IMG/VR virus record: IMGVR_UViG_2585427635_000006
Strand: one strand, 5' to 3'
Length of the DNA stretch: 64,000 bases
DNA from: an uncultured virus (IMG/VR IMGVR_UViG_2585427635_000006)
Taxonomy: Duplodnaviria; Heunggongvirae; Uroviricota; Caudoviricetes
In this document: one piece after another, positions 1 through 64,000 of the stretch
Layout of the letters: every line of letters begins with the position of its first letter
Position numbering within the stretch: the first letter of the stretch is position 1
Position numbers and translations under genes: made by a program
The notes under the pieces: model-generated
Database searches by the model: none
The model's input: the letters and a program-made list of their open reading frames with translations, nothing else
Told to the model about the DNA's origin: nothing

Positions 1-231
1 TCAAATATAAAGCCAAGCACTTCTGTTTCTACGGGGGCCGTTGCAGCACTCCAGCTCCGCCCATTTACGCTTTGCTTCGTTTAAATCACCACCCAACGGA
101 ATTTCAACGCGCCCCCCTTCGGTGGTGCGCCCGTTGTAGTAAAACGACTCCCACACTTTTCCGCTTTTTAATACGCGGGTACGGCGTAACATCTTGGGCG
201 GTAAATCTTTGTGGCTTGATTTTGGGCGCAT
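1..231 (-). CDS. Phage integrase N-terminus (partial; apparent frameshift near 40, other frame continues APVETEVLGFIF off the window)
   Basis: MRPK...LPPKM...YYYNGR...EIPLG.DL.EAKRKWAELE resembles an arm-binding N-terminus; follows an excisionase-like gene. Confidence 0.65.
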   Translation of the reverse strand: MRPKSSHKDLPPKMLRRTRVLKSGKVWESFYYNGRTTEGGRVEIPLGGDLNEAKRKWAELECCNGPRRNRSAWLYI

Positions 232-539
232 TGTGCTGCGCCCTGTTCATCTAGCGCAGCAAAATTAGGAAGCTTTACTGGGCGTATATCAGCGCCTGCC
301 ATGTGCAGCGACTCACCAGCGACGCGCAAACGTGCATACCAGCGCCCCACTATCGGGCGTCCAGATGCGTTGGTCACATAGCACCAGCCTTCGCTGTCTA
401 ACCATTTACGTTGGCCAGCACATATCTTGTAACCGGTTAGCTCGCACACTTCATTAGTGGTTAAAAATTCTGATTCTCTCGGGGCCATTTCGCCCGATTG
501 CGTGGTACCAACAAATCGGTACTTGTAGGTGTCGCTCAT
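168..539 (-). CDS. Excisionase-like protein (DUF4224-like)
   Basis: FLTTNEVCELTGYK...QRKWL...GRPIVGR motif; directly upstream of the integrase. Confidence 0.7.
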   Translation of the reverse strand: MSDTYKYRFVGTTQSGEMAPRESEFLTTNEVCELTGYKICAGQRKWLDSEGWCYVTNASGRPIVGRWYARLRVAGESLHMAGADIRPVKLPNFAALDEQGAAQCAQNQATKIYRPRCYAVPAY

Positions 540-1954
540 CGCGTCATGGCTCCTTGTGATGTGAGTGGTTTGCCTGTTTCTCTGCGTTTCACTGCCTCTA
601 GCAGTAAATCTTGAACTTCGCGTTTAGATTCACGGCGGGCCATCACTAATTCATCCACCGTGCCCGCCGCCACGATGTGGTGAATAAATACAGGCCGCTT
701 ATGTCCGGCTTGCGCCTGACGTGTTGGCCCAATGCGTTCGATGATCTGCTGGTACTGCTCCAGGTCCCACCAGTGGCCGAAGAAGGCCAAAATATTTCCG
801 CCGTCTTGCAGATTTAAGCCATGACCGGCACTGGCCGGATGGGCAAATAGCACGGGAATGTTCCCCGCATTCCAATCGCGGATCGTCTCGGGGTGTTTGT
901 CCAAAGCACGCCCCTTGGGGAAGGCACGCTGCAACCGTGCGACATCACTTTTAAAGTGATACGCCACCAACACCGGCATACCGGCGGCTTCTTCGATAAT
1001 GTCGTGCAGCGCCTCTAATTTCGCATCGTGCACGACTTCCCAGGCCTGGCGTGTGTCATCGGTGTACAGCGCACCATTGGCCAGTTGCAGGCATTTTATG
1101 GTTTTACTGGCAGCGTTAAAGGCTTCTACTTCAGCACCGCATTCCAAGGCGATGAACATATCTTGTTCCATGGCCTTGTACAGACGTTGCGCATGTGCTG
1201 GCAACGCAACGCGAATCGTATTGACAATCGGCTGGCATAAATCGAAGTACGCATGTGGATCAAGTGATAAACAGATATCGCGTATCTTGTCTTGAATCTC
1301 TTGAGATGCATGTGGCGTGGGCACAAGGCGCACCGCATGCGGATCACTGCCAATCTGCATCGCACGGAACCAGCGATCGCTAAACGCTTTAAAATGAGTT
1401 CCAAGCCGTGCCCCACGATCCACCATCCACATCAGCGCCCACAGGTCCTGTAGCCCATTCGGCGCGGGCGTGCCGGTCAACCCAATGTAGCGCTCCACCT
1501 TGGTATGTACATGCGTGGCCAGTGCGCGGGCGCGCCGTGTTCCTTGCCGCAGCCGGAACCCTTTCAGCTTGGAGCACTCATCGGCGACCACCATACGGAA
1601 CGACCAACGGTCCTTGTAAAACTCCACTAACCATTTCAGATTGTCGTAATTAATGCAGTAGATATCCGCCTCCTGCTCCAAGGCGTGGCGACGTGCTGCC
1701 GCACTACCCACGACCACGGACACCCGCAGATGGCGCAAATGGGGGAACTTGGCCACCTCATCCGGCCATGTCGTGGCCGCAACGCGCAGCGGAGCAATCA
1801 CCAAAATAGGCGCAATGTCTTCCACCACCAAAAGCACATCTAACGCCGTCAGCGTGGCTACTGTCTTCCCCAAACCCATTGGCACAAACAGATTGCAGCG
1901 TGGGTGCGTCAGGATGAAATCAACGATGGTGTGTTGGTAGGGGCGCAGGTTCAT
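536..1954 (-). CDS. SNF2-family phage helicase
   Basis: LRPYQ, MGLGKT Walker A, DECS, LTGTP, GHGLNLQ motifs. Confidence 0.92.
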   Translation of the reverse strand: MNLRPYQHTIVDFILTHPRCNLFVPMGLGKTVATLTALDVLLVVEDIAPILVIAPLRVAATTWPDEVAKFPHLRHLRVSVVVGSAAARRHALEQEADIYCINYDNLKWLVEFYKDRWSFRMVVADECSKLKGFRLRQGTRRARALATHVHTKVERYIGLTGTPAPNGLQDLWALMWMVDRGARLGTHFKAFSDRWFRAMQIGSDPHAVRLVPTPHASQEIQDKIRDICLSLDPHAYFDLCQPIVNTIRVALPAHAQRLYKAMEQDMFIALECGAEVEAFNAASKTIKCLQLANGALYTDDTRQAWEVVHDAKLEALHDIIEEAAGMPVLVAYHFKSDVARLQRAFPKGRALDKHPETIRDWNAGNIPVLFAHPASAGHGLNLQDGGNILAFFGHWWDLEQYQQIIERIGPTRQAQAGHKRPVFIHHIVAAGTVDELVMARRESKREVQDLLLEAVKRRETGKPLTSQGAMTR

Positions 1955-2038
1955 GCCAACGCTCCGTGCAGCACTTCAGGATGGGCGGGAGGCGCGCTGC
2001 TATACTCGCCACCACATGGAGCTAAAGCGGGGTTATGT

Positions 2039-2422
2039 GTGACATCCGTAGCGTTCGATACGCTTAAATTTGCGAACCGGCTGAAAACGGCAGGGGTTCC
2101 TGCGGCGCACGCAGAGGCCGAAGCCGAAGCCTTGGCCGAAGTGCTAGAAATAAATTTAAAAGACCTTGCTGAGTCTGAATCTAAAAACGGTAAGGCATTA
2201 GCGCGTCTTGAAGCCGATATGAAGGAAGGCTTTGCGCAGGTGAATACGCGCTTTGAACAAATTGCTAAAGACTTTGCACAGCTGGATAAAAACATGGACC
2301 AGCGCTTCGCCCAAGTAGACCAACGCTTCGTTGAAATAAAAGGCGAAATGCTGCTACTAAAATGGATGTTCGGTGTGATCGTAACCAGCCTCATTGCACT
2401 GATCATCAAAGCGTTTTTCTGA
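2039..2422 (+). CDS. DUF1640/CCDC90-like coiled-coil protein with C-terminal TM helix (antisense moron)
   Basis: FDTLKFANRLKTAG...AEA start, heptad repeats, LKWM plus hydrophobic tail; TATACT at 2001-2006. Confidence 0.8.
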   Translation: MTSVAFDTLKFANRLKTAGVPAAHAEAEAEALAEVLEINLKDLAESESKNGKALARLEADMKEGFAQVNTRFEQIAKDFAQLDKNMDQRFAQVDQRFVEIKGEMLLLKWMFGVIVTSLIALIIKAFF

Positions 2423-2423
2423 G

Positions 2424-2702
2424 TCACGCCAGCACCTCATCCACGCCTTTTAAGGAATCGACCACGACCACGCGCTGGCCCATGCCGCGCATGCGCTCAT
2501 GCTCACGGACTTGATGCGGTGTGCACTGCTGGCCTGGGGCTTTGAGTTCCACCCACAGGGTGCGCCCCTCGGGCAGCATGGCGATGCGATCCGGCGCACC
2601 GTGGCGGCCACCCCATTTCACCTTGCGGATTTCACCGCCCTTGGCCCTGACCTGGGCCACTAAATAACGTTCGATTATCCGCTCACGGGGAATGGTCATC
2701 AT
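2424..2702 (-). CDS. VRR-NUC domain nuclease
   Basis: GAPDRI...WVELKAPG PD-(D/E)xK motif. Confidence 0.88.
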   Translation of the reverse strand: MMTIPRERIIERYLVAQVRAKGGEIRKVKWGGRHGAPDRIAMLPEGRTLWVELKAPGQQCTPHQVREHERMRGMGQRVVVVDSLKGVDEVLA

Positions 2703-4878
2703 TGCTTCCTATACCGGTGGGTTTCAAGCCTTCCGCCGCTAAGGGCAACCCCTGTGCCCAGGGTGGCGGTGTGGCCATGAGTGCGGCCAAGTGCGCGGCT
2801 TGAAAGCGGCGTTGTCATCGGCTTCGGTAATGATCTCGTCGTGCACGGTAAGCACGATGCTGTAACCGGCTGCTTCAATCGCAGGCATGCAGGCGGCCAA
2901 CACGTCACGGCTAGACGGCTTGGGTGATGTTCTCGACCAGCTTGCCGCCGTAGGTGGTGATGCGCGTCCATTTGCGCGTGATCGGATGCGTGCCCATGTA
3001 GGACAGTGCGCCGTGCTCATCGACTCTGGGAGCGGCGTAGTAAAGCACCCGCCCCGACGGCAGACGCAGACGCAGCCATGCACGGCTGTACTGCACTGTG
3101 ATACCGCAGCAGGTGTGCGCCGTTTCGGGGTGGCCGATGGCGTCTGTGACTGCGCACTGCAACGCCTGCCAAAACGCGGCAATGGCTGGATGCGCGTTGC
3201 GCCATGCGCGCTTAAACACATCGCACGCCAACCATGCGCGATCTGAGAGGCCGAAGGTGGGACGGTGGTTCGCCTTCGTCCACTGGAGCGCTTCCACGGC
3301 CTCCTGAAGCAGCAGGGGTGGTAAGGCGGCCTGCTCGGCCATCGCCTCCAAATCAATGTGATACATGGCCGCAAAGGCGGCAAAGGCCCCGACACCGCCG
3401 CCATACCCCAATGCCAATTCCTGCACTTTGCCAATCTGGCGTTGCTGCTTGGTCACGGCCTGGGGCGCTATCCCGAACGAATGGGCGTAGGCGCGCTTGT
3501 AAATGTCCTCCCCTTTGCGGATAGGCTCGTGCTCGGCATTCCATTGCAAGGTGATCGGTGCCCCGCGCAGCGCACCGTGAGTGATGGCCTCGCCGCTGTG
3601 CCATGTACCATCCACCCCTTGGCAGGTATCAAAATCACCAAACGCCTGCAGCTTGGGGGTTTCACCGGCCAGCCACGCCAACACGCGGCCTTCAATGTTG
3701 GACAGATCGGCCACGACCAGCTTTTTATGTGTTGGTGCAATCAGACAGCTGCGCAGCGCGCTGCTGGTCAGCGCCATGACATCGTCAAAGACCAAATCAA
3801 CACAACCGGCTTTCATGGCATCAATGCCAACGGCGATCACTGGCTGGCTGAGCGTGGGGCGCGGCAGGTTGTGCGGCTGAAACAACCGCCCCGCCCACCG
3901 TCCGGTGCGACTGGCCCCGTTAAATTGCAGCGTGCCGCGCAGACGGCCATCGCCACTGGTGCAGTTCAGCAGCGCCTGGTACTTAGCGGTGCTGGTGGTG
4001 CTGGCTTGCCTGCGGATGGACAGCAGTTCCCGCACCGTTTCTGGCAACAGCGGATCGTCAAGGCAACGCTCTACCGTGTGTTGCTGCATGTCCGGCAACG
4101 CCACGCCGTGCTCAGTGCTCAGGTGGTGCAACAGTGCATCGCGCTGGGTCGCCGCCTGCACCACACCTGCTGTGAGGTCACTGGTGCGCTCGGCCAGTGC
4201 TTGCTTGGCGCGTTCCACAGCGCCGATGGCTGCCTGGGCTAAGTCCGTATCGACCAAAACGCCTCGGTCATTAATAGTTTGGTCCAGAAACCACAGCGCC
4301 AGTTCCGCCCCCGTGTAGTTGTGGGACGGCAAGCGCTTCACCACGTCCCGCATGGCTGCCACATCGCGTCTGGCGTAGTCCACAAACTGCGCCCACTCGG
4401 TCGGATGGGTGTCACGTGTGGCACGGCGCAACGTGCAGTGGGTCGGGCGTGGTTTGCAAAACAGTGCAACGAGCCGTTTGCCGTCCTTGGCCTTGGCTTG
4501 CTCCACAGGAACGCGCAGCAGCTCGCATAACGTGCCTAGCGCCCCAGGCAGCGAATGGGCCAAGGCTTGGGCCATTGAATCGCGCCAGCGCTCCAAGGGG
4601 ATGTTGATGCCGCAATGGCGTAGTACGGTTCGGTCAAAATGGGAGTTGTGGAAGTACAGCAGCACCGCGGGGTTGTGCAGCGCAGCCGACAGCTCCTCAG
4701 GCATCGTTGCCGTGGCCGTGCAGTCCCACACCTGCACCGGCCCATCACCCAAGGCGTAAGCAAACAGCAACCGCTGTGCTTGCTCAGCATACGCATGCAC
4801 GCCATGCGCAATCGGTACGGGGGAGTACGTCTCTAGGTCCCCCCATAGGATGGGTGTAGGTGGCTGCGCGGTGGCCAT
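2699..4878 (-). CDS. Phage family A DNA polymerase; about three single-base indels in the last ~220 bp
   Basis: DLET exonuclease motif, DLSNIE motif [15 protein letters not shown] motif B; motif C TVHDEI lies in a shifted frame. Confidence 0.88.
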
Positions 4879-4879
4879 C

Positions 4880-6103
4880 TCAGGCGGCTACCTTCAGCGA
4901 GTCAAGCACCGTTGGGTTCCAAAGAATTTGGTAGCTGCTGTGCCCGTTGCGTGAGTACGGAATGGCTTCACCCCACACGCGACCGGCCTCGGTTAATTCC
5001 CACGCGTCGCGTTCATTACGAAATTGCAGGCCACTGGAGGCTAGTAATTGGTTCACCGCCTTGGCCGAGCAATGCAGCTGCTTGCCTAGTTGCGTGGCGT
5101 TGAGCATGCAAAGCGGGTCCCGCAGTGCAGGCAACGCACGGCGTATTTCTTCGGTTGTTAAATTCGTGTTGCTTTTGATGCAGGCCAGCGTTGCCGCTGC
5201 GGCAATCCCTGGCTTCACCCCAGGCACTGTGGAGATGTATTGGCCGATTAATAGGAGTGCGGCAATGCGATCCTGTGTCGGACCAGGCAAGGTGGGCAGT
5301 GCTCCTGGTGTGGAGTAGGTGCCTGTCTTGCGCAGGGTGGGCAGAACTTCGCTCGTCACCCAACGCTTAAAACGCTTGGCCGCAGGTTTTGTGCTGCCCA
5401 TGATCAGGGCATACAAACCGGATTCGTTGATGTGGTTAACGCGTTGACGGCCACCTGCTGTAGGGGCCTCCAACTTCTGGAGATCCTCTACATCCACGTG
5501 GGATTCAATGGCTTGATGTGGATTACCAAACTCCAGAACGGCACAAACATCATTGGCGTTAAACCAGGGCGCATTGGCCTCGTCGAGCTGGATGCGCACA
5601 TCTTTGGATTCAAATTGGAATGGAGTGATTGCGTTCATTGCGTGGTCCTCTGTGTGTTGGAAGGGACTTGGGGCGGAAGGCGCACTGTCGATTGCGCTGT
5701 GCAGCGGGATGATGTGATGCCCCGCTTTTTGAGCTGCGGGCAGTGCTTCATCGGTCAGCCACTGTCTAAAGCGTTTAGCGGCCTCTTTGGTGCTGCCGAT
5801 GAGCAAGGCGTACACCCCTGACTCGTTCAAATAGTTGGCGTGCTTAGTCCACCCAACGGCGTCGATGGTTTTGCGTTTCGATACGTTCTCCGCATCCACA
5901 TGCTGAGCAAGCGCAGCACGCGGATTTAACAACGCCAACGCCGTGCAAATGTCATTGGCGTTGAACCATCGCCGCTCGTGTTCGTCGAGCTGGACACGCA
6001 CGGCGTGGGATTCAAACTGGAGAGTGAACTCAGAGGGTGTATTCATGAGGTTGCCCTCGGGGGTATGGCGGTACGGGGGGAAGAACGCATATGGCGTATC
6101 CAT
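4880..6103 (-). CDS. Antirepressor-like protein: two Bro-N domains plus KilAC-like C-terminus
   Basis: Two FES.VR...WFNAND...NESG.Y.L...AKRF..W repeats; C-terminal LNATQLGK. Confidence 0.85.
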   Translation of the reverse strand: MDTPYAFFPPYRHTPEGNLMNTPSEFTLQFESHAVRVQLDEHERRWFNANDICTALALLNPRAALAQHVDAENVSKRKTIDAVGWTKHANYLNESGVYALLIGSTKEAAKRFRQWLTDEALPAAQKAGHHIIPLHSAIDSAPSAPSPFQHTEDHAMNAITPFQFESKDVRIQLDEANAPWFNANDVCAVLEFGNPHQAIESHVDVEDLQKLEAPTAGGRQRVNHINESGLYALIMGSTKPAAKRFKRWVTSEVLPTLRKTGTYSTPGALPTLPGPTQDRIAALLLIGQYISTVPGVKPGIAAAATLACIKSNTNLTTEEIRRALPALRDPLCMLNATQLGKQLHCSAKAVNQLLASSGLQFRNERDAWELTEAGRVWGEAIPYSRNGHSSYQILWNPTVLDSLKVAA

Positions 6104-6171
6104 GGTGTTGTCCTCGGTGGTATGGCAGGGATTGGGGCGTGGGAGGACGAAACGTCCTCCCACATCGGGGT

Positions 6172-6738
6172 TCACCCCCACGGCATGGCTCCTTCAACAT
6201 CCGCCAGCTCGGCGACGTTGCTCAGGTCCTCAAAGTCCTCTACGCTGGCCACACCGCCTCCAGCGAACGCCTCGCCATCACGCAAGAACTGCACGCCGCC
6301 CAGCGAAGCGTTAATCCGCTTGCCGTAGTTGTTGTCCTGCGCCCAGAGTTCTATGTTGGCGTTGACGTAACATCCGGCATACGGCCTGCCGTCCTGCGCG
6401 GTGAGCGGGGTCCGGTCACGGTCGACCACCAGTGGCCGTGACTTGTTACGTGCAGAGACGTATAGGTGCCCTGCAAACCCGTCATAGCTGGCTTTCAGGT
6501 CGCCATCATGCAAGGCGACTCTATCGCCCATACGCATCTGTTTAAGCTGGGCCGCCGCCTTAACGCCCCATTTGTCATTGGCCATCTTGTCAATGGCCTG
6601 GTTAAGGGCTTTGACTTGCGGGTCGGCAGGGTCGATGAGGAAGCAGGCCGAGAAGGCGGCCTCGCCTTCACCATTGACTTTCTTGGGTTCAAACAACACG
6701 GGGAAGGCTAAGCGCACGTTTTTTAGGGTGAGTTTCAT
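6172..6738 (-). CDS. Phage ssDNA-binding protein (DUF2815-like)
   Basis: NVRLAFP, YAGCYVNA, GVQFLRDGEAF motifs and acidic tail. Confidence 0.82.
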   Translation of the reverse strand: MKLTLKNVRLAFPVLFEPKKVNGEGEAAFSACFLIDPADPQVKALNQAIDKMANDKWGVKAAAQLKQMRMGDRVALHDGDLKASYDGFAGHLYVSARNKSRPLVVDRDRTPLTAQDGRPYAGCYVNANIELWAQDNNYGKRINASLGGVQFLRDGEAFAGGGVASVEDFEDLSNVAELADVEGAMPWG

Positions 6739-8015
6739 CGCGGTATCTCCTGAGATTGAAGTGAGGGTGCTGTGTCTGGGAGTGGGGGGATGGGCATGTC
6801 GCTCAAGTCCTGGAAATCCGTCGCGTCCTGAAGGGCGAGCGCGGGGCGTTTATCCGATGTGGGAACAACAACGGGCGCCCCCGCTGCCCTATGAATGAGC
6901 GGTTGGAGCTTTGGCCACTGGCGATCACCGATGACTCCGGCCTGGTGGAGTTTCTCGGCACGCGTGGGGCTGATGAGAGACACGTCGTACATGTCTTTGA
7001 ATTTGATGCGCAGCTGTTTGAGCATGGTTTCAGCGGCGGTCATGTCCGCCCAACGGCGCGGCCCGTGTCGGCCTTGAACCACCTTGTATCCAGGCACGGG
7101 CTGACCTGAAAGCAATTCCGCTGCTGCCCTGTCGCGAATAGATTTGCACCAGGATTCGATTAACTCTGTTGCGCCAAACAGGCAGGCCAGCGTGGTGTTG
7201 TCAAACGTGCGCAGGGCCGCGTAGCTGAGCTGCGGGACAATGGGCTTTGTGAGGTCAACAAAATCATCTGCCACGGTGTTCAGTACATGCGTGGCCAACG
7301 CAGGGCAGCTCGCTTTGGCCTTGCAAAATCGGCAGGGCGTTTCTGCGGGACCGAAATACTCTGAAGGTAATTCGCCTACGTTGTCGTAGTGCCACATCGC
7401 AGCCCTACACCGCGCTGCGCCTTGCGCAACCTTCTGCCTAAAATCCTCCATCTGGGGGAGGGTGCGCACCCACTCATCGGCATGTCCGAGCCGTGGTTGC
7501 ACGATCACTAGCCGCACGTGCTGGAAGGCTTCCACCCCTGCAAATTCTTGCAGCGCTGCCAGCGCATACAGCTGCAATTGCTCATTGCCTTCGGCGAAGA
7601 CTTTGACGCCTCTGCCGTATTTGAGATCAACGATGGTTAGCTCATCCCCCGCTAAAACCACCACATCAGCGGTGCCTTTAGCGCCTTGCTCCCTAGTAAT
7701 GGAGGCAATGCGTAGGGGCTGCTCGACCAGGCGCACCCCCGCAATGGCGCGTACATAGTCCACATACTCCTGCACGTACGCCGCCATCTCTGCGGTGACT
7801 TCCCAGCGGTGGCCGTTGACCTCATGGCATGCCCCCACGTACGCGCTGGCATCGCAGCCGGTGCGTAATGCGTCGGCAGCCACCGTATGGGCCACGGTGC
7901 CTTCATCGGCAAATGGGCTAGCGTCGTCTTTGCAGGTGCGCGTTAACGGAACACTTGCCGGACAGTGCAACCAACGATGCGCACTGCTCGGGGAGAGCAT
8001 GGCGTGCTGGCTCAT
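6735..8015 (-). CDS. Cas4-like exonuclease (DUF2800-like)
   Basis: LSPSSAHRWLHC, GTAD, DLKYG, QLQLYA, CRFC...C motifs. Confidence 0.85.
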   Translation of the reverse strand: MSQHAMLSPSSAHRWLHCPASVPLTRTCKDDASPFADEGTVAHTVAADALRTGCDASAYVGACHEVNGHRWEVTAEMAAYVQEYVDYVRAIAGVRLVEQPLRIASITREQGAKGTADVVVLAGDELTIVDLKYGRGVKVFAEGNEQLQLYALAALQEFAGVEAFQHVRLVIVQPRLGHADEWVRTLPQMEDFRQKVAQGAARCRAAMWHYDNVGELPSEYFGPAETPCRFCKAKASCPALATHVLNTVADDFVDLTKPIVPQLSYAALRTFDNTTLACLFGATELIESWCKSIRDRAAAELLSGQPVPGYKVVQGRHGPRRWADMTAAETMLKQLRIKFKDMYDVSLISPTRAEKLHQAGVIGDRQWPKLQPLIHRAAGAPVVVPTSDKRPALALQDATDFQDLSDMPIPPLPDTAPSLQSQEIPR

Positions 8016-8464
8016 GTCTCACCGTCTAAGGGCAAACCGCGTTCGTGGGCTTCGTACCATCCGCTGATGCGCTCCATCAGCGTTGGGTATAACTCCGGAG
8101 GGATTTGAGAGAGGCCAGTCACGCCAAATGACTTCAAAATATCGTCGGCGTATCCACGCTTAAAATCCTTAGACAGGCGCGTTAGCGCCTTTGCTACATC
8201 AAGATAGGTAAGTGCAGGAGCAGGCTCCGTTGTCACCTCAGTAACAGAGGGTTCTGCGGTGCGCGGTGCATCGTTGGCAGTGCGCGGCGTTGTATCCGTT
8301 GGGGGAGGGGGTGCCGCCGGTGGAGGGCTAGGGGCGCTATCGCTGCGCGGTGTATCGTCAAACACAGGTTGCGCGGGGCTGCTCGTGCTGCGGGGCGGGT
8401 TAAGCACCGCTAACACAGCGTTTAATTGGGCCTGATCGGTAATCGTGACGGTGATAGGAAACAT
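8012..8464 (-). CDS. Hypothetical phage protein with Pro-rich linker
   Basis: ORF coupled to the downstream gene; C-terminus ILKSFGVTGLSQIP is typical at this position. Confidence 0.6.
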   Translation of the reverse strand: MFPITVTITDQAQLNAVLAVLNPPRSTSSPAQPVFDDTPRSDSAPSPPPAAPPPPTDTTPRTANDAPRTAEPSVTEVTTEPAPALTYLDVAKALTRLSKDFKRGYADDILKSFGVTGLSQIPPELYPTLMERISGWYEAHERGLPLDGET

Positions 8465-8519
8465 GGGGTTTTTTCTCTCGTGTGTGGGGTGTTCCGTTCC
8501 GATGTGTTGTCCGTTGTCA

Positions 8520-8714
8520 TCACAGCGCATCGCCGTCTTGCTCCAGTGCGTCACGCACCGCTTCGTAGTCTTCTAGCAAGCCTTTAAGACGCGATAACAA
8601 CTCCCTTTCCACAGGCGTAAAACGCTCCACGGCTTGCCTGGTTGTTAGGTCATTCACAAGTTCGTTATCACTCATCGAACGCATGAGTAGTGCTGTCGGC
8701 ATGGGAGGCGACAT
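8520..8714 (-). CDS. Small hypothetical phage protein
   Basis: Strong AGGAG RBS; in the early leftward operon. Confidence 0.6.
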   Translation of the reverse strand: MSPPMPTALLMRSMSDNELVNDLTTRQAVERFTPVERELLSRLKGLLEDYEAVRDALEQDGDAL

Positions 8715-8745
8715 ATAAAAACTCCTTCCCGAAACACGTTCGGGA

Positions 8746-8937
8746 TTAGTGCTTAATCAATATGGATGAAAGCGTTTTAGCGGCTTCGTAGTGCGCGCGG
8801 CGAACGCGGTAATTGGCGATGCGTAGTGCATTGGGCATTGCTCGGGTATCGCGCAAAATGCAATTGGCTAACCCAGGGTGCGCGTCGTAGTTGCAACGTG
8901 CAGCGTGTTGTTCTTTCGGTGTGCGATAGCGGTTCAT
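8746..8937 (-). CDS. Small hypothetical protein (paralog of 48687-48878)
   Basis: Near-identical 63-aa ORF in both prophages. Confidence 0.65.
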   Translation of the reverse strand: MNRYRTPKEQHAARCNYDAHPGLANCILRDTRAMPNALRIANYRVRRAHYEAAKTLSSILIKH

Positions 8938-8960
8938 CGGTAGGTTTTTCCTGTGTCAGA

Positions 8961-9152
8961 TCACGCCGCACGTGGCGGGCTGGGATGCGTGTTGTTTCGC
9001 ATCGCTTTGCGGTGGATGGCTGTGACGGCAATAACGGCTGGGAACCCAAAGCGCCGGTAGGCGTCAGACTTGGCCTCAACAGTTTTATGAAACAGGCCGG
9101 TATAGGTGTACACACCCTGCTTGGTGCGTGCGGTGATGGCGCAAGGAATCAT
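8961..9152 (-). CDS. Small hypothetical protein (paralog at 48902-49093)
   Basis: AGGAGG RBS; conserved in both prophages. Confidence 0.65.
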   Translation of the reverse strand: MIPCAITARTKQGVYTYTGLFHKTVEAKSDAYRRFGFPAVIAVTAIHRKAMRNNTHPSPPRAA

Positions 9153-9321
9153 GCGTATTCCTCCTGCATGACATCGGCGGTGTACCGTTGCTCAATCCAT
9201 TCTTTCTGGTGGGGTTTAGCGCGTTCTGCTTTGCTGTGGGAGCGTTGGCATGTTGGAGGCCAACCCCTCGGGGCGTTTATGATGGAAGTCCCAACAACCA
9301 TCAAACCCCAAGGGGCCAGCC

Positions 9322-9444
9322 ATGACTGAGAAGCGGATTTCGGATGAACAGGATTTTGATAAAAGGTCAGGCGTTCCCGTACGCGGACCAACGCAGCCTC
9401 CCCCAGCGCCCATACCCCAGCCACCACCGGCAGAAAAACAGTGA
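9322..9444 (+). CDS. 40-aa Pro-rich micro-ORF (MTEKRISDEQDFDKRSGVPVRGPTQPPPAPIPQPPPAEKQ)
   Basis: Translated by hand; AAGGGG RBS, TATGAT at 9278-9283; stops 7 nt before the next ATG. Confidence 0.55.
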   Translation: MTEKRISDEQDFDKRSGVPVRGPTQPPPAPIPQPPPAEKQ

Positions 9445-9451
9445 TGAACTC

Positions 9452-9934
9452 ATGAACACAGCAGCGCCAGAAGCACGCACTAAATATGAAGCTGAATTTG
9501 ATTTGGCGTATCACGTTCGTTTGTACGAACGGCATATCCGGTTTTATTGCAGGCTCCGCAAGCTGTTTGTTTTTTCCAGTGTCCTTGCTGGAACGGTTGC
9601 GATTGGTAATGTTGTGAGTGGATTGCCTTGGTTGGTTTCGCTGCTGAGTGTGGTTGTTGCGGTGGCTGGATTGGCTGATCTTGTCTTTGATTTGAGCAAT
9701 CAGACTGTTGCGTATGAATATCAACGTCGTAAATGCGTGGAGCTTCAGGTGGAGCAGTCGGCATTGACGTTGGAGGAGCTTGATAGCCAGATGCGGAAAA
9801 TTCTTATAGATGCCCCACCAGAAATTGAGGCACTCAGGATGCCTTCTTACAATGATGTTCTTCGCACACTCGGCCATGTTGCACGTGTGCAACTGCTTAC
9901 ACGTGTTGAACGCGTGTTGGATAAAATTGCCTGA
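9452..9934 (+). CDS. SLATT-like 2-TM protein (antisense cargo)
   Basis: N-helix, two hydrophobic segments, helical C-terminus with D.PP...AL...N.V.R also seen in the 11765-12283 protein. Confidence 0.65.
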   Translation: MNTAAPEARTKYEAEFDLAYHVRLYERHIRFYCRLRKLFVFSSVLAGTVAIGNVVSGLPWLVSLLSVVVAVAGLADLVFDLSNQTVAYEYQRRKCVELQVEQSALTLEELDSQMRKILIDAPPEIEALRMPSYNDVLRTLGHVARVQLLTRVERVLDKIA

Positions 9935-9990
9935 ATCCTTTTTATGCGGTTGTAGGCGGGGATCGTTGTAGCTGCTGTAGCCAATGCCAG

Positions 9991-10458
9991 TCATGACTCA
10001 CCTGCCTTTGGTGTAGCAGTGGCGTCAGTACGCATCTGGCCACGGACAGCGCAAACTAAATACTTCACTGTTCGATATACCGCAGCGGTGTGATTGGTGC
10101 CGAATTTAACGACCCAAGCCGCCTCGCGCGGGTGATCGTCATCTGGTGTACAGGTCCATATCCAATAGGATGGTTCCTCCCAACGCAGATAGGCAGCTGC
10201 GCCATTAGCGGATAGCGCCTCTTCCTGCGTAGGCAAGCGCCAATTGTCATAACCCCAGATGGCTAATTGGCGACATTCCTCCGCCGCATCACAATCAGGG
10301 CCGTATGCATTCGAGCTTGGGCCCCCGACATACCCAGTTAGCCACTCAAGCCCTTTATGCTCATCACGCGTGATGGCGTGGTAGCCATCGGTGTCGTAGA
10401 TTTTGGTGAACCTAGCGCCCCCTGTGGTGGGGGCGTATCCGAAGGACGCGGTGCTCAT
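9991..10458 (-). CDS. DUF1566 (Lcl C-terminal-like) protein
   Basis: GLEW...C..L...GY.NWRLPTQEE...WTCT...AWVVKF...VCAVRG motif. Confidence 0.75.
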   Translation of the reverse strand: MSTASFGYAPTTGGARFTKIYDTDGYHAITRDEHKGLEWLTGYVGGPSSNAYGPDCDAAEECRQLAIWGYDNWRLPTQEEALSANGAAAYLRWEEPSYWIWTCTPDDDHPREAAWVVKFGTNHTAAVYRTVKYLVCAVRGQMRTDATATPKAGES

Positions 10459-10877
10459 GCGGCCACCTCATCGCTTCCAGTGGCTTTAGCGAGTGAAACT
10501 CTCCGCTTAGGCATAGCCTTTATTCCATCTATAGACGGCAACGCCCGAAAGGAATCATCGTAAGCGGCACAGACTTGCCCATATTGCGGATGGCTACTAT
10601 CAACAATGAAGTAATGGCAACTCCTGTCTTCGCTATCAAAGCGAACGACGAAGCAGCGGCACACCAAATCACTAAACAGTGGCAGCGGGCGATCAAGGCA
10701 GCTTACCTTGATCGCTGAGTTAGGATCGTGTGGTGATACCAAGGAGTAGATAGCGCGTTGCAACCCCGCGCCTTCCTCATCCCTGATGCCGTCCCAGTAG
10801 AACAGCGGCGCTTTTTGAGTCCCTGATAAGGCCTTGCTAGCCTGAGGCTGGGCTTGCTCGCTAACGTTTAATGTCAT
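10455..10877 (-). CDS. First gene of the early leftward operon, hypothetical
   Basis: AAGGAG RBS; shares PLF..GI.D..G..LQ with 49956-50489. Confidence 0.65.
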   Translation of the reverse strand: MTLNVSEQAQPQASKALSGTQKAPLFYWDGIRDEEGAGLQRAIYSLVSPHDPNSAIKVSCLDRPLPLFSDLVCRCFVVRFDSEDRSCHYFIVDSSHPQYGQVCAAYDDSFRALPSIDGIKAMPKRRVSLAKATGSDEVAA

Positions 10878-10936
10878 TTTGATATCTCCTTGCCCCTGTG
10901 CCGCTGGTTGCGGGTGTCATGGGGCGATGTGGAGTA

Positions 10937-10975
10937 GTAAACCATAATTTACTAGTGTAGTCAACAAAGATTTAC
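10937..10975. promoter_or_regulatory. OL operators and PL-like promoter of prophage 1
   Basis: GTAAACCATAATTTAC (10937) and GTCAACAAAGATTTAC (10960) match the OR sites; minus-strand TTGACT-17-TTTACT. Confidence 0.75.
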
Positions 10976-11080
10976 TAATTTTTCTAAATGGTCCTACATC
11001 TATTTATGGTTAGTTTTAGTTCACGTAAAATCATGAAGAAAGTAGGAATCGCTAATTATTTCTGGACTTTTCCAAGCATT

Positions 11081-11112
11081 AAAAAACCCCGCGCTAGCGG
11101 GGTTTGTGTTTT
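11081..11112. terminator. Intrinsic terminator ending the repressor operon
   Basis: AAACCCCGC-GCTA-GCGGGGTTT hairpin with A/T tracts; same at 50712-50742. Confidence 0.8.
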
Positions 11113-11128
11113 CAAAGGCAATTGATGA

Positions 11129-11536
11129 TTAAGGCTGCTTAGCCGCCTGCGGTGGTGGCTGCAATGCCTGAGCAGGAAGTTGGATGATGATGGGAGCGGA
11201 CTGAGCCGGTAACGCTTGATAGCTCCCCTTAATGCTGCTGACCACGAAGCCGCCAACACCAAGAATGCCTGCAAAAAGGGCTAATACCGTAGCGAGCATC
11301 CATGTCCGGTTTTCTTTTTGAGCCTTCTCGAAATCAGCACGCATCTCACCCGCCGACTTGTTTAAGTCAGCCAGTAGTTCACCTGCCGACTTGTTTAAGT
11401 CAGCCCGCAAGCTTTCAACATCGGCCTTGGTGGCAAGTGTGGGGATGATGGTTTCAAGTTGAACTATACGTGCTTCCATGCTGGCATCATGGGACAGATT
11501 GCCGTCGCCCGCAAGTGATGGACTTTCCCGCGTCAA
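11129..11536 (-). CDS. Coiled-coil protein with TM helix and Pro-rich tail (CCDC90/DUF1640-like)
   Basis: LATKADV, two 11-aa ADLNKSAGE repeats, TWMLATVLALF TM helix. Confidence 0.7.
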   Translation of the reverse strand: MTRESPSLAGDGNLSHDASMEARIVQLETIIPTLATKADVESLRADLNKSAGELLADLNKSAGEMRADFEKAQKENRTWMLATVLALFAGILGVGGFVVSSIKGSYQALPAQSAPIIIQLPAQALQPPPQAAKQP

Positions 11537-11742
11537 ATACGGAATTTTTTGCTTCCTTCTTTGGCTCCATGCTTCATACCCTTTTTAATGCGAGCTATCT
11601 CGCGTGAATTTCTTTCCTTAATTTCGACAACTTCAGAAGCAAGGCCAAGCACGGCCCTTCTCACCTTAAAAGACTCTGAGCGTTTTCCATAAGGAATTTC
11701 CAGACTCTTTCGTTTCATTTCAAGCACAACAGAGGAGTACAT
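11533..11742 (-). CDS. Small basic protein fused to an MNT N-terminal remnant
   Basis: First 11 aa match the start of the MNT gene at 52043; remainder matches 51196-51369. Confidence 0.55.
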   Translation of the reverse strand: MYSSVVLEMKRKSLEIPYGKRSESFKVRRAVLGLASEVVEIKERNSREIARIKKGMKHGAKEGSKKFRI

Positions 11743-11764
11743 GGTGATCTTTCCTCATCGCAAG

Positions 11765-12283
11765 TTATGCATTTCCCCACGTCAGCCACTGAGCCGTAAC
11801 ACGCTTGAACCAGGGCAGTTTGTGCGATGGATGGTCCTTTAGATGGGCGTAAGATCGCGTCACCTGGTTCTCACACAAAATAGCCAAGGCAACAAAGATA
11901 GGAGGCTCATCGCTTTCTATCTCCAGGCGCTGTGCAGTCCAGGCAGAAACTTGTTCTTGCGTTGCGTCTGGGTGCTTAACGATGTCGGACTCAAGTTGAG
12001 AGAAGCGGCGGCGTAGGTCGCTATGGATACGGGCCATCTGTGCCGTTCCAGCCACCAGGTTAATACTGGTGGTGATGGTGACAGTGACTGCTCCGGCAAC
12101 AGCCATCCACTCTGCTGTGTACTTGCCGAACGAAGCAATGACGGCGGAAGCGCCCAATAGACCGATAAAAGAACTCAGCGTGTTACAGCGGTCGAAGAAC
12201 GCCATACGGCAGGAATGATAGCGCTGTGACTTCTGGACTCCCCACAAGAGTTCCCATTGCTTGGTATGCAATTCGGTATCCAT
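11765..12283 (-). CDS. SLATT-like 2-TM protein downstream of cI
   Basis: Two TM helices flanked by helical regions; near-identical copy at 52066-52605. Confidence 0.7.
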   Translation of the reverse strand: MDTELHTKQWELLWGVQKSQRYHSCRMAFFDRCNTLSSFIGLLGASAVIASFGKYTAEWMAVAGAVTVTITTSINLVAGTAQMARIHSDLRRRFSQLESDIVKHPDATQEQVSAWTAQRLEIESDEPPIFVALAILCENQVTRSYAHLKDHPSHKLPWFKRVTAQWLTWGNA

Positions 12284-12337
12284 ACCATTAGCGTAACACT
12301 ATCGTGCTGAAGAGGGTCGCGGTGGAGGTGGCTGCAA

Positions 12338-13042
12338 TTACTCCACCCACCTAGCGATCCACCTGACCCTGCCAATAATCTTAATTGGGTAATCCGGATC
12401 GTCTTTCCAGCGGGGTAACCGCCAACCATGATCTCCGTCAGGATTATCGGCAGCAAAAAAGACCTGTTTACTACCGTTGTCCTTAATAAGGATGCATCGC
12501 TTAACGTTGTACTCATCAGCGGCGGCACCTTGGGTGACAATCACATAGATGTGCTTGTCATGGGGCGTAGTGTCTGATGTGTCAAACATAATGGCGTCCC
12601 CAGATTCAATGTTGGGGAGCATGGAATCGCCGGTACCATGCATGATGACAAGGTTCTTTGAGTTCAGATGATGCTTATTTAATGAATCCTTGCGGAATTT
12701 AAAGATTTGGGTATCCACATTCCCCGCAATCTCTGGCCCCGTAGTGCCTAGGCCCATGCATTGGTCGTATGCCACCACAGGGGCCCACGGGTCGTCATCC
12801 GCCAAATTTGGTTCTGATTGAGATTGCTTTGGGTTTTTCTTGGGAAGCTTTCCAGAGGTAATCCATTCCATCCTTACACCGAAATGTGTAGCCCATTTTT
12901 CAATAAATTCAGGATTCGGCTTTACATTGTGACCGTTCTCCAGCCTCCAGACGTACTGTTTGCTGGTTCCTGCGATAGCTGCGAAGGTCGGTTGATCCAT
13001 CGCTGCTTCAATTCTTAATTCTCTGAGTCTTCCACCAATCAT
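12338..13042 (-). CDS. CI-like repressor (HTH plus S24 peptidase)
   Basis: N-terminal HTH; GDSM serine and VKR lysine; IIGRV end; divergent from cro. Confidence 0.9.
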   Translation of the reverse strand: MIGGRLRELRIEAAMDQPTFAAIAGTSKQYVWRLENGHNVKPNPEFIEKWATHFGVRMEWITSGKLPKKNPKQSQSEPNLADDDPWAPVVAYDQCMGLGTTGPEIAGNVDTQIFKFRKDSLNKHHLNSKNLVIMHGTGDSMLPNIESGDAIMFDTSDTTPHDKHIYVIVTQGAAADEYNVKRCILIKDNGSKQVFFAADNPDGDHGWRLPRWKDDPDYPIKIIGRVRWIARWVE

Positions 13043-13106
13043 GTTAACTATGATTGACTTAAATTGGTAAATCATGGTTGATTAACCCATGTAAATTATG
13101 ATTTAC
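13043..13106. promoter_or_regulatory. Three OR operators (16-bp imperfect palindromes, 24-bp period)
   Basis: GTTAACTATGATTGAC 13043, GTAAATCATGGTTGAT 13067, GTAAATTATGATTTAC 13091. Confidence 0.8.
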
Positions 13107-13113
13107 TACATGC

Positions 13114-13329
13114 ATGGACATTACTAAGCGCGTAGCTAGGGAATTTTTGGGATTCACGATGGACCGCCAGTTGGCTGATTTTTTCGGTGTCAGTAAGGCT
13201 GCCGTAAGTAAATGGCCTGAAAACCAAGGGATGCCTGAAGTGCGGCAATGGCAGTTACGTGCGCTTCGCCCAGACGTATTCGGCGCTCCCCCCACAGGCC
13301 ACAGGCAGGAGGTGTCCGATGCGGCCTAA
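13114..13329 (+). CDS. Cro-like repressor
   Basis: QLADFFGVSKAAVSKW HTH, divergent from cI. Confidence 0.88.
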   Translation: MDITKRVAREFLGFTMDRQLADFFGVSKAAVSKWPENQGMPEVRQWQLRALRPDVFGAPPTGHRQEVSDAA

Positions 13330-13349
13330 ACCCGAGTTCCCAACTTCTT

Positions 13350-13631
13350 TTATTTCCCGATTACCAAAGGCAGTGCGTCTCTGGTGGTTTCGATTACACA
13401 AGCAACCGCACTGTGTGGAATGTGGAAAACGGTTGGCTGGGTTTGAATTTCTCCGGGCGGGGGTTGGCCTTCTAGAACTACTGAAAGGTAGTGGTTTTCC
13501 ATGTCCACGTGCGTGCAAATCCAAAACGCGCGGCTGCCAAAACGGCCATCTTGGGGGTGAAGTTTCCCAATGATCAATTGGCTCAAGGCTACATTTGTAT
13601 GCAGTACTACAACGAATACTTTTTCTTCCAT
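13350..13631 (-). CDS. Hypothetical antisense cargo protein (93 aa)
   Basis: GGAGA RBS, TAGAAT upstream; lies between 18-bp direct repeats at 13308 and 13722. Confidence 0.55.
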   Translation of the reverse strand: MEEKVFVVVLHTNVALSQLIIGKLHPQDGRFGSRAFWICTHVDMENHYLSVVLEGQPPPGEIQTQPTVFHIPHSAVACVIETTRDALPLVIGK

Positions 13632-13732
13632 GCCGATCTCCGGTAGTGATTTGGTTATGTGGAAACACCAATTCTACCGGCAGATCGGCTCCAACCCGAT
13701 TTCGATTGGAAATGCACTTATGGAGGTGTCCG

Positions 13733-13957
13733 ATGCGGCGTGATGGTTCGGAACGGACACGTGCTCGTGTACCCGTTTCTATAGATGCAATCCGCATCAA
13801 GGAATACGAGGCCAAAGCCGAACTGCTGCGGTTGAAAGCAGCAGCAACGGACGATCCCTTACTTAAAGAGCGTCTTTTGGCGCAGTCCAGCCTTGCATCT
13901 CTTGGTGCAAAGCAAATCGCAAATCTTTGTAACTCATTCAAACGGTGTGACGTTTGA
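13733..13957 (+). CDS. Hypothetical protein
   Basis: GGAGGT RBS; helical 74-aa ORF. Confidence 0.5.
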   Translation: MRRDGSERTRARVPVSIDAIRIKEYEAKAELLRLKAAATDDPLLKERLLAQSSLASLGAKQIANLCNSFKRCDV

Positions 13958-14010
13958 TGCGCTGTATTCGATCTTTTCAATGACATTGAATAACCCTTGG
14001 TAATGAATCT

Positions 14011-14199
14011 ATGTACGCCGATCCAACTCACATTCGTAGTCACCCGGTGAAGGTGCGTTTTAACGATGCCGAACGCGATTTGATCAATGCGTTGGCTCAA
14101 TACAACGGGATGCAACCGGCGGCGTTGGTTCGTGAACTGGCGTTATCGGTAGCAACTGCTGCGATAAAGAATGATAAGCGGCAAGCAGACGCGGCTTGA
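14011..14199 (+). CDS. Small ribbon-helix-helix-like regulator
   Basis: VKVRFNDAE...A...GMQPAALVRE; copy at 54127-54315. Confidence 0.7.
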   Translation: MYADPTHIRSHPVKVRFNDAERDLINALAQYNGMQPAALVRELALSVATAAIKNDKRQADAA

Positions 14200-14444
14200 A
14201 GTGCCTAACCAGGCCCTTTGGAGGCCCTGTGAAAATTGATCTAAGCCCTGCTGATCGAAAAATGTTTGAGCAATACACACAAATCTATGGACTGGCTTGC
14301 GTTGATGAAGCGGTAGAACACGCTGCAAAACAAGCACTAAAGGACGCTTATCTGCTACGGGCCAAGAATGGGCATTCGCCTCTTGAAGAAGGCGTGGTGA
14401 TTTATTTGAAGGGACTTAAAAAGCCCTTAAGGAATCAAGAATGA
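14196..14444 (+). CDS. Hypothetical phage protein (copy at 54312-54560)
   Basis: Conserved in both prophages. Confidence 0.6.
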   Translation: MKCLTRPFGGPVKIDLSPADRKMFEQYTQIYGLACVDEAVEHAAKQALKDAYLLRAKNGHSPLEEGVVIYLKGLKKPLRNQE

Positions 14445-14467
14445 AAGCAAGCAATGACACCGTGAGC

Positions 14468-14496
14468 TTGACCACTGTACGCCGCTGCGGTACCGT
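14468..14496 (+). promoter_or_regulatory. Sigma70-like promoter of c4-like cassette 1
   Basis: TTGACC-17-TACCGT, repeated at 15080-15108 and 54584-54612. Confidence 0.75.
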
Positions 14497-14584
14497 CGCC
14501 GGTAAGGAGCCTCGAAACTCCATTGCAGCCAGCGGTTACCGCATCCGTCAATCTCGCGGTTTTTTTGTGCCCGTTCGTTTTCAC

Positions 14585-14663
14585 GGCGGGAGGGTGACGG
14601 ATACAAGACCCCGCAAGGGGGAAGAAGTCCGCCTGTCTGGTTGCAGGTTTCGAGCCTCCCGCC
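14585..14663 (+). ncRNA. c4-like antisense RNA 1
   Basis: Stem GGCGGGAGG/CCTCCCGCC, GCAA-loop hairpin; single-stranded CTGGTTGCA and GTTTCGAG are complementary to upstream and downstream targets. Confidence 0.75.
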
Positions 14664-14728
14664 TTCTACGGGTGCGACGCCTCGAAACGTCTCCCCGTGG
14701 TCATCTTGATCAACCAGGAGACGTTCTC

Positions 14729-15340
14729 ATGACGCAGTCCATTATTCCGTTCGATTTTCATTCTCACGCTGTGCGCGTTGTGATGCGCGATGGCAATCCG
14801 TGGTTTGTTGCCAAGGATGTCATGGATGCTCTGGATTACGCAGAAACCAGCAATCCGGCTCGTGTCACTGAGCACATCCCCAGTGAATGGAAGGGTGTGA
14901 ATCCGATTCACACCCTTGGCGGCGAGCAAAAACTGTTGTGCTTAGCCGAACCTGGTTTGTATTTCTTTCTTGGCCGCAGTGATAAACCAAAGGCCCTGCC
15001 ATTCCAGAAGTGGTTAGCTGGCGAAGTCCTTCCCTCGATCCGCAAGACGGGGAGCTATGTAAGCAATGACACCGTGAGCTTGACCACTGCCCATCGCTGC
15101 GGTACCGTCCTCGGTAAGGAGCGTAACAACTCCGGAATCAGCGGTACCCGCATCCGAAACCCATGCGGTTTTTTTACGCCTGCACGTTTTTACGTCGGGA
15201 GGGCGGCAGCGATACAACACCCTGCAAAGGGGAAAGCTGCCCGCCGTCTGATTCCGGTTGTTAACCTCCCGACACCTACGGGTGCGGCGCGTAACAACGT
15301 CTCCCCGTGGTCATCCCATGAATCAGGAGACGTTTTATGA
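14729..15340 (+). CDS. Bro-N antirepressor-like protein (ORF open from 14441, through an ash-like region)
   Basis: FDFHSHAVR...PWFVAKDV...EPGLY...EVLPSIRKTG. Confidence 0.8.
   Translation: MTQSIIPFDFHSHAVRVVMRDGNPWFVAKDVMDALDYAETSNPARVTEHIPSEWKGVNPIHTLGGEQKLLCLAEPGLYFFLGRSDKPKALPFQKWLAGEVLPSIRKTGSYVSNDTVSLTTAHRCGTVLGKERNNSGISGTRIRNPCGFFTPARFYVGRAAAIQHPAKGKAARRLIPVVNLPTPTGAARNNVSPWSSHESGDVL
15194..15273 (+). ncRNA. c4-like antisense RNA 2
   Basis: Stem GTCGGGAGG/CCTCCCGAC; CTGATTCCGG and GTTGTTA pair with flanking targets. Confidence 0.75.
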
Positions 15341-16137
15341 CGCAGTTACCCTCTGCCGTGTGTTTTTCCGGCCAATCCCTTTCCATTATCGACCGTGACG
15401 GTACGCCGTACCTGAGCGCACGCGAGTTAGCCCGGGCTTTGGGCTACGCCGATGAACGATCCGTATTGCGCATCTATGCACGTCGTGCGGATGAGTTCAC
15501 CGAACAAATGACCTGCGTGGTCAAATTGACCCCTCAGGGTGAGCAGGCCCGTGATATCCGTATTTTCAGCCCCCGTGGCTGTCACTTGGTGGCGATGTTT
15601 GCCCGTACTTCAGTAGCCGCCGCGTTTCGCCGCTGGGTGCTGGATGTGTTGGAAGTCCTGCCCTCGATCCGCAAGACAGGCGAGTACACGGTTAATCCCG
15701 ATCTGGAATACGACCAGATGCGCAGCTACTCCAAAGACCGTAAGCAAATGGAGGAGTTAAACACCGCTCATAGCCGTTGGATTAGCGATGTCAGAAGGCT
15801 ACTTGAGTCCGCAGGAATAAAAGAGCCTGAATTTCCAAAAGGGTTGGAAGATAGTAAAGCCATTGCCACATCGGCACTCGTCGAACTACTGAGATGGCAT
15901 CGCTGGGTACTGGATTTCGGTCCTGACTTCAGGCTACGGCTGACACCCGTCACGCTGCATACCAATTTTCTTACTAGCGACGAAGTGGCGGATTGGGTCA
16001 GACACCCAACGTTTCCAAGCAAGCATCTACCAGATATCGCAAAAGCCGCGATTGAGCGCATGAGTAAAGCGTTCTCAGAAAAAGCCCTCGGCCCACACCT
16101 GGAGCGGGTTGCGCAGCGGGTCAGTGGGATTACCTAG
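15337..16137 (+). CDS. Bro-N-like antirepressor with a unique C-terminal domain
   Basis: LARALGY...RIFSPRGCHLVAMFART..A.AFRRWVLD, then EVLPSIRKTG. Confidence 0.8.
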   Translation: MTQLPSAVCFSGQSLSIIDRDGTPYLSARELARALGYADERSVLRIYARRADEFTEQMTCVVKLTPQGEQARDIRIFSPRGCHLVAMFARTSVAAAFRRWVLDVLEVLPSIRKTGEYTVNPDLEYDQMRSYSKDRKQMEELNTAHSRWISDVRRLLESAGIKEPEFPKGLEDSKAIATSALVELLRWHRWVLDFGPDFRLRLTPVTLHTNFLTSDEVADWVRHPTFPSKHLPDIAKAAIERMSKAFSEKALGPHLERVAQRVSGIT

Positions 16138-16276
16138 CACCGCTTCAGCTAACACCTGCGGCTGTCTGGCTGGCCGTACTCCTTAATTAGTTAGGAGTGA
16201 CTCTCGAACCTTTAAACCACCCCCGCAGTTAAAAAGGGCGGGCTGAGGGGTTGGCCTCAACTCGCCCAAAACAAAG

Positions 16277-18820
16277 GTGAACTCAACTATGAGTGATTCT
16301 ATCACGGTTCTAAAACACCCCGTAAATACCCTCGCTAAAACATGGCGCGCTGATGGCTCGGTGAAAGCCTACGACAACGCCAAGTTCTTCCAGGTGGAGC
16401 AACGAGCGCTCAACAATAGTCGCGAGTTGTCTGCACTCCTCACGGAGCTGGAGCAGAACCCGCATACCTGCGTGATTCGCGGGGCGTATGTGGGCGATGC
16501 CAAAGCCGCTGCACTTGATACTGAGTTCCAGAAAGGAAAAGTACGGCGCATTGCCGAGCTGTACGAGGATATCCCGCATCACTGGATGCTCGTTGAGATC
16601 GACAATTTCGATCCGGTGCGCCGCGATCCGGTGGCCGATCCGGTGGGGAGCATCGGCGAGTTCCTCCACGCACATCTCCCCTTTGGCTTCCACGGCGCAG
16701 ATTACCATTGGCAGTTATCCAGTAGCGCGGGGCGTCCTGAGTGTGCAGGCAAGCTAAAAGCCCATGTGTGGTTCTGGCTACATAAGCCGTACACCAGCGC
16801 ACAGCTCAAAGCCTGGGCCGCTGTCCGCGCTCCAGGGCTGGATGCTTCTGTATTTAATACGGTGCAAATCCACTACACCGCCGCCCCTGTGTTTGAAGCC
16901 GGTGTAACCGATCCAGTTCCAGTGCGCAGTGGCTTTGTGAAAGGCATTCTTGAGGATTCTGTATTGCTGGAGATTGATGCGGCGATCCTGGAAAGCGCCA
17001 AGGCTGAAGGCAAACCCAGCCGCCAACACAAGCTCATGGCCGCGGCTGCCAACGACCCTGTGGCTGTGCGCCTTGAAGAACGCGGGTTTATCTTATCGAC
17101 CGGTAAGGCCGGTGAACTCTTTATTGAATGCCCCTTGGCTAAGCAGCATACGCAAGCCTCTAGCCCCACAGCCACCGTGTATTACCCAGCACATACCGGG
17201 GGTTATGCCAATGGCGCGTTTGTATGTCAGCACGCCCACTGTCGCGGGGTGCCGCAATCGGCGTTTCTACATGAAATAGGAATCTATTCCGATGAGGAAA
17301 TGCTAGCCATGTTCGAGGACCTCACGGACGAGCCTGCCACGCTTGCCGTTGAGCGGCACGACGTGCCCGAAGCGCTGTACCTGACCACTGACACAGCGAA
17401 CGCAGTGCGGATCGCCAAGCACTACGGCAAACGGCTGATGGTGTCTGCTGAGCGCTGGTTCGTCTGGGAAGGCACCCACTGGGCGCATGGTATGGATGCG
17501 GCGCGCCTGCTAGCGTTAAAACTATCAAAAATCATTCGCGGCGAAGTCGAGCAATGGCGCACCAAGCGAGCGGACACGGAGAAGGAAAAAAGCAAAAACG
17601 CAAAGATCGCCGCTGCGCTGGAGGCATGGGGCAAGAAGTCGGAAATGCGCAGCACTGTAGAGGCGGCGATGGCGCTGGCCAAAAGTATGTTGGTTGTGAA
17701 AGCGGAACGGCTGGACACGGACCCCTGGCTATTGAACTGCACCAATGGCACCGTGGACCTGCGTACCGGAACGCTCAAAGCGCATCGCCCAGAGGACTAC
17801 ATTACGCGGGTTGTCCCCGTTAACTACACACCCGATGCCGCTGCACCTGTCTTTAAAAAGACACTGGCGCGCATCACCTGCGAAGAAGGGCAGGCCCAGC
17901 AGCCGCTCAGTGACTTTCTGCAACGCTGGTTCGGCTACTGCGCCACCGGCTCGGTACGTGAGCATAAGCTGGCGGTGATGTACGGGATGGGCCGTAACGG
18001 GAAAAGTACGCTACTGGACCTGATCTCAGGGATTCTTGGCAGTTATGCAGGTGTGGCCGCCCCAGGGCTGCTGATGGACGGCGGCCACGACAGGCACCCC
18101 ACCGAAATTGCCGATTTGGCGGGACGGCGCATGATGACGGTGAATGAAACCAGCGAAGGAGGCATCTTGCGTGAAGGCTTCGTGAAGCAGGCCACCGGAG
18201 GGGATTCACTCAAGGCCCGTCATATGCGTAGTGACTTCTTCGAGTTCCAGCCCACGCACAAGCTGCAATTACTCACTAACCATAAGCCTGTCATCAAGGG
18301 GCAGGACGTGGGTATCTGGAGTCGCCTGATGCTCATTCCGTTTGAAGCGCGCTTCGGCACCGCTGAAGAGGTAGAGGCGGGGGTTGCCCAATACCCCATA
18401 GACCATAAGATCACTGAGAAGCTTGCCGCTGAACGAGAAGGCGTCTTAGCGTGGGTTATCGCTGGTGCCGTGGAGTGGTATCGGGACGGGCTTAACCCGC
18501 CTGGGATTGTGCGGGACGCTTCAAAGGACTACCAGACGGAGCAGGACCGCGTTACTCAGTTCATTAAGGATGAGTGCGTATTGGGGATGGAACATGAGGA
18601 GCCGCTAACCGCGCCAATGGGTGGTGGGTTATACCCGGCGTATACGCAATGGTGCAAAGACAGCGGTGTTTACGCGTTGTCTAAAACCCGTTTTCTTGGC
18701 GAATTGGAGCGGTGCGTGCCGAAATTCAGGAAGAGAGACGTAAAGGAAACGGTTGGGACTGGGAAACGCCGTAGAGTTTTATCGATCCAAGGGATAGGGT
18801 TAGTAGACGCTGACATATAG
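16277..18820 (+). CDS. P4-family primase/D5-like SF3 helicase
   Basis: N-terminal primase-like region, Cys/His cluster, D5_N (LLNCTNGTVDL), GRNGKST Walker A. Confidence 0.9.
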   Translation: MNSTMSDSITVLKHPVNTLAKTWRADGSVKAYDNAKFFQVEQRALNNSRELSALLTELEQNPHTCVIRGAYVGDAKAAALDTEFQKGKVRRIAELYEDIPHHWMLVEIDNFDPVRRDPVADPVGSIGEFLHAHLPFGFHGADYHWQLSSSAGRPECAGKLKAHVWFWLHKPYTSAQLKAWAAVRAPGLDASVFNTVQIHYTAAPVFEAGVTDPVPVRSGFVKGILEDSVLLEIDAAILESAKAEGKPSRQHKLMAAAANDPVAVRLEERGFILSTGKAGELFIECPLAKQHTQASSPTATVYYPAHTGGYANGAFVCQHAHCRGVPQSAFLHEIGIYSDEEMLAMFEDLTDEPATLAVERHDVPEALYLTTDTANAVRIAKHYGKRLMVSAERWFVWEGTHWAHGMDAARLLALKLSKIIRGEVEQWRTKRADTEKEKSKNAKIAAALEAWGKKSEMRSTVEAAMALAKSMLVVKAERLDTDPWLLNCTNGTVDLRTGTLKAHRPEDYITRVVPVNYTPDAAAPVFKKTLARITCEEGQAQQPLSDFLQRWFGYCATGSVREHKLAVMYGMGRNGKSTLLDLISGILGSYAGVAAPGLLMDGGHDRHPTEIADLAGRRMMTVNETSEGGILREGFVKQATGGDSLKARHMRSDFFEFQPTHKLQLLTNHKPVIKGQDVGIWSRLMLIPFEARFGTAEEVEAGVAQYPIDHKITEKLAAEREGVLAWVIAGAVEWYRDGLNPPGIVRDASKDYQTEQDRVTQFIKDECVLGMEHEEPLTAPMGGGLYPAYTQWCKDSGVYALSKTRFLGELERCVPKFRKRDVKETVGTGKRRRVLSIQGIGLVDADI

Positions 18821-18849
18821 CGTTGAACCTACTCCGTTTAAGTGTGGCG

Positions 18850-18880
18850 AACCCGCAGATTATGCGGGTTTGTCTTTTTT
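18850..18880 (+). terminator. Intrinsic terminator after the primase
   Basis: AACCCGCA-GATTA-TGCGGGTT followed by a T tract. Confidence 0.75.
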
Positions 18881-18900
18881 AACATAGGCTCGTCTAGAGG

Positions 18901-19026
18901 GTGGGACCTGTGGGACCTATGTTTATATGGTTTTTACTATTCCACCACAACTCACTGTATAAAAAATATACAGCATATATAGAGAGAAATAGAAAATAAC
19001 GCTTTTTCGGGTCCCACAGGTCCCAC
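18901..19026. repeat. Perfect 17-bp inverted repeat flanking an AT-rich spacer (candidate origin)
   Basis: GTGGGACCTGTGGGACC 18901-18917 and its reverse complement 19010-19026. Confidence 0.7.
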
Positions 19027-19167
19027 CTCCCACTCACACCTTGCGCCCGTACATCTAGCCACTGCCACCCCGACGGGAGCAGAGCGCCGCCGTCTCTCCA
19101 AACAATCTTCTTTATAATCAATGAGTTATACTAGTCCCCATGCTTTTTTGTGATGGGTTAGTGTCCA

Positions 19168-19785
19168 ATGCAAACAACATACCTGCTGCAACGCTCCAAT
19201 CCGCCTCGCTTGCTGGCGCGTTTACCTTTGGGTGGGAAACCCTGCGTTGCGGGATGCGGGGATACCGTAGGGGTTGGGGCGGGACCCACCGTCACTACAG
19301 AGTTGCCTGCCAGTGTGCAGGAGTTGGCTGATGTTATCGGACGGAAGCAAGCGTTAACCTTGATTGGCCAGTTGCCGCGTACGTACCCCAAAGGCCGCCG
19401 CAGCGGCAAGGTGATTTTGTATGTTCCTAAGGCTTTATCGCCCCATCACCGGCTGGTATCCATTTTGGGATGGGAGGATGCGCAAAAGCTGGTGGATGTT
19501 TTCGGTGGGGAGATTTTGCAGCCAGCCAATTGCAATTACATTGCCCGCCATGCGCGGGATTGTGCTGTTGTGGAGCTTTTGCGTAGTGGCGTGCCCTTTG
19601 ATGTCATTGCCAAGATATTTGGGATCAGTGTTAGGCACGTCAGGAATTTCGCTGCCGGTATTTCCTCGCACCCGCCACGGAAAACCTGTCACAGGACGTA
19701 TGCCCAGGATACACGCAGGATGAGCGGCAATGAATGTCTCCGGGGCTTGTCATGCAGACCATTGGTGAAGAAGGCATTGCACTGA
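19168..19785 (+). CDS. Mor/C-family late transcription activator (true start probably further downstream)
   Basis: LP...[34 protein letters not shown]; just upstream of the lysis genes. Confidence 0.75.
19679..19697 (+). promoter_or_regulatory. Late-promoter motif GGAAAA-N3-G(C/T)CACAGGAC, copy 1 of 5
   Basis: Other copies at 23782, 26543, 30848, 34271, each upstream of a late gene block. Confidence 0.7.
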
Positions 19786-20246
19786 TTAAGTTTTTTGAGG
19801 GTTGCAAACTGAACCCGTACACCTGCCCTGGGGGGGTATTAACCATTGGCTATGGCGAGACGGGCAAGCACGTTACGCCTGATATGTGTCTTACCAATGA
19901 GCAGGAAGCGGATGCGATGTTACGTGCTCGATTAGCCAAAGAGTTTGAACCGGCTGTAAGGCGTTATGTGCGTGTGCCACTCAAGCAACAGCAGTTCGAT
20001 GCGTTGGTATCGCTGAGCTTCAACATTGGTGCGGGCGCGTTCCACCGCTCGACGCTGTTATGCAAGCTTAATGCCGGTGATGTTGCTGGTGCGGCGCAGC
20101 AGTTTCATGTGTGGAAATGGGCGGGCGGTCGTGTGCAGTCGGGTTTAATCATCAGGCGTGCCGCCGAACGTGCATTGTTTGAAGGCAGTGACTGGCGTGC
20201 TGAAGAGAAGCAACGGCGTGCCGCTTTAAAGGGTCGCCGTGATTGA
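19752..20246 (+). CDS. Endolysin (GH24 lysozyme)
   Basis: IKFFEG...Y.C.GG.LTIGYG, QFDALVS..FNIG, GL..RR..E. Confidence 0.95.
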
Positions 20247-20568
20247 TCCCTCGGCCATGATGTCCTGGTGGAAAGAAGCGTTCTATACGTGCCTTGCGAT
20301 GGTGGCTGGGGTACTCGGCTACTTAATGCGCACGCTCGACAACGGCGAGAAACCGACCTGGGCGCGTGTGCTGATCGAAGCCAGTGCGGCTGGGCTTGTC
20401 GGGCTGTTTGCAATGTGGGTGTGTGAATCGCTGGAGCTAAGCCAGCAACTGACGGCAGTCACAGTGGGGGTGTTTGGTTGGCTTGGGGCCTCTGCCAGTT
20501 TGGACCTAATTCAAAGCTTTATTGTCCCCAAAGTAGGGGGCGGGAGAAGGAGTTCGGATGATCGTTAA
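20239..20568 (+). CDS. Holin
   Basis: Three hydrophobic segments; between endolysin and spanin. Confidence 0.8.
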   Translation: MIDPSAMMSWWKEAFYTCLAMVAGVLGYLMRTLDNGEKPTWARVLIEASAAGLVGLFAMWVCESLELSQQLTAVTVGVFGWLGASASLDLIQSFIVPKVGGGRRSSDDR

Positions 20569-21019
20569 TACACTGCGCCGTGTGGGGCGAGGTTCGCCCA
20601 GTGTGCGGCTGTTGGTTGAGTACATGATGATTGGTGCGTTGGTGGCGCTGGTTGCACATGCAGTGCTGGCCTGGTCCGAGCGCAGTCAATTAGCGCAACG
20701 TGCGGCGCAGCTGGAAGGCCAGTTAGCAGCGGTGGAAAGCACGTTGGATGCACAGGTTGCGATGAATCGCGATCAAGATGCGGCGATTGCGCGGCTGCGT
20801 GCGTTACGGGAGATCGACAGGCAGGCGATTGCGGGGCTGCATACGGATTTGAATCGGATCACGGTGCGCGATCGTGTGTTACGTCAACGCATCATACATT
20901 TGGAGCAACACCACGATGAGGCAAAAGCCTTTCTTGATATTGATGTGCCTGACGTGCTTGGGTGCTTGCTCGACGGGGGTTCCTGTCAAGCCAGTTACCG
21001 TCACGCAGACCCGCGTTGA
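20558..21019 (+). CDS. i-spanin (Rz-like)
   Basis: N-terminal TM plus coiled coil. Confidence 0.78.
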   Translation: MIVNTLRRVGRGSPSVRLLVEYMMIGALVALVAHAVLAWSERSQLAQRAAQLEGQLAAVESTLDAQVAMNRDQDAAIARLRALREIDRQAIAGLHTDLNRITVRDRVLRQRIIHLEQHHDEAKAFLDIDVPDVLGCLLDGGSCQASYRHADPR

Positions 21020-21245
21020 GGTGGTCATCCCGCCGCAGGGTTTGTTGCAGCCGTGTGAGGAGCCGCCATTGCCGCGTGTAGAGACAGTCCGCGACTTACT
21101 GAGCCAGACGCTGGCATGGCGTTTGGCGTATGAACACTGTGCGGCGCAAGTGCGCTGTGTTGCGGCATGGGTACAGGCGGCCAGCGTCGGGCAGCCGTGG
21201 TCACCGCAGGGCTGCGGAATGGAAGACAGCGATACACCGTCGTGA
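20916..21245 (+). CDS. o-spanin (Rz1-like lipoprotein)
   Basis: LGAC lipobox, Pro-rich, overlaps the 3' end of Rz. Confidence 0.75.
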   Translation: MRQKPFLILMCLTCLGACSTGVPVKPVTVTQTRVEVVIPPQGLLQPCEEPPLPRVETVRDLLSQTLAWRLAYEHCAAQVRCVAAWVQAASVGQPWSPQGCGMEDSDTPS

Positions 21246-21320
21246 CCATGGCGCAATGGCATCTGATGACTATAGAAGCGTCAAATGAGCGAATTTAGCT
21301 GCAATTTGACAGATTTTCAC

Positions 21321-21366
21321 GGGTCCTTCCTGATGGGGGAGGCCTGCGGGGTCGAAACTCCGCGGG
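21321..21366 (+). other. Putative lambda-like cos site (cosQ plus cosN)
   Basis: GGGTCCT (lambda cosQ sequence) then TGCG-GGGTCGAAACTC-CGCGGG just before terS. Confidence 0.6.
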
Positions 21367-21417
21367 GTTTACATTGTGCGTGGTGTTTTGATTCTCACTT
21401 GTTGTTTATATCGGCCG

Positions 21418-21951
21418 ATGGTTTTACAGAAACAGCAAGGAAAACAGGTTAATCGTGCAGGCCTTTCGGAGATATTCGGTGTAGCGTTGCCGACGGTTGA
21501 TCAATGGGCACGTAACGGCTGCCCGGTCGTGAAACGCGGTGGACGTGGGCGGGAATGGACGTTTGACACGGCTGTAGTCGCCCGCTGGTTACGTGACAAA
21601 GCCGCAGAAGAAGCGGCGGGTGGAGCGGTGGCCGATATTGAAGAATGGAAGCGCCGTAAGATCGCCGCTGAAGCGCAACGTGAAGAGTTGCACTTGGCCG
21701 ATGCAAAAAAGCAGGTTGCTCCTTTGGAGCAGGTGGAAAAGACATTGGCCCGCGTATTCGCGGAAGTGCGTGCCAACCTGCGCACTATTCCAGGGCGGAC
21801 CGTTGCCCTACTACTGGGTGAAACCGACGAGCGCCGATACAAACGCGTACTGCTGCAAGAAATCGACCAAACCTTAGAAAATCTCGCGTCCTTAGACCTG
21901 ACCCAAGAAGACACGGACCCCGACGAAGACGAGGAAACAGGCGATGTCTGA
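21418..21951 (+). CDS. Terminase small subunit (Nu1-like)
   Basis: VNRA.LSEIFGV..PTVDQW...GCP winged HTH. Confidence 0.88.
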   Translation: MVLQKQQGKQVNRAGLSEIFGVALPTVDQWARNGCPVVKRGGRGREWTFDTAVVARWLRDKAAEEAAGGAVADIEEWKRRKIAAEAQREELHLADAKKQVAPLEQVEKTLARVFAEVRANLRTIPGRTVALLLGETDERRYKRVLLQEIDQTLENLASLDLTQEDTDPDEDEETGDV

Positions 21952-23896
21952 AACCTTGGGCGTAGCCGCCCTAGAAAACCAAGAAGGCGTTGATCAGATG
22001 ATCAGCAACGCCTTACAGATGCTGCGACCGCCCCCAGCGATGAAGCCTTCCGAATGGGCACAGACACGCATCCGCATTCCTGAAGGCAACGCCATACCTG
22101 GCCCCTTGCGCCTAGACAACGCCCCCTACCAACGTGAACCCATGGATATGCTGGTGGACCCGGACTGCTACCGCGTCACCCTGAAATGGGGCGCACAAGT
22201 CGGTAAAACCATGCTGGCCTTATGCGTACAAGGCTACTGCATCGAAATGGCCCCCCGCAGCCAAATGATGCTGCAACCCTCCCAAGGTGATTTACAAGCC
22301 TGGTTAGAAACCAAATTCTCCCCGCTGATTGCAGCCAACCAAGGATTGCAACGCCTGATTGCAAAACCGCGTGGCCGCGATGGCGTCAACAACCAGCGGA
22401 TGAAATCCTACCCTGGAGGAATTCTGATGATTGCCTGGTCCGGCTCACCAAAGACCATGCGCGGGCGCTCAGCACCACTGATTGTGTGCGACGAAATAGA
22501 CGGCTACGAACGCACGGACGAAGGCCACCCGGTGAGCCTGTTGTGGCAGCGCGCCGCGACCTTTGGTGATGAACGGTTTCTTCTGGAGACCAGCACACCC
22601 ACCATTGAGGGTTCCAGCTATATTGATGACGCCTACCGGGCCGGAGACCAGAGGCGATTTTATGTACGCTGCCCCGCCTGCGGATGCGAACAAACCCTAG
22701 AATGGGAACACGTCAGCTGGGTTGGACGCCAAAGCGACCCCGACGCCGACTTGGCCGCTATCGACGCCCACCAACCGCACACTGCACGCTACGTCTGCCA
22801 AGGGTGCGGCGTATGCTGGGATGACGGCCAACGCATTGCAGCTGTTCGCCAAGCCCACTGGCAGGCCAGCAAACCCTTTAACGGCCATGCCTCCTACGAA
22901 CTGAACGAACTCTACTCCACCTTCCGCCGTCAAAGCGCCATCGTTCAAGACTACCTGGACAAACTCAAACACCAGGACCTACAAACATTCACCAACGTCA
23001 GCCTAGCCCGCGTCTGGAGCGAGACCGCCGAACAGGCCGACATTGACGACCTACTGCGCCGCCTTGAAACCTACCTTGCCGATGTCCCTATGGGCGGTGT
23101 CTTTCTCACTGCGGGCATCGACATGCAAACCGACCGCCTTGAAGTGGAAATTGTCGCATGGGGCATTGACGAAGAATCCTGGTCCATCCATACCGCCGTT
23201 CTCTACGGCGATCCCCTCTTAGGCGACGTCTGGGAAGCACTGGACCGCTACCTCTCTACCACCTGGCAGCACGAAAGCGGTATACGTCTATCCATCCAGG
23301 CCGCCTGCTTAGATACCGGAGGCACCTCCGGCTACACCCAAGCCGCTTACCAATACCTGCGTACTAGGACAGGCGGGCGACTATTTGGCATTAAAGGCGT
23401 TGGCGGCTGGGGCCGTCCCATCGTAGACAAAGCACAACGCAAACATTCCGGACGCAACGCACCCAGAATCAACCTCTTTACCGTTGGCGTGGACGAAGCA
23501 AAATTAATTGTGATGCGCCGCCTCGCCATCACCCAGCCTGGCCCAGGCTACTCCCATTTCCCCACAGACCGTTCCCCCGACTGGTTTGCACAACTGACCG
23601 CTGAAAAATTACGTACCCGCTACCTCAAAGGCCAGCCAATACGCCAATGGACCAAACCCGACAAAACCCCCAACGAAGCATTGGATTGCCGCGTCTACGC
23701 CTACGCCGCCCTCAAAATCATCAACCCGCATCTACCCCATGACGCAAAGCGTATTAAGGATGCCGCCGCCTTACTACCCAAGGAAAAACTGCCACAGGAC
23801 CCCACCTCAGAAGTGCAACACCATACCCCCCATCTTCGCCCCCAACGTCCCCGGCCCCCCTTAAGACGCCGGAGAACATGGGCTAACGACTGGTGA
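21944..23896 (+). CDS. Terminase large subunit (lambda GpA family)
   Basis: PYQRE, AQVGKT, DEID, STPT, GIDMQ, NEALDC motifs. Confidence 0.95.
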   Translation: MSETLGVAALENQEGVDQMISNALQMLRPPPAMKPSEWAQTRIRIPEGNAIPGPLRLDNAPYQREPMDMLVDPDCYRVTLKWGAQVGKTMLALCVQGYCIEMAPRSQMMLQPSQGDLQAWLETKFSPLIAANQGLQRLIAKPRGRDGVNNQRMKSYPGGILMIAWSGSPKTMRGRSAPLIVCDEIDGYERTDEGHPVSLLWQRAATFGDERFLLETSTPTIEGSSYIDDAYRAGDQRRFYVRCPACGCEQTLEWEHVSWVGRQSDPDADLAAIDAHQPHTARYVCQGCGVCWDDGQRIAAVRQAHWQASKPFNGHASYELNELYSTFRRQSAIVQDYLDKLKHQDLQTFTNVSLARVWSETAEQADIDDLLRRLETYLADVPMGGVFLTAGIDMQTDRLEVEIVAWGIDEESWSIHTAVLYGDPLLGDVWEALDRYLSTTWQHESGIRLSIQAACLDTGGTSGYTQAAYQYLRTRTGGRLFGIKGVGGWGRPIVDKAQRKHSGRNAPRINLFTVGVDEAKLIVMRRLAITQPGPGYSHFPTDRSPDWFAQLTAEKLRTRYLKGQPIRQWTKPDKTPNEALDCRVYAYAALKIINPHLPHDAKRIKDAAALLPKEKLPQDPTSEVQHHTPHLRPQRPRPPLRRRRTWANDW

Positions 23897-23899
23897 CCC

Positions 23900-24451
23900 A
23901 TGACATTCCAGCACACCTGCCCAACATTCCCTGCCAAGATCAATGCTGGATGCTCATTACAGATATCCCTTGCACTCAAAAACTACCCCTGGCCCGACTG
24001 GACACTCCATTGCCTCCTGCGTGGTCCGGCATCACTGGACCTCACCGCGCAGGGTGAAAACACCACCCACCGATTCAACATCCCCGCCGCGGACACCGCA
24101 CAGTGGACACCCGGCGATTACCTCTACCAACTGCGTGCAGAACACAGCCCCCAGACCATTGAAATAAAACGTGGGAAACTCCGTGTTGAGCCAGACTTTG
24201 CATCGCTGCCCCAAGGCTATGACGGACGCAGCGACAACCAACGCGCCTTAGATGCCATCAACGCCGTTCTGCAAAAACGCGCCACCCAGGACCAACAGCG
24301 CTACCGCATCAACAACCGCGAACTGTGGCGTACCCCCATCGCTGAATTACTGAAACTACGCACCTTCTACGCCGTAGCCGTACAACGCGAAACACCCACC
24401 GACACCCCCCGCAGCTGGGGGAACATCGTTCCTGTGAGATTTGTAGGATGA
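23900..24451 (+). CDS. Head completion/adaptor-like protein
   Basis: C-terminal gpW-like YRINNREL...ELLKLR; between terL and portal. Confidence 0.6.
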   Translation: MTFQHTCPTFPAKINAGCSLQISLALKNYPWPDWTLHCLLRGPASLDLTAQGENTTHRFNIPAADTAQWTPGDYLYQLRAEHSPQTIEIKRGKLRVEPDFASLPQGYDGRSDNQRALDAINAVLQKRATQDQQRYRINNRELWRTPIAELLKLRTFYAVAVQRETPTDTPRSWGNIVPVRFVG

Positions 24452-26050
24452 ACCTCTGGACATGGTGGACACAGCGCACAGCCCATCCAGACCCTCCCAC
24501 CCCAGACACGGCAACACCCCAGCCAAACCACCCCCCGCGGCGCTGGTATCAGCGCATGCTGCCCTTAGGCGGCATGTTCAAAGCCGGACAGGTGGATACC
24601 AATGACCTGTGGAGCAGCATCCCCGTCTCTCCGGACGAATACATCACCCAACGTCTCCCAATCCTGGTCGCGCGCATGCGCGAACAATGGTCCAACAACG
24701 ACCATGTCAAACGGTACATTGACCTATGCCGCCGTAACATTGTGGGCCCCCGCGGCATCGTCATGCAGGCCCAAAGCAGAAAATCGCGCAGCGGTGCCCT
24801 GGACACCGCCATCAACGACGCCATTGAAACCTGGTGGCAAGATTGGGGCCGCAAAGGCCAGTGTGAAGTCACCGGAAAATTATCATGGCGCGAAATCCAA
24901 AACCCTCTGCGTCGAGACCTGCGCCCGTGATGGAGAGTTTATTGCCCGAAAAATTTATGGCACACACGCCGGACCGCATGGCTTTTGCTTACAACTGATC
25001 GACCCACTGCGCCTACCCGTGCGCTACCAAATGCTGAAAACAGACCAGACCGGCGGATTTGTCCGACAAGGCATCGAATTTAACCGATTCGGAAAACCGC
25101 TGGCCTATCACTTCAGCTCCATTGACGAACGTGACACCTACTACTACAGCATCAATGGACGAGGCTACGTCCGCGTCCCCGCCGAGGAAGTCATCCACAT
25201 CTTCAAACCCGTGATGGTGGGACAACGCCGCGGCCTACCTTGGGCCGCCACCTCCCTACTGCGTCTACACCATCTACAAGGCTTTGAGGAAGCCGCCGTA
25301 CAAAACGCACGCGCCGCCGCTAGCAAAATGGGTTTTGTCGAATACCGAGAAGATTATGGCCCGCCACGAGCCGACGAGCAGGAAAACGTTGCCCAAACGA
25401 TCCAGATGAACGCCGGACCCTTAGCGATCCACGAACTCCCCCGAGGCGCAGGATTCAAAGACTGGAACCCCCAATACCCCTCAGGTGAATTTGGCTTATT
25501 CACCAAAGCCGCCAAACAAAGCTTGGCTGCGGGCATGGATATCTCCTACCACGCCCTCTCCGGCGATCTGGCGGACGTCAACTACTCCAGCATCCGCCAA
25601 GGCACATTGGATGAACGCGAACGCTGGAAAGAAGACCAGCAATTTTTTATTGAATCCCTCCACACCCCTGTTTTTGAAGCGGCCTTAAAAGTGGCCTTGC
25701 TGAGCGGACAGATTCGAGTGCATGGCAAACCGCTGCCTGCCGAACACTACGACCGATACCGCCGCGTTTCCTGGCAAGGCCGCCGCTGGGCCTGGGTCGA
25801 CCCCCGCGCCGACGTTGAAAGCGCACTGACCTGCATCCGTGGCGGCCTGACCTCCACCAGCCAAGTCATCCTGGAACAAGGCCGCGACCCCCAGGACGTC
25901 TTTCGCGAAATCGCCCAAGACCTGAAAGAAATGCAAGCCTCCGGCATCCCCAACGACTACCTCAAGTACCTGCTGTATGGCGCAGACCCCACTACCGCCA
26001 ACACCACACCGACCCAGAAGGAACCCACCCCCCATGACCACAGCCACTGA
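24448..26050 (+). CDS. Lambda-family portal protein, frameshifted near 24900
   Basis: NND...NIVG in one frame, DGE, GQRRG, NYSSIR, WVDP in the other; extra A in CAAAA. Confidence 0.88.
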
Positions 26051-27908
26051 GGTAGTACGGGACCTTCGCAAAGGCGGCACCCAGTACCGCCATGCCGATG
26101 TCCTATCCATAGACGCACCCGCCCGAACCCTTGAACTTGCATTTAGCAGCGAAGCAGCAGAAGTGCAAACAAGGAGCGGCGTAGAGATTCTCGGCCACCG
26201 TATCAACGAAGTACGCATGCACCGTCTTGACAACGGTGCCGCCTTACTCCTGGACCACAACCCACGCGAACACATTGGCGTTGTCGAATCGGCCTCTATT
26301 GACAGCGACCACCGCGGACGCGCCATCGTGCGCTTCGGGCGCAGCCCACGTGCTGAAGAAATCCTACGTGATGTCCTGGACGGCATCCGTAAACACGTCT
26401 CAGTAGGCTATTTAGTCCATCAAGTCGAAGTGATCGGCCAACGCGACGCAGGCCCCCTGTACCGCGCCACGGACTGGGAGCCCATTGAAATCTCCATTGT
26501 CAGCATCCCTGCCGACCCCTCCGTCGGCATCGGGCGCGCCTTGGAAAATCCGCCACAGGACACCGCAACAGTCTCGCAACACACTCCAGGCACCCCTGAG
26601 GATAAAACCATGACGGAACCATCACCCCCCGCCCATGCCGACACCACCAACACACCCCAGCCGACATCCAACGCGACTGACACCCCCAACAGCGTCGATG
26701 CCGAACGAACCCGTGTCAGACACATTGCTGACCTTGGCAAAACCTACGGACACCTGGAACTGGCGCACGACTACATTACCCAAGGCCACTCACCGGAAGC
26801 ATTCCAGCGCGCCCTACTGACAAAACTGACGGACAAAGCCCCCATGCCCCAGTCTGAACCTCACACGGAAACCGGCATCGGCCTGTCCACACAAGAAATA
26901 CGGCACTACAGCATCGTCCGCGCGATCCGCGCGTTATTGCCTAATGCCAGCCAGACCGACCGCAACGCGGCGGCCTTTGAGATTGCCTGCTCCGCCGCCG
27001 CAGAAAAAACCTACGGCAAACAGGCGCGCGGCCTACTGATCCCCTCGGACGTCCTCAACCGCGCATTCTCCACCACCACCCCGACGGACGGCCCCGGCAG
27101 CAACATCATTGCCACCGAACTACACGCCTCCTCCTTTATCGAAATCCTGCGTAATAAAACCTGGGTCATGCAGCGCGCTACCGTCATGGGCGGCCTGGTT
27201 GGCAACGTCGATATCCCCAGACAGAAAGGCACCACCCAAGCCTACTGGGTGGGGGAGGGCGACTCACCGGAAAAAAGCAAACCTGCCCTGGACCAAATCC
27301 ACTTCACCCCCAAATCCCTGGCCGCCTATACCGACATCACCCGGCGTCTGCTCCTGCAATCCACCCCGGATGCCGAACAAATCGTCCGCAGCGACCTACT
27401 GAACGTCATGGCCCTGGAAGTGGACCGTGCCGCCATCTACGGCAGCGGCTCAGACATGCAACCCACAGGCGTTAAACATCACAGCGGCATTAACGCCGTG
27501 TCCTTTGCACAAAAAGGGCAACCCACATTTGCTGAACTTGTCCAGATGGAAACGCAAATTGCCCTGAACAACGCAGATGTGAACGCCATGTCCTACGCCT
27601 TCAATGCGGGCATACGTGGCTATGCCAAAACCGCCTTGAAGTTTCCCCAGACCGCCGCCAGCGGCACGATTTGGGAATCCGGCAACACCGTCAACGGCTA
27701 CCCAGCCAGCGTATCCAACCAGATCAAGGCCGGTGATGTCTTCTTTGGGAACTGGGCGGACCTCATCATTGCCATGTGGGGAGGCTTAGATATCACCGTC
27801 GACCCCTACAGCCTCAGCACCAGCGGCGGCACCCGGATTGTCGTGTTCCAAGATGTCGACTTTAACATCCGTCGTACCGAAAGCTTCTGCTACGGCGCAG
27901 CCGCCTGA
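26034..27908 (+). CDS. Prohead protease-major capsid fusion
   Basis: LLLDHN, VSVGY, EISIVSIPAD protease motifs; HK97-like capsid region (AYWVGEG). Confidence 0.9.
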   Translation: MTTATEVVRDLRKGGTQYRHADVLSIDAPARTLELAFSSEAAEVQTRSGVEILGHRINEVRMHRLDNGAALLLDHNPREHIGVVESASIDSDHRGRAIVRFGRSPRAEEILRDVLDGIRKHVSVGYLVHQVEVIGQRDAGPLYRATDWEPIEISIVSIPADPSVGIGRALENPPQDTATVSQHTPGTPEDKTMTEPSPPAHADTTNTPQPTSNATDTPNSVDAERTRVRHIADLGKTYGHLELAHDYITQGHSPEAFQRALLTKLTDKAPMPQSEPHTETGIGLSTQEIRHYSIVRAIRALLPNASQTDRNAAAFEIACSAAAEKTYGKQARGLLIPSDVLNRAFSTTTPTDGPGSNIIATELHASSFIEILRNKTWVMQRATVMGGLVGNVDIPRQKGTTQAYWVGEGDSPEKSKPALDQIHFTPKSLAAYTDITRRLLLQSTPDAEQIVRSDLLNVMALEVDRAAIYGSGSDMQPTGVKHHSGINAVSFAQKGQPTFAELVQMETQIALNNADVNAMSYAFNAGIRGYAKTALKFPQTAASGTIWESGNTVNGYPASVSNQIKAGDVFFGNWADLIIAMWGGLDITVDPYSLSTSGGTRIVVFQDVDFNIRRTESFCYGAAA

Positions 27909-27925
27909 CCCTTGAGGAACACACC

Positions 27926-28186
27926 ATGCCGACGACGACAAACACCCTCAAAATCAGCGCTGCGGTGGTGATCCAAGGCCTGATTTACCGCCCTGGCACA
28001 ATCGTCCAGGTCCCTACGGCACTGGCGCACGATTTAATGCGCCGTGGCCGTGCTGAGCTTGCCGGTGATGCCGATGGCCCCGTGGGGGTGATCATCGACC
28101 CACCCAACGGCGGAGCACCCACGCCCAACACCTTGCCCCCTACAGAAACCAACGAGAAACCTCCCCCCCGCGGGAGTCGCCGTTGA
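27926..28186 (+). CDS. Hypothetical head-associated protein
   Basis: GAGGA RBS; follows the capsid gene. Confidence 0.65.
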   Translation: MPTTTNTLKISAAVVIQGLIYRPGTIVQVPTALAHDLMRRGRAELAGDADGPVGVIIDPPNGGAPTPNTLPPTETNEKPPPRGSRR

Positions 28187-28509
28187 TGCACCACCCCTCC
28201 TGGGATGACCTAGACGCCTTCCTAGAAACCGATGATTTTGCCGTGACAGCCCAATTGCACTCAGAGACCTCCGGGCGCGTCCATCAATGCACCATTGTTT
28301 TTGACGCGGCCTACATTGATGCGGACATCGGCGACTACAGAATGAACGCCCCAGAACCCTCCTTTACCTGCAAAGAAAGCGATGTTATGGACTTCAAAAA
28401 ACATGACTACGCCCTCATCCAAGACCGCCACTACCGCCTCACCCACGACCCACAACCGGATGGAACCGGCATGGCCCTCGTGCGGCTGGCCCCGATGGCG
28501 CCCCCATGA
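28183..28509 (+). CDS. Head-tail joining protein
   Basis: PDGTG motif and position. Confidence 0.7.
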   Translation: MMHHPSWDDLDAFLETDDFAVTAQLHSETSGRVHQCTIVFDAAYIDADIGDYRMNAPEPSFTCKESDVMDFKKHDYALIQDRHYRLTHDPQPDGTGMALVRLAPMAPP

Positions 28510-29027
28510 TTGGCATCCACATCCACACCCACAGCCTCACCGCCATCGCACAAGCACTCAACGCCACTGAAACGCAGATGGAACAGGCCCTACGTTCGGC
28601 CAAAATCAAAATGGCGGCCTGGCTGCGTACCCGCTCCGTGCGTGGACTGAGCGATGCATTGCAACTCCAACAAAAGATCGTGCGCCGCCGCCTACGCACC
28701 TATCGACAACGCGACCAGATGAAAGTGTGGTACGGCCTGAACCCCGTCCCCTTCCTATGGCTGAAACCCAAAGCCACCCCTAGCGGCGTCAGCGCCCTTG
28801 GCGGGCGTCAGATCAAAGGCGCATTCATTGCCACAGTGCGCGGCAAACGGCAGGTACTCAAACGCCTGGGCCGCGCCCGCTACCCCGTGGCCGTTCAAAA
28901 AGCAGACATTTACGCACCCTCCATGACCTATATCGAAAACGGCCTTCTCGACACAGCCACCTTTGAAGCACGCTTTTACACCCTGTTTGAGCACGAACTG
29001 CAATGGCGGACACACACACCGACATAA
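28506..29027 (+). CDS. Neck/minor tail protein (gpZ-like)
   Basis: Basic protein with GAFIA...R.GRARYP. Confidence 0.65.
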   Translation: MIGIHIHTHSLTAIAQALNATETQMEQALRSAKIKMAAWLRTRSVRGLSDALQLQQKIVRRRLRTYRQRDQMKVWYGLNPVPFLWLKPKATPSGVSALGGRQIKGAFIATVRGKRQVLKRLGRARYPVAVQKADIYAPSMTYIENGLLDTATFEARFYTLFEHELQWRTHTPT

Positions 29028-29545
29028 GCTTAGAAACCCTGCATACCGCCATCCGCGACCAAATTGCAGCGCAATTCCCAGACCTGGCCACCGTTGCGTT
29101 TTATCAGGACGATGAAGACCACCAACTGCCCATGCCCGCCTGTTTACTGACACTGAGTGAGATCGAACCCGCCCCAGAAAACGATGCAGGCACCGGACAA
29201 TTCCCCGCCCTGCTGCGCTTTCAGGCACGGCTTGTCCTAGGACACCGCGGCCCCTCCACCCACCTGCAAGCACGTCTGGCCGCCGCCGCCCTGGGCACCT
29301 GGCTGTACCAGCGCCGTTGGCGTGGCGTACCAACCGACCCCTGCCGCGTGATTGCCATCTACCCAGACGAATTCAACGCCGAATTAGATCGATACGTCGT
29401 CTGGACCGTGGAATGGCAACAACCCGTCTTCCTTGGCAACAGCGCCTGGAACAACCCAGGCACCCTACCCACCAACCTATGGCTGTCCTTCACCCCGCAG
29501 ACCGGCCCCTCCGTCCAAGACAGCTATCACCAGATCGCCCCATGA
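29003..29545 (+). CDS. Tail completion/terminator-like protein
   Basis: Position before the spike gene; W.VEWQQ motif. Confidence 0.6.
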   Translation: MADTHTDISLETLHTAIRDQIAAQFPDLATVAFYQDDEDHQLPMPACLLTLSEIEPAPENDAGTGQFPALLRFQARLVLGHRGPSTHLQARLAAAALGTWLYQRRWRGVPTDPCRVIAIYPDEFNAELDRYVVWTVEWQQPVFLGNSAWNNPGTLPTNLWLSFTPQTGPSVQDSYHQIAP

Positions 29546-30129
29546 GACAGACACTCAACGAACACACCCGCCAATTAGCACACCTGATCCTCCAAGGGAC
29601 CGTCGCCGAGCTAGACCCTGCTACCGCCTGCGTGCGGATTGAAGCCGGAGAACTGCTCACCGGCTGGCTGCCTGTGATGGCCTCACGTGCCGGAGCCGAC
29701 CGCTCCTGGTGGCTGCCGCACCTGGGCGAACAAGTCATTGCACTGTGCCCCAATGGGGATTCGGCACTGGGCATCGTCTTGCCTGGCAGCCTCTACCAAG
29801 AGACCTTCCCTGCGCCCAGCAGCACCGCCCACCAGCCCTGCCTGCTGTTTGGCGACGGAACACGCATCACCTACGACCGCCAAGCCCACGCCCTGACCGT
29901 AGATGCCTCCGCCGCATCCGGCACCGTCACCCTGATCTGCGCCACCGCCACCCTCAATGCCAGCGACCGCCTCACCTTGGACACGCCCAGCCTCCACCTC
30001 ACCGGCAACCTCACCGTAGACGGCACCATTCACGCACAAGGCGACATCACCGCCGCAGGCATTGGCCTACAACGTCACCACCATACGGCCCAAGGACCCA
30101 ATGCACCTACCACCCCTGCCCAGGGGTAG
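29542..30129 (+). CDS. Baseplate spike (P2 gpV-like)
   Basis: TGWLP...RAG..R.W..P..GEQV; C-terminal HHH. Confidence 0.9.
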   Translation: MRQTLNEHTRQLAHLILQGTVAELDPATACVRIEAGELLTGWLPVMASRAGADRSWWLPHLGEQVIALCPNGDSALGIVLPGSLYQETFPAPSSTAHQPCLLFGDGTRITYDRQAHALTVDASAASGTVTLICATATLNASDRLTLDTPSLHLTGNLTVDGTIHAQGDITAAGIGLQRHHHTAQGPNAPTTPAQG

Positions 30130-30133
30130 GCGG

Positions 30134-30409
30134 TTACACATGAAGGCGCGTGATCTTCGGGCGTGGCTGCTGACTAGCAACCCACAGGTCATACTTGAAC
30201 TGCATGGCTGCCCACATCTCTGCACTGGTGCCAAGCGCATCTTCCAGGCGAAGGGCCATATCGGCAGAGATGCCATTGGTACCATTGAGAATACGCGACA
30301 AAGCCACACGGCTGACGCCTAGCTTTGCAGCCGCATTGGTCACAGTGAGCTCACCAAGATACTCACGCAACACTTCACCTGGATGTGCGGGATTGTGCAT
30401 ACGTTTCAT
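30134..30409 (-). CDS. higA: HigA-family antitoxin
   Basis: HPGEVLRE...A.KLGVSR..LSRILNG...ISADMALRL. Confidence 0.92.
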   Translation of the reverse strand: MKRMHNPAHPGEVLREYLGELTVTNAAAKLGVSRVALSRILNGTNGISADMALRLEDALGTSAEMWAAMQFKYDLWVASQQPRPKITRLHV

Positions 30410-30419
30410 CGTGTGTTTC

Positions 30420-30701
30420 CTAGTGATAATCCTGATAGTCGACCAAGATTGCGTCTTCGCCTTCAAAAGCAAACGTGAGGCGATAGTTGCCATTCACCCA
30501 GATGGACCAATGACCTTTTAAGTCAGCGCCTTTTAGTGGGTGCAGTTTCCAGCCTGGAGCATTCATATCTTCGGGGCGCTTGGCACTCTCCAACGCGGTG
30601 AGCTGGATACGCAGTTTGGCGGCGTGTTTGGTTTGGATACCAGCGGTTGATCCCACAAGGAAAAATTGTTGAATGCCTTTGTGGCGGAAACTTTTGATCA
30701 T
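30420..30701 (-). CDS. higB: HigB/RelE-family toxin
   Basis: MIKSFRHKG...LHPLKG...WSI.VNGNYRLTF...DYQDYH; toxin-first order. Confidence 0.92.
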   Translation of the reverse strand: MIKSFRHKGIQQFFLVGSTAGIQTKHAAKLRIQLTALESAKRPEDMNAPGWKLHPLKGADLKGHWSIWVNGNYRLTFAFEGEDAILVDYQDYH

Positions 30702-30711
30702 CAAGCGGCCA

Positions 30712-30735
30712 GTATACCGTAAATGATCGGTATAC
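30712..30735. promoter_or_regulatory. Palindromic higBA operator
   Basis: GTATACCG-N8-CGGTATAC directly upstream of higB. Confidence 0.65.
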
Positions 30736-30898
30736 AGCCAGAGGTAGTTATAACCAGTCGAACCCACATTAAAATATTGAACAAATGTTCCATATCATGT
30801 CCGCATCATGCGTTGCATATATCGGTAACCGATAAAAGAAACGCTAAGGAAAACCCGCCACAGGACACCGCCCAGTGAGTCCCCCCAAGCTGCTGAGC

Positions 30899-31237
30899 AT
30901 GCGCGGAATGAACATGCACACCGGAAAGCCGCTTGATGGCATCGACCACCTGCGCCAATCGGTACAGAACATCTTGAGCACCCCATTAGGGAGCCGGATC
31001 ATGCGCCGTGATTACGGCAGCCGACTACCACACCTGCTTGATGCCCCGATCACACGTGCCCTAACAATGGACCTGTACGCCGCCACCGCACAAGCCCTTG
31101 CCGCACACGAGCCACGGATCACCCTGCGGCAAGTGACGGCCCGCGCCACCGCATCGGGCACGGTAACCCTTGTGTTGACCGCCCACTACCTTCCTGAGGG
31201 GAAAACCGTCACCCTAGACGGCATCCAGGTGCGTTGA
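30899..31237 (+). CDS. Baseplate protein (gpW/gp25-like)
   Basis: HLRQSV..IL.TP.GSR.MRRDYGS. Confidence 0.9.
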   Translation: MRGMNMHTGKPLDGIDHLRQSVQNILSTPLGSRIMRRDYGSRLPHLLDAPITRALTMDLYAATAQALAAHEPRITLRQVTARATASGTVTLVLTAHYLPEGKTVTLDGIQVR

Positions 31238-32130
31238 TGGACAACACCCTGACGGCGATTGATATCTCCAAGCTGCCCATGCCCGATGTCATCCGGCAAG
31301 TGGCCGCAGACGTGATCTTGCAAGAGATGCTGGCTGATCTGGCGGCACGTGACCCGACCCTGAAAGACCTCCTGCCCTCAGACCCCATCTACACCCTGTT
31401 GGAAGTGGCCGCCTACCGCGAAGCCGTGCGCCGCTATCAAAGCAATGAAGATGCCAAAGCCGTCATGGTGGCCTTGGCCAGCGATGCCGACCTAGATCAT
31501 TTAGCCGCATTATTTCGCGTCAAGCGCCTAGTGTTGGAGGCAGGTGACCCCTCTAAAGGCATCCCCCCGAGGATGGAGAGTGATGCCGCATTTCGGCGGC
31601 GTATCGTCCTTGCACCGGAAGGCTACAGCGTCGCCGGTCCGGAAGGCGCTTACATCTATCATGCCATCAGCGCCCATCCCGACGTACTTGACGTCAGCGC
31701 CACCAGCCCAACCCCTGGGGACGTCATCATCACCGTACTATCACGCAGCGCCAACGGACAGCCCTCACAAGACGTGCTTGACGCCGTGATGGCCGCTGTC
31801 AACCAAGACTCAGTACGCCCCATGACCGATCACGTGACCGTACAACCGGCACAGATCACTGACTACCAAGTTCACGCACGATTGCACACCTACGCCGGAC
31901 CGGATGCAGCGGTCGTCCTGTCCGAAGCACACCGCCGCATCACCGCCTACACCACAGACACATTCCGCTTAGGGCGAGATATCGCCCTGAGTGGCCTGTA
32001 TGCCGGACTGCATGTCGAAGGCATCCAACGCGTAGAACTCATCACGCCACAACAGGGACTGACGATGGATCGTACCCAGGCGGCCCGCTGCACCAACATC
32101 ACCGTCGTGCATGGTGGCGTTGATGAATGA
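31234..32130 (+). CDS. Baseplate J-like protein
   Basis: DLDHLAA, ESD..FR.R, SVAGP.GAY, VRPMTD. Confidence 0.92.
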   Translation: MMDNTLTAIDISKLPMPDVIRQVAADVILQEMLADLAARDPTLKDLLPSDPIYTLLEVAAYREAVRRYQSNEDAKAVMVALASDADLDHLAALFRVKRLVLEAGDPSKGIPPRMESDAAFRRRIVLAPEGYSVAGPEGAYIYHAISAHPDVLDVSATSPTPGDVIITVLSRSANGQPSQDVLDAVMAAVNQDSVRPMTDHVTVQPAQITDYQVHARLHTYAGPDAAVVLSEAHRRITAYTTDTFRLGRDIALSGLYAGLHVEGIQRVELITPQQGLTMDRTQAARCTNITVVHGGVDE

Positions 32131-32680
32131 ACCCCTGCACAGCCTGCTTCCCCCCACGGCAACACCGCTCATGCGCACCCTGGAGCAAGTGATGGCACGC
32201 ATGGCCGACATCCCGATTCCATTCAAACAACTATGGGACCCGCACACCTGCCCCGAGCCATTGCTCCCCTGGCTGGCCTGGTCATTGTCCGTGGACACCT
32301 GGCGCAGCACGTGGCCCGTGCATATCAAACGCGCGCGTATTGCGGCGGCCATCGAGATTCAGCGTTGCAAAGGCAGCGTTAAAAGTGTGCGCGATGTAGT
32401 GCGCAGCTTTGGCGGAGACGTCCTCATCACCGAATGGTGGCAACAAAACCCACCGGCTGCACCACACACCTTCACACTGCTACTCACCTTATCCGGGCAA
32501 AGCGGCAGCCAGAGCACCGCCGAATTTGTCGCAGATGTCATTACAGAAGTCATCCGCACCAAACCCGTTCGCAGCCATTTCAGCTTTACCCAGGGCGTGC
32601 ACACCATCGGACAGATTGGCCTGCTGGGTGGCGCACAGATCACCGCGTACCGACGCGTACAACTCACCCAGGCCGCATGA
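32123..32680 (+). CDS. Tail protein I (P2 gpI-like)
   Basis: LWDP.TCP..LLPWLAW..SVD.W, KPVRSH. Confidence 0.92.
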   Translation: MNEPLHSLLPPTATPLMRTLEQVMARMADIPIPFKQLWDPHTCPEPLLPWLAWSLSVDTWRSTWPVHIKRARIAAAIEIQRCKGSVKSVRDVVRSFGGDVLITEWWQQNPPAAPHTFTLLLTLSGQSGSQSTAEFVADVITEVIRTKPVRSHFSFTQGVHTIGQIGLLGGAQITAYRRVQLTQAA

Positions 32681-32687
32681 GGATGCC

Positions 32688-34280
32688 ATGACCCCACTCC
32701 AAATCACCATCACCCCACAGGGCCGCGCCGCCCTAGTGAACGCCCAACATCATGGCACCGTCCCCGTGCGGCTGGCCTCTGTCGGCCTGACCGCGCAACA
32801 CTTCGACCCCGCCGCGGCAACGATGCCTGATGAATCCAAACGCCTGACCACCTTCTCAGGCGGCGTGGTGGCCGCAGACACCATTCACATCACCATCGGC
32901 GATGCAACCAGCGACCAGTACGACGTCCGCGGCTTTGGCGTCTACCTTGATGATGGCACCTTATTCGCTACCTACTCCCAACAGGACATCATTCTCAGCA
33001 AATCCGCATCGGCCATGCTACTGCTTGCCATTGATGTTCGGTTCGTAGATACCGATGCGACTCAACTCTCCTTCGGTGAAACCTCCTGGAACAACCCACC
33101 GGCGACACAGACAGTGGCAGGCGTGCTCACCTTGTCCAGCAACGCCCAAGCCATCGCGGGCCTGGAGGATCGCAGCGCCATACCGCCTACCGCATTGAAA
33201 GCCACCCTGGATCACCGCCTAGGCGAAGCCGCCCCTTCCGACTACGCCAAAACACTGCTGGCCAGCGCCGATGCGCCCACCCTCCGCCACCTGCTGGGCC
33301 TGGGCGATGCTGCCGTGATGGACACCGGATCAGGAAAAGACTTGGACGCAGATTTACTCGACGGCTATCACGGCACCTACTACCTACAATGGAGAAACCT
33401 CCAGAACACACCACAGACCTATCCACCGAGCGCCCACCAGCACGCCAGCAGCGATATCCCAGACCTGGCCTCACACCTGGATACCCTGGTGAAAAAAACA
33501 GGAAGCCTCATGACAGGCTCGCTCCAATCCCAAGGCACCCTGATTGGTGACGCACTGGGTCACGGACGCATTCCGGCACTGAAAATCGGTAACGATTGCG
33601 AATTCTGGGACAACAATATCCCCTACGCAGCCACATTCCGCAGCGGCACCTCCCCAGCCATCGCACAACTGTTCTTTGGCACCAGCAACCATTGCTATTT
33701 CGGCACCAGCACCAAAAACACCAGCACAGTGATTGGCGCAAAAACGGGCTTACTGTGGATTGAAACCGCAGGCAATTACTACTACCAACAACACGACACG
33801 ACCCACGTTGCCTTTTACAAAAAGAACGGAGGCCACGCCTTTTTCTGGAGACGCAGCGACAGCGGCGGCAACGGCAGTACCAATGAAGTACAACTGATGG
33901 CACTGGAAGACAATGGCAACCTGTCAGTGAAAGGCACTATCGTCTCGGCAGGCGGCTACGCCCAAGGCTCCTCCCGAAAACTCAAAGACATTGAAGGCCC
34001 CTTGCCGTATGGCCTGGCAGAGATTGAACAACTCACCCCTCTGATCGGACGCTACAAACCCTCCTACACCCCCGACGGACGCCGCCGCCTATTTTTAGAG
34101 GCAGAACAACTACTGGACCTGATGCCGGAAACGGTCAATCCCGAAGGCATCCCCTTCCAAGGCGCTTACGTCCCCTCGGTCAACCTGGACCAACTCCTGC
34201 CTGTACTGGTGAATGCCATTGCACAGCTATCAGCCAAAGTAAACGCACTGACCGACGCGCCACGCCACGCGGAAAAATAG
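32688..34280 (+). CDS. Tail fibre with C-terminal intramolecular chaperone (S74-like)
   Basis: Conserved N-terminal fibre region, LDADLLDG, SSRKLKDI...AEQL..LMPE.V...LVNAIAQL. Confidence 0.85.
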   Translation: MTPLQITITPQGRAALVNAQHHGTVPVRLASVGLTAQHFDPAAATMPDESKRLTTFSGGVVAADTIHITIGDATSDQYDVRGFGVYLDDGTLFATYSQQDIILSKSASAMLLLAIDVRFVDTDATQLSFGETSWNNPPATQTVAGVLTLSSNAQAIAGLEDRSAIPPTALKATLDHRLGEAAPSDYAKTLLASADAPTLRHLLGLGDAAVMDTGSGKDLDADLLDGYHGTYYLQWRNLQNTPQTYPPSAHQHASSDIPDLASHLDTLVKKTGSLMTGSLQSQGTLIGDALGHGRIPALKIGNDCEFWDNNIPYAATFRSGTSPAIAQLFFGTSNHCYFGTSTKNTSTVIGAKTGLLWIETAGNYYYQQHDTTHVAFYKKNGGHAFFWRRSDSGGNGSTNEVQLMALEDNGNLSVKGTIVSAGGYAQGSSRKLKDIEGPLPYGLAEIEQLTPLIGRYKPSYTPDGRRRLFLEAEQLLDLMPETVNPEGIPFQGAYVPSVNLDQLLPVLVNAIAQLSAKVNALTDAPRHAEK

Positions 34281-34344
34281 CCACAGGACAGCAAACAGCT
34301 GTCGCACCGATCATCTCCCCGTCTTACAGCAGATGAAGGGCCTG

Positions 34345-35523
34345 ATGACGGAACACTATCTACATGGCGTTGAAGTGCTGGAGATCGACGATGGCGCACG
34401 CGTCATCCAAACGGCCTCAAGCAGCGTCATTGGCCTGGTGGGCACTGCACCTTTGGCCGACGCCACCACCTATCCCCTCAACACCCCCGTACTGGTACCA
34501 GGATCAACCGCGATGGCGGCCACACTAGGGACAGCAGGCACCTTGCCCCAGGCCATGGATAGCATTTTTGATCAGATTGGCGCGGCAGTGATTGTGGTGC
34601 GTATTGAAGATAGCGTGGATGAAACCCAGCGGCTGTCTCATGCTGTTGGTGGCATCAATGCCGCCAACGGCACCTATGAAGGCGTCCATGCGCTGCTGGC
34701 CGCCGAAAACATCACCGGCTACAAACCGCGCCTGCTGATTGCTCCAGGTTTGACCCACCAGCGCCCAGAACAGACACAGGCCAATCCCGTTGTGTCCGAA
34801 TTGATCGGCATTGCCGAGCGACTGCGTGCCATCATCATTGCTGACGGCCCTGGCACCACTGATGCACAGGCCATTGCCTATGCCGGGGACTTTGGCAGCA
34901 AACGCGTGTTCCTGGTTGATCCACCTATCACCACACTGGGTGCTGATGGCACCACCACCACCGCCTACAGCAGCGCTGCGGTGGCCGGACTCATCGCCAA
35001 GATAGATAACCGCAACGGCTGGTGGTGGTCCCCCTCCAATCAACCCATCAACGGCATTCTTGGCACCTCACGCCCCATTGATTTTGCATTGGGCGATGCC
35101 ACCAGCCGCGCCAATCTGCTCAATGAAAAAAAGATTGCCACCATCATTCGCCATGACGGCTACAGATTATGGGGAAACCGCACCTTATCCAGCGATCCTA
35201 AGTGGACCTACCTCTGCGTGGTCCGCATCGCCGATATCATCGCCGATAGCTTACAAGCGGCCCATCTGTGGGCGGTGGATCGCTCCATTACCAAAACATA
35301 CGCCAGTGATGTTGAGGAAGGCGTCAATGCCTATCTGCGACGACTGAAAAGCCTGGGCGCGATTATTAATGGCCGATGCTGGGCGGATACAGCACTCAAC
35401 ACAAAAGACGCCATCACTGCCGGACACGTCTATTTTAATTTTGACTTCACCCCGGCCTATCCGGCCGAACACATCACCTTCCGTAGTCGGCTCACCAGTG
35501 ATTATCTCGTGGAGGTGTTCTAA
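34345..35523 (+). CDS. Tail sheath protein
   Basis: YLHGVE, WWSPSN, GYRLWGNRT. Confidence 0.95.
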   Translation: MTEHYLHGVEVLEIDDGARVIQTASSSVIGLVGTAPLADATTYPLNTPVLVPGSTAMAATLGTAGTLPQAMDSIFDQIGAAVIVVRIEDSVDETQRLSHAVGGINAANGTYEGVHALLAAENITGYKPRLLIAPGLTHQRPEQTQANPVVSELIGIAERLRAIIIADGPGTTDAQAIAYAGDFGSKRVFLVDPPITTLGADGTTTTAYSSAAVAGLIAKIDNRNGWWWSPSNQPINGILGTSRPIDFALGDATSRANLLNEKKIATIIRHDGYRLWGNRTLSSDPKWTYLCVVRIADIIADSLQAAHLWAVDRSITKTYASDVEEGVNAYLRRLKSLGAIINGRCWADTALNTKDAITAGHVYFNFDFTPAYPAEHITFRSRLTSDYLVEVF

Positions 35524-36032
35524 TGTCCGCACCGCGTCATATCCTCAAACACCTCAACCTGTTTATTGATGGCAAAGGCTATGCAGGGCAGGTCGAAGAC
35601 ATCAACCTGCCAAAATTGACCTTAAAAACCGAAGAGTTTCGGGGTGGCGGCATGCTGGCCCCTGTAGAACTCACGATGGGCATGGAGAAGCTAGAGACCG
35701 ATGTCAGCTTGATTTGCTACAGCAGCGACGCACTCCTGCTGTTCGGCGTTACCGAAGGAAAGCAGGTGAACTGCACCGTGCGTGGCTTTCTGGAATCCTT
35801 CGATGGGACGACAACATCCCTTGCGATCCATTTGCGCGGCAAAGTTAAAGAAATCGATCGCGGTACCTGGAAACCGCCGGACAAATCCAGCCTAAAACTG
35901 GCCTTGGCACTGAGCTACTACAAAGAAGTACATAACGCCACCGTCATTCATGAAATCGACATAGAAAACATGATCTTCCAGCAAAACGGCATTGATCTGC
36001 TCGCCCCCGCTCGCAACGCACTAGGACTCTAA
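35523..36032 (+). CDS. Tail tube protein
   Basis: NLFIDG..Y.G...LPKL....EEFRGGGM. Confidence 0.95.
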   Translation: MSAPRHILKHLNLFIDGKGYAGQVEDINLPKLTLKTEEFRGGGMLAPVELTMGMEKLETDVSLICYSSDALLLFGVTEGKQVNCTVRGFLESFDGTTTSLAIHLRGKVKEIDRGTWKPPDKSSLKLALALSYYKEVHNATVIHEIDIENMIFQQNGIDLLAPARNALGL

Positions 36033-36034
36033 CC

Positions 36035-36322
36035 ATGACCGGACCGACCACTGATAAACCGTACATCCGCGAAGCAGAAGGCGGCGTACACATCACCTTA
36101 GCCTCACCCGTCAGCATCAATGGCACCACCGTCAATGAACTATGGATGCGCGAACCGACCGCAGGGGATATGAAGCGCTCCTTTGCACTCCCAGGCAACG
36201 AAGGCGAACGCGAATTGCGCATCTTTTCCAACCTTCTGGAAGTGGCCCCCGAAGCCTTAGAAACCTTCAGCCTGCGTAACTACAAACGGCTACAGGAGGC
36301 CTTTCTGATTTTTATCGAGTGA
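36035..36322 (+). CDS. Tail assembly chaperone (gpE-like)
   Basis: MREPT.GD motif; between tube and tape measure. Confidence 0.85.
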   Translation: MTGPTTDKPYIREAEGGVHITLASPVSINGTTVNELWMREPTAGDMKRSFALPGNEGERELRIFSNLLEVAPEALETFSLRNYKRLQEAFLIFIE

Positions 36323-36459
36323 GGCTAACGCTGGAGGAACTCCGCCAAGGCGTTCTGGCCTTAGCCTCGCATACAGGATGGTCGCTCGTGGACATTCTCG
36401 CGCTCCCAACGCGTGAATTCCTATTCTGGATCGACGGATTACCGCGCGATGGCGAGTAA
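36309..36459 (+). CDS. gpE'-like extension in the -1 frame
   Basis: -1 frame reads YRVRLTLEELRQGVLALASHTGWSLVDILALPTREFLFWIDGLPRDGE. Confidence 0.6.
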
Positions 36460-38668
36460 AAAACAATTCCACGCAAGCCTCATCATTGCTGGGCACCTGT
36501 CCAGCACATTGAAAAGCGCCTTCGGGTCCACACAGCGCAACGTACAACGTATTGGTGCGGCGGTCACCACACTCTCGCGGCAGCAACGTCTGCTCGGGCA
36601 AGGCATTCAAACCTTTGGGCGCATGGGTCGTAATATTGACGGGCTGCGCACCCGATATGACACATTAACCAGACAATTAGAACGCACCCGCGCCGCGCAA
36701 CAGCGACTCAACCAAGCACAATCGGCCCTTGAAGGACACCGCGCCCGCCTTTCACAGATGCGCGGACAGCTTGGGGGCGCCGTAGGGACCTTGGGTGCCG
36801 TCTCTGCCGCCGCGTTTTTTCCCATCAAGGCCGCCGTTGAGTTTGAAACCGCCATGCTTGGCATTGCCAAGCAAGTCGATGGCGCACGCGACAATACCGG
36901 CAAGTTGACCTCCGTGTACTACGACATGGGCAACGCCATCCAGCAGCTCGCGCGTACGATCCCGATGGCCACCAATGAACTGGCTGACATGGTGACCGCC
37001 GGTGCCCGTATGGGCATTGCCGAAGGCATGAACCCAGAACAGGCAAGAAAAACACTGATCGAATTTACCCGCGTCTCGGCCATGGCGGCCACCGCCTTTG
37101 AGATGCCTGCTGGTGAATTGGCCGACAACATGGGAAAAATCGCTGGTATTTTCAAAATCCCGATCAGCGACATTGAGCGTTTGGGCGACGCCATCAACTA
37201 CCTGGATGACAACGCCATCTCTAAAGGGGGTGACATCATCAAAGTGATGCAGGGCGACCTGGCCGGAGCAGCCTCCACCATGGGCTTATCGGCCAAAAAT
37301 GCCGCCGCCCTGGCGTCCACCTTCCTCACCTTGGGTGAATCCGCCGAACGCGCTGATACCGCGGCCTCTGGAATGCTACGGCAATTACAAATTGCCAAAA
37401 TGAACCCCAAACGCTTCCAGATCGGCGTGGGGATGTTGGGCATGACCGCTGACCAACTCCAAAAAGGCATGGTCACCGATCCCCAGTCCATGATTCTGGA
37501 CGTCCTCACACGCATTAAAAAACTCCCAGTCGAACAGCAAATGGAGGCCGTCACACGCCTGTTCGGCAAAGACTGGGGCGGGGCCATCGCCAAGCTTGCG
37601 AACGGCGTTGATGAATACCGCCGCCAACTGGCGCTGGCCAACGGAGAAGCCGCCAAAGGCAGCATGTCGCGGGAATTCAAATCTTGGCAGGACTCCACAG
37701 CAGGGCAATGGCAACAGACAAAAAATCGCCTCACCGAGCTTTCCGTAGCCATTGGTAACGCCTTACTGCCTGCTATCAACGACTTGCTAGCGTCCTCGGC
37801 TCCGGTCATTGAGCGATTTGCAGCATGGACACAAAAACATCCTGGCGTAGTGAAAGCGGTGCTGGGAACCGCCCTGGCCCTGGCCGGTGTCAGAGTCGCC
37901 GTCATCGCCCTGCGCTTTGCCTTTGCCGCCCTTCACTATCCCCTGTTGCTCGGACTACGCCTGATCGCCTCGTGGCGGGCTGTTGGCACCTTGGCTTCTA
38001 TGGCCCAAGTACGCACTGCGGCGCTGGCCGTGGGGCGTGTGTTAGGCCGCCTCGTCCCCACCGCTTTCATGGTGGCTGGCCGTGCCGCATTGTGGTTGGG
38101 CCGCCTCTTGCTCATGAATCCGGTGGGATTGGCCGTCACCGCCATTGCTTCAGGCGCGTTGCTGATCGTCCAACACTGGAACACCATCAAACCGTTCATG
38201 AATTCTCTATGGGAAGGGGTTAAAACGATCTTCAGCGGTGCCTGGGGAGTGATTACAGGCCTCTTCACCGGCAATTTCGACCGTGTGAAGAACGGATTCA
38301 AAACCATGTTTGATGGCATCGGCACCATTGCCACCTCCTTCTTCGACAAGCTCAAATCACTATGGAATTGGGCCACCGAAAAATTCACCACAATGAAACA
38401 ATGGTTAGGCATCGGCGACAGCCTGACCCAACACACCATGACTACCGCAGGTGCAGGCGCAGCCCCCACAGCAACGGTGCGCATGCCGCCATTGGCGCAA
38501 CAACATAGGCCAAATAACGCCGATTACCGTAGCTACGCCACCTACAACATCACCCAACAACCGGGTGAACGTGGCGAAACCCTAGCACGCCGCATCGCCG
38601 CACAATCCAGCCAATCACAGAGGCAACCACGCAGCGCCCTGTACGACGATGTCAGAGGCCAAGAATGA
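36449..38668 (+). CDS. Tape measure protein
   Basis: Long Ala/Gly-rich helical protein with TP901-like core (A..FE.AM..., LFGK). Confidence 0.92.
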   Translation: MASKKQFHASLIIAGHLSSTLKSAFGSTQRNVQRIGAAVTTLSRQQRLLGQGIQTFGRMGRNIDGLRTRYDTLTRQLERTRAAQQRLNQAQSALEGHRARLSQMRGQLGGAVGTLGAVSAAAFFPIKAAVEFETAMLGIAKQVDGARDNTGKLTSVYYDMGNAIQQLARTIPMATNELADMVTAGARMGIAEGMNPEQARKTLIEFTRVSAMAATAFEMPAGELADNMGKIAGIFKIPISDIERLGDAINYLDDNAISKGGDIIKVMQGDLAGAASTMGLSAKNAAALASTFLTLGESAERADTAASGMLRQLQIAKMNPKRFQIGVGMLGMTADQLQKGMVTDPQSMILDVLTRIKKLPVEQQMEAVTRLFGKDWGGAIAKLANGVDEYRRQLALANGEAAKGSMSREFKSWQDSTAGQWQQTKNRLTELSVAIGNALLPAINDLLASSAPVIERFAAWTQKHPGVVKAVLGTALALAGVRVAVIALRFAFAALHYPLLLGLRLIASWRAVGTLASMAQVRTAALAVGRVLGRLVPTAFMVAGRAALWLGRLLLMNPVGLAVTAIASGALLIVQHWNTIKPFMNSLWEGVKTIFSGAWGVITGLFTGNFDRVKNGFKTMFDGIGTIATSFFDKLKSLWNWATEKFTTMKQWLGIGDSLTQHTMTTAGAGAAPTATVRMPPLAQQHRPNNADYRSYATYNITQQPGERGETLARRIAAQSSQSQRQPRSALYDDVRGQE

Positions 38669-39147
38669 TCCGTCAAACCCTCTGGAGCGATGTCGCCGCA
38701 CCCCTTCAAAACGCATTCCAAACCAACAACAGCGGCAACCGGCCTGTCCTGATGATGCTAGGTGGCTACACCTTCTCACTGGCGAGCCTCGTCTACCAAG
38801 AACTCGCCCGCGTGAACGAATACCGCTGGGCGGCCATCGAACGCTACGGGCAGCGCGATGCGCGCCAATACACCGGCCCAGGCGATGAAAGTATCGAACT
38901 GCCCGGTATCGCCTACCCAGATTGGCAAGGCCAACGTGCCTCATTGGAGGAACTACGCGCCTTGGCCGCCCAAGGCAAACCCTTACAGCTCATTGATAGC
39001 AATGGCGTCATCCACGGCTGGTACGTCATCGAACGGATTGAAGAACGCCAAAGCGACCATCACCCCAACGGCACACCACGGCGCATTGAATTCACACTCG
39101 CCTTACAACGCGTCAACGATGACCACGCCGTAGAGGCCACCCCGTGA
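38665..39147 (+). CDS. gpU-like tail protein
   Basis: MMLG...F, QYTGPG, IEFTL.L. Confidence 0.88.
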   Translation: MIRQTLWSDVAAPLQNAFQTNNSGNRPVLMMLGGYTFSLASLVYQELARVNEYRWAAIERYGQRDARQYTGPGDESIELPGIAYPDWQGQRASLEELRALAAQGKPLQLIDSNGVIHGWYVIERIEERQSDHHPNGTPRRIEFTLALQRVNDDHAVEATP

Positions 39148-39362
39148 GCCTGCACACCTATCTCACACGCCACGGTGACACCGTCGACTGGCTCGCATGG
39201 AAGTATTACGCACGCACCGATGCCACCATCATCTCGGCGATTTATGAAGCAAACCACGGCTTAGCCGCATGGGGGCCCGTGCTGCCGGAAGGCATCGCGA
39301 TCACCTTGCCAGACCCTGTGGCCACACCGCGCACCATTCCAGGAGTCACATTGTGGGAGTAA
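39144..39362 (+). CDS. Tail protein X (LysM-like)
   Basis: T..GDTVD..AW.YY...AN.GLA..GP.LP.G...LP. Confidence 0.9.
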   Translation: MSLHTYLTRHGDTVDWLAWKYYARTDATIISAIYEANHGLAAWGPVLPEGIAITLPDPVATPRTIPGVTLWE

Positions 39363-40435
39363 CGCCCTGCTACCGGCTCATCGCCAACGACAACGATATT
39401 ACCGCCCTTATCACCGAACGCATGGCAAGCCTACAGCTTTCCGATGAGTCCGGAAGCCATGCCGACACCTTGGAAGTTGTCCTGGCTGACCATCTACCTA
39501 ACGCCCCGCTCAAGCTGCCACCGATGGGGGCGGAACTGGAACTGGCATTAGGGTATGACGGCCAATTACGCCCGATGGGCGTTTTCGTGTGTAGCGAAAT
39601 CACATTGTCCGGCTGGCCAGCCACAATGACCCTGCGTGCTCACGCCGCCCCTTGGGAAGGCACCCCCAAAGGCAAAAGTGACCTGCAAACTCAAAAAACC
39701 CGCTCCTGGCCCGCCGGAACCACACTCGGTGCCATGCTATCCACAATGGCTGCCGAACATGGCATGACCTGGGCGATCTCCCCGTCGCTCACAGGCGTCG
39801 CGCTACCCCACATTGATCAGACAGAAGAATCAGATATCAACGTCCTGCTACGGCTAGCACAGCGTTACGATGCGATTGCTAAACCTGCCGGAGGTCGACT
39901 GATCTTTGCCAAACGCGGCGAAGCTAAAAGCGTCACAGGCATTGATATGCCTCGTATCACCTTAACACCTGATGAGATTGCCTCCTGGCAAATGACCTAC
40001 ACAACGCGGGACAGCCCCGGCACAGTGATTGCCTTCTACCGCCTGGCACGCCGCGCTGAACTGCATCAAGTCAGTGTCGGTGACGGGCATCCCGTTCACC
40101 GCATCAAACAATACCTGCCTGATGCCGCTGCTGCTATCGCCGCCGCTCGGGGTGAACTCTCACGCCGCGCCCGCGCTGAAACCAAACTCACTCTAGAGAT
40201 GGCAGGGCGTGCGGAGCTGTCCGCAGAAGCCGTCTTGACACTCAACGGCTGGCGGGAAGGAGTGAATGGTGATTGGCTCGTCACCCGTGTGCAACATGGC
40301 CTAGACAAAAACGGCTACCGATGTAGCATCGAAGCCGAGCGGCCCAACAACCATCCAGATGTTGCTGCCGCCATCAACACGCAAGTACGCGATCAAGTCG
40401 TACGCCCGTCCCGCACCCATCATCAGAAAACATAG
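39353..40435 (+). CDS. gpD-like baseplate hub/late control protein
   Basis: D.SG..AD.L, HIDQT.ESD...L.RLA..Y. Confidence 0.9.
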   Translation: MGVTPCYRLIANDNDITALITERMASLQLSDESGSHADTLEVVLADHLPNAPLKLPPMGAELELALGYDGQLRPMGVFVCSEITLSGWPATMTLRAHAAPWEGTPKGKSDLQTQKTRSWPAGTTLGAMLSTMAAEHGMTWAISPSLTGVALPHIDQTEESDINVLLRLAQRYDAIAKPAGGRLIFAKRGEAKSVTGIDMPRITLTPDEIASWQMTYTTRDSPGTVIAFYRLARRAELHQVSVGDGHPVHRIKQYLPDAAAAIAAARGELSRRARAETKLTLEMAGRAELSAEAVLTLNGWREGVNGDWLVTRVQHGLDKNGYRCSIEAERPNNHPDVAAAINTQVRDQVVRPSRTHHQKT

Positions 40436-40521
40436 GGACCTGCTATCGGTTCCGCATTTTCTGATACCTCAATGCGGCATTCTCTGATACCACCACCCCC
40501 ACCGCGTCCAGCATATTAACC

Positions 40522-40950
40522 CTGCCGGACGCGGGGCCATTAAGGCCGCTCAACCCGCGAGGCGCTGGAGCAGCGCCTTTTCCGGCATCTTAATTTGAAA
40601 GTGTGATACTGTATTAATTAACAGTCCGTTTTTGCTTAGTAAAAATTCCTTTTAAATCAATAATTTAAAAATTTTATGGGCGAATTGACCGGATTAAAGG
40701 CTGATTTAGCCCAGATTGTTCGGCTGGCGCTCGCCGAGCAGGCTGAGGATGTGCATCTCTTCGCTGCGAGGCTGGTCAGGAAGTACCGGGGCACCGAGCC
40801 GGAGTTGGCTGAGCAGGTGGCGCTGCTTCTTCGTGCCAGCCCGCATCGGGCGGGTGCGCTGCTGCGCAGATGAACTCGCCTTTGCTGCCGGACGCGGGGC
40901 CATTAAGGCCGCTCCACCCGCGTGGCGCTAGGGCAGCGCCTTTTCCGGCA
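40522..40950. repeat. Two 66-bp structured direct repeats (40522-40587, 40885-40950)
   Basis: 62 of 66 positions identical; internal inverted repeats. Confidence 0.9.
40676..40873 (+). pseudogene. 65-aa ORF resembling the N-terminus of an AAA ATPase (IetA-like); truncated
   Basis: DLAQIVRLAL...DV.LFAARLVRKYR resembles such N-termini from memory; no Walker motifs follow. Confidence 0.45.
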
Positions 40951-41233
40951 GCTTATCCGCTTTGATTAACGAAATATTTTGCGCAGCAGTCCCGTTAAAC
41001 GAAATACCCTCTTGGTATTGCGGTTACTGATGAATTGACTGTGAGTTTTACGGTTAAAGTTCAAAGTGGCAGAGGGGTTGCCACAAGACGCCTTAATCAT
41101 GTTTACTCCTCAGGTATGTGCAGACCACAGAGACTAACACGCAACTAACACGCACTGCGGCTGAAAGCCGCATTTTTACGAGGCTCAAAGTAGTTTGTAT
41201 CACGTCTATGTTGTTGATTCTGCTAATTCCCAT

Positions 41234-41283
41234 CTACCTTGACATGGTAGGGGTCACAGGTTCGAACCCTGTACCGCCCACCA
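41234..41283 (+). other. att core: 3' fragment of tRNA-Val(GAC)
   Basis: CTACC-TTGACAT-GGTAG anticodon arm, GGTTCGAA T-loop, CCA end; 5' acceptor strand and D-arm absent. Confidence 0.88.
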
Positions 41284-41317
41284 ATTTAACATATTGATTA
41301 TTATATGTTTTCTTGGT

Positions 41318-42427
41318 TTATGAAGCGCTGCTAAAGCTTATGACTGACCCCAAATTGACCCCAAGAAGGGCGCGCAGTTTGGGGACGTCAGAAGCTAATT
41401 GCTCAACGATTGCCGTTAGCGCTGTGCGTGCTGCGCCCATATAGCTCGGATCAAACTTGGCGTAGGCGTCGGTGGTTCCCCCAGCGTGGTGACCCAATAA
41501 TCCTGATACATCGCACGCGGGAACGCCGCGTTGGCGTAGCCACGTAGCAAGAGTGTGCCGAATAGTCTTAGGCACAAACCATAATGGTAGCCCAGCTCGT
41601 TTGCGCAGTTTGCGCCAAGTAGTCTTAATAGATTTGATGGGCTTCCCATGCCAGTGCACCAAGTAGGACTCCGGTTTGACGGTCGCAATGTAGGCATTCA
41701 GTGCAGGCAGCAGCGGTACAGTGGGCCGGAATTTCTTTGTCTGCTGCCGTCCGGCTGGGTTGAGCTGTACTAGTTTGGCGTCTGTGTCGATCTGAAAGCG
41801 CTGTAAGCCGCGTGCTGCATCGCCACGGCACGCGGTGCACAAACGGATCAGGAAGTAGGCCCAGATGTGCTCGGGCATATCTGTATTGAGCAAACATACT
41901 ATTTGCTCACGGCTCGCGTAGTGTGGGTAAGGCTCACCGATGCGTGGCAACTCAACGAACGGAACTTGCGTGATCTCGCCTCGCTTCCATGAGCGGTTTA
42001 GCGCGGACTTCCCTATCCCCAGAATACGGCGGCAGTAACCTTCAGTGTATCCATGCTCTGCTAGCCATTTGATGAAATCTTCTTGCCGCGTAATCGTTAT
42101 GTCGGCTACGGATGCAGACTTGCCGAAAAACTCATTCCACATATCCACGCCACGTTGTGCCGTGTCTTTGCTTGCAAGCTTGTTTCCGTGTTGCGTCATG
42201 TACCGTGTAAGTACTGTAGAAAGCAGGACATTGGTCGGTGGCTGATTTTGTAGCGTTGTGTGCTGTACAAACCATTGCGCTAAAGCTACCTTGGCTGCGC
42301 TAAAATCTCTTGTGCCAAGCGAAGCGCGCTGCTTGCATCCCGTAACGTCGCGCCATGCCTTATACCAAACCGTTGACCCTTTTCGTTGTTCGAGCCAGTA
42401 TTCTCCAATGCGGAAGAGGGGAGGCAT
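41318..42427 (-). CDS. Tyrosine integrase of prophage 2
   Basis: TACR, TIRHTLATWL, LLGH and TTDAY catalytic motifs; adjacent to att. Confidence 0.93.
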   Translation of the reverse strand: MPPLFRIGEYWLEQRKGSTVWYKAWRDVTGCKQRASLGTRDFSAAKVALAQWFVQHTTLQNQPPTNVLLSTVLTRYMTQHGNKLASKDTAQRGVDMWNEFFGKSASVADITITRQEDFIKWLAEHGYTEGYCRRILGIGKSALNRSWKRGEITQVPFVELPRIGEPYPHYASREQIVCLLNTDMPEHIWAYFLIRLCTACRGDAARGLQRFQIDTDAKLVQLNPAGRQQTKKFRPTVPLLPALNAYIATVKPESYLVHWHGKPIKSIKTTWRKLRKRAGLPLWFVPKTIRHTLATWLRQRGVPACDVSGLLGHHAGGTTDAYAKFDPSYMGAARTALTAIVEQLASDVPKLRALLGVNLGSVISFSSAS

Positions 42428-42607
42428 TGTGTGTTGTTCCAGGTATTTAAGTAAGTGGTATTCGGTATATTTCGGAGTTTTTGCGATTCGGATGTAACCA
42501 ATTCTTTTTTGTTTTCGGAAGCGTCGCAGCGTGACTTCCGAAACTCCTAGGTAACGTGCGGCTTCCTCTTAGGTATACAACTCTGGAAGTTTCTCAGCAG
42601 CGCCCAT
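42428..42607 (-). pseudogene. Excisionase-like HTH in frame with the integrase, with TAA at codon 13
   Basis: AGGAGG RBS; MGAAEKLPELYT*EEAARYLGVSEVTLRR... Confidence 0.7.
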
Positions 42608-42664
42608 GTGTGGGTTCCTCCTGTGCCAATAATGAGCTAAATGGGATCGTCGCCATGTTCCACC

Positions 42665-43111
42665 TCAGAACGGAATCTCGTCATCGTGGAAGTCGTCGCC
42701 TGCATACGCATAGGCTTTATTGTTGTTACGGACCTTTGCCGGTCGCCGCTGTGGCGTGATGCCGCTGGAGCCTTCATCACGACCGCCGAGCATGTGCATT
42801 TGGTCAGCAATAATCTCAGTGACATAACGCTCCTGGCCGTCCTGGCCGGTGAACTTGTCGTAGCGAATGGCACCCTCTATGTAGCACTGCGATCCCTTAT
42901 GCAGATATTCGGCGGCAATCTCGCCCAGCTTTCCGAAAAACTTGACGCGGTGCCATTCGGTCCGCTCCTGGGTATTGCCCTCTCTGTCCTTGCGTTTGCT
43001 GCTGGTTGCTAGGCTAATGCTGGTGATCGTCATACCGCTTTGGGTGTATTTGATATCTGGCTCGTTCCCCAGGTTGCCGACTAGGATTACCTTGTTAATT
43101 CCGCGTGCCAT
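42665..43111 (-). CDS. ssb: Single-stranded DNA-binding protein
   Basis: MARGINKVILVGNLG...TEWHRV...DDEIPF. Confidence 0.95.
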   Translation of the reverse strand: MARGINKVILVGNLGNEPDIKYTQSGMTITSISLATSSKRKDREGNTQERTEWHRVKFFGKLGEIAAEYLHKGSQCYIEGAIRYDKFTGQDGQERYVTEIIADQMHMLGGRDEGSSGITPQRRPAKVRNNNKAYAYAGDDFHDDEIPF

Positions 43112-43571
43112 TGTGAGTGCTCCTAGAGGGCAATGGAGGGGGCAGGCGGACGATGTCCACATACGGCAGTGAGCAAACAGCATCAGTGATGTGGGCGTTA
43201 CCGCTACTTTTCGTTAGCAATAGCCAATGAATGTTTGGCGTTGCGTGGATTAATGAGAACAGCGCATCGCGCCATTGCTGCGGTACATCCTTGTCGAACA
43301 CATCACAGCGTGAGCCGCATAACACAGGTTGTCGGCATGGTTTGATAAATCCATGCGTTGTTTGCAGATTTTCATCTGTAAGCCCGGGGTATTGACTCTT
43401 GATCTTTTCCCATATGCTTAATTGGATGCTGGTAATACGATCCCACCTTAATGGGCGTTTCCAAATTCTTTTGCTGGTCCGCCTGCATGGGTTACCGGTT
43501 TTTGTAGGGCCAATCCACGGATTGAAGATGAAGTAGCCTTTTTCAAATAAATCAGGCGTGAGTGCGTTCAT
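43095..43571 (-). CDS. Degenerate phage Gp37/Gp68 (DUF5131)-like protein
   Basis: FNPWIG, S.CDVFD, TP...WLLLTK; Cys motif and C-terminal half missing. Confidence 0.65.
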   Translation of the reverse strand: MNALTPDLFEKGYFIFNPWIGPTKTGNPCRRTSKRIWKRPLRWDRITSIQLSIWEKIKSQYPGLTDENLQTTHGFIKPCRQPVLCGSRCDVFDKDVPQQWRDALFSLIHATPNIHWLLLTKSSGNAHITDAVCSLPYVDIVRLPPPLPSRSTHNGTRN

Positions 43572-44071
43572 GCGACCTCCCTCAGTCCGTTAGCATCTGT
43601 ATTTATGCGTTCAAACTGGATGACCCATACCCACGTGTCGGGTAACCATTCGCCGTGGAGGCGGCACCAGAGATTGCGAAAGGCGCTGGTCGCTGTGTCA
43701 CAAGTATTAGATGATCGTTCCTTGAAATCACATACACCTTCAGCCATTGCATCGGCTTCAGTGATGTCTTGTGGCTGCTCAAGACGTACATTCTTGATGA
43801 GCAACATTAGACGGCTGGCCAAGCGTGGCATATGGATGCTGGACATCCAGCGCGGCCTATTGGTCACCGTCTCTGGTAATACGTCTGCGGCGTAGCGAAC
43901 AATGCCCGTTACCTCACAGGGCGTATACCGTTCGCGTACCCACAGCCGATCACCTGGTTTTCCGAAAGGGCATCGTTGGGTATGTTTGGCAATACGCCGT
44001 GTTTGTGTCTTCTGTCCTTGGATGATGGCGTTAACCATTGGAGCACTAAAGATAATGGGGCGATCTCTCAC
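43568..44071 (-). CDS. Phage ASCH/PUA-like protein
   Basis: PIIFS..MV.AI..G.KTQTRR, GDRLWVRE, SIHMPR.ASR, WVWVI.F. Confidence 0.78.
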   Translation of the reverse strand: MRDRPIIFSAPMVNAIIQGQKTQTRRIAKHTQRCPFGKPGDRLWVRERYTPCEVTGIVRYAADVLPETVTNRPRWMSSIHMPRLASRLMLLIKNVRLEQPQDITEADAMAEGVCDFKERSSNTCDTATSAFRNLWCRLHGEWLPDTWVWVIQFERINTDANGLREVA

Positions 44072-44832
44072 GATGCCTCCTTCAGCACATGCGCGGCTTT
44101 CTCAGGAGTTAAGAAAAGTTTGTAATTGCTATGGCCAGTGCGCTTGGTGGCGGTGTCATTGATGACGTCAAGTAGATGCGCGTACAGCTTTCTGTCCATC
44201 TCCTTGCTCGCAATGACATGCGCTCTAATGCATGTCAAAGCAGCAATGGTGATCTGGTCATCAATGGTGACGGAACGCCCTATGGAGACGCTGCGCCCAA
44301 TGTTGACTTCATTACCGATGATGCATCGCTTGTTAATGGTTGCATACTCGCCAATGGTGACGCGCCGACCAATGGTAACGGAGCTGCCGATGTCCGCACA
44401 TTTTCTGATGATGACGAAATCAGCAACGTTTAACTCACTACCAATGTAGCAATGGCTTTCAATCTGGGAGCCTTCGCCAATGTTTGCCTGGCTGAAGATG
44501 ATGGTGTATTCCCCAATGATGTTCCCCTGGCGGAGAAATGATTGCGCACCAATGGATGCCTGTACGCCAATGTGGCAATCAGGGCCGATATAGGAACTTT
44601 CTTGGATGGTGGAATATCCTCCAATGGTGCTTCTTGGCCCAACGAAGACGTCTTCATGGATGACGGCATTAGGAAAGACAATGGCGTCTTTGCTGATCGT
44701 TGCAGAGGAAGCAATATTGGCCTCAGTAGAAACAATCCCGCCTTGGCTTCCATCCGGATTAATCCAGTGCCGCGCCTTTGCGATCAAGTCATCTGAGAAT
44801 TTGTATTCAAACGTGTTGTTCATAAGGGGCAT
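44068..44832 (-). CDS. Left-handed beta-helix (hexapeptide repeat) protein
   Basis: Long run of xIGxxx hexapeptides. Confidence 0.85.
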   Translation of the reverse strand: MPLMNNTFEYKFSDDLIAKARHWINPDGSQGGIVSTEANIASSATISKDAIVFPNAVIHEDVFVGPRSTIGGYSTIQESSYIGPDCHIGVQASIGAQSFLRQGNIIGEYTIIFSQANIGEGSQIESHCYIGSELNVADFVIIRKCADIGSSVTIGRRVTIGEYATINKRCIIGNEVNIGRSVSIGRSVTIDDQITIAALTCIRAHVIASKEMDRKLYAHLLDVINDTATKRTGHSNYKLFLTPEKAAHVLKEAS

Positions 44833-44860
44833 TGTCTTTTGATATTGATGGGGCGTTCCA

Positions 44861-46522
44861 TCACGCGGCCTGCTTGATGGCGGTGCGGGATGAAGCGTCG
44901 GACAACACCTGTTTCAAGGCATGACAGATCGCAGGAAATTCAGCAGCGGCGTACCACTTGGTGGCGCGTTCGGTGCCGATGGGGACAAAACCCAGTGACG
45001 CTAATCCATCGGCATTGATGGATAGTGGGGCAATCAATGCATTGATATCGCCCAGCGTGATGAGGTGGCCTGTGGATGCTGGGGTGGTTGCAGTGGTTGC
45101 AGTGGTTGCAGTGGTTGCAGTGGATTCGGTGGAGAAGTGGGCTGTTGGCGAGGTGGGTAATGGCGTTGCTTCGACGGTGTTCTGGCGCTCGCGTTGGGCT
45201 TGGATGCGTGCCTGTTCCTGCTGCTGATGATCGGCAATGCGGGCAAGGATCAGGTTGCGCAGGTCATCGGGTGTTTTGCTGATGCATAGACTCACCCTGT
45301 CTGGAAACAGGGAGCGGTAAGCCGCGTCACATGCTTCCATCACGGTGATATTGGCGCGCACCCGTTCCACGTGGGCAGTGATGTTGATCTTCTCGTGCGC
45401 CACGGCGGCGCTCACAGCCTCCTGCATGCTGATCATCGACTTCTTGCCTTTGATGGTGTCACCGATCTTTGCAGGCAAATCAGCCGGAATCGGTAGGGCA
45501 TACTCCTCTAACCTCGCGTTGAGGCTGGCGTAGTAGTCACGCAGGGTCTTCAGGCCGGTGTGGACAATCTCAGTACGGCGGTGATCTTTCTCGGTTTTCA
45601 CCAAGCGATCCAACTCCAGACGGACGCGGCGGGTTTCTTCGGCAATCTCGTCCAAGGTACGGAAGACGGCATCAATGTCGGTGGTTTGTCCTAATACCTG
45701 TTGTTTGGTGGCGTCTAGGCGCGTCTCGACGCCTTTGCACCATTTCACGGTGTGTTCTGCGTTGGCAAAATCCTCATCGGTGCGCAGGTCACGGTTGATG
45801 TTGTGCAATACGGCCAGTGCGCAGGCTTTGAAGTGCGGCAGGTTGGAGGTGGTCACCGTTCCTGTGACTGCAATATGCAATGCCGGTAGTTGCTCTGGTG
45901 AACGCCCCAAGGCCGCAGGCGGTGGTGGTGGCTCAGGCTGGTAGGTGGCGATGTCCGCTTGCAGTTGTTGCCATCCGTTGATGATGCGGGTACGTAATTC
46001 GGGGTTGGGGGTGTACCAGCAATGACGTTCTTCTATGAGCTGTTCACCGTTCCAGGCCGAGGCCATGAACAGGACACGTTGGGCACCGGACACCATGCTC
46101 TGGTGTTCCATCTGTATTTGATAATGTAATGGCAGGTCTTGGCCGGTGCTGCCGTCTGTCATGGCGGCGCGAATCGTGTCATTGAGTTGCTTGTGTTCCC
46201 AGACGGTGTCTTCCAGCAAGGTCAAGCCGTCGAAGCTGGCCGAATACATGTCATCGACACCAACACAGGGATACAGGTCATCACCGATGATGCGTTCTGC
46301 CAAGGGGCGTGCCAGTTCTTCAACGCGATGACCCTCAGCAAAACGTTGTAACGTGGCTTGGTCATAGTCGGGGGTGATCCCCGTGGCGCGTTCCCGTATC
46401 GGTTCGGCACGGCTTTTATAGGGGCTGCATCCCATCATGGCCGGTGCGTCGCTGGCATTGAGATACTGGGCGCGGTGGGTGTGCCATTGCGGGGTGCCTT
46501 GGGTCAGTTCAATGATGTTCAT
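44861..46522 (-). CDS. YqaJ-family recombination exonuclease
   Basis: W...R...LNAS, ASFDG, EHK, Y..Q..HQ motifs. Confidence 0.9.
   Translation of the reverse strand: MNIIELTQGTPQWHTHRAQYLNASDAPAMMGCSPYKSRAEPIRERATGITPDYDQATLQRFAEGHRVEELARPLAERIIGDDLYPCVGVDDMYSASFDGLTLLEDTVWEHKQLNDTIRAAMTDGSTGQDLPLHYQIQMEHQSMVSGAQRVLFMASAWNGEQLIEERHCWYTPNPELRTRIINGWQQLQADIATYQPEPPPPPAALGRSPEQLPALHIAVTGTVTTSNLPHFKACALAVLHNINRDLRTDEDFANAEHTVKWCKGVETRLDATKQQVLGQTTDIDAVFRTLDEIAEETRRVRLELDRLVKTEKDHRRTEIVHTGLKTLRDYYASLNARLEEYALPIPADLPAKIGDTIKGKKSMISMQEAVSAAVAHEKINITAHVERVRANITVMEACDAAYRSLFPDRVSLCISKTPDDLRNLILARIADHQQQEQARIQAQRERQNTVEATPLPTSPTAHFSTESTATTATTATTATTPASTGHLITLGDINALIAPLSINADGLASLGFVPIGTERATKWYAAAEFPAICHALKQVLSDASSRTAIKQAA
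45084..45123. repeat. In-frame 9-bp tandem repeat (GTGGTTGCA)x4
   Basis: Direct reading; encodes a Thr/Ala linker. Confidence 0.9.
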
Positions 46523-47445
46523 GTGTTTTCTTCCGTGTGAGTGGTGTTGCTTTCCTGTGGGATGTTGTCTGTAGGCACAGGCTCAGCACTGGTGTCTTCT
46601 GCGCAGGCGCGAATGGCGGTGAGTTGCTCTGGGGTTAATTGGCCTTTGTCTTTGCTATGCAGCATCGTGATGATGCGATCTGCCGTGGTTTTTCCTGATT
46701 CAATCAGGTCACACCATTTTGGAAAATTCTTTTCAAATTCTTCTTGTGGGTAAGGGCCGCTGATTTCTCTGATGTCTTTGTTAACGGGGATGGGAGCAGC
46801 ATGGATCGTTTCGCCCTCAATCGTGTGTCGTCCGGCATCCATTTCCTCAGCCGTCGGTTGAGCGCCCACGGCTTCTGGGAATGCCTTACGTAATGCCAAG
46901 GCTTCAGCGCATTTCTCCAACTGTCCAAAGGGACGTTTTTGCCACATGCTGTTAGGGGCGGGGCTGTCTTTTCTTGCGGTGGCATAGGCTTCCAGCCAAT
47001 ACACGGTTGCGGCAAACCGGACGCGTTCACCAGCAACCATGCGGTACACCGCAATGCGGCACCATGACGGATAGCGTATCTGCACGCCGCCCAGTGTTTC
47101 GCAGACGGTGTCTCCAAACACGGCTTCATCTTGTCCGGCGTATTCGCCGGTGCGGTGTGCCTTGGTTCGATACAGTTCGATCCCGGGCATGATCACATCG
47201 CGCATGCCTGCCGATGACATAACGCGCCCATCGACTTTCTTTTCTGGAATCCACATCGGCACGATGTGAACGGGTTTTGTCATCGGGTCTAAATCAGCCG
47301 CTTGGCAATAGGCCAACACCATATCGACAGAGGTATCTGAAGCCCCAGGATAAAGACTGGTTTTCAATGCGGTACGGATCGACTGCCGGTATTCGGCTGT
47401 CATAGGCATGGCATTGTTTGGTTTGATGACAGACAGGGAGTTCAT
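46519..47445 (-). CDS. bet: Phage recombination protein Bet
   Basis: YC....LDP..K.VH.V, GI..YR..A.R.G, W...P..QL.KCAEA.ALRKAFP. Confidence 0.9.
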   Translation of the reverse strand: MNSLSVIKPNNAMPMTAEYRQSIRTALKTSLYPGASDTSVDMVLAYCQAADLDPMTKPVHIVPMWIPEKKVDGRVMSSAGMRDVIMPGIELYRTKAHRTGEYAGQDEAVFGDTVCETLGGVQIRYPSWCRIAVYRMVAGERVRFAATVYWLEAYATARKDSPAPNSMWQKRPFGQLEKCAEALALRKAFPEAVGAQPTAEEMDAGRHTIEGETIHAAPIPVNKDIREISGPYPQEEFEKNFPKWCDLIESGKTTADRIITMLHSKDKGQLTPEQLTAIRACAEDTSAEPVPTDNIPQESNTTHTEENT

Positions 47446-47460
47446 GGCAGCTTCGCTCTG

Positions 47461-48282
47461 TTAAAGGGATGGGGAGAATGTGCCAATGGTCAGCGTGGCG
47501 TGTCCTTCAAGCGCACGAAACAACACGCTTTTAAAATCCTGGGCGATCGCTTCCTGCTGTGCTTGGCGCTGTATAAGGCGCAGTGCGATGAGTGGCTTTT
47601 CTTTTTCTTCGTCGGTAAATACGGACAGCCGTAGCAGGAATCTGCGTTCCGGTAATCCAAGATACGGCTGGGTCCTGAAGGTAAAACCAATCGGTAAGCC
47701 AAGAGATGATTTGGCTTCGATATCATCGAACTTAGAGCGTGATGTATTGAATTCGCCCTGAGTTGATTCTGACTCTGAGGTTTTCTTGATCGTTAATTTG
47801 CGAATCGCGTTAATCGCGGTCGTCAGCGGTAGTTCATCAAGGCTTTCTTGTGATGTGGCCGACAGCAGCGGTGCCCAATCTTCCAGGAAATCAATCAACT
47901 TCCGCTGATTGAGTGTTTTACCGTCAATATCCAGCAGTGCTTTGTAAGCCGCTGTGGGGTTAAGGGTGAGCGTGGCTGTCCAGTCGCCATGACCGGGTGA
48001 TTCTGTTGTACCGAGATTGAAAAATATCTTGGCACTGAGATTTTCTGCATTAATAAAACCTTCGCCATTTCCTTTTGTCTTGATGTACTGCACGAAGTCG
48101 GTAATAGATTGGGTTTTCATTTCTCCACGGAAACGCGAGCGTAATGTGTAGAGAGATTCGAGATTTCTGATGTCATAGTTATCTGGAATCGCCACCGCGA
48201 TATCCTGTAATGCAGGCGGTAAACGGAATTTATTAGCATCAATGGCGGTTTGTTGAATATGTTCTATGGCTGTTTTGTCCAT
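47461..48282 (-). CDS. DUF2303 (YfdQ-like) phage protein
   Basis: R.RFRG...T.SI.DF, FNLG...PGH, Q..L..FLEDW. Confidence 0.82.
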   Translation of the reverse strand: MDKTAIEHIQQTAIDANKFRLPPALQDIAVAIPDNYDIRNLESLYTLRSRFRGEMKTQSITDFVQYIKTKGNGEGFINAENLSAKIFFNLGTTESPGHGDWTATLTLNPTAAYKALLDIDGKTLNQRKLIDFLEDWAPLLSATSQESLDELPLTTAINAIRKLTIKKTSESESTQGEFNTSRSKFDDIEAKSSLGLPIGFTFRTQPYLGLPERRFLLRLSVFTDEEKEKPLIALRLIQRQAQQEAIAQDFKSVLFRALEGHATLTIGTFSPSL

Positions 48283-48303
48283 GAATCAGCTCCTTTTTTC
48301 AGT

Positions 48304-48681
48304 TTATTTAATGGGTGATGACTCGTTTTTTTCAGCGAACAATTGCTGTTGTGTCTCTGGGATGAGCGTTAATTTGCCGCGTGCCCCGACATACATTGGC
48401 GTGCTGGTGGTGTCTTCCTCTATGACTTTTCCGCGTTCCTTGGGTTCAACGTATTTCAAGGTGTGATCGATCATGACTTGCGAGGATTCGCCAATGGGCT
48501 TGATTTTTAAGCTGAGCGTGACTTCACCTTGTTTACGGGTGTAGCTGATGGCCAACGCCACATCACTCAGCGCTTTTGCAAATTTTTGGGCGAGCACTCC
48601 GCCATCTGCGACTTCAAATAGGTGTTCGAGGTCTGTTAACGATGTTCTTTCTGTAGTGATAGACATGGTGTCCTCCAGCAA
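48304..48681 (-). CDS. Conserved phage hypothetical protein
   Basis: DGG...K...ALS.VA, TPMYV..G.L; precedes DUF2303. Confidence 0.75.
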   Translation of the reverse strand: MLEDTMSITTERTSLTDLEHLFEVADGGVLAQKFAKALSDVALAISYTRKQGEVTLSLKIKPIGESSQVMIDHTLKYVEPKERGKVIEEDTTSTPMYVGARGKLTLIPETQQQLFAEKNESSPIK

Positions 48682-48686
48682 TGGTG

Positions 48687-48878
48687 TTAGTGCTTGATCA
48701 GGGTTGAAGAAAGCGTTTTAGCGGCTTCGTAGTGCGCGCGACGAACGCGGTAATTGGCGATGCGTAGTGCATTGGGCATTGCTCGGGTATCGCGCAAAAT
48801 GCAGTGGGCTAACCCAGGGTGCGCGTCGTAATTGCAACGTGCAGCGTGTTGTTCTTTCGGTGTGCGATAGCGGTTCAT
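48687..48878 (-). CDS. Small hypothetical protein (paralog of 8746-8937)
   Basis: Near identity to the prophage 1 copy. Confidence 0.65.
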   Translation of the reverse strand: MNRYRTPKEQHAARCNYDAHPGLAHCILRDTRAMPNALRIANYRVRRAHYEAAKTLSSTLIKH

Positions 48879-48901
48879 GAGTAGGGTTTTCCTGTGTCAG
48901 A

Positions 48902-49093
48902 TCACGCCGCACGTGGCGGGCTGGGATGCGTGTTGTTTCGCATCGCTTTGCGGTGAATGGCTGTGACGGCAATAACGGCTGGGAATCCAAAGCGCCGGTA
49001 GGCGTCAGACTTCGCCTCAACAGTTTTATGAAACAGGCCGGTATAGGTGTACACACCCTGCTTGGTGCGTGCGGTGATGGCGCAAGGAATCAT
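48902..49093 (-). CDS. Small hypothetical protein (paralog of 8961-9152)
   Basis: Identical MIPCAITAR... ORF. Confidence 0.65.
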   Translation of the reverse strand: MIPCAITARTKQGVYTYTGLFHKTVEAKSDAYRRFGFPAVIAVTAIHRKAMRNNTHPSPPRAA

Positions 49094-49491
49094 GCGTATT
49101 CCTCCTGCATGGCATCGCTCCACATCGCGTGAAAGCATTCTGATTCGCGGCGCATTTCTTCCTTGACGTCCTGCGCAGCAAGGATGCGCAGTTGTTCCAT
49201 GCGTGCGAGTCCTTGCACTTCGGCCAGTGCGTAAAGACGGGCTAATACATCGCTGTCGCTTAACTGATCCGAAGGCAGGGCATGTAAATCCGCTAAAACG
49301 ATTTCCATCTCTTTGTAATGGGCCTCCGATAACGTACCGGCCACCCATTCATCGGCTTCTTCGATTTTTTCTGGGTCGCTTAAATAGTCTTGAACGCGAG
49401 CATTAACCCGTTCTGCGAAATACTCTTTAGCATCGTCTTGCGGTGGTTGCAGGCGTGGGTCGTTGTAGCTGCTGTAGCCAATGCCAGTCAT
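49090..49491 (-). CDS. Acidic hypothetical phage protein
   Basis: Coupled ORF; its ends match those of ORF 9149-9994. Confidence 0.72.
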   Translation of the reverse strand: MTGIGYSSYNDPRLQPPQDDAKEYFAERVNARVQDYLSDPEKIEEADEWVAGTLSEAHYKEMEIVLADLHALPSDQLSDSDVLARLYALAEVQGLARMEQLRILAAQDVKEEMRRESECFHAMWSDAMQEEYA

Positions 49492-49959
49492 GACGCACCT
49501 GCCTTTGGTGTAGCAGTGGCATCAGTACGCATCTGGCCCGCGCACAGCGCGGACGTGAAGCCATCTACGGCGGTCTTCTATTCTTTTATTGCCAGTACCG
49601 AACTCAAAAGCCCATGCTTTGGTTTCCGGTTCTTTTTTGCACGGGGTGCAGGTCCAGAACCACTTTTCATTAGCAGGCCAACAGGTATCTACGAGGCCAA
49701 TAGACATCGCCTCTTCAATCTCAGGCACCCGCCAATCTGTGTGCCCACCGAGGGTTAACTCGCGGCAAACCTTTTTCGCTCCTGATCTTCTAAGCAGGTT
49801 CCCGAATCCTGCGGCGTGGCGGCTATCAAGGGCGTGTGCTGTCCACTCAAGCCCTTTATGCTCATCACGCGTAATGATGTGGTTGCCGTCTTCGTCGTAG
49901 ATTTTGGTGAACCTAGCGCCCCCTGGGGTGGGGGCGTATCCGAAGGACGCGGTGATCAT
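49488..49959 (-). CDS. DUF1566-like protein; apparent extra base near 49538 truncates the tail
   Basis: GLEW, DWRVP.IEE, WTCT, AW..F, VRAVRG; the paralog's tail QMRTDATATPKAG lies in a shifted frame. Confidence 0.72.
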
Positions 49960-50489
49960 GCGGCCACCCCCATGCTTTCAGCGGCTTCGTATGTAGCTAA
50001 AGCGGCACGAGCAGCAGCAAAAGCAGCATCACGCGCTTCTTCGTCTTTAGCGGCGTCGTACGCAGCACATGTTTCTTTTTTAGCGGCTTCGAGCGCAGCA
50101 CGAGCAGCAGCAACCTTTATCTGTGGGTACAGCGAATGGAAGGGATGCACGTGTATGAGGCGATCCCTCGAATACCCTTTCACTACGTAGCCGATATCAA
50201 GGGCCTTAAAGCAGTCAAGCAGCAGCGGGCTAAACCCTGCTTCACTGATGGCATGGATAAAGATCCCTTTTTCTGAGTTCACTATTAACGGTGCTTCCGT
50301 ATAGAAAACAGGTTGCAGCTCTTCGCCCTTTGCGTCTTTGATGCCGTTCCGGAAGAACAGCGGTACTTGTTCGATCACGCGGGCGGCTTCGGCGGCTTTG
50401 TAGTCTGCTTTCGTCCAGATGCTTTTATCGATCACGCAATCTGACCCGTTAGGGTTGTATTCCACTGGGCCGTAGGTATCTGATGCCAT
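49956..50489 (-). CDS. First early leftward gene, Ala-rich tail
   Basis: Same leader and RBS as 10455-10877. Confidence 0.68.
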   Translation of the reverse strand: MASDTYGPVEYNPNGSDCVIDKSIWTKADYKAAEAARVIEQVPLFFRNGIKDAKGEELQPVFYTEAPLIVNSEKGIFIHAISEAGFSPLLLDCFKALDIGYVVKGYSRDRLIHVHPFHSLYPQIKVAAARAALEAAKKETCAAYDAAKDEEARDAAFAAARAALATYEAAESMGVAA

Positions 50490-50548
50490 TTTGATATCTC
50501 CTTGCCCCTGCCGCTGGTTGCGGGTGTCGTGGGGCGATGTGGAGATAT

Positions 50549-50588
50549 TAAGCCTAAAGCTAAATTTACGTAAATAGCCAAAGGCTAA
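50549..50588. promoter_or_regulatory. OL operators of prophage 2
   Basis: TAAGCCTAAAGCTAA 50549 and ATAGCCAAAGGCTAA 50574 match the OR sites. Confidence 0.75.
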
Positions 50589-50711
50589 ATAATGGAGTGT
50601 GAATGATCGTACGTATAAATAAAATAAGAAAATCCCACTGACCGCTATTTACTATTAGGCTATGCTTATAGGTGAACAATTAGGGTGGGCCTAGTTTTCA
50701 GCTAAATAATG

Positions 50712-50742
50712 AAAAACCCCGCGCTAGCGGGGTTTGTGTTTT
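50712..50742. terminator. Intrinsic terminator
   Basis: Same hairpin as 11081-11112. Confidence 0.8.
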
Positions 50743-50758
50743 CAAGGGCAATTGATGA

Positions 50759-51199
50759 TTAAGGCTGCTTAGCCGCCTGCGGTGGCGGCTGCAATGCCTG
50801 AGCAGGAAGTTGGATGATGATGGGAGCGGACTGAGCCGGTAACGCTTGATAGCTCCCCTTGATGCTGCTGACCACGAAGCCACCAACACCAAGAATGCCT
50901 GCGAAAAGGGCTAATACCGTGGCGAGCATCCATGTCCGATTTTCTTTTTGAGCCTTCTCGAAATCAGCACGCAACTCACCCGCCGACTTGTTTAAGTCTG
51001 CCCGCAATTCACCGGCTGACTTGTTTAAGTCGGCCAGTAGTTCACCCGCCGACTTGTTTAAGTCAGCCCGCAAGCTTTCAACATCGGCCTTGGTGGCAAG
51101 TGTGGGGATGATGGTTTCAAGTTGAACTATACGTGCTTCCATGCTGGCATCATGGGACAGATTGCCGTCGCCCGCAAGTGATGAACTTTCCAGCGTCAA
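50759..51199 (-). CDS. Coiled-coil/TM protein (paralog of 11129-11536) with three 11-aa repeats
   Basis: Direct comparison with the prophage 1 copy. Confidence 0.72.
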   Translation of the reverse strand: MTLESSSLAGDGNLSHDASMEARIVQLETIIPTLATKADVESLRADLNKSAGELLADLNKSAGELRADLNKSAGELRADFEKAQKENRTWMLATVLALFAGILGVGGFVVSSIKGSYQALPAQSAPIIIQLPAQALQPPPQAAKQP

Positions 51200-51369
51200 A
51201 TACGGAATTTTTTGCTTCCTTCCGCAGCACCATGCTTCATACCGTTTTTAATGCGGGCTATCTGGCGTGAATTTCTTTCCTTGACTTCAACAACTTCAGA
51301 GACAAGGCCAAGCACCGCCCTTCTCACCTTAGAGGATTCTTCATGTTTTCTATACCTCACGTTTCCCAT
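51196..51369 (-). CDS. 57-aa basic protein
   Basis: Hand translation MGNVRYRKHEESSKVRRAVLGLVSEVV...KKFRI; homolog at 11533. Confidence 0.55.
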   Translation of the reverse strand: MGNVRYRKHEESSKVRRAVLGLVSEVVEVKERNSRQIARIKNGMKHGAAEGSKKFRI

Positions 51370-51387
51370 AAAAAAACTTCTAGACTC

Positions 51388-51756
51388 TTATAAAAGCGAT
51401 TGGTCATTGGCATCTTGACGCACAGCGGCCAATTGCTTGAGCAACTCTGGGAGCGCTGATTGCACGGTATCCCACACCACGTCAAGGTTAATTTCAAAGT
51501 AGCCATGAGCGATGCGATTACGCATGCCGCGCATACTCCGCCAAGGTACCTGATCATGTGCCTGGGTAAACTCGGCATAGCGATCCATCACCTTTGTGAC
51601 GGCTTCACCAATGATAATAAGGCTCATGATGACGGCTTGCTGGGTTCGTTTGTCCTCAAGAAAATCCTCTTTGGCCAAACCTTCCACAAAACTACACGCA
51701 TCTGTGGCGGCCTGCTGCATGTGCTCAAGGTAATCAGGAAGTCTATTCCCACTCAT
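51388..51756 (-). CDS. HEPN (DUF86/HepT) RNase toxin
   Basis: IIGEA, PWR.MRGMRNRIAHGY (RX4H motif). Confidence 0.92.
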   Translation of the reverse strand: MSGNRLPDYLEHMQQAATDACSFVEGLAKEDFLEDKRTQQAVIMSLIIIGEAVTKVMDRYAEFTQAHDQVPWRSMRGMRNRIAHGYFEINLDVVWDTVQSALPELLKQLAAVRQDANDQSLL

Positions 51757-52043
51757 ATTGGCTGCGCTTCCGCGAGCACCTTCGCCCGGAACTTAAGCGG
51801 CAGATCGCCTGACGTTAGTACATCGACGTCAACGCCGAGTAACGATTTCAGTTCTTCTTCAAGATCGCCTAGGTCGAACAGTGTCGCACCAGGCAATGCA
51901 TCCACCAGCAGATCAATGTCGCTGCCGTCGTGGTCAGTGCCATGTAGCACCGAACCGAAAACACGCGGGTTAGCGGCGCGGAAGCGGCCTACCGCTTCAC
52001 GCACTGCGGTGCGCTTCATCTCAAGTGCAACAGAGGGGCGCAT
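51753..52043 (-). CDS. MNT nucleotidyltransferase antitoxin
   Basis: FGS...G.D...SDIDLLV motif; coupled to HEPN. Confidence 0.92.
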   Translation of the reverse strand: MRPSVALEMKRTAVREAVGRFRAANPRVFGSVLHGTDHDGSDIDLLVDALPGATLFDLGDLEEELKSLLGVDVDVLTSGDLPLKFRAKVLAEAQPI

Positions 52044-52065
52044 GGTGATCGTTCCTCATCGCAAG

Positions 52066-52605
52066 TTATGCATTTCCCCACGTCAGCCACTGAGCCGTAA
52101 CACGCTTGAACCAGGGCAGTTTGTGCGATGGGTGGTCCTTTAGATGGGCATAAGATCGCGTCACCTGGTTCTCACACAAAATATCCAAGGCAACAAAGAT
52201 AGGAGGCTCATCGCTTTCTATCTCCAGACGCTGTGCAGTCCAGGCAGAAACTTGTTCTTGCGTTGCGTCTGGATGCTTGACGATATCGGACTCAAGTTGA
52301 GAGAAGCGGCGGCGTAGGTCGCTATGGATACGGGCCATCTGTGCCGTTCCAGCCACCAGATTAATACTAGTGGCGATGGTGACGGTGACTGCTCCGGCAA
52401 CAGCCATCCACTCCACTGTGTACTTGCCGAACGAAGCAATGACGGCGGAAGCGCCCAATAGACCGATAAAAGAACTCAGCGTGTTACAGCGGTCAAAGAA
52501 CGCCATACGGCAGGAGTGATAGCGCTGTGACTTCTGGACTCCCCACAAGAGTTCCCATCGCTTGGTATGCAATTCGGTATTTTTGGTGTCCATGTCCAAT
52601 AGCAT
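52066..52605 (-). CDS. SLATT-like 2-TM protein (paralog of 11765-12283)
   Basis: Near-identical sequence. Confidence 0.7.
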   Translation of the reverse strand: MLLDMDTKNTELHTKRWELLWGVQKSQRYHSCRMAFFDRCNTLSSFIGLLGASAVIASFGKYTVEWMAVAGAVTVTIATSINLVAGTAQMARIHSDLRRRFSQLESDIVKHPDATQEQVSAWTAQRLEIESDEPPIFVALDILCENQVTRSYAHLKDHPSHKLPWFKRVTAQWLTWGNA

Positions 52606-52738
52606 AGCGCTATGGTGCTGGTCTTGCCGATCACGCGGCCAATCACATGAACTGTCTCCATCTTTTTAAGCGATGGTGAGCGGTCGCAATTAATCTACCC
52701 ATTCACCATCTGACCAGACCAAGCGCAGCAGCAACTGT

Positions 52739-53191
52739 TCATGCTCTTTTCCGAAATTCCAGCGCCGACTCTGCGTACTGTTCAATTAAGTCCACTCCCC
52801 CCGCTAGTGCTGGTGGTGCAGCGGAAAGCACTGCCGCACGCTCCCGCGTGGGAAGCAAGAGTAGGTCAATCGCCGCACGAGTTGCTGCCGTGGCTTGTTG
52901 ATATGCGGCCCATGGTACGGCGCTGGTGTTATCGGCTGACAAACTCGACTTTTCGGAGCTGTGGTCAACGTCCAGCCAGCCAAGCGGCTTTCCACATTGG
53001 ATTTCGACGAACCTAGCTGTGTCCGTACGCATTCCGCGGGGCTTTCCAGTAGCGGAATGGGCTGACCCATGTATCCACTGGCTGACTTGCGAATCAGAAC
53101 GGTCAAGCTGCTTTGCAAGCGCAGTGATTGAGCCTAGTTCTTCGGCCAACTTTGCTAAGTTTTCTCGGCGAATGTCATCTATAAGTTTCAC
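52739..53191 (-). CDS. Phage repressor with HTH but no S24 peptidase
   Basis: IRRENL...ALAKQLDRSDSQVSQW...AR.VE...G.P.GWLD; GTG start abuts the operators. Confidence 0.8.
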   Translation of the reverse strand: MKLIDDIRRENLAKLAEELGSITALAKQLDRSDSQVSQWIHGSAHSATGKPRGMRTDTARFVEIQCGKPLGWLDVDHSSEKSSLSADNTSAVPWAAYQQATAATRAAIDLLLLPTRERAAVLSAAPPALAGGVDLIEQYAESALEFRKRA

Positions 53192-53202
53192 GAGGCAATT
53201 AG

Positions 53203-53265
53203 ATTGCCTAAGGCTAATAACGTGAATTCGCTTTAGGCTTGCATTATTATTTAGCCTATAGCTAA
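53203..53265. promoter_or_regulatory. Three OR operators (15 bp, 24-bp period)
   Basis: ATTGCCTAAGGCTAA 53203, TTCGCTTTAGGCTTG 53227, TTAGCCTATAGCTAA 53251. Confidence 0.78.
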
Positions 53266-53273
53266 GTGATGTA

Positions 53274-53579
53274 ATGAACCTAACCAAGTGGACAAGCCAA
53301 GAACGCGGGCGCGCATCCCAATTGGCACGGATGCTTTCTGTAAGCTCGACGACCGTAGCCAACTGGATTTCTGGAAAAAAGCCCATCCCACCAGAACGTT
53401 GTCCGGCGATTGAGCGGGCGACAGTGCGAGCTGTGACCTGTGAAGAACTCCGCCCCGACGTGGATTGGGAATACCTGCGTGGCACAGCCGCCATAGACCA
53501 AGCGAAATCGAAATCTGGTGCAGACATCTTCGGCGCCCCCCCCACAGGCCACCTGCCGGAGGTGTCCGATGCGGCGTGA
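53274..53579 (+). CDS. Cro/YdaS-like regulator
   Basis: LARMLSVS..TV.NW..G...IP..RC.AIE.AT...VT.EELRPD. Confidence 0.9.
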   Translation: MNLTKWTSQERGRASQLARMLSVSSTTVANWISGKKPIPPERCPAIERATVRAVTCEELRPDVDWEYLRGTAAIDQAKSKSGADIFGAPPTGHLPEVSDAA

Positions 53580-54066
53580 GAAAGGCACTTTTTTTACTTC
53601 GCTGTGGGGTGCTTCTTTACGTACCCTTTTATCCATTTGTGGAGGACGATCATCCAAGCCCACCTTGCCACTTTTCTGTAAACGACCGCCACGGTCACAA
53701 GTGAAAGCCAGGAAAGACTTATTGCTTGAATTAGATTTGAGTCGAGGATTCGCAGGCAAGCCGATGCGATGGATGTTGGGGAAATCTGAAAAACCCAAAG
53801 CAACGTCAACGCAAGAAGAAGCACCCATTAACGCAGCGGCGTTGGAGCGTCGAATCTCGTTTTTATATGACATCGTTTCAAGCTTGTTGACACACATTTC
53901 GCACCTCCAAATTAGAGCTATGTCTAGTCAAGAAGCTGCTTTTCCCAGAGAACGAAAACGCAGCGAGGCAATAGAGGTGCTTAAAACCCAAGTAGATCTT
54001 TTGCTGATCCAGCATCAAGCAGAAGCTTTTAAGAAGCATCAAGAGGTCGTGGGGAAATCCCTGTGA
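53569..54066 (+). CDS. Hypothetical protein in the variable post-cro slot
   Basis: GGAGGT RBS shared with prophage 1; coding strand uncertain in its 5' half. Confidence 0.4.
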   Translation: MRREKGTFFTSLWGASLRTLLSICGGRSSKPTLPLFCKRPPRSQVKARKDLLLELDLSRGFAGKPMRWMLGKSEKPKATSTQEEAPINAAALERRISFLYDIVSSLLTHISHLQIRAMSSQEAAFPRERKRSEAIEVLKTQVDLLLIQHQAEAFKKHQEVVGKSL

Positions 54067-54126
54067 CGTGTGATGCGCTGTATTCGATCTTTCCAATGAC
54101 ATTGAATAACCCTTGGTAATGAATCT

Positions 54127-54315
54127 ATGTATGCCGATCCAACTCACATTCGTAGTCACCCTGTGAAGGTGCGTTTTAACGATGCCGAACGCGAATTGAT
54201 CCTTGCGTTGGCTCAATACAACGGGATGCAACCAGCGGCGTTAGTTCGTGAACTGGCGTTATCGGTAGCAACTGCTGCGATAAAGAATGATAAGCGGCAA
54301 GCAGACGCAGCTTGA
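54127..54315 (+). CDS. Small RHH-like regulator
   Basis: Paralog of 14011-14199. Confidence 0.7.
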   Translation: MYADPTHIRSHPVKVRFNDAERELILALAQYNGMQPAALVRELALSVATAAIKNDKRQADAA

Positions 54316-54560
54316 AGTGCCAAACCAGGCCCTTTGGAGGCCCTGTGAAGATAGATCTAACACCGACTGTTCAAAAAATATTTGAGCAATACGCACAAAT
54401 CTATGGACTGGCTTGTGTTGATGAAGCGGTAGAACACGCTGCAAAACAAGCACTAAAGGACGCTTATCTGCTACGGGCCAAGAATGGGCATTCGCCTCTT
54501 GGAAAAGGCGTGGTGATTTATTTGAAGGGACTTAAAAAGCCCTTAAGGAATCAAGAATGA
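54312..54560 (+). CDS. Hypothetical protein
   Basis: Paralog of 14196-14444. Confidence 0.6.
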   Translation: MKCQTRPFGGPVKIDLTPTVQKIFEQYAQIYGLACVDEAVEHAAKQALKDAYLLRAKNGHSPLGKGVVIYLKGLKKPLRNQE

Positions 54561-54697
54561 AAGCAAGCGATGACACCGTGAGCTTGACCACTGTACGCCG
54601 CTGCGGTACCGTCGCCGGTAAGGAGCGTAACAACTCCGGAAGTAGCGGTAACCGCACCCGAAACCCATGCGGTTTTTTTACGCCTGCACGTTTTTAC

Positions 54698-54777
54698 GTC
54701 GGGAGGGCGGCAGCGATACAACACCCTGCAAAGGGGAAAGCTGCCCGCCGTCTACTTCCGGTTGTTAACCTCCCGAC
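54698..54777 (+). ncRNA. c4-like antisense RNA 3
   Basis: Same scaffold as RNA 2, with CTACTTCCGG replacing CTGATTCCGG. Confidence 0.75.
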
Positions 54778-54840
54778 ACCTACGGGTGCGGCGCGTAACA
54801 ACGTCTCCCCGTGGTCATCCCATGAAGTAGGAGACGTTCT

Positions 54841-55431
54841 ATGACGCGGTCCATTATTCCGTTCGATTTTCATTCCCACGTTGTGCGCGTTGTGATGCGC
54901 GATGGCAATCCGTGGTTCATTGCTACCGATGTTGCCGTAGCGCTTGGCTACCGTGATGCAGCTAATGCCGCACGTCACGTTGGTTTACATCAGAAGGGTA
55001 CTCATATTGTGAGTACCATCAAGGGAAATCAAGAACTTACGATCGTTTCAGAAGGTGGGTTATACCGCCTTGTTCTACGAAGCCGTAAGCCAGAGGCTGT
55101 TGCCTTCTCGGATTGGGTTACGGATGAAGTCCTGCCCTCAATCCGCAAGACGGGAAGCTATTCCACCACGGGAACAATGGTGAATGACGATGCACTCTGC
55201 GCCATCTGGTTTCTGTGCGACCACTTCAAGAAGCTGCACGAGATGTCCCGCGTCAACAAGGTTCCGCAAGCACTGTATTGGCTTGGAGCGACAGAGATTA
55301 GCGGTGAGCTTGGTACGCGTCTGCTTGAGGGCATGAAGGGCGGCGTTCTCAAAATAGAAAAAGCCCTCGGCCCACACCTGGAGCAGGCCGCCCAAAAGGG
55401 CATGGGCAATGCAAGCAGGCATCTGTCATGA
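54841..55431 (+). CDS. Bro-N antirepressor-like protein
   Basis: PWFIATDV...LGY...SEGGLY.L...SRKP.A..F..WV..EVLPSIRKTG. Confidence 0.88.
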   Translation: MTRSIIPFDFHSHVVRVVMRDGNPWFIATDVAVALGYRDAANAARHVGLHQKGTHIVSTIKGNQELTIVSEGGLYRLVLRSRKPEAVAFSDWVTDEVLPSIRKTGSYSTTGTMVNDDALCAIWFLCDHFKKLHEMSRVNKVPQALYWLGATEISGELGTRLLEGMKGGVLKIEKALGPHLEQAAQKGMGNASRHLS

Positions 55432-55533
55432 ACACCATCAGTAATGAACAGGGAGTTGGAATGAATGCAATCACACCGTTTCACTTTGAATCGCAAGCCG
55501 TGCGCGTTCAGCTTGATGATTAAGGGAAACGCC

Positions 55534-56682
55534 ATGCATGCACCATCTGAGTTCACTCTCCAGTTCGAATCGCAGGCCGTGCGTGTTCAGGTCGATGAGC
55601 ACGAGCGGCGATGGTTCAACGCCAATGACATTTGCGCGGCGTTGGAGTTGCTAAATCCGCGTGCTGCACTTGCTCAGCATGTGGACATAGAAAACGTTCG
55701 GAAGCTGGGCACTTTTACGGTGCGTGGCCTTCAACACGCCAACTATCTAAGCGAGCCAGGGGTGTACGCCCTGCTCATCGGCAGCACCAAAGAGGCGGCT
55801 AAACGCTTTAGACGGTGGCTCACCAGTGAAGCGCTGCCCACAGTCCTAAAAGCGGGTCAACACATTGCCCCGCTGCACAGCGTGCCGTCCTTCTCGACTC
55901 CCTTTCCGCCCAGAGAGGAACACACAATGAACGCAATCACTCCATTCCAATTTGAATCGCACGCCGTGCGTACCGTGGTCGATGATCACGGCGAAGTGTG
56001 GTTTGTCGGCACAGACGTTGCTACGGTATTAGGCTACGCCAACCCCCATAAAGCGTTGGATGCCCACTGCAAGGGGTGTGCGAAACGCACACCCCTTCAG
56101 ACACCAGGCGGGATTCAAAAAATTCGGATCATCTCCGAGCCTGACATGCTCCGCTTGATTGTGAGCAGCAAACTCCCTGCCGCAGAGCGGTTCGAGCGTT
56201 GGGTGTTTGAGGAAGTTCTGCCCACCCTGCGCAAGACAGGCACCTACTCCACACCAGGAGCACTGCCCACCTTGCCTGGGCCGACACAGGATCGCGTTGC
56301 CGCACTCCTGTTAATCGGCCAATTCGTTTCCAAAGTGACTGGCGTAAAACCAGGGATTGCCGCAGCGGCGACGCTGGCCTGCATCAAAAGCAATACGAAT
56401 TTAACGACCGAAGAAATACGCCGTGCATTGCCTGCGTTGCAGGAACCGCTTTGCCTGCTCAACGCCACGCAACTAGGCAAGCGGCTGCATTGCTCGGCCA
56501 AGGCGGTGAACCAATTATTAGCCTCCAGAGGCTTTCAGTTCCGTAATGAACGCGACGAATGGGAATTAACCGAAGCCGGTCGCGTGTGGTGTGAAGCCAT
56601 TCCGTACTCGCGCAACGGGCACAGCAGTTATCAACTCTTGTGGAATCCAGAGGTCATCGCGTGTCTGAGGGAGGCTGCATGA
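55534..56682 (+). CDS. Double Bro-N plus KilAC-like antirepressor
   Basis: Paralog of 4880-6103 with a different second Bro-N. Confidence 0.85.
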   Translation: MHAPSEFTLQFESQAVRVQVDEHERRWFNANDICAALELLNPRAALAQHVDIENVRKLGTFTVRGLQHANYLSEPGVYALLIGSTKEAAKRFRRWLTSEALPTVLKAGQHIAPLHSVPSFSTPFPPREEHTMNAITPFQFESHAVRTVVDDHGEVWFVGTDVATVLGYANPHKALDAHCKGCAKRTPLQTPGGIQKIRIISEPDMLRLIVSSKLPAAERFERWVFEEVLPTLRKTGTYSTPGALPTLPGPTQDRVAALLLIGQFVSKVTGVKPGIAAAATLACIKSNTNLTTEEIRRALPALQEPLCLLNATQLGKRLHCSAKAVNQLLASRGFQFRNERDEWELTEAGRVWCEAIPYSRNGHSSYQLLWNPEVIACLREAA

Positions 56683-56939
56683 ACGGCTACGCACGCCCCC
56701 GTGGCGATGATGTACGTAACTCGGAAGCAGCAGTGGTGCGGAAGGTTGTTCGCCAGTTGCCGGATGGGTTCTACGGGTTTGTGCAAGATGGAAACATTGT
56801 TTACGAGATTCATCCCGCCGACATCAGGGAGGCGCTGCGCTGGATCGAACATTTAGCGCAGAAAACGTGGATCACAAAGCATCACCTAGAACAGTTCGCG
56901 TGCATTGCGGCGGACACGTTCGAGATGAGAAGGCAGTGA
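56679..56939 (+). CDS. Hypothetical protein
   Basis: GGAGG RBS; coupled ORF. Confidence 0.6.
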   Translation: MNGYARPRGDDVRNSEAAVVRKVVRQLPDGFYGFVQDGNIVYEIHPADIREALRWIEHLAQKTWITKHHLEQFACIAADTFEMRRQ

Positions 56940-56940
56940 G

Positions 56941-57783
56941 ATGCCGAGTCGTTTGCTTCGTGAGGGTATCTTGAGCAGTGAACGCGTCAATGCGCTGGAT
57001 TTCCCTGCCGAAGTGTTTTACCGGCGTCTGATGTCCAAGGTAGATGACCATGGATTATATGACGCCCGCCCGTCGATGCTGAGGGCATCGCTGTACCCGT
57101 TGAAGGTTGATCGGGTTCGTGAGGCCGACATTTCCCGTTGGATCGCTGCGTGCGAGAAGGCCGGACTGATCGCTCTCTACGACGAAGATGGAAAGCCGTA
57201 TTTGCAAATGTTGGACACCCGTTGGCAGGCAAGGTCGGAACCTAAATTTCCGTTGCCACCAACTGCCCGTAGTGGCGTTCAGATTTCTACGGATGCAAAC
57301 AACTGTAAACAGGTGAAAACAGCTGTTCACCTAGTCGTAGTCGAAGACGAAGACGATAAAAACAACAAAATACCTAACGGTATTTTGAGTGCATCGCTTG
57401 ACAGCGAAGCACCTGACATCGGGGAGGAACATCAAAATCAGAAAAAACCAGCTTTGGGCGAAAAACCACCTTCTGGCGACCGGATTCCGTACCAGGCCAT
57501 TGTGGATGCCTTCAACGCCACGATGACAGAGCTGCCCAAGGTCAGGGAAATGACGCCGAAGCGGCGCACGTTGATCCGGTCAGCATGGCAGGCGTCGCCA
57601 CAACGACGCAGCCTTGGATTCTTTCAGGCGTACCTGGACGAATGTCAGGAGGATCCTTTTCTCAACGGCACTGGGCCGTACAAGCCACCGGACTGGCGGC
57701 CAAGTTTCGATTACCTGATGAAAAACGAGGTGGTGACGAAGGTTTTTGAAACGGCGATAGATCGCGAGGAGCGCTGCCAGTGA
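56941..57783 (+). CDS. Phage replication initiator
   Basis: R.LR..I..SE, L...DD.G, C-terminal W...FDYL; upstream of DnaB. Confidence 0.78.
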   Translation: MPSRLLREGILSSERVNALDFPAEVFYRRLMSKVDDHGLYDARPSMLRASLYPLKVDRVREADISRWIAACEKAGLIALYDEDGKPYLQMLDTRWQARSEPKFPLPPTARSGVQISTDANNCKQVKTAVHLVVVEDEDDKNNKIPNGILSASLDSEAPDIGEEHQNQKKPALGEKPPSGDRIPYQAIVDAFNATMTELPKVREMTPKRRTLIRSAWQASPQRRSLGFFQAYLDECQEDPFLNGTGPYKPPDWRPSFDYLMKNEVVTKVFETAIDREERCQ

Positions 57784-59240
57784 ACGCTCGTCTTTACGCT
57801 TTCGATGAACGTTGTACTGGGGAACTACGGGTGCCGCCGTGGTCGTTGGAGGCTGAGCAGGCGGTGTTGGGGGGGCTGATGCTGGCACCGGAAATGCTGG
57901 TCAAGATCGCGGACTGGATCACGCCAGAAAACTTCTACCGCCGTGATCACCAGTTGATCTATCGCGCCATTCTGGAATTGGACAGCAAGCGTCAGCCTTG
58001 CGATGCCGTGACCTTGATGGAGTGGTTCCACTCGCAAGGGTTGAGTGCAGAGGTGGACGGTGGTGCGTATCTGATCGAATTGGCGAGTACCACGCCCTCG
58101 GCGGCTAACATTGTGGCCTACGCTGAAATCGTTGTGGACAAGGCGAGATTGCGTGAGTTGATCGACGTGGGTACCCGTCTTCAGGATGCCGGGTTTAAGC
58201 CTGAAGGCCGGGAGACACGCGACCTGATCGCCGAGGCTGAACACGCAATTGCTCGGCTTGCTGATCGCCCACGCGTCGGCGGCATCAAGACGATGCAGGA
58301 AGTCGCACGGCGCTGGTTCGACGATTTGCAGTGCCGTTACAGCGACAAGGGACGGTTGTACGGACTGCCGACACCGTGGGGAAAGTTCAACGCGATGACA
58401 GGCGGATTAGCCCCTGGTCAGCTGATCATTCTTGCAGCCAGACCGGGGATGGGGAAAAGCGCGTGGGCGGTGAATGTGGCCACGGCAAACGCATTGCATG
58501 GCAAGCGGGTACTGTTTTTCAACCTGGAAATGACCGATGTCAGTATTTTTAACCGCTGCATTGCCTCGGTCATGAACGTGCCATTGCAATGGCTTCGTGA
58601 GCCTAACGACGACTGCCCCGACAGTGAAATGTTCTGGAGTCAGGTCACTGAAGGGGTGCGCCGGATGCGTGATGCCGGACTCATGATTGATGACACGCCT
58701 GGACTCAATCGGGAGCAGATCATGGCGCGTGCGCGCCGTGAGCATCTGCGTCAGCCGGTGGACTTGATCATCATTGACCACCTGCACCTGATGCCTCTGC
58801 CTGGAAAGACGCGTGAAACGGTGGAGATTGGGGAAATCACCCGCGATCTTAAGGGATTAGGTAAGGAGCTTGGCTGTCCGGTGGTGTTGCTGGCGCAGTT
58901 GAATCGCGGTGTTGAAGCACGGCAGAACAAGCGACCGGTGATGAAGGACCTGCGTGAATCTGGAAACATCGAACAGGACGCCGACCTGATCGTATTTTTG
59001 TACCGAGACGACTATTACGCCGAACAGGAAGATCGTGCCAGCGAGTACCCCGGTTTTCTGGAAATCAACATTGCCAAACAACGTGAAGGGCAGACAGGCC
59101 GGGTGTGGGCACGCAGCAGACTGGCCTACGGATACATTGACGATTACGAAGGCGAACCACCTCAAGGCCGCGTTTCCGTGGTATCGGCACCCAGCAAAGC
59201 CCGCATGCGCTGGAGTCAATACAGAGACGATCAGGGGTGA
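57780..59240 (+). CDS. dnaB: Replicative DNA helicase (phage DnaB)
   Basis: [41 protein letters not shown]. Confidence 0.95.
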
Positions 59241-59671
59241 AGCAGATGCAATCTTTAACATTGCCGTGGCCCTCCAAGGACCTGTCACCGAACGCACGGG
59301 TGCATTGGACACGGCGCAGCAAAGCCGTAAAACAGGCCAGAGGCTACGCCGAGGTGATGGCACGGCGTGCCGGATGGGGGGGCCTGTCACTCCCTGTTGA
59401 GGGGCGTCTGAATTTATGGATTAGCTTCTATCCGCCCACACGCTGTCTGCCTGACGATGACAACATGCTGGCGCGGTTTAAGCCGTACCGGGATGGCATT
59501 GCCGATGCCCTGGGCATTGATGACCGGCGTTTTGTATCGCATCCGTTGATTGAGGATGAGGTACGCCACGCCGGACAGGTGGTCATCACCATCACGGGCA
59601 TCACGCAGCAAGCAACGGAGGGCCACGCCTGCATGCCAATCCTGCATTCTGATCCTCCCCATCCGTGGTGA
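59237..59671 (+). CDS. RusA-like Holliday junction resolvase
   Basis: LPWP, DDDN....K...[11 protein letters not shown]. Confidence 0.8.
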
Positions 59672-59780
59672 TGGCCGTGTGACCAACGTTTATTCAGGTG
59701 ATGCCTACCTGAGCGCTATGAAGCGCCTGGTGACTGCTTCTGGTCACCGCTTTTGACGTGAAACCCACAGGACATCCGCC

Positions 59781-60479
59781 ATGACTGATCCGCGACGCTT
59801 ACTGGCTCGTTTGAACCCGAGCACGATCCGCTACGACACGCTACCTGGTGGAGTGCCTGAGTTGACAGCGCAAGACATTGCCCATGCCCTGGGGCTGGTG
59901 CCTGCGGGGTTGGGGCGTGAGGTACTGCAAGCGTGCTGGTGGCCGGATGGCGCAGCGTTGCGCCGTAGCCCCTTGCGCGATGCGACGGTGGCCTTGGTGG
60001 TGCCGGAGATTCGACGGCAGCAGCAGTGCTTGCTGGAAGCGCGTACCGATGTGGGCATTGTCAAAGCGTGCATGGGGTGGACCCGAGCAACGACAAGCGC
60101 ACAGCAGGCCGCGCTGAGGCGTGCGCAGGAGCGGCTGGACAAGCTCAAAGCCCACCTGTGGCCGCAGGCGACGTTGGAGATGTTACCGGTACTGGTTGCG
60201 GCGGTGGTGGGTGAGCTGTCCACGCCGCAGTTATGCCCCTGCTGTCATGGTCGGGGGGAACGGCGTGTAGGGGCGTTGGTGAAGGTGTGCACGGCGTGCG
60301 GGGGCAGCGGTGCGGTTCCCGCCAGTGACCGCAAGCGTGCCGCTGCCCTTGGCCGGGACGAATCCACCTACCGCACGACATGGCGCGGCCTGTATGAGTG
60401 GCTGTTGGAGCGGATGGGTGTTGCGGAACGACAGGCGGCGACGCAGTTGCAAGAGGCATTGCAGACAGATGCTGCGTAG
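59781..60479 (+). CDS. Q-like late antiterminator with Zn finger
   Basis: CxxCxGxG twice; directly upstream of a promoter, terminators and lysis genes. Confidence 0.78.
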   Translation: MTDPRRLLARLNPSTIRYDTLPGGVPELTAQDIAHALGLVPAGLGREVLQACWWPDGAALRRSPLRDATVALVVPEIRRQQQCLLEARTDVGIVKACMGWTRATTSAQQAALRRAQERLDKLKAHLWPQATLEMLPVLVAAVVGELSTPQLCPCCHGRGERRVGALVKVCTACGGSGAVPASDRKRAAALGRDESTYRTTWRGLYEWLLERMGVAERQAATQLQEALQTDAA

Positions 60480-60486
60480 TGCGGGA

Positions 60487-60516
60487 TTGATGCCCCCGCA
60501 CTTTCACCCCTACTGT
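60487..60516 (+). promoter_or_regulatory. Putative pR'-like late promoter
   Basis: TTGATG-18-TACTGT right after Q. Confidence 0.5.
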
Positions 60517-60559
60517 ACGCGCCTGAGTGGTGCTATGCCCTCATCGAATGATTTACTCG

Positions 60560-60626
60560 CGCCCTGCCCACCTCAGCAGGGCTTTTTTTTATTCAAAGCC
60601 AGCGACCGCCTTCGGGCGGTTTTTTG
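60560..60626 (+). terminator. Two tandem intrinsic terminators before the lysis genes
   Basis: GCCCTGC..GCAGGGC plus T tract; ACCGCC-TTCG-GGCGGT plus T tract. Confidence 0.8.
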
Positions 60627-60643
60627 CGTACTGGAGTCCCCCC

Positions 60644-61144
60644 ATGCAGACCATTGGCGAAGAAGGCATTGCACTGATCAAGTTTTTTGAGGGTTTGCGG
60701 TTGCAGGCGTACATATGCGAAGGCGGTGCGCTGACGATTGGCTATGGTGAGACGGGCAAGCATGTTACGCCTGATATGTGTCTTGCCAATGAGCAGGAAG
60801 CCGATGCGATGTTACGTGCTCGATTAGCCAAAGAGTTTGAACCGGCTGTAAGGCGTTATGTGCGTGTGCCACTCAAGCAACAGCAGTTCGATGCGCTGGT
60901 ATCGCTGAGCTTCAACATTGGTGCGGGTGCGTTCCACCGCTCGACGCTGTTACGCAAGCTTAATGCCGGTGATGTTGCTGGTGCGGCGCAGCAGTTTCAT
61001 GTGTGGAAATGGGCGGGCGGTCGTGTGCAGTCGGGTTTAATCATCAGGCGTGCCGCCGAACGTGTTTTATTTGAATATGGTGACTGGCGTGCCGAAGCGG
61101 AGAAACAGCGTGCCGCTTTGAAGAGCAAGGGTCGCCGTGATTGA
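60644..61144 (+). CDS. Endolysin (GH24 lysozyme)
   Basis: Near-identical to 19752-20246. Confidence 0.95.
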   Translation: MQTIGEEGIALIKFFEGLRLQAYICEGGALTIGYGETGKHVTPDMCLANEQEADAMLRARLAKEFEPAVRRYVRVPLKQQQFDALVSLSFNIGAGAFHRSTLLRKLNAGDVAGAAQQFHVWKWAGGRVQSGLIIRRAAERVLFEYGDWRAEAEKQRAALKSKGRRD

Positions 61145-61466
61145 CGTTTCTACACTGCCTACCTGGTGGAAGGAGGCGTTTTATGTGTGCTTGGCGATGG
61201 CCACGGGGACGCTGAGTTATTTAATGCGTGCACTGGACGCTAAGGAGAGGCTGGCGGTTTCCCGCGTGTTGATTGAGGCGGGGATTGCGGGGTTTGTTGG
61301 TTTATTTGTGATGTGTGTGTGTGAATGGTTGGAGATGAGCCAAGCGTTCACGGTGGCGGCGGTGATTGCCTCCGGTTTAATTGATACACCGCAGACCTTA
61401 GAGCTGATTCAGAACGTGATTGTGCCCAAGCTCGGCACGGGGAGAAGGAACACAGATGATCGTTAA
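61137..61466 (+). CDS. Holin
   Basis: Hydrophobic 109-aa protein; diverged paralog of 20239-20568. Confidence 0.8.
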   Translation: MIDVSTLPTWWKEAFYVCLAMATGTLSYLMRALDAKERLAVSRVLIEAGIAGFVGLFVMCVCEWLEMSQAFTVAAVIASGLIDTPQTLELIQNVIVPKLGTGRRNTDDR

Positions 61467-61917
61467 TACACTGCGCCGTGTGGGGCGAGGTTTGCCCAGT
61501 GTGCGGCTGTTGGTTGAGTACATGATGATTGGTGCGTTGGTGGCGTTGGTGGCGCATGCAGTGCTGGCCTGGTCCGAGCGCAGTCAATTAGCGCAACGTG
61601 CGGCGCAGCTGGAAGGCCAGTTAGCAGCCGTGGAAAGCACGTTGGATGCGCAGGTTGCGATCAACACGGAGCAAGACGCGGCGATTACGCGGCTGCGTGC
61701 GTTACGGGAGATCGACAGGCAGGCGATTGCGGGGCTGCATACGGATTTGAATCGGATCACGGTGCGCGATCGTGTGTTACGTCAACGCATCATACATTTG
61801 GAGCAACACCACGATGAGGCGAAAGCTTTTTTGGATATGGATGTGCCTGACGTGCTTGGGTGCTTGCTCGACGGGGGTTCCTGTCAAGCCAGTTATCGTC
61901 ACGCAGACCCGCGTTGA
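61456..61917 (+). CDS. i-spanin (Rz-like)
   Basis: Paralog of 20558-21019. Confidence 0.78.
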   Translation: MIVNTLRRVGRGLPSVRLLVEYMMIGALVALVAHAVLAWSERSQLAQRAAQLEGQLAAVESTLDAQVAINTEQDAAITRLRALREIDRQAIAGLHTDLNRITVRDRVLRQRIIHLEQHHDEAKAFLDMDVPDVLGCLLDGGSCQASYRHADPR

Positions 61918-62131
61918 GGTAATCACCCCGCCGCAGGTGTTGTTGCAGCCGTGTGAGGAGCCGCCATTGCCGCGTGTAGAGACAGTCCGCGACTTACTGA
62001 GCCAGACGCTGGGATGGCGTTTGGCGTATGAACACTGTGCGGCGCAAGTGCGCTGTGTTGCGGCATGGGGACAGGCGGCCAGCGTCGGGCAGCCGTGGTC
62101 CGCAGATGGCTGTGGTGAAGAGGCCGAATGA
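61814..62131 (+). CDS. o-spanin (Rz1-like)
   Basis: LGAC lipobox. Confidence 0.75.
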   Translation: MRRKLFWIWMCLTCLGACSTGVPVKPVIVTQTRVEVITPPQVLLQPCEEPPLPRVETVRDLLSQTLGWRLAYEHCAAQVRCVAAWGQAASVGQPWSADGCGEEAE

Positions 62132-62219
62132 GGCCAGTTTTTTTAGTTTTTTTCGTCTATTAAAAGAAGGGCGATGAAACGAAAAAAACGCGGATGTTTT
62201 ATTTTTCCTAAAGAGATCG

Positions 62220-62621
62220 TTGATGGCAGAGACTGGAAGAAAATCACATGTGCCAACGGATAAGAGTCGCCTGCTGGCGAAACAATTGACGTCGTTTGGC
62301 ATACCGCATGCGGAGATTGCCTTGTTGATGCAAATCAGTGCGCCGACGCTGCGCAAGCACTACCGCGTGGAGTTAGATACTGGGCATATCGAAGCCAATG
62401 CAAAGGTGGCTAAAAGTTTGTTCCGGTTAGCCACGCATAGCACCAATCCGAATATTACAGCCATCATCTTTTGGCTGAGGACGCGAGCTGGCTGGAAAGA
62501 CACGCAACGCGTTGAGGTGTCCGGTCGCGATGGGGAGGCGATTGAACAGAAGGTTGGATTGGCGTTAGTCGATGAAAAACAAATCGCCTCGGCCCTCAAG
62601 CGGCTTGAGGCTGAGTACTGA
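62220..62621 (+). CDS. Terminase small subunit
   Basis: HTH, TLRKHY..EL..G, AIIFWL.TRAGW, E.SG.DG..I. Confidence 0.78.
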
Positions 62622-64000
62622 ACAGGCCATTGATCAAGCGGTGATCAAGGCTAGGTGCGAAGCAGATCATTTATTTTTCACGCGGTATTTTTTCAAACAG
62701 CGTCAGCAACTGCGGTTTAGGGTGAATTGGCACCATCAGGTGATTGCTGGGGTGGTGGACGATGTGATTGCAGGGCGGCGCAAGGATGTGGTGATTAATG
62801 TGCCTCCTGGGTCGTCGAAAACGGAGCTTGTGGCAATTAATTTGATGGCGCGTGGGTTGGCGCTGAATCCGTATGCGCGGTTTTTGCATATTAGTTATTC
62901 GGATGATTTGGCGCTGCTGAATTCAGAGACGGCGCGGGAGATTGTGCAGTCTGATGAGTATCGTGCGTTGTGGCCGTTGGAGATTGCCGATGATGCCAAG
63001 TCAAAGAAGCGTTGGAATGTGGTGGTGGATGGTAAGAAAGCCGGTGGGGTGTATGCGGTGAGTCTGGGGGGACAGGTGACGGGGTTTCGTGCCGGACACA
63101 TGGCCCCGGGATGGCAGGGGGCGATCATTATTGATGACCCGCTGAAGGTGGAAGATGCCTACAGCAAGACCGGACGCAGTAAGGCCAACCGTAAGCTGGT
63201 GTCCACGGTGAAGAGTCGTAAAGCCAGTCCGGACACACCAATTATTGTGATTATGCAACGTTTGGCGCAAGACGATCCGACGGGGTTCATCCAGTCTGGG
63301 GGATTCCCGGGGGCGTGGGAGTGTATTGAGATTCCTGCATTGATTGATGATGCCTACGTGTCCGGTTTGCCGGAGCAGGTGCAAGGGCAGGTGGTGCGTG
63401 ATGTGCAGGACCAGGACGGACGCTACAGCTACTGGCCGTACAAAGAACCGTTAGCTGAGTTGCTGGCGTTGGAAGCCACGGATCGTTATGTGTTCAGCGG
63501 TCAATATCAGCAGCGGCCCAGTCCGCTGGGCGCTGGGATCATCAAAGGGGATCAATTTGGGCGCTATACGGTGCTGCCGCGCATTCTCTCGCGCACGGTG
63601 TATGGCGATACGGCGCAGAAGACGGCTGAGCGCAATGATTACAGCGTCTTCCAACTGTGGGGGCTGGGAGAGGACAAGCGTATCTATCTGTTGGACATGA
63701 TTCGCGGCAAGTGGGAAGCGCCGGAACTCAAGCGGCGGGCGATTGATTTTTGGAATGCGCATCGCGCCTACGACCATAAGGTATCGGCTCCGATCCGTCA
63801 GATGAAGATTGAGGACAAATCTAGCGGCACGGGCTTAATTCAGGACATTGCCAGAGGTGGCGCTGGTCAGGGGCGTATTCCGGTGACTGGGATTGCACGG
63901 GTGACCGACAAGCTCACACGGGTGATGGATGTGGTGTCCTACATCGATGCGGGATGGGTGGTGATTCCAGAGCAGGCGGGGTGGGTGAAGGATTTTGTGG
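62572..64000 (+). CDS. Terminase large subunit (partial, runs off the window)
   Basis: Hand translation: [41 protein letters not shown]. Confidence 0.9.

Follow-up and report, generated by a model that had tools for sequence, protein, structure and literature searches.

The window, a 64,000-nucleotide stretch from an uncultured Caudoviricetes virus, carries two related prophage copies. In the first copy, a minus-strand operon contains an open reading frame of 281 codons, here called the bridge ORF, which lies opposite a plus-strand gene, here called the cargo gene (Table 1). The bridge ORF and a 133-residue gene of the second prophage open with the same residues, MTGIGYSSYNDPRLQP, and close with MQEEYA. 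Between these retained ends the bridge ORF is the reverse complement of a plus-strand cassette, and it keeps 4-nt overlaps with both neighbours (ATGA at 9991-9994 and 9149-9152). The shared ends, the reverse-complement middle and the 4-nt overlaps had been pointed out in an earlier, sequence-only reading of the same DNA, and our analysis bears them out.

Table 1. Coordinates of the bridge ORFs, their cargo and the neighbouring features in the window.
Feature	Position	Strand	Remarks
Upstream operon gene	9991..10458	minus	Lcl_C domain, phrog_16004
Bridge ORF	9149..9994	minus	281 codons; XF_2517 in the strain 9a5c annotation
Replaced gene, 5' remnant	9948..9994	minus	16 codons of a phrog_14373-type gene; ATGA overlap with upstream gene
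Replaced gene, 3' remnant	9149..9176	minus	8 codons and stop, phrog_14373-type; ATGA overlap with downstream gene
Downstream operon gene	8961..9152	minus	phrog_18388, 63 aa
Reference intact gene	49090..49491	minus	Second prophage; 133 aa; phrog_14373, positions 1-133, E 4.7e-83
Stretch between 3' remnant and cassette	9177..9253		77 nt, absent from prophage copy B and the G011 cassette; bridge ORF reads across
Mobile cassette	9254..9940	plus	79% identical to the G011 copy in another slot of the same operon
40-codon ORF, possible leader peptide	9322..9444	plus	AAGGGG Shine-Dalgarno-like motif
Cargo gene	9452..9934	plus	160 aa, predicted all-helical with a hydrophobic helical hairpin; phrog_11791
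Cargo paralogue	11765..12283	minus	phrog_11791, E 1.5e-69; just downstream of CI-like repressor, co-directional with operon; codon control
Second bridge ORF	1951..2427	minus	158 codons; gp05 in Xfas53 record GQ421471
Second antisense cargo gene	2036..2422	plus	DUF1640/CCDC90-like, C-terminal hydrophobic helix, phrog_6701; GTG start placed by eye

Anatomy of the locus

The two prophage copies are homologous on both sides of the replaced segment: 8746-9176 corresponds to 48687-49117 (96.1%), and 9948-10052 corresponds to 49445-49550 (92.5%). Between these blocks one copy has 771 nt (9177-9947) and the other 327 nt, a difference of 444 nt, or 3 x 148, so that the phase was kept. Against the phrog_14373 profile the bridge ORF aligns over positions 1-34 and not over the full 133 (E 1.4e-8). 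It matched no family in Pfam, NCBIfam or PADLOC, and its PHROGs match is confined to residues 1-34.

The bridge ORF has the sequence features of a translationally coupled ORF: an overlapping start, an overlapping stop, and a Shine-Dalgarno-like AGGTGAG at -9 to -3 of its start. The AGGAGG Shine-Dalgarno motif of the downstream gene sits within the 3' remnant. The 4-nt overlaps call for no special selection, because they were inherited from the replaced gene. Across the span of the bridge ORF the three minus frames contain 0, 10 and 8 internal stops, and over 9276-9437 a second antisense frame is open as well. A scan for terminator-like sites within 9149-9994 gave none.

The cassette contains only the 40-codon ORF and the cargo gene. 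The protein encoded by the former is not conserved: compared with locus L011, 1 change is synonymous and 8 are non-synonymous. Upstream of 9322 no promoter was found in a scan for the sigma-70 consensus; a weak -35/-10 pair (TTGGAG-19 nt-TATGAT) at 9253-9283 was spotted by eye only. RNA-library contigs from three runs of one study span 8804-10017, in data from which strand, ends and level are not readable and in which DNA carry-over is possible.

The cargo protein matches phrog_11791 over most of its length (residues 9-143, E 2.7e-17). Its AlphaFold model (pLDDT 95.5) predicts two helices, 11-56 and 59-79, that cover the hydrophobic stretch and precede four more. No solved structure matched at E 0.001 or better, and PADLOC and NCBIfam gave no match. 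Its relatives (n=304) are mostly stand-alone and about 155-165 aa long, and one protein, P0002, is 82% identical to it. The label "SLATT-like", given to this gene by the sequence-only reading, is not confirmed by Pfam, where no SLATT model was matched at E up to 10. There, DUF4231, which we take to be a member of the SLATT clan, reached E 0.19. Among 90 relatives two matched DUF4231 (best E 0.006) and none matched SLATT_1-6. No SMODS, SLOG or nucleotide-signalling partner gene stands beside the cargo gene. The nearest ESM Atlas cluster is automatically named SLATT (score 0.96), which is a lead only.

A metagenome scan gave no more homologues of the cassette, and a class-wide genome search was positive in 5 of 399 genomes, in uninformative contexts. 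Homologues in high-GC genera are likewise uninformative.

Codon depletion and frame retention

The codon registers of the bridge ORF and the cargo gene coincide (9994-9934 = 60). The 23 Leu and 9 Ser codons of the cargo gene include none of the stop-forming TTA, CTA and TCA, as the earlier reading had noted. These three make up 19.4% of the Leu/Ser codons in the 78 window genes (0.26 where GC3 is below 0.5), and on this baseline the beta-binomial P of 0/32 is 0.0016. The sister-species Xylella genome G011 served as the genus baseline; in 400 kb of it, 1 of the 222 ORFs with at least 25 Leu and Ser codons is free of all three. Softer baselines are less striking. Among 160-codon windows inside genes, 3.3% (window) and 4.6% (G011) lack these codons, and 1.5% of 229-codon gene windows in G011 are stop-free in the antisense codon-register frame. 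The true chance level lies above the P values, since the finding was selected for its open frame. The frame is rarer than codon usage predicts, but the evidence falls short of conclusive, as the window has other long shadow frames, of 305 codons at 3325-4239, 244 codons at 37201-37932 and 227 codons at 51460-52140 (over a HepT/MNT pair), none of them with a bridging role.

Related genes provide a codon control. The paralogue has 4 TTA, CTA or TCA among 29 Leu/Ser codons, the counts in co-directional genes of the same family are 4, 5, 5 and 3, and one family member with a GC3 of 0.37 has 11. The cargo gene is also devoid of GTA (0/20 Val codons) and of CGA and AGA (0/14 Arg codons), an absence for which antisense stops offer no explanation. 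A high-GC donor was considered as the source of the missing codons and was ruled out, as the cargo gene has a GC3 of 0.44 and A-ending codons are common (28/159). A general avoidance of the TA dinucleotide was also ruled out: TA rho is 0.50, which ranks at the 15th percentile of stretches in the window, and codon junctions have 8 TA as against one at codon positions 2-3.

The bridge frame is unbroken in all five X. fastidiosa variants seen, which all share one insertion. The 281 codons are kept in 3 of 3 IMG/VR loci, at 93-97% identity and with no indels, and XF_2517 of strain 9a5c is intact at 88% amino-acid identity. The G011 copy, the only cassette copy found outside X. fastidiosa, is decayed, occupies a different slot, and has a CTA codon in register plus further frame breaks. 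A single insertion is ancestral to all the X. fastidiosa copies, and with the substitutions seen it is unremarkable that none of them gained a stop. Of the possible changes in the cargo gene, 5% would create a stop, as would 7.8% of the synonymous ones (27/346); the estimated P of no stop arising is about 0.1-0.3, and the population test has too little power.

The inherited N-terminus of the bridge ORF shows 6 synonymous and 1 non-synonymous change against L009, and 7 and 2 against L011. Elsewhere the ratio against L011, from small counts, is 3/8 over 9152-9253, 2/9 over 9323-9451 and 1/15 over the cargo gene. Outside the inherited N-terminus there is no protein-level constraint and no sign of purifying selection on the bridge, as would be expected of a frame whose openness alone matters. 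In the same prophage copy the DNA polymerase gene carries three 1-nt indels, suggesting that selection on this copy may be relaxed today.

Other spanning frames and counter-examples

A second bridge ORF lies in the same operon, over a DUF1640-like gene. It overlaps the VRR-NUC gene (2424..2702) by GTGA at one end and the SNF2 helicase gene (536..1954) by ATGA at the other; the helicase gene is preceded by a GGAG Shine-Dalgarno motif. Among 20 Xylella-type loci of this bridge, the upstream overlap is found in all 20 and the downstream one in 19, the remaining locus being cut; the ORF occurs there in 13 different lengths, from 125 to 299 aa. The doubly coupled pattern is also present in L049, with a GC content of 0.61.

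Two unrelated phage contigs provide further cases. In L038 (GC 0.41), four antisense DUF1640 genes in one frame are flanked by a Rha-like and an SSB gene, and a single operon-strand ORF of 500 codons covers all four. An ATG with a GGAG motif is present 11 nt past the Rha stop. The operon-strand stops by frame are 0, 56 and 62, and for the spacers alone the P of an open frame is about 1e-4. In L033, an ORF of 310 codons spans a DUF1640 and a DUF1902 gene (0, 23 and 21 stops by frame) and ends directly at the next ATG. The frame contrasts in L038 and L033 are beyond chance, so the phenomenon exists somewhere.

A synonymous test was performed with DUF1640 genes, in groups assigned from ORF maps after the spanning ORFs were known and with one ambiguous locus, L053: 20 antisense-embedded loci had 128 codon pairs prone to stops, in which 5 stops were seen for 44.4 expected, and 9 other loci had 55 such pairs, in which 11 were seen for 18.9 expected. 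The favourable DUF1640 frame is nearly open from amino-acid composition alone (no Tyr, few Gln or His), and no stops are present in the copies that run co-directionally, L032, L047 and L048.

Not all backward cargo is bridged. The antisense higBA-like toxin-antitoxin pair in the late operon (30134-30767) has no bridge, with 20, 7 and 8 stops in the plus frames. L051 and L056, two DUF1640 loci classed as embedded, also have none, with 5 stops against 5.6 expected. A C-rich (rut-like) operon RNA was rejected as the discriminator, as the C/G ratio over the whole cargo (1.0-1.17) does not differ between bridged and unbridged cases; on the operon strand a high ratio is confined to 9500-9800 (about 2.4, skew +0.41, at 9600-9799).

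Interpretation and known systems

In our judgement the best reading of the open frame is selection for a translated bridge, to which we assign a probability of about one half. A cassette, presumably promoter-bearing and consisting of a leader ORF and a gene for a small, predicted two-helix membrane protein, would have entered by recombination, in reverse orientation, a small gene of the early operon that holds the replication module in an Xfas53-like prophage of Xylella. The lysogen is probably where the cargo is produced. The ribosome-binding site, start, stop and 4-nt overlaps of the replaced gene would have survived the insertion, and the surviving variant would be the one in which the operon-strand frame was open through the entire insert. 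After induction, ribosomes entering at the old start would make a meaningless polypeptide of 281 residues, ending at the start of the next gene. Their passage would cover the operon RNA and could let it escape Rho-type polarity or pairing with antisense RNA, so that the polymerase, nuclease and helicase genes downstream of the bridge would be protected. Beyond the observed anatomy, codon depletion and missing protein-level constraint, we infer both the translation of the bridge ORF and its anti-polarity role. The recurrence in the same operon and in unrelated phages favours selection, or a filter at the time of insertion, for an open operon-strand frame. The selection proposed in the sequence-only reading is partly supported, by the anatomy, the codon rarity and the recurrence; the counter-examples that have no bridge and the stops in the decayed G011 copy count against it.

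An unlikely, though by no means negligible, explanation is that the bridge ORF is a shadow ORF due to chance. Recombination at conserved gene ends would have kept the overlaps, and the frame would be fortuitously in phase, stop-free and unmaintained. Of all the frames of a gene, the antisense one in codon register is the least likely to contain stops, the window has other shadow frames of 227-305 codons, this frame is stop-free in 3.3% and 4.6% of 160-codon gene windows and in 1.5% of 229-codon ones, and over 9276-9437 a second antisense frame is open regardless. The X. fastidiosa population data have no power, the G011 copy has stops, and the missing GTA, CGA and AGA hint at a codon bias that has nothing to do with the bridge. 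This explanation has to accommodate 32 Leu/Ser codons whose composition is rare for a single gene (P 0.0016; 1/222 ORFs), at a GC3 of 0.44 that predicts more stop-forming codons and not fewer. The correct phase costs it an additional factor of one third, and a second doubly coupled bridge stands in the same operon. It cannot explain L038 (0/56/62, and a spacer P of about 1e-4) or L033 (0/23/21).

If the frame is kept open, the reason could also be other than Rho: delivery of ribosomes by coupling, stabilisation of the mRNA, or blocking of its pairing with the cargo mRNA. Such reasons would suit the 4-nt overlaps of stop and start with which each bridge meets both its neighbours, the full complementarity of the cargo and operon transcripts over about 0.7 kb, and an operon-strand C over G that does not tell bridged from unbridged cargo. 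We consider them rather improbable; the downstream genes have strong Shine-Dalgarno motifs of their own (AGGAGG for 8961..9152, GGAG for the helicase), so coupling is not obviously needed. It is more improbable still, in our estimate, that the 281-aa product and gp05 are functional proteins from true antisense overlapping gene pairs. Their starts, Shine-Dalgarno motifs and operon positions resemble those of ordinary genes, gp05 was annotated by the Xfas53 authors, XF_2517 is present in the strain 9a5c record, and in Pseudomonas phage Fc02 exclusion genes are reported to overlap an early lytic gene in antisense (PMC9936078). The synonymous to non-synonymous ratios outside the inherited N-terminus (3/8, 2/9 and 1/15) argue against a functional product, as do the lack of a family match (Pfam, NCBIfam and PADLOC, and PHROGs beyond residues 1-34), a biased composition in a sequence dictated by the cargo strand, and the 125 to 299 aa range of gp05-type ORFs.

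Selection for a translated bridge can be extended, tentatively and with somewhat more doubt than belief, to a general rule, that backward cargo in phage early operons persists only with an open and coupled operon strand, which shapes its synonymous codons. In codon register, the signature of the rule would be a cargo with no TTA, CTA or TCA. In a shifted register, it would be the absence of T-ending codons before CA and of T- or C-ending codons before TA. Candidates are found in at least three unrelated lineages: the Xfas53-like prophages (with two cargo types), the L038 group with a GC content of 41%, and L033. The sequence-only reading had suspected a rule for moron insertion, which the candidates in further lineages encourage and which the unbridged higBA-like pair, L051 and L056 count against.

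If true, there would be a simple rule, readable from sequence, for where and how accessory or defence genes can be inserted opposite to the direction in which an essential phage operon runs. Disagreements between annotations over the coding strand would be explained, with gp05 in Xfas53 against the plus-strand ORF that record MT084350 annotates at the same locus, and XF_2517 against an annotated plus-strand hypothetical protein. There would be a class of ORFs selected for being translated and not for encoding anything, and the bridge polypeptides, having no function of their own, would be raw material for new genes. Synonymous sites in such cargo genes would not be neutral. The protection of operon transcripts from polarity by translation, long assumed, would become testable as a constraint on the evolution of mosaic phages.

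Phage morons are reportedly autonomous cargo, with their own promoter and terminator, between phage genes (papers of Hendrix and of Juhala). Like them, the Xylella cassette is small, accessory and variably present in mosaic relatives, in two slots in two Xylella species. Unlike them, it lies antisense to the operon and inside a gene, with no terminator-like site and no consensus promoter detected by scan. Its cargo protein resembles SLATT (SMODS and SLOG-associating 2TM effector) proteins in its size of about 160 aa and in the predicted arrangement of a long helix, a hydrophobic hairpin and C-terminal helices, but it matches no Pfam SLATT model and stands without a SMODS or SLOG partner. The literature searched, a set apart from the Xfas53 paper, contained no description of a bridging ORF through antisense cargo as a remedy for polarity. 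Shadow ORFs are described as long open frames that lie antisense to real genes and share their codon register (PMC3454372). The bridge is similarly a codon-on-codon reverse complement, in which stops can come only from TTA, CTA or TCA; it differs in starting and stopping at coupled sites inherited from an operon gene, in crossing non-coding parts, and in having fewer stop-forming codons than the genome baseline predicts. In Pseudomonas phage Fc02, the exclusion genes olg1 and olg2, expressed in the lysogen, are reported to lie antisense to gene 10 of the early lytic operon (PMC9936078). That phage too is temperate, with lysogen genes on one strand and an early lytic operon ORF on the other. 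Both Fc02 products are reported to have exclusion activity, whereas the Xylella bridge product is without protein-level constraint, and a bridging or anti-polarity role is not proposed in the Fc02 abstract (PMC9936078). In transcriptional polarity, Rho together with NusG terminates untranslated transcripts, antisense RNAs included (PMC11551753); we propose that an insert of 0.77 kb, if left untranslated, would silence the replication genes downstream in this way.

A cassette inside a coupled operon gene

The bridge ORF (9149..9994, minus strand, 281 codons) has its first 16 and last 6 residues in common with the gene at 49090..49491 (-), which encodes 133 aa and is a full-length member of phrog_14373 (E 4.7e-83). 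DNA homology between the two copies ends at 9176/9177 and restarts at 9947/9948. Between these points 771 nt stand in place of 327 nt, and because the difference is 444 nt the phase is kept. Contigs of a further strain (sequencing run X4) match up to 9176 and 9948 and then diverge to a third allele, so the two cassette junctions are recurrent mosaic breakpoints. As the sequence-only reading had described, the middle of the ORF is the reverse complement of a plus-strand 40-codon ORF followed by a 160-codon cargo gene; the minus codons coincide with the plus codons of the latter, and TTA, CTA and TCA are all absent from its 23 Leu and 9 Ser codons. The 4-nt overlaps reported with both neighbours (ATGA at 9991-9994 and at 9149-9152) are also present, and Shine-Dalgarno-like motifs precede the bridge ORF (AGGTGAG) and the next gene (AGGAGG). 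Both overlaps are plain inheritance: recombination at the conserved gene ends exchanged the interior of the gene. What needs explanation is the open, in-phase frame, not the overlaps.

The window holds two mosaic Xfas53-like Xylella fastidiosa prophages, A (~0.2-40 kb) and B (~41-63 kb), with patches of 82-96% identity common to both. A megablast search with 8700-10500 matched only Xylella phage Xfas53 records (3/3). Both prophages have, downstream of a CI-like repressor, a phrog_11791 gene on the minus strand and then a long minus-strand gene chain; that of prophage A contains the bridge ORF and ends in a replication module (DUF2800 nuclease, DNA polymerase A, VRR-NUC nuclease and SNF2 helicase). 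The polymerase A gene (within 2702-4878, -) carries three single-base indels at ~2726, 2800 and 2913 relative to Xfas53 and other relatives, which split its 3' end among different frames; either the prophage is decaying or the assembly is in error there. Homologous genes at 11129-11536 (-) and 50759-51199 (-) encode 135 and 146 aa and contain different numbers of copies of an 'ADLNKSAGEL'-type repeat. Prophage B, and not A, has a HepT-like RNase and MNT nucleotidyltransferase toxin-antitoxin pair (51388-52043, -), inserted after the phrog_11791 paralogue, ahead of the next gene of the operon, and overlain by a plus-strand shadow ORF of 227 codons (51460-52143).

The cargo gene encodes a 160-aa member of phrog_11791 (E 2.7e-17), for which a library of 1.8 billion proteins yielded 304 relatives; its structural model is all-helical (pLDDT 95.5). 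Its earlier description as SLATT-like stands as a resemblance, the nearest ESM Atlas cluster bearing that name, but not as membership, since no Pfam SLATT model matched. DUF4231 was matched by 2 of 90 relatives, no SMODS or SLOG partner gene lies beside the cargo gene, and searches of PADLOC, NCBIfam and PDB gave no match. The paralogues lie directly downstream of the repressor region, the position occupied by rexAB in lambda; this placement in both prophages suggests a lysogen-expressed product that acts in exclusion or abortive defence.

Features of the cassette, the two prophages and the second bridge
Feature	Position	Strand	Remarks
40-codon ORF	9322..9444	+	
160-codon cargo gene	9452..9934	+	phrog_11791
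CI-like repressor, prophage A	12338..13075	-	
Cargo paralogue, prophage A	11765..12283	-	phrog_11791; directly downstream of repressor-region gene
Cargo paralogue, prophage B	52066-52605	-	phrog_11791; directly downstream of repressor-region gene
Second bridge ORF, 158 codons	1951..2427	-	spans DUF1640-like gene; GTGA overlap upstream, ATGA overlap downstream
DUF1640/CCDC90-like gene	2036-2422	+	phrog_6701, E 4e-39; Pfam, E 1e-4
VRR-NUC gene	2424..2702	-	upstream neighbour of second bridge
SNF2 helicase gene	536..1954	-	downstream neighbour of second bridge
higBA-like pair	30134..30767	-	HigA-like and HigB-like, read from translations only; inside plus-strand late (tail/baseplate) operon

Frame retention and codon depletion

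Among homologues, the frame is retained in 3/3 cassette-carrying IMG/VR loci (93-97% identity over ~1.3 kb, no indels), and the frame is also intact in strain 9a5c, where it is annotated as XF_2517 (88% amino-acid identity). All intact X. fastidiosa copies share the same insertion. Stops would be created by ~5% of random changes and by 7.8% of synonymous cargo-gene changes, and with so few changes able to create them the intactness of these frames is weak evidence. Outside X. fastidiosa, a single copy of the cassette was found in a sister-species Xylella genome, G011 (L007, 1136-1818), corresponding to 9254-9940 of the window at 79% identity. It is again antisense and follows a phrog_18388 homologue, where prophage B has its phrog_16070 gene; the cassette has thus held two slots of the same operon. 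A TAA and a 1-nt deletion disrupt its cargo gene, and the operon-strand frame has a CTA-derived stop and survives as segments of 126 and 108 codons. Two further indels relative to the window, of 2 nt and 1 nt, total 3 nt with the frame of G011 open between them, which is compatible with a once-continuous frame but falls short of proof. The phrog_14373 homologue of G011 covers profile positions 8-106 of 133.

In 78 window genes, TTA, CTA and TCA make up 19.4% of Leu/Ser codons, and a beta-binomial fit on these genes gives P = 0.0016 for 0 in 32. Among window genes with at least 10 Leu/Ser codons none lacks them (lowest 3/67), and the rate is 0.26 in genes with GC3 <0.5, the cargo gene having a GC3 of 0.44. 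Across 400 kb sampled evenly from G011, 1 of 222 ORFs with at least 25 Leu+Ser codons has none; family members co-directional with their own operon have 4, 5, 5 and 3. We estimate the single-event chance level, including phase (one third), at ~2e-4 to 5e-3, a figure that leaves uncounted the fact that the finding was chosen for its open frame. GTA is also absent from the cargo gene (0/20 Val codons), as are CGA and AGA (0/14 Arg codons), an oddity for which the bridge idea gives no explanation. Two putative ORFs of 127 and 108 codons at 63001-63384 (-) and 63451-63777 (-), with no match in Pfam or PHROG, likewise have no TTA, CTA or TCA.

Spanning ORFs over DUF1640-like genes

The second bridge lies in the same operon and has no family match; public Xfas53 records disagree on the strand, one annotating the minus ORF as gp05 and another the plus ORF. 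Among 20 Xylella-type loci the upstream overlap is found in all and the downstream overlap in 19, the remaining locus being cut. The length of the ORF varies, with 13 values between 125 and 299 aa; where it reaches 299 aa it covers two tandem cargo genes, and a relative with a GC of 0.61 (L049) has the same arrangement. As a caveat, the two frames are offset at the second bridge, so that a stop on the operon strand requires a Tyr codon, or a His/Gln codon preceded by one ending in T, and DUF1640 proteins have no Tyr. One antisense frame is stop-free inside the gene in 28/30 DUF1640 loci, whatever the context, and co-directional copies may be open too (L032, L047, L048). On two Xylella-type contigs (L047, 156-1225; L048, 1839-3001) a DUF1640-like gene comes just after a phrog_11791-like gene in the same direction, so the two cargo types of the window can also travel together.

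Two unrelated low-GC phage contigs have ORFs antisense to plus-strand genes within minus-strand early operons. In L038 (GC 0.41), four DUF1640 genes in one frame (each matching CCDC90-like, E 1e-6 to 3e-8) lie antisense between Rha-like and SSB genes. A 500-codon ORF (2095-3597; also in L039-L042) covers the four genes, three spacers and ~250 nt more; 11 nt past the Rha stop it has an in-frame ATG accompanied by a GGAG motif, and it ends 19 nt short of the SSB start. The operon-strand frames hold 0, 56 and 62 stops, and under local codon usage P(open) is 6e-4 for the four genes alone and ~1e-4 for the 131 codons that lie beyond those genes. In L042, a variant with 16 gap positions, the frame is also preserved, at 515 codons. 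In L033 (2401-3333), a 310-codon ORF over DUF1640 and DUF1902 genes ends directly at the next ATG (0/23/21 stops).

Synonymous choice at DUF1640 loci was compared with the number of stops predicted by how often codons end in T at the non-risk sites of these genes. Antisense-embedded genes (20 loci, 128 stop-prone codon pairs) have 5 stops where 44.4 are expected, and the others (9 loci, 55 pairs) 11 where 18.9 are expected, the groups having been drawn from ORF maps after spanning-ORF status was known, from non-independent relatives and with an ambiguous downstream context in L053. With one row per lineage (L013, L049, L027, L033, L038, L053), 16.7 stops are expected and none is seen. All 5 stops of the embedded group fall in L051 and L056, neither of which has a spanning ORF; these embedded genes with neutral stop numbers are counter-examples, as are L025 and L027, where the ORF spans the cargo gene but touches neither neighbour. 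A further counter-example is the higBA-like pair, which no plus-strand ORF spans and where the plus frames hold 20, 7 and 8 stops.

Possible reasons for an open frame

We consider the best reading, with a probability of about 0.5, to be selection, or a filter at the stage of insertion, acting on a frame that is important only as translatable. The grounds are the depleted codons, the presence of a second bridge coupled at both ends, and the extreme frames in L038 and L033. A chance shadow ORF is a less probable alternative: inside genes, 3.3% (window) and 4.6% (G011) of 160-codon stretches and 1.5% of 229-codon stretches (G011) are free of TTA, CTA and TCA, and shadow frames of 305, 244 and 227 codons occur elsewhere in the window with no conceivable bridging role. 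At 9276-9437 two of the three minus frames are open, so this segment adds little to the case for a bridge. A functional overlapping protein is very improbable. The inherited N-terminal 20 codons have 7 synonymous and 2 non-synonymous changes, while the rest of the product has 3/8, 2/9 and 1/15; by these counts it appears to evolve without protein-level constraint, and recombination with intact phrog_14373 alleles is the probable source of the N-terminal conservation. Against the related locus L011, the cargo protein shows 9 synonymous and 7 non-synonymous changes and is under mild purifying selection, and the 40-codon ORF shows 1 and 8, with no purifying selection.

As to why selection or a filter would favour a translatable frame, the ending of untranslated RNA by Rho with NusG is established knowledge (PMC11551753), from which we infer protection of this type: ribosomes crossing the insert would shield the operon transcript bound for the replication genes, in line with the avoidance of polarity first proposed. 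Support for this mechanism here is limited to a scan of the bridge region that found no terminator and, at 9500-9800, a local stretch of operon RNA rich in C; C/G over the whole cargo does not discriminate. That translation is needed for coupling or RNA protection, and not against polarity, seems unlikely. Full-text literature searches gave no account of an ORF that is kept open through antisense cargo, and the nearest precedent is the antisense overlap of phage Fc02, as presented in PMC9936078.

Follow-up and report, generated by a model that had tools for sequence, protein, structure and literature searches.

The immI (c4) region of phage P1 is among the closest described systems. Its annotated record reads, in order, P1c4, a1, b1, c4, a2, b2, icd, ant1. 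The a1 site sits in a hairpin loop with b1 just after it, followed by an isrK-like hairpin and U-run; the ~80-nt RNA has an outer stem and carries b' in the hairpin 2 loop and a' in the next strand (Rfam C4 alignment); an ACC-like tail comes after the RNA, and b2 lies at the ribosome site. Between P1 and P7, each of the three places shows 2-nt differences in both the a and the b word. In phage N15 the antirepressor-control RNA is a processed leader RNA that exerts immunity by premature transcription termination. P1 c4 is an RNase P substrate according to PMC11143913. As described in PMC4825925 (Hershko-Shalev 2016), the CI RNA of P4 (seqA/seqC) is also leader-derived and processed; it maintains immunity by pairing with sites on both sides of itself and acts by premature transcription termination. 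The same source describes the isrK-orf45 (STnc1160)-anrP locus of Salmonella Gifsy-1, in which a terminated leader RNA precedes a structured RNA, also processed, and an antirepressor gene. Its long transcript is predicted silent, and a reading frame spanning the RNA is coupled to the start of the antirepressor; activation by the short RNA was demonstrated there, and orf45 is initiated at a regulated start of its own.

The sRNA-Xcc1 and sXF RNAs are treated, in the publications read, as trans-acting virulence RNAs. X. fastidiosa Temecula1 has five tandem copies, sXF1-5, with starts 381-386 nt apart; transcripts of all seven sRNA-Xcc1 homologues were reported in whole-cell lysate, and the sXF RNAs in extracellular vesicles, with plant targets predicted (PMC12189769, 2025). 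In Xanthomonas integron cassettes with sRNA-Xcc1 the downstream gene is symE; symE was found downstream of sRNA-Xcc1 in 7 of 17 loci, and no a2/b2 was seen in the integron-type loci. Xylella phage Xfas53 (GQ421471) has three cassettes 382-383 nt apart between cI and bro-N, then a P4-type primase, and its record annotates them as 'repeat_region' or 'repeat-encoded protein' gp20/gp21. The literature searched on sRNA-Xcc1/sXF, with the original descriptions of sRNA-Xcc1 and Xfas53 outside the search, yielded neither cis targets nor c4-type logic, nor any description of the scaffold assignment, combinatorial code and arrays reported below. The antisense lock logic is already known.

The window is a 64,000-nt stretch of an uncultured Caudoviricetes virus (IMG/VR IMGVR_UViG_2585427635_000006). 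It holds two neighbouring prophages with three lock-and-key small-RNA cassettes (14468-14731, 15080-15339 and 54584-54843), each with its own two-word code. Each cassette is probably a P1 immI (c4)-type secondary-immunity module built on an sRNA-Xcc1 scaffold and gating a Bro-N antirepressor gene. The module lies between the cI/cro region and the Bro-N gene, and the parts follow the same order in all three cassettes: promoter-like site, a1/b1, terminator-like hairpin, ~80-nt structured RNA carrying a'/b', a2/b2, Bro-N gene. The original prediction had placed three copies at 14468, 15080 and 54584, and reading the sequence bore this out; an alignment of the three (A1, 337 columns) has a mean column identity of 89%. 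The Xfas53 repeats are 84% identical to the window cassettes. The cassette features are as follows.

14468-14496, plus strand: promoter-like site of cassette 1 (TTGACC, 17 nt, TACCGT; read directly)
14506-14566, plus strand: leader of cassette 1, a GGAG/CUCC hairpin with a1 (14511-14518) in its loop; b1 at 14524-14532
14539-14566, plus strand: terminator-like hairpin of cassette 1 and T7, read directly
14585-14671, plus strand: RNA of cassette 1 (RF02221, 61.1 bits); b' at 14637-14645 in the loop of hairpin 2, a' at 14647-14654 in the 3' joining strand
14681-14731, plus strand: initiation region of cassette 1; a2 14681-14688, b2 14711-14717, AGGAG 14716-14720, ATG 14729
15080-15108, plus strand: promoter-like site of cassette 2, same hexamers and spacing, read directly
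15118-15175, plus strand: leader of cassette 2; a1 15124-15130, b1 15135-15141
15148-15168, plus strand: leader hairpin of cassette 2 (CCGCAU/AUGCGG), then T7
15194-15281, plus strand: RNA of cassette 2 (RF02221, 69.5 bits); b' 15248-15254, a' 15257-15263
15292-15339, plus strand: initiation region of cassette 2; a2 15292-15298, b2 15320-15326, ATG 15337
54584-54843, plus strand: cassette 3, in the second prophage (RF02221, 68.8 bits; in A1; words read)
54584-54612, plus strand: promoter-like site of cassette 3, same hexamers and spacing, read directly; then a1 54628, b1 54639, a2 54796, b2 54824, ATG 54841
54698-54785, plus strand: RNA of cassette 3 (RF02221, 68.8 bits); b' 54752, a' 54761

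The P1/P7 immI logic that had been proposed for this locus holds up: the part order and the placement of a' and b' match the P1 record, the a1 and b' loops, U-run hairpin, outer stem, tail and b2 placement described above for P1 recur here, and the P1-P7 differences show the same style of variation. Unlike P1, the window cassettes belong to another sequence family (C4 and c4-a1b1 are unmatched at E<=10), have a longer hairpin 1 with an AUACAA internal loop, gate the Bro-N gene directly with no icd-like small gene between RNA and target, bury the Shine-Dalgarno sequence in a conserved hairpin as well, and are stacked. They differ from P4 and N15 in the overlap of b2 with the ribosome site, and from Gifsy-1 in that the cassette transcript of copies 2 and 3 contains no start for the open frame.

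By curated score the three structured RNAs are members of sRNA-Xcc1 (RF02221). Each gave the required full-length match (model positions 1-87 of 87), at 69.5 bits for copy 2, 68.8 for copy 3 and 61.1 for copy 1, against a curated covariance-model cut-off of 53 bits. The Rfam C4 and c4-a1b1 models proposed as a check instead drew a blank: neither C4 (RF01695, cut-off 45) nor c4-a1b1 (RF03163, cut-off 46.7) matched 14300-15500 at E<=10, and no C4 match reached gathering level in the window. As a positive control, the same C4 search recovered P1 (68.8 bits), P7 (69.6) and the related locus L003 (62.3). The isrK model (RF01394, cut-off 50) gave 17.6 bits, below its cut-off and on the cassette 1 leader only. 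A minus-strand match to COG3860 (19.1 bits, cut-off 42.5) and a mir-1231 match on P1 were discarded as chance-level.

The predicted folds of all three RNAs agree with the RF02221 family structure, a three-way junction in which b' lies in a hairpin loop (hairpin 2) and a' in the 3' joining strand. Folding energies were -40.9 kcal/mol (z -2.06) for cassette 1 and -38.1 kcal/mol (z -3.15) for cassette 2. The outer stem is acceptor-like, followed by ACC in copies 2 and 3 and UUC in copy 1, and the compensatory G-C to U-A change claimed for it is present (GGCGGGAGG/CCUCCCGCC versus GUCGGGAGG/CCUCCCGAC). The intramolecular helices are nearly invariant across the rows of a second alignment, A2 (n=49), and so have no covariation support.

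Each RNA carries two words complementary to the leader sites a1/b1 and also to a2/b2 at the ribosome-binding site, and as predicted the words change jointly in all three places in all three window copies. In copy 1 the a-word CTCGAAAC occurs at 14511 and 14681 with its antisense at 14647, and the b-word CAACCAG at 14711 with its antisense at 14637; b1 (14524-14532) reads TGCAGCCAG and pairs with CUGGUUGCA via one G-U. Copy 2 has TAACAAC at 15124 and 15292 (antisense 15257) and GAATCAG at 15135 and 15320 (antisense 15248). Copy 3 has TAACAAC at 54628 and 54796 (antisense 54761) and GAAGTAG at 54639 and 54824 (antisense 54752). Most single 7-mer words have 2-9 further occurrences in the 64-kb window and are thus not rare, so the evidence lies in the ordered triple sets and their covariation. 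Cognate leader duplexes in the window reach -28 to -29 kcal/mol, versus -20 to -22 between copies 2 and 3 and -10 to -16 between copy 1 and the others.

Upstream of the words, TTGAC stands exactly 38 nt before the a1 hairpin in 45 of the 45 related cassettes whose extract reached that point. A consensus scan of 14300-15500 reported no promoter and no terminator, because the -10 hexamer matches at 3 of 6 positions and the terminator loop is 9-12 nt; the thresholds of the scanner exclude such hexamers and loops longer than 8 nt. Since the scanner found neither, the two labels are based on direct reading and conservation. The isolated leader folds no better than shuffled sequences (z -0.34). In the full-length fold of cassette 2 the leader pairs in cis with a'/b', and the Shine-Dalgarno sequence is buried. 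The GCGG after b1 and the CCGC hairpin arm are both invariant in A2.

At the other end of the cassette, b2 adjoins or overlaps the AGGAG Shine-Dalgarno sequence, 8-9 nt before the Bro-N ATG, in all three copies. A predicted hairpin burying the Shine-Dalgarno sequence gave z-scores of -3.0 to -3.4 in the three copies (cassette 1, -25.9 kcal/mol, z -2.98; cassette 2, z -3.40), and its core is paired in 90-100% of the 49 rows. A lower stem, joining a2 to the start-codon region, pairs in only about half of the rows and was therefore rejected as a conserved feature. As the Shine-Dalgarno sequence would be buried even without the RNA, the RNA may add little or act otherwise. A stop-free frame crosses the cassette in 87 of 88 distinct cassettes, whereas the opposite strand has one in 29 of 88 and shuffled sequences in 793 of 4400; the frame ends in ATGA at the Bro-N start, and ATGA overlaps are found at both frame ends. 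No start codon for this frame lies past the cassette promoter in cassettes 2 and 3. The frame may play a coupling role, in place of an icd-like gene. The original prediction had noted neither this hairpin nor the open frame, nor that stacking recurs in related phages.

The genes of the region are the following.

12338-13075, minus strand: CI-like repressor of the first prophage (HTH and Peptidase_S24; Pfam)
13114-13329, plus strand: Cro-like gene of the first prophage (Pfam)
14729-15340, plus strand: gene 1, a Bro-N domain (aa 1-110) fused to cassette 2 read-through (aa 112-203)
15337-16137, plus strand: gene 2, full-length Bro-N antirepressor-family protein, 266 aa (Pfam Bro-N, E 1.4e-9)
54841-55431, plus strand: gene 3, full-length Bro-N antirepressor-family protein, 196 aa (Pfam Bro-N, E 2e-22)
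55465-56682, downstream of gene 3: 405-aa protein with two Bro-N domains (Pfam)

The Bro-N genes are putative antirepressors, a label taken from PHROG annotations. Gene 2 matches phrog_2593 'anti-repressor' over residues 1-266 (E 9.5e-75), and this family covers the whole length of the genes behind cassettes 2 and 3 only. Gene 1 has the Bro-N domain (PF02498, E 1.3e-19), with PHROG matches that split at residue ~112; its truncation was read from BLASTP against gene 3 and the cassette-3 ORF, and because residues 112-203 are read-through of cassette 2, gene 1 is a truncated antirepressor. The claim that each cassette gates its own antirepressor thus stands for cassettes 2 and 3, which precede full-length genes, and falls for cassette 1. 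The neighbourhood (cI, repeats, bro-N, primase) is the same as in Xfas53, and the prophages are apparently Xfas53-like prophages of Xylella.

The original prediction of a diversified code, with a/b covariation as its check in homologs from related prophages, is well supported by related proviruses. Out of 49 distinct word sets, 44 are concordant at a1/a'/a2 and b1/b'/b2, and four of the five discordant sets come from chimeric cassettes. The 49 sets contain 7 a-words and 17 b-words in 32 combinations. Mean helix length is 7.1-7.7, versus 3.9-5.1 with shuffled partners (0 of 2000 shuffles each). In A2, double-sided changes were counted in 107 cells versus 25 expected at the leader sites (7 of 12 pairs) and in 156 versus 45 expected at the ribosome-site pairs (10 of 16 pairs). 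The covariation score was reached by none of 500 shuffles for leader and ribosome-site pairs alike, although many of the related cassettes are close kin and shuffle tests therefore overstate significance. Leader pairs are paired in 98.8% (82.5% when shuffled, 24-53% when slid), ribosome-site pairs in 91.8% (72.3% and 33-47%). At L003 a single a-word base differs from cassette 1, altered alike in a1, a' and a2. Word parsing started from 131 distinct cassettes, of which 33 were unparsed and 10 had leader and RNA only.

In a wider sample of 33 loci the 3' half of the RNA paired best with its own leader in 19 and ranked that leader within its four best partners in 30; energies summed to -958 kcal/mol versus -709 +/- 17 (0 of 5000 permutations). 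The motif finder requires the AUACAA motif, the outer stem being near-palindromic; it missed L003, L013, L019, L024 and L031, which this sample omits along with L020, which contains N. RNAduplex of the RNA 3' half against 110 nt downstream gave no cognate signal in the same sample (1275 of 5000), owing to a dominant GC-rich background and to a2/b2 being short and lying apart; anchored word tests replaced this whole-region test. A k-mer cover test was blurred by the conserved flanks and was dropped. Outside the present subgroup, a2/b2 were not found in most sRNA-Xcc1 loci, so the universal partner is the leader, a pattern that fits termination or a decoy equally.

A weak constitutive promoter would produce a leader ending mostly at the hairpin and U-run, that is, a short a1/b1 RNA like IsrK. 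Read-through transcripts would yield the ~80-nt RNA, probably excised at its acceptor-like outer stem in the way RNase P excises P1 c4. The RNA would pair with a2 and b2, which flank the conserved 8-9 bp hairpin burying the Shine-Dalgarno sequence, so that in the lysogen the antirepressor is proposed to stay untranslated. The RNA would be titrated or autoregulated when it pairs with a1/b1, either in cis or as part of the short RNA. Specificity would be carried by two 7-8 nt words, so the gene should escape silencing by an RNA whose words differ. By the original prediction, a phage entering with an unmatched code would be able to express its antirepressor. Logan RNA-seq contigs of relatives (three runs of one study and one further run; contigs show no ends) give a word depth of 510-890 over 15113-15249 versus 69-144 beside it in one relative, a weak signal that could have a DNA source; 14502-14705 has no coverage and is uninformative.

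The RNA could instead act mainly on transcription, like P4 CI, with a1/b1 pairing favouring the hairpin and U-run and a2/b2 being secondary. We consider this unlikely. The a1/b1 leader is indeed common to nearly all sampled sRNA-Xcc1 loci while a2/b2 are limited to a subgroup, and the hairpin and U-run come directly after b1. The invariant GCGG after b1 can pair with the CCGC hairpin arm (leader MFE) or alternatively with the CCG beside b' in the RNA (A2 columns 31-34 and 154-157), a possible switch, and the same idea was raised for STnc1160 in PMC4825925. However, the GCGG/CCGC pairs never vary and so offer no covariation evidence, and the switch is missing from Xanthomonas-type leaders. The a2/b2 sites covary as strongly as a1/b1, which calls for a function at the ribosome site. 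That covariation would also be left unexplained by net positive control in the style of IsrK/Gifsy-1, in which the short a1/b1 RNA acts in trans on a'/b' and enables translation of a silent long transcript. The full-length fold, in which a1/b1 pair with a'/b' and the Shine-Dalgarno sequence is buried, resembles 'structure A' of isrK-orf45-anrP (PMC4825925), and the cassette frame ends in ATGA at the Bro-N start much as orf45 is coupled to anrP. But the frame of cassettes 2 and 3, lacking a start downstream of the promoter, offers no orf45-like initiation site that could be unmasked, and positive control appears quite improbable.

The two published readings of these sequences fare worse against the word data. 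That the RNAs are trans-acting virulence RNAs directed at host or plant transcripts, the view published for sRNA-Xcc1 and sXF1-5 (Chen et al. 2011, as cited by others) and backed by vesicle-borne RNAs with predicted plant targets (PMC12189769), is very hard to reconcile with words that differ per copy yet always match sites of their own cassette, in loci that lie in the prophage immunity region ahead of antirepressor genes; with 32 different word pairs, a conserved trans target cannot be served. An equally slim chance is given to the repeats encoding a protein (Xfas53 'repeat-encoded protein'; phrog_17048). The stop-free frame and its ATGA overlaps speak for a protein, but it matches no Pfam family, and its product would be a low-complexity, Arg-rich one. 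Cassettes differ by 1-5 nt in segment length, so conserved nucleotides are read in different frames in each, and conservation and covariation track RNA pairing, not codons. The c4-type module thus remains the preferred reading.

Stacking is not confined to the window. Arrays elsewhere have up to four cassettes in one locus, 380-384 nt apart, the spacing of the Temecula1 sXF copies (PMC12189769), and their codes are always different. L003 has the same promoter and the same junction behind a truncated Bro-N gene, but there the position of cassette 2 is taken by isrK (49.7 bits) and C4 (62.3 bits, cut-off 45); the place of an Xcc1-type cassette can be filled by a C4-type one. Stacking may have arisen via recombination at the conserved promoter, and its outcome in the window would be that cassette 1 gates a truncated gene only and cassette 2 an intact one. 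There is close to an even chance that stacking has no function and that arrays are scars left where related prophages recombined, at the conserved promoter and at the gene start. Upstream array cassettes gate gene stubs only, the junctions fall in conserved sequence, and chimeric cassettes exist, as the four discordant word sets show. Against scars, parsed cassettes of one array carry word pairs that are intact and concordant and that differ from each other, a relay of 127-129 aa is retained by the stub frames of 11 out of 13 complete units, and the junctions are of two types, 380-384 nt and 609-621 nt. We tentatively raise, as a whole reading that we think rather doubtful, that arrays are an RNA-encoded immunity repertoire. 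Each extra cassette (promoter, leader, RNA, gene stub) would then be a key silencing the antirepressor of another related phage, and an array of up to five keys would guard the prophage against cross-induction by co-circulating relatives. A key-lock arms race would have produced the two-word code, whose variants (at least 7 x 17) reassort freely. As a corollary, the open frame would let early-operon ribosomes run through and melt the Shine-Dalgarno hairpin, bypassing the lock after lytic transcription begins.

If the c4-type reading is right, the sRNA-Xcc1 family, to which a crop pathogen's five tandem 'sXF' RNAs belong, would be re-read: the vesicle-borne sXF RNAs would be phage immunity antisense RNAs with cis targets, changing how those data are interpreted. 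The cassettes would offer a natural set of orthogonal RNA-RNA specificities, two short words in 32 combinations, each present three times per cassette, where P1 and P7 supply just one specificity pair of this sort. C4-type and Xcc1-type scaffolds interchange under one promoter, and the recurrent stacking in prophage-rich genomes raises the question of whether prophages collect one another's keys.

Three cassettes of about 260 nt, delimited by reading the sequence, each precede a gene encoding a Bro-N domain in the window.

Cassettes, associated genes and landmark genes of the window
14468-14731, + strand: cassette 1
14729-15340: gene 1, Bro-N domain only (residues 1-110), 55% identical to gene 3
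15080-15339, + strand: cassette 2
15337-16137: gene 2, full-length PHROG 'anti-repressor' (phrog_2593) with Bro-N domain
16277-18820: D5-type primase, first prophage
41318-42427, - strand: phage integrase, between the two prophage regions
54584-54843, + strand: cassette 3
54841-55431: gene 3, full-length PHROG 'anti-repressor' (phrog_2593) with Bro-N domain
57780-59240: DnaB helicase, second prophage

The three cassettes align with a mean column identity of 89% and share one 5' to 3' order: i) a promoter-like TTGACC and TACCGT separated by 17 nt; ii) a GGAG/CUCC hairpin with the word a1 as its loop; iii) the word b1; iv) a terminator-like hairpin followed by seven T; v) a structured RNA of ~80 nt containing the antisense words a' and b'; vi) the word a2; vii) an 8-9 bp hairpin with the Shine-Dalgarno sequence as its 3' arm and b2 just inside; and viii) the ATG of the Bro-N gene. 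All words were found where the original prediction had placed them, and the outer-stem change from G-C to U-A is real in the Rfam sRNA-Xcc1 alignment of the window RNAs. A scan of 14300-15500 for consensus promoters and terminators reported neither; these labels come from direct reading and conservation, TTGAC lying exactly 38 nt upstream of the a1 hairpin in all 45 cassettes whose extract reaches that far.

The structured RNAs match the family sRNA-Xcc1 (RF02221) with 69.5, 68.8 and 61.1 bits (cut-off 53), the sole Rfam matches in the 64 kb at curated thresholds. In a permissive Rfam search of 14300-15500, C4 and c4-a1b1 gave no match at E<=10, and isrK reached 17.6 bits (cut-off 50) on the leader of cassette 1. 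Since the same models detect P7 and P1 (C4 68.8, c4-a1b1 51.0, isrK 35.1 bits), the search originally proposed did not bear out C4 membership, and the window RNAs are outside that family. The proposed P1/P7 immI c4 logic nevertheless holds for the architecture. The element order parallels the annotated P1 record (promoter P1c4, a1, b1, c4, a2, b2, icd, ant1), and in P1 immI, too, a1 lies in a hairpin loop, followed by b1 and an isrK-like hairpin with a U-run. In P1 c4, b' lies within the loop of hairpin 2, and a' in the strand joining that hairpin to the closing stem; the window RNAs have the same topology in the sRNA-Xcc1 alignment, and all three fold accordingly.

The strongest single evidence for c4-like working of the window cassettes is a locus (L003) of a related provirus (record G002). 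It has a cassette 1-like unit with the same truncated Bro-N gene, junction and promoter as the window, but at the slot of cassette 2 it carries an isrK match (49.7 bits) and then a bona fide C4 RNA (62.3 bits, cut-off 45) with its own matching words (positions 2012-2216). Thus, two unrelated-looking scaffolds have been exchanged in one slot. A single 508-aa frame in this locus spans both cassettes and both Bro-N genes.

Relatives were collected by two routes. In an order-level sample of 150 genomes searched with RF02221, 15 had matches at E<=0.001 and 11 had matches above the cut-off; IMG/VR was scanned with three exact patterns taken from the conserved 5' part of the RNA, which leaves out the words. 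Among the 131 distinct cassettes, all six sites could be parsed in 88, giving 49 distinct word sets. Forty-four sets are concordant at a1, a', a2, b1, b' and b2, and the repertoire comprises 7 a-words and 17 b-words in 32 combinations, so the predicted diversified, co-varying code is upheld. The five discordant sets are one parsing problem and four chimeras (L076, L113, L128 and L129), whose leader or ribosome-site words belong to another code than that of the RNA, which suggests recombination inside cassettes.

In an alignment that gives each word set a single row and contains the window copies, 98.8% of cells are paired at the leader sites, against 82.5% after shuffling and 24-53% after sliding, with 107 double-sided-change cells (25 expected). 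The corresponding figures for the ribosome-site pairs are 91.8%, 72.3% and 33-47%, with 156 such cells (45 expected). In neither test did any of 500 shuffles reach the covariation score. These counts overstate significance, since close relatives make up many of the rows; a better argument comes from the slid controls and from the way a- and b-words reassort freely. The a-words of L003 and cassette 1 are one base apart, altered in all three places; P1 and P7 are 2 nt apart in each of the two words, likewise altered in all places.

The claim that each cassette gates its own antirepressor would fit cassettes 2 and 3, which precede full-length genes. Cassette 1 would gate a truncated gene that keeps the Bro-N domain alone: from residue 112 to residue 203, gene 1 reads through cassette 2, with 90% identity to the frame that crosses cassette 3. 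This segment (15062-15340) matches phrog_17048, labelled 'anti-repressor', at E 1.4e-41; the match being to a translated cassette, phrog_17048 looks like a protein family made of translations of a non-coding module. A 405-aa protein with two Bro-N domains (55465-56682) follows gene 3 after a 33-nt gap and lacks its own cassette, so cassette 3 may gate two antirepressor-like genes. The best named match, phage Xfas53 (84% identity), has the same neighbourhood: a CI-like repressor with S24 peptidase domain, a Cro-like gene, small genes, cassette(s), Bro-N and primase. The position of the integrase shows the window to hold two related prophages, one after the other, whose regulatory regions are nearly identical and whose replication genes differ. 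Each also carries a 78-nt element with perfect 12-bp inverted repeat ends (8896-8973 and 48837-48914, - strand).

Cassettes are also stacked elsewhere. Xfas53 has three, spaced 382-383 nt, which its record labels as repeat regions with 'repeat-encoded proteins'; a spacing of 380-384 nt separates the two to four cassettes present in each of six IMG/VR loci; and three overlapping loci of one contig hold five in total. In Xylella fastidiosa Temecula1, five sRNA-Xcc1 copies are reported with starts 381-386 nt apart (PMC12189769, 2025). Each unit of the 380-384-nt arrays consists of a cassette and the initial ~33 Bro-N codons, and word pairs differ between cassettes parsed within one array. A second junction type, the 609-nt unit of the window, retains the whole Bro-N domain and is common to L003 (spacing 621 nt).

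Predicted leader duplexes within the window are -28 to -29 kcal/mol for cognate pairs, -20 to -22 between copies 2 and 3, which have a common a-word, and -10 to -16 between copy 1 and either of the others. Copies 2 and 3 differ by 2 nt in b only, whereas P1 and P7 differ in both words. The b2 duplexes are -13.1 kcal/mol for cognate pairs and -7.6 and -8.6 for copy 2/copy 3 crosses, though some non-cognate duplex values are equally low because the conserved flanks pair. In a relative's assembled RNA-seq contigs (three runs of one study and one run of uncertain kind), word depth is 510-890 over 15113-15249 and 69-144 alongside, a weak hint of expression, as the contigs carry neither ends nor strand and may derive from DNA. 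Transcripts of all seven Temecula1 sRNA-Xcc1 homologues are reported from whole-cell lysate (PMC12189769).

Beyond the observed anatomy, pairing potential, covariation and scaffold exchange, a mechanism can be proposed from the P1 and Gifsy-1 precedents. Most transcripts from the cassette promoter would end at the hairpin and U-run as an IsrK-like a1/b1 RNA, and read-through would give the structured RNA, which is probably freed at its acceptor-like stem, much as RNase P frees c4 (PMC11143913). Its pairing with a2/b2 would keep the Bro-N gene untranslated, and a1/b1 may autoregulate or titrate it. P4-like termination at the leader is a serious rival. The c4-type picture is complicated by predicted folds in which the Shine-Dalgarno sequence stays buried whether the structured RNA is present or not, and in which full-length a1/b1 pair in cis with a'/b', resembling the silent 'structure A' described for isrK-orf45-anrP (PMC4825925). 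A possible reading, unexplained rather than established, is that only ribosomes from the upstream early operon open the hairpin. A further complication comes from a survey of window 14441-15340 and 54557-54844 and related loci L035-L143: one forward frame runs without a stop through 87 of 88 distinct cassettes, compared to 29 of 88 for the opposite strand and 18% for shuffled sequences. In most cases this frame overlaps the Bro-N start by ATGA or finishes in frame with it; in copies 2 and 3 it lacks a start codon 3' of the cassette promoter. Coupling to the translation of genes upstream may explain the frame, or it may be inherited chance.

The antisense lock logic has been known since P1/P7. 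A c4-type role of sRNA-Xcc1 with cis targets was not seen in PMC12189769, PMC7313666 or a Xanthomonas integron preprint, and may be in print elsewhere; two of these three name both families side by side. Over 74 nt, the RNA core (14587-14661) shares 80% identity with unannotated sequence in more than 20 Stx2a-converting and Shigella phages, with a 'putative antirepressor' beneath the match in one record; for cassette 2, a match of 74.5% is to Stenotrophomonas phage Smp131. In 7 of 17 sRNA-Xcc1 loci tested (L012, L015, L025, L028, L029, L032 and L033, from order-level genomes), the RNA is followed by a gene with a SymE_toxin domain; the terminator is missing from several of these leaders, and no a2/b2 were seen there. 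An integron cassette with symE and sRNA-Xcc1 has been reported, without a c4-like reading (bioRxiv 10.1101/2025.06.18.660453, 2025).

Pairing across the wider family was tested with 33 loci, six being dropped. The downstream region gave no cognate signal in these loci (1275 of 5000 permutations), and a2/b2, judged by eye, are confined to a Xylella-type and Stenotrophomonas-type subgroup. For the 3' half of the RNA, its own leader is the best partner in 19 of the 33 loci and among the top four in 30, with a summed energy of -958 against -709 +/- 17 kcal/mol (0 of 5000 permutations). With the own-leader signal general and the downstream signal absent, the leader sites emerge as the universal partner of sRNA-Xcc1 RNAs.
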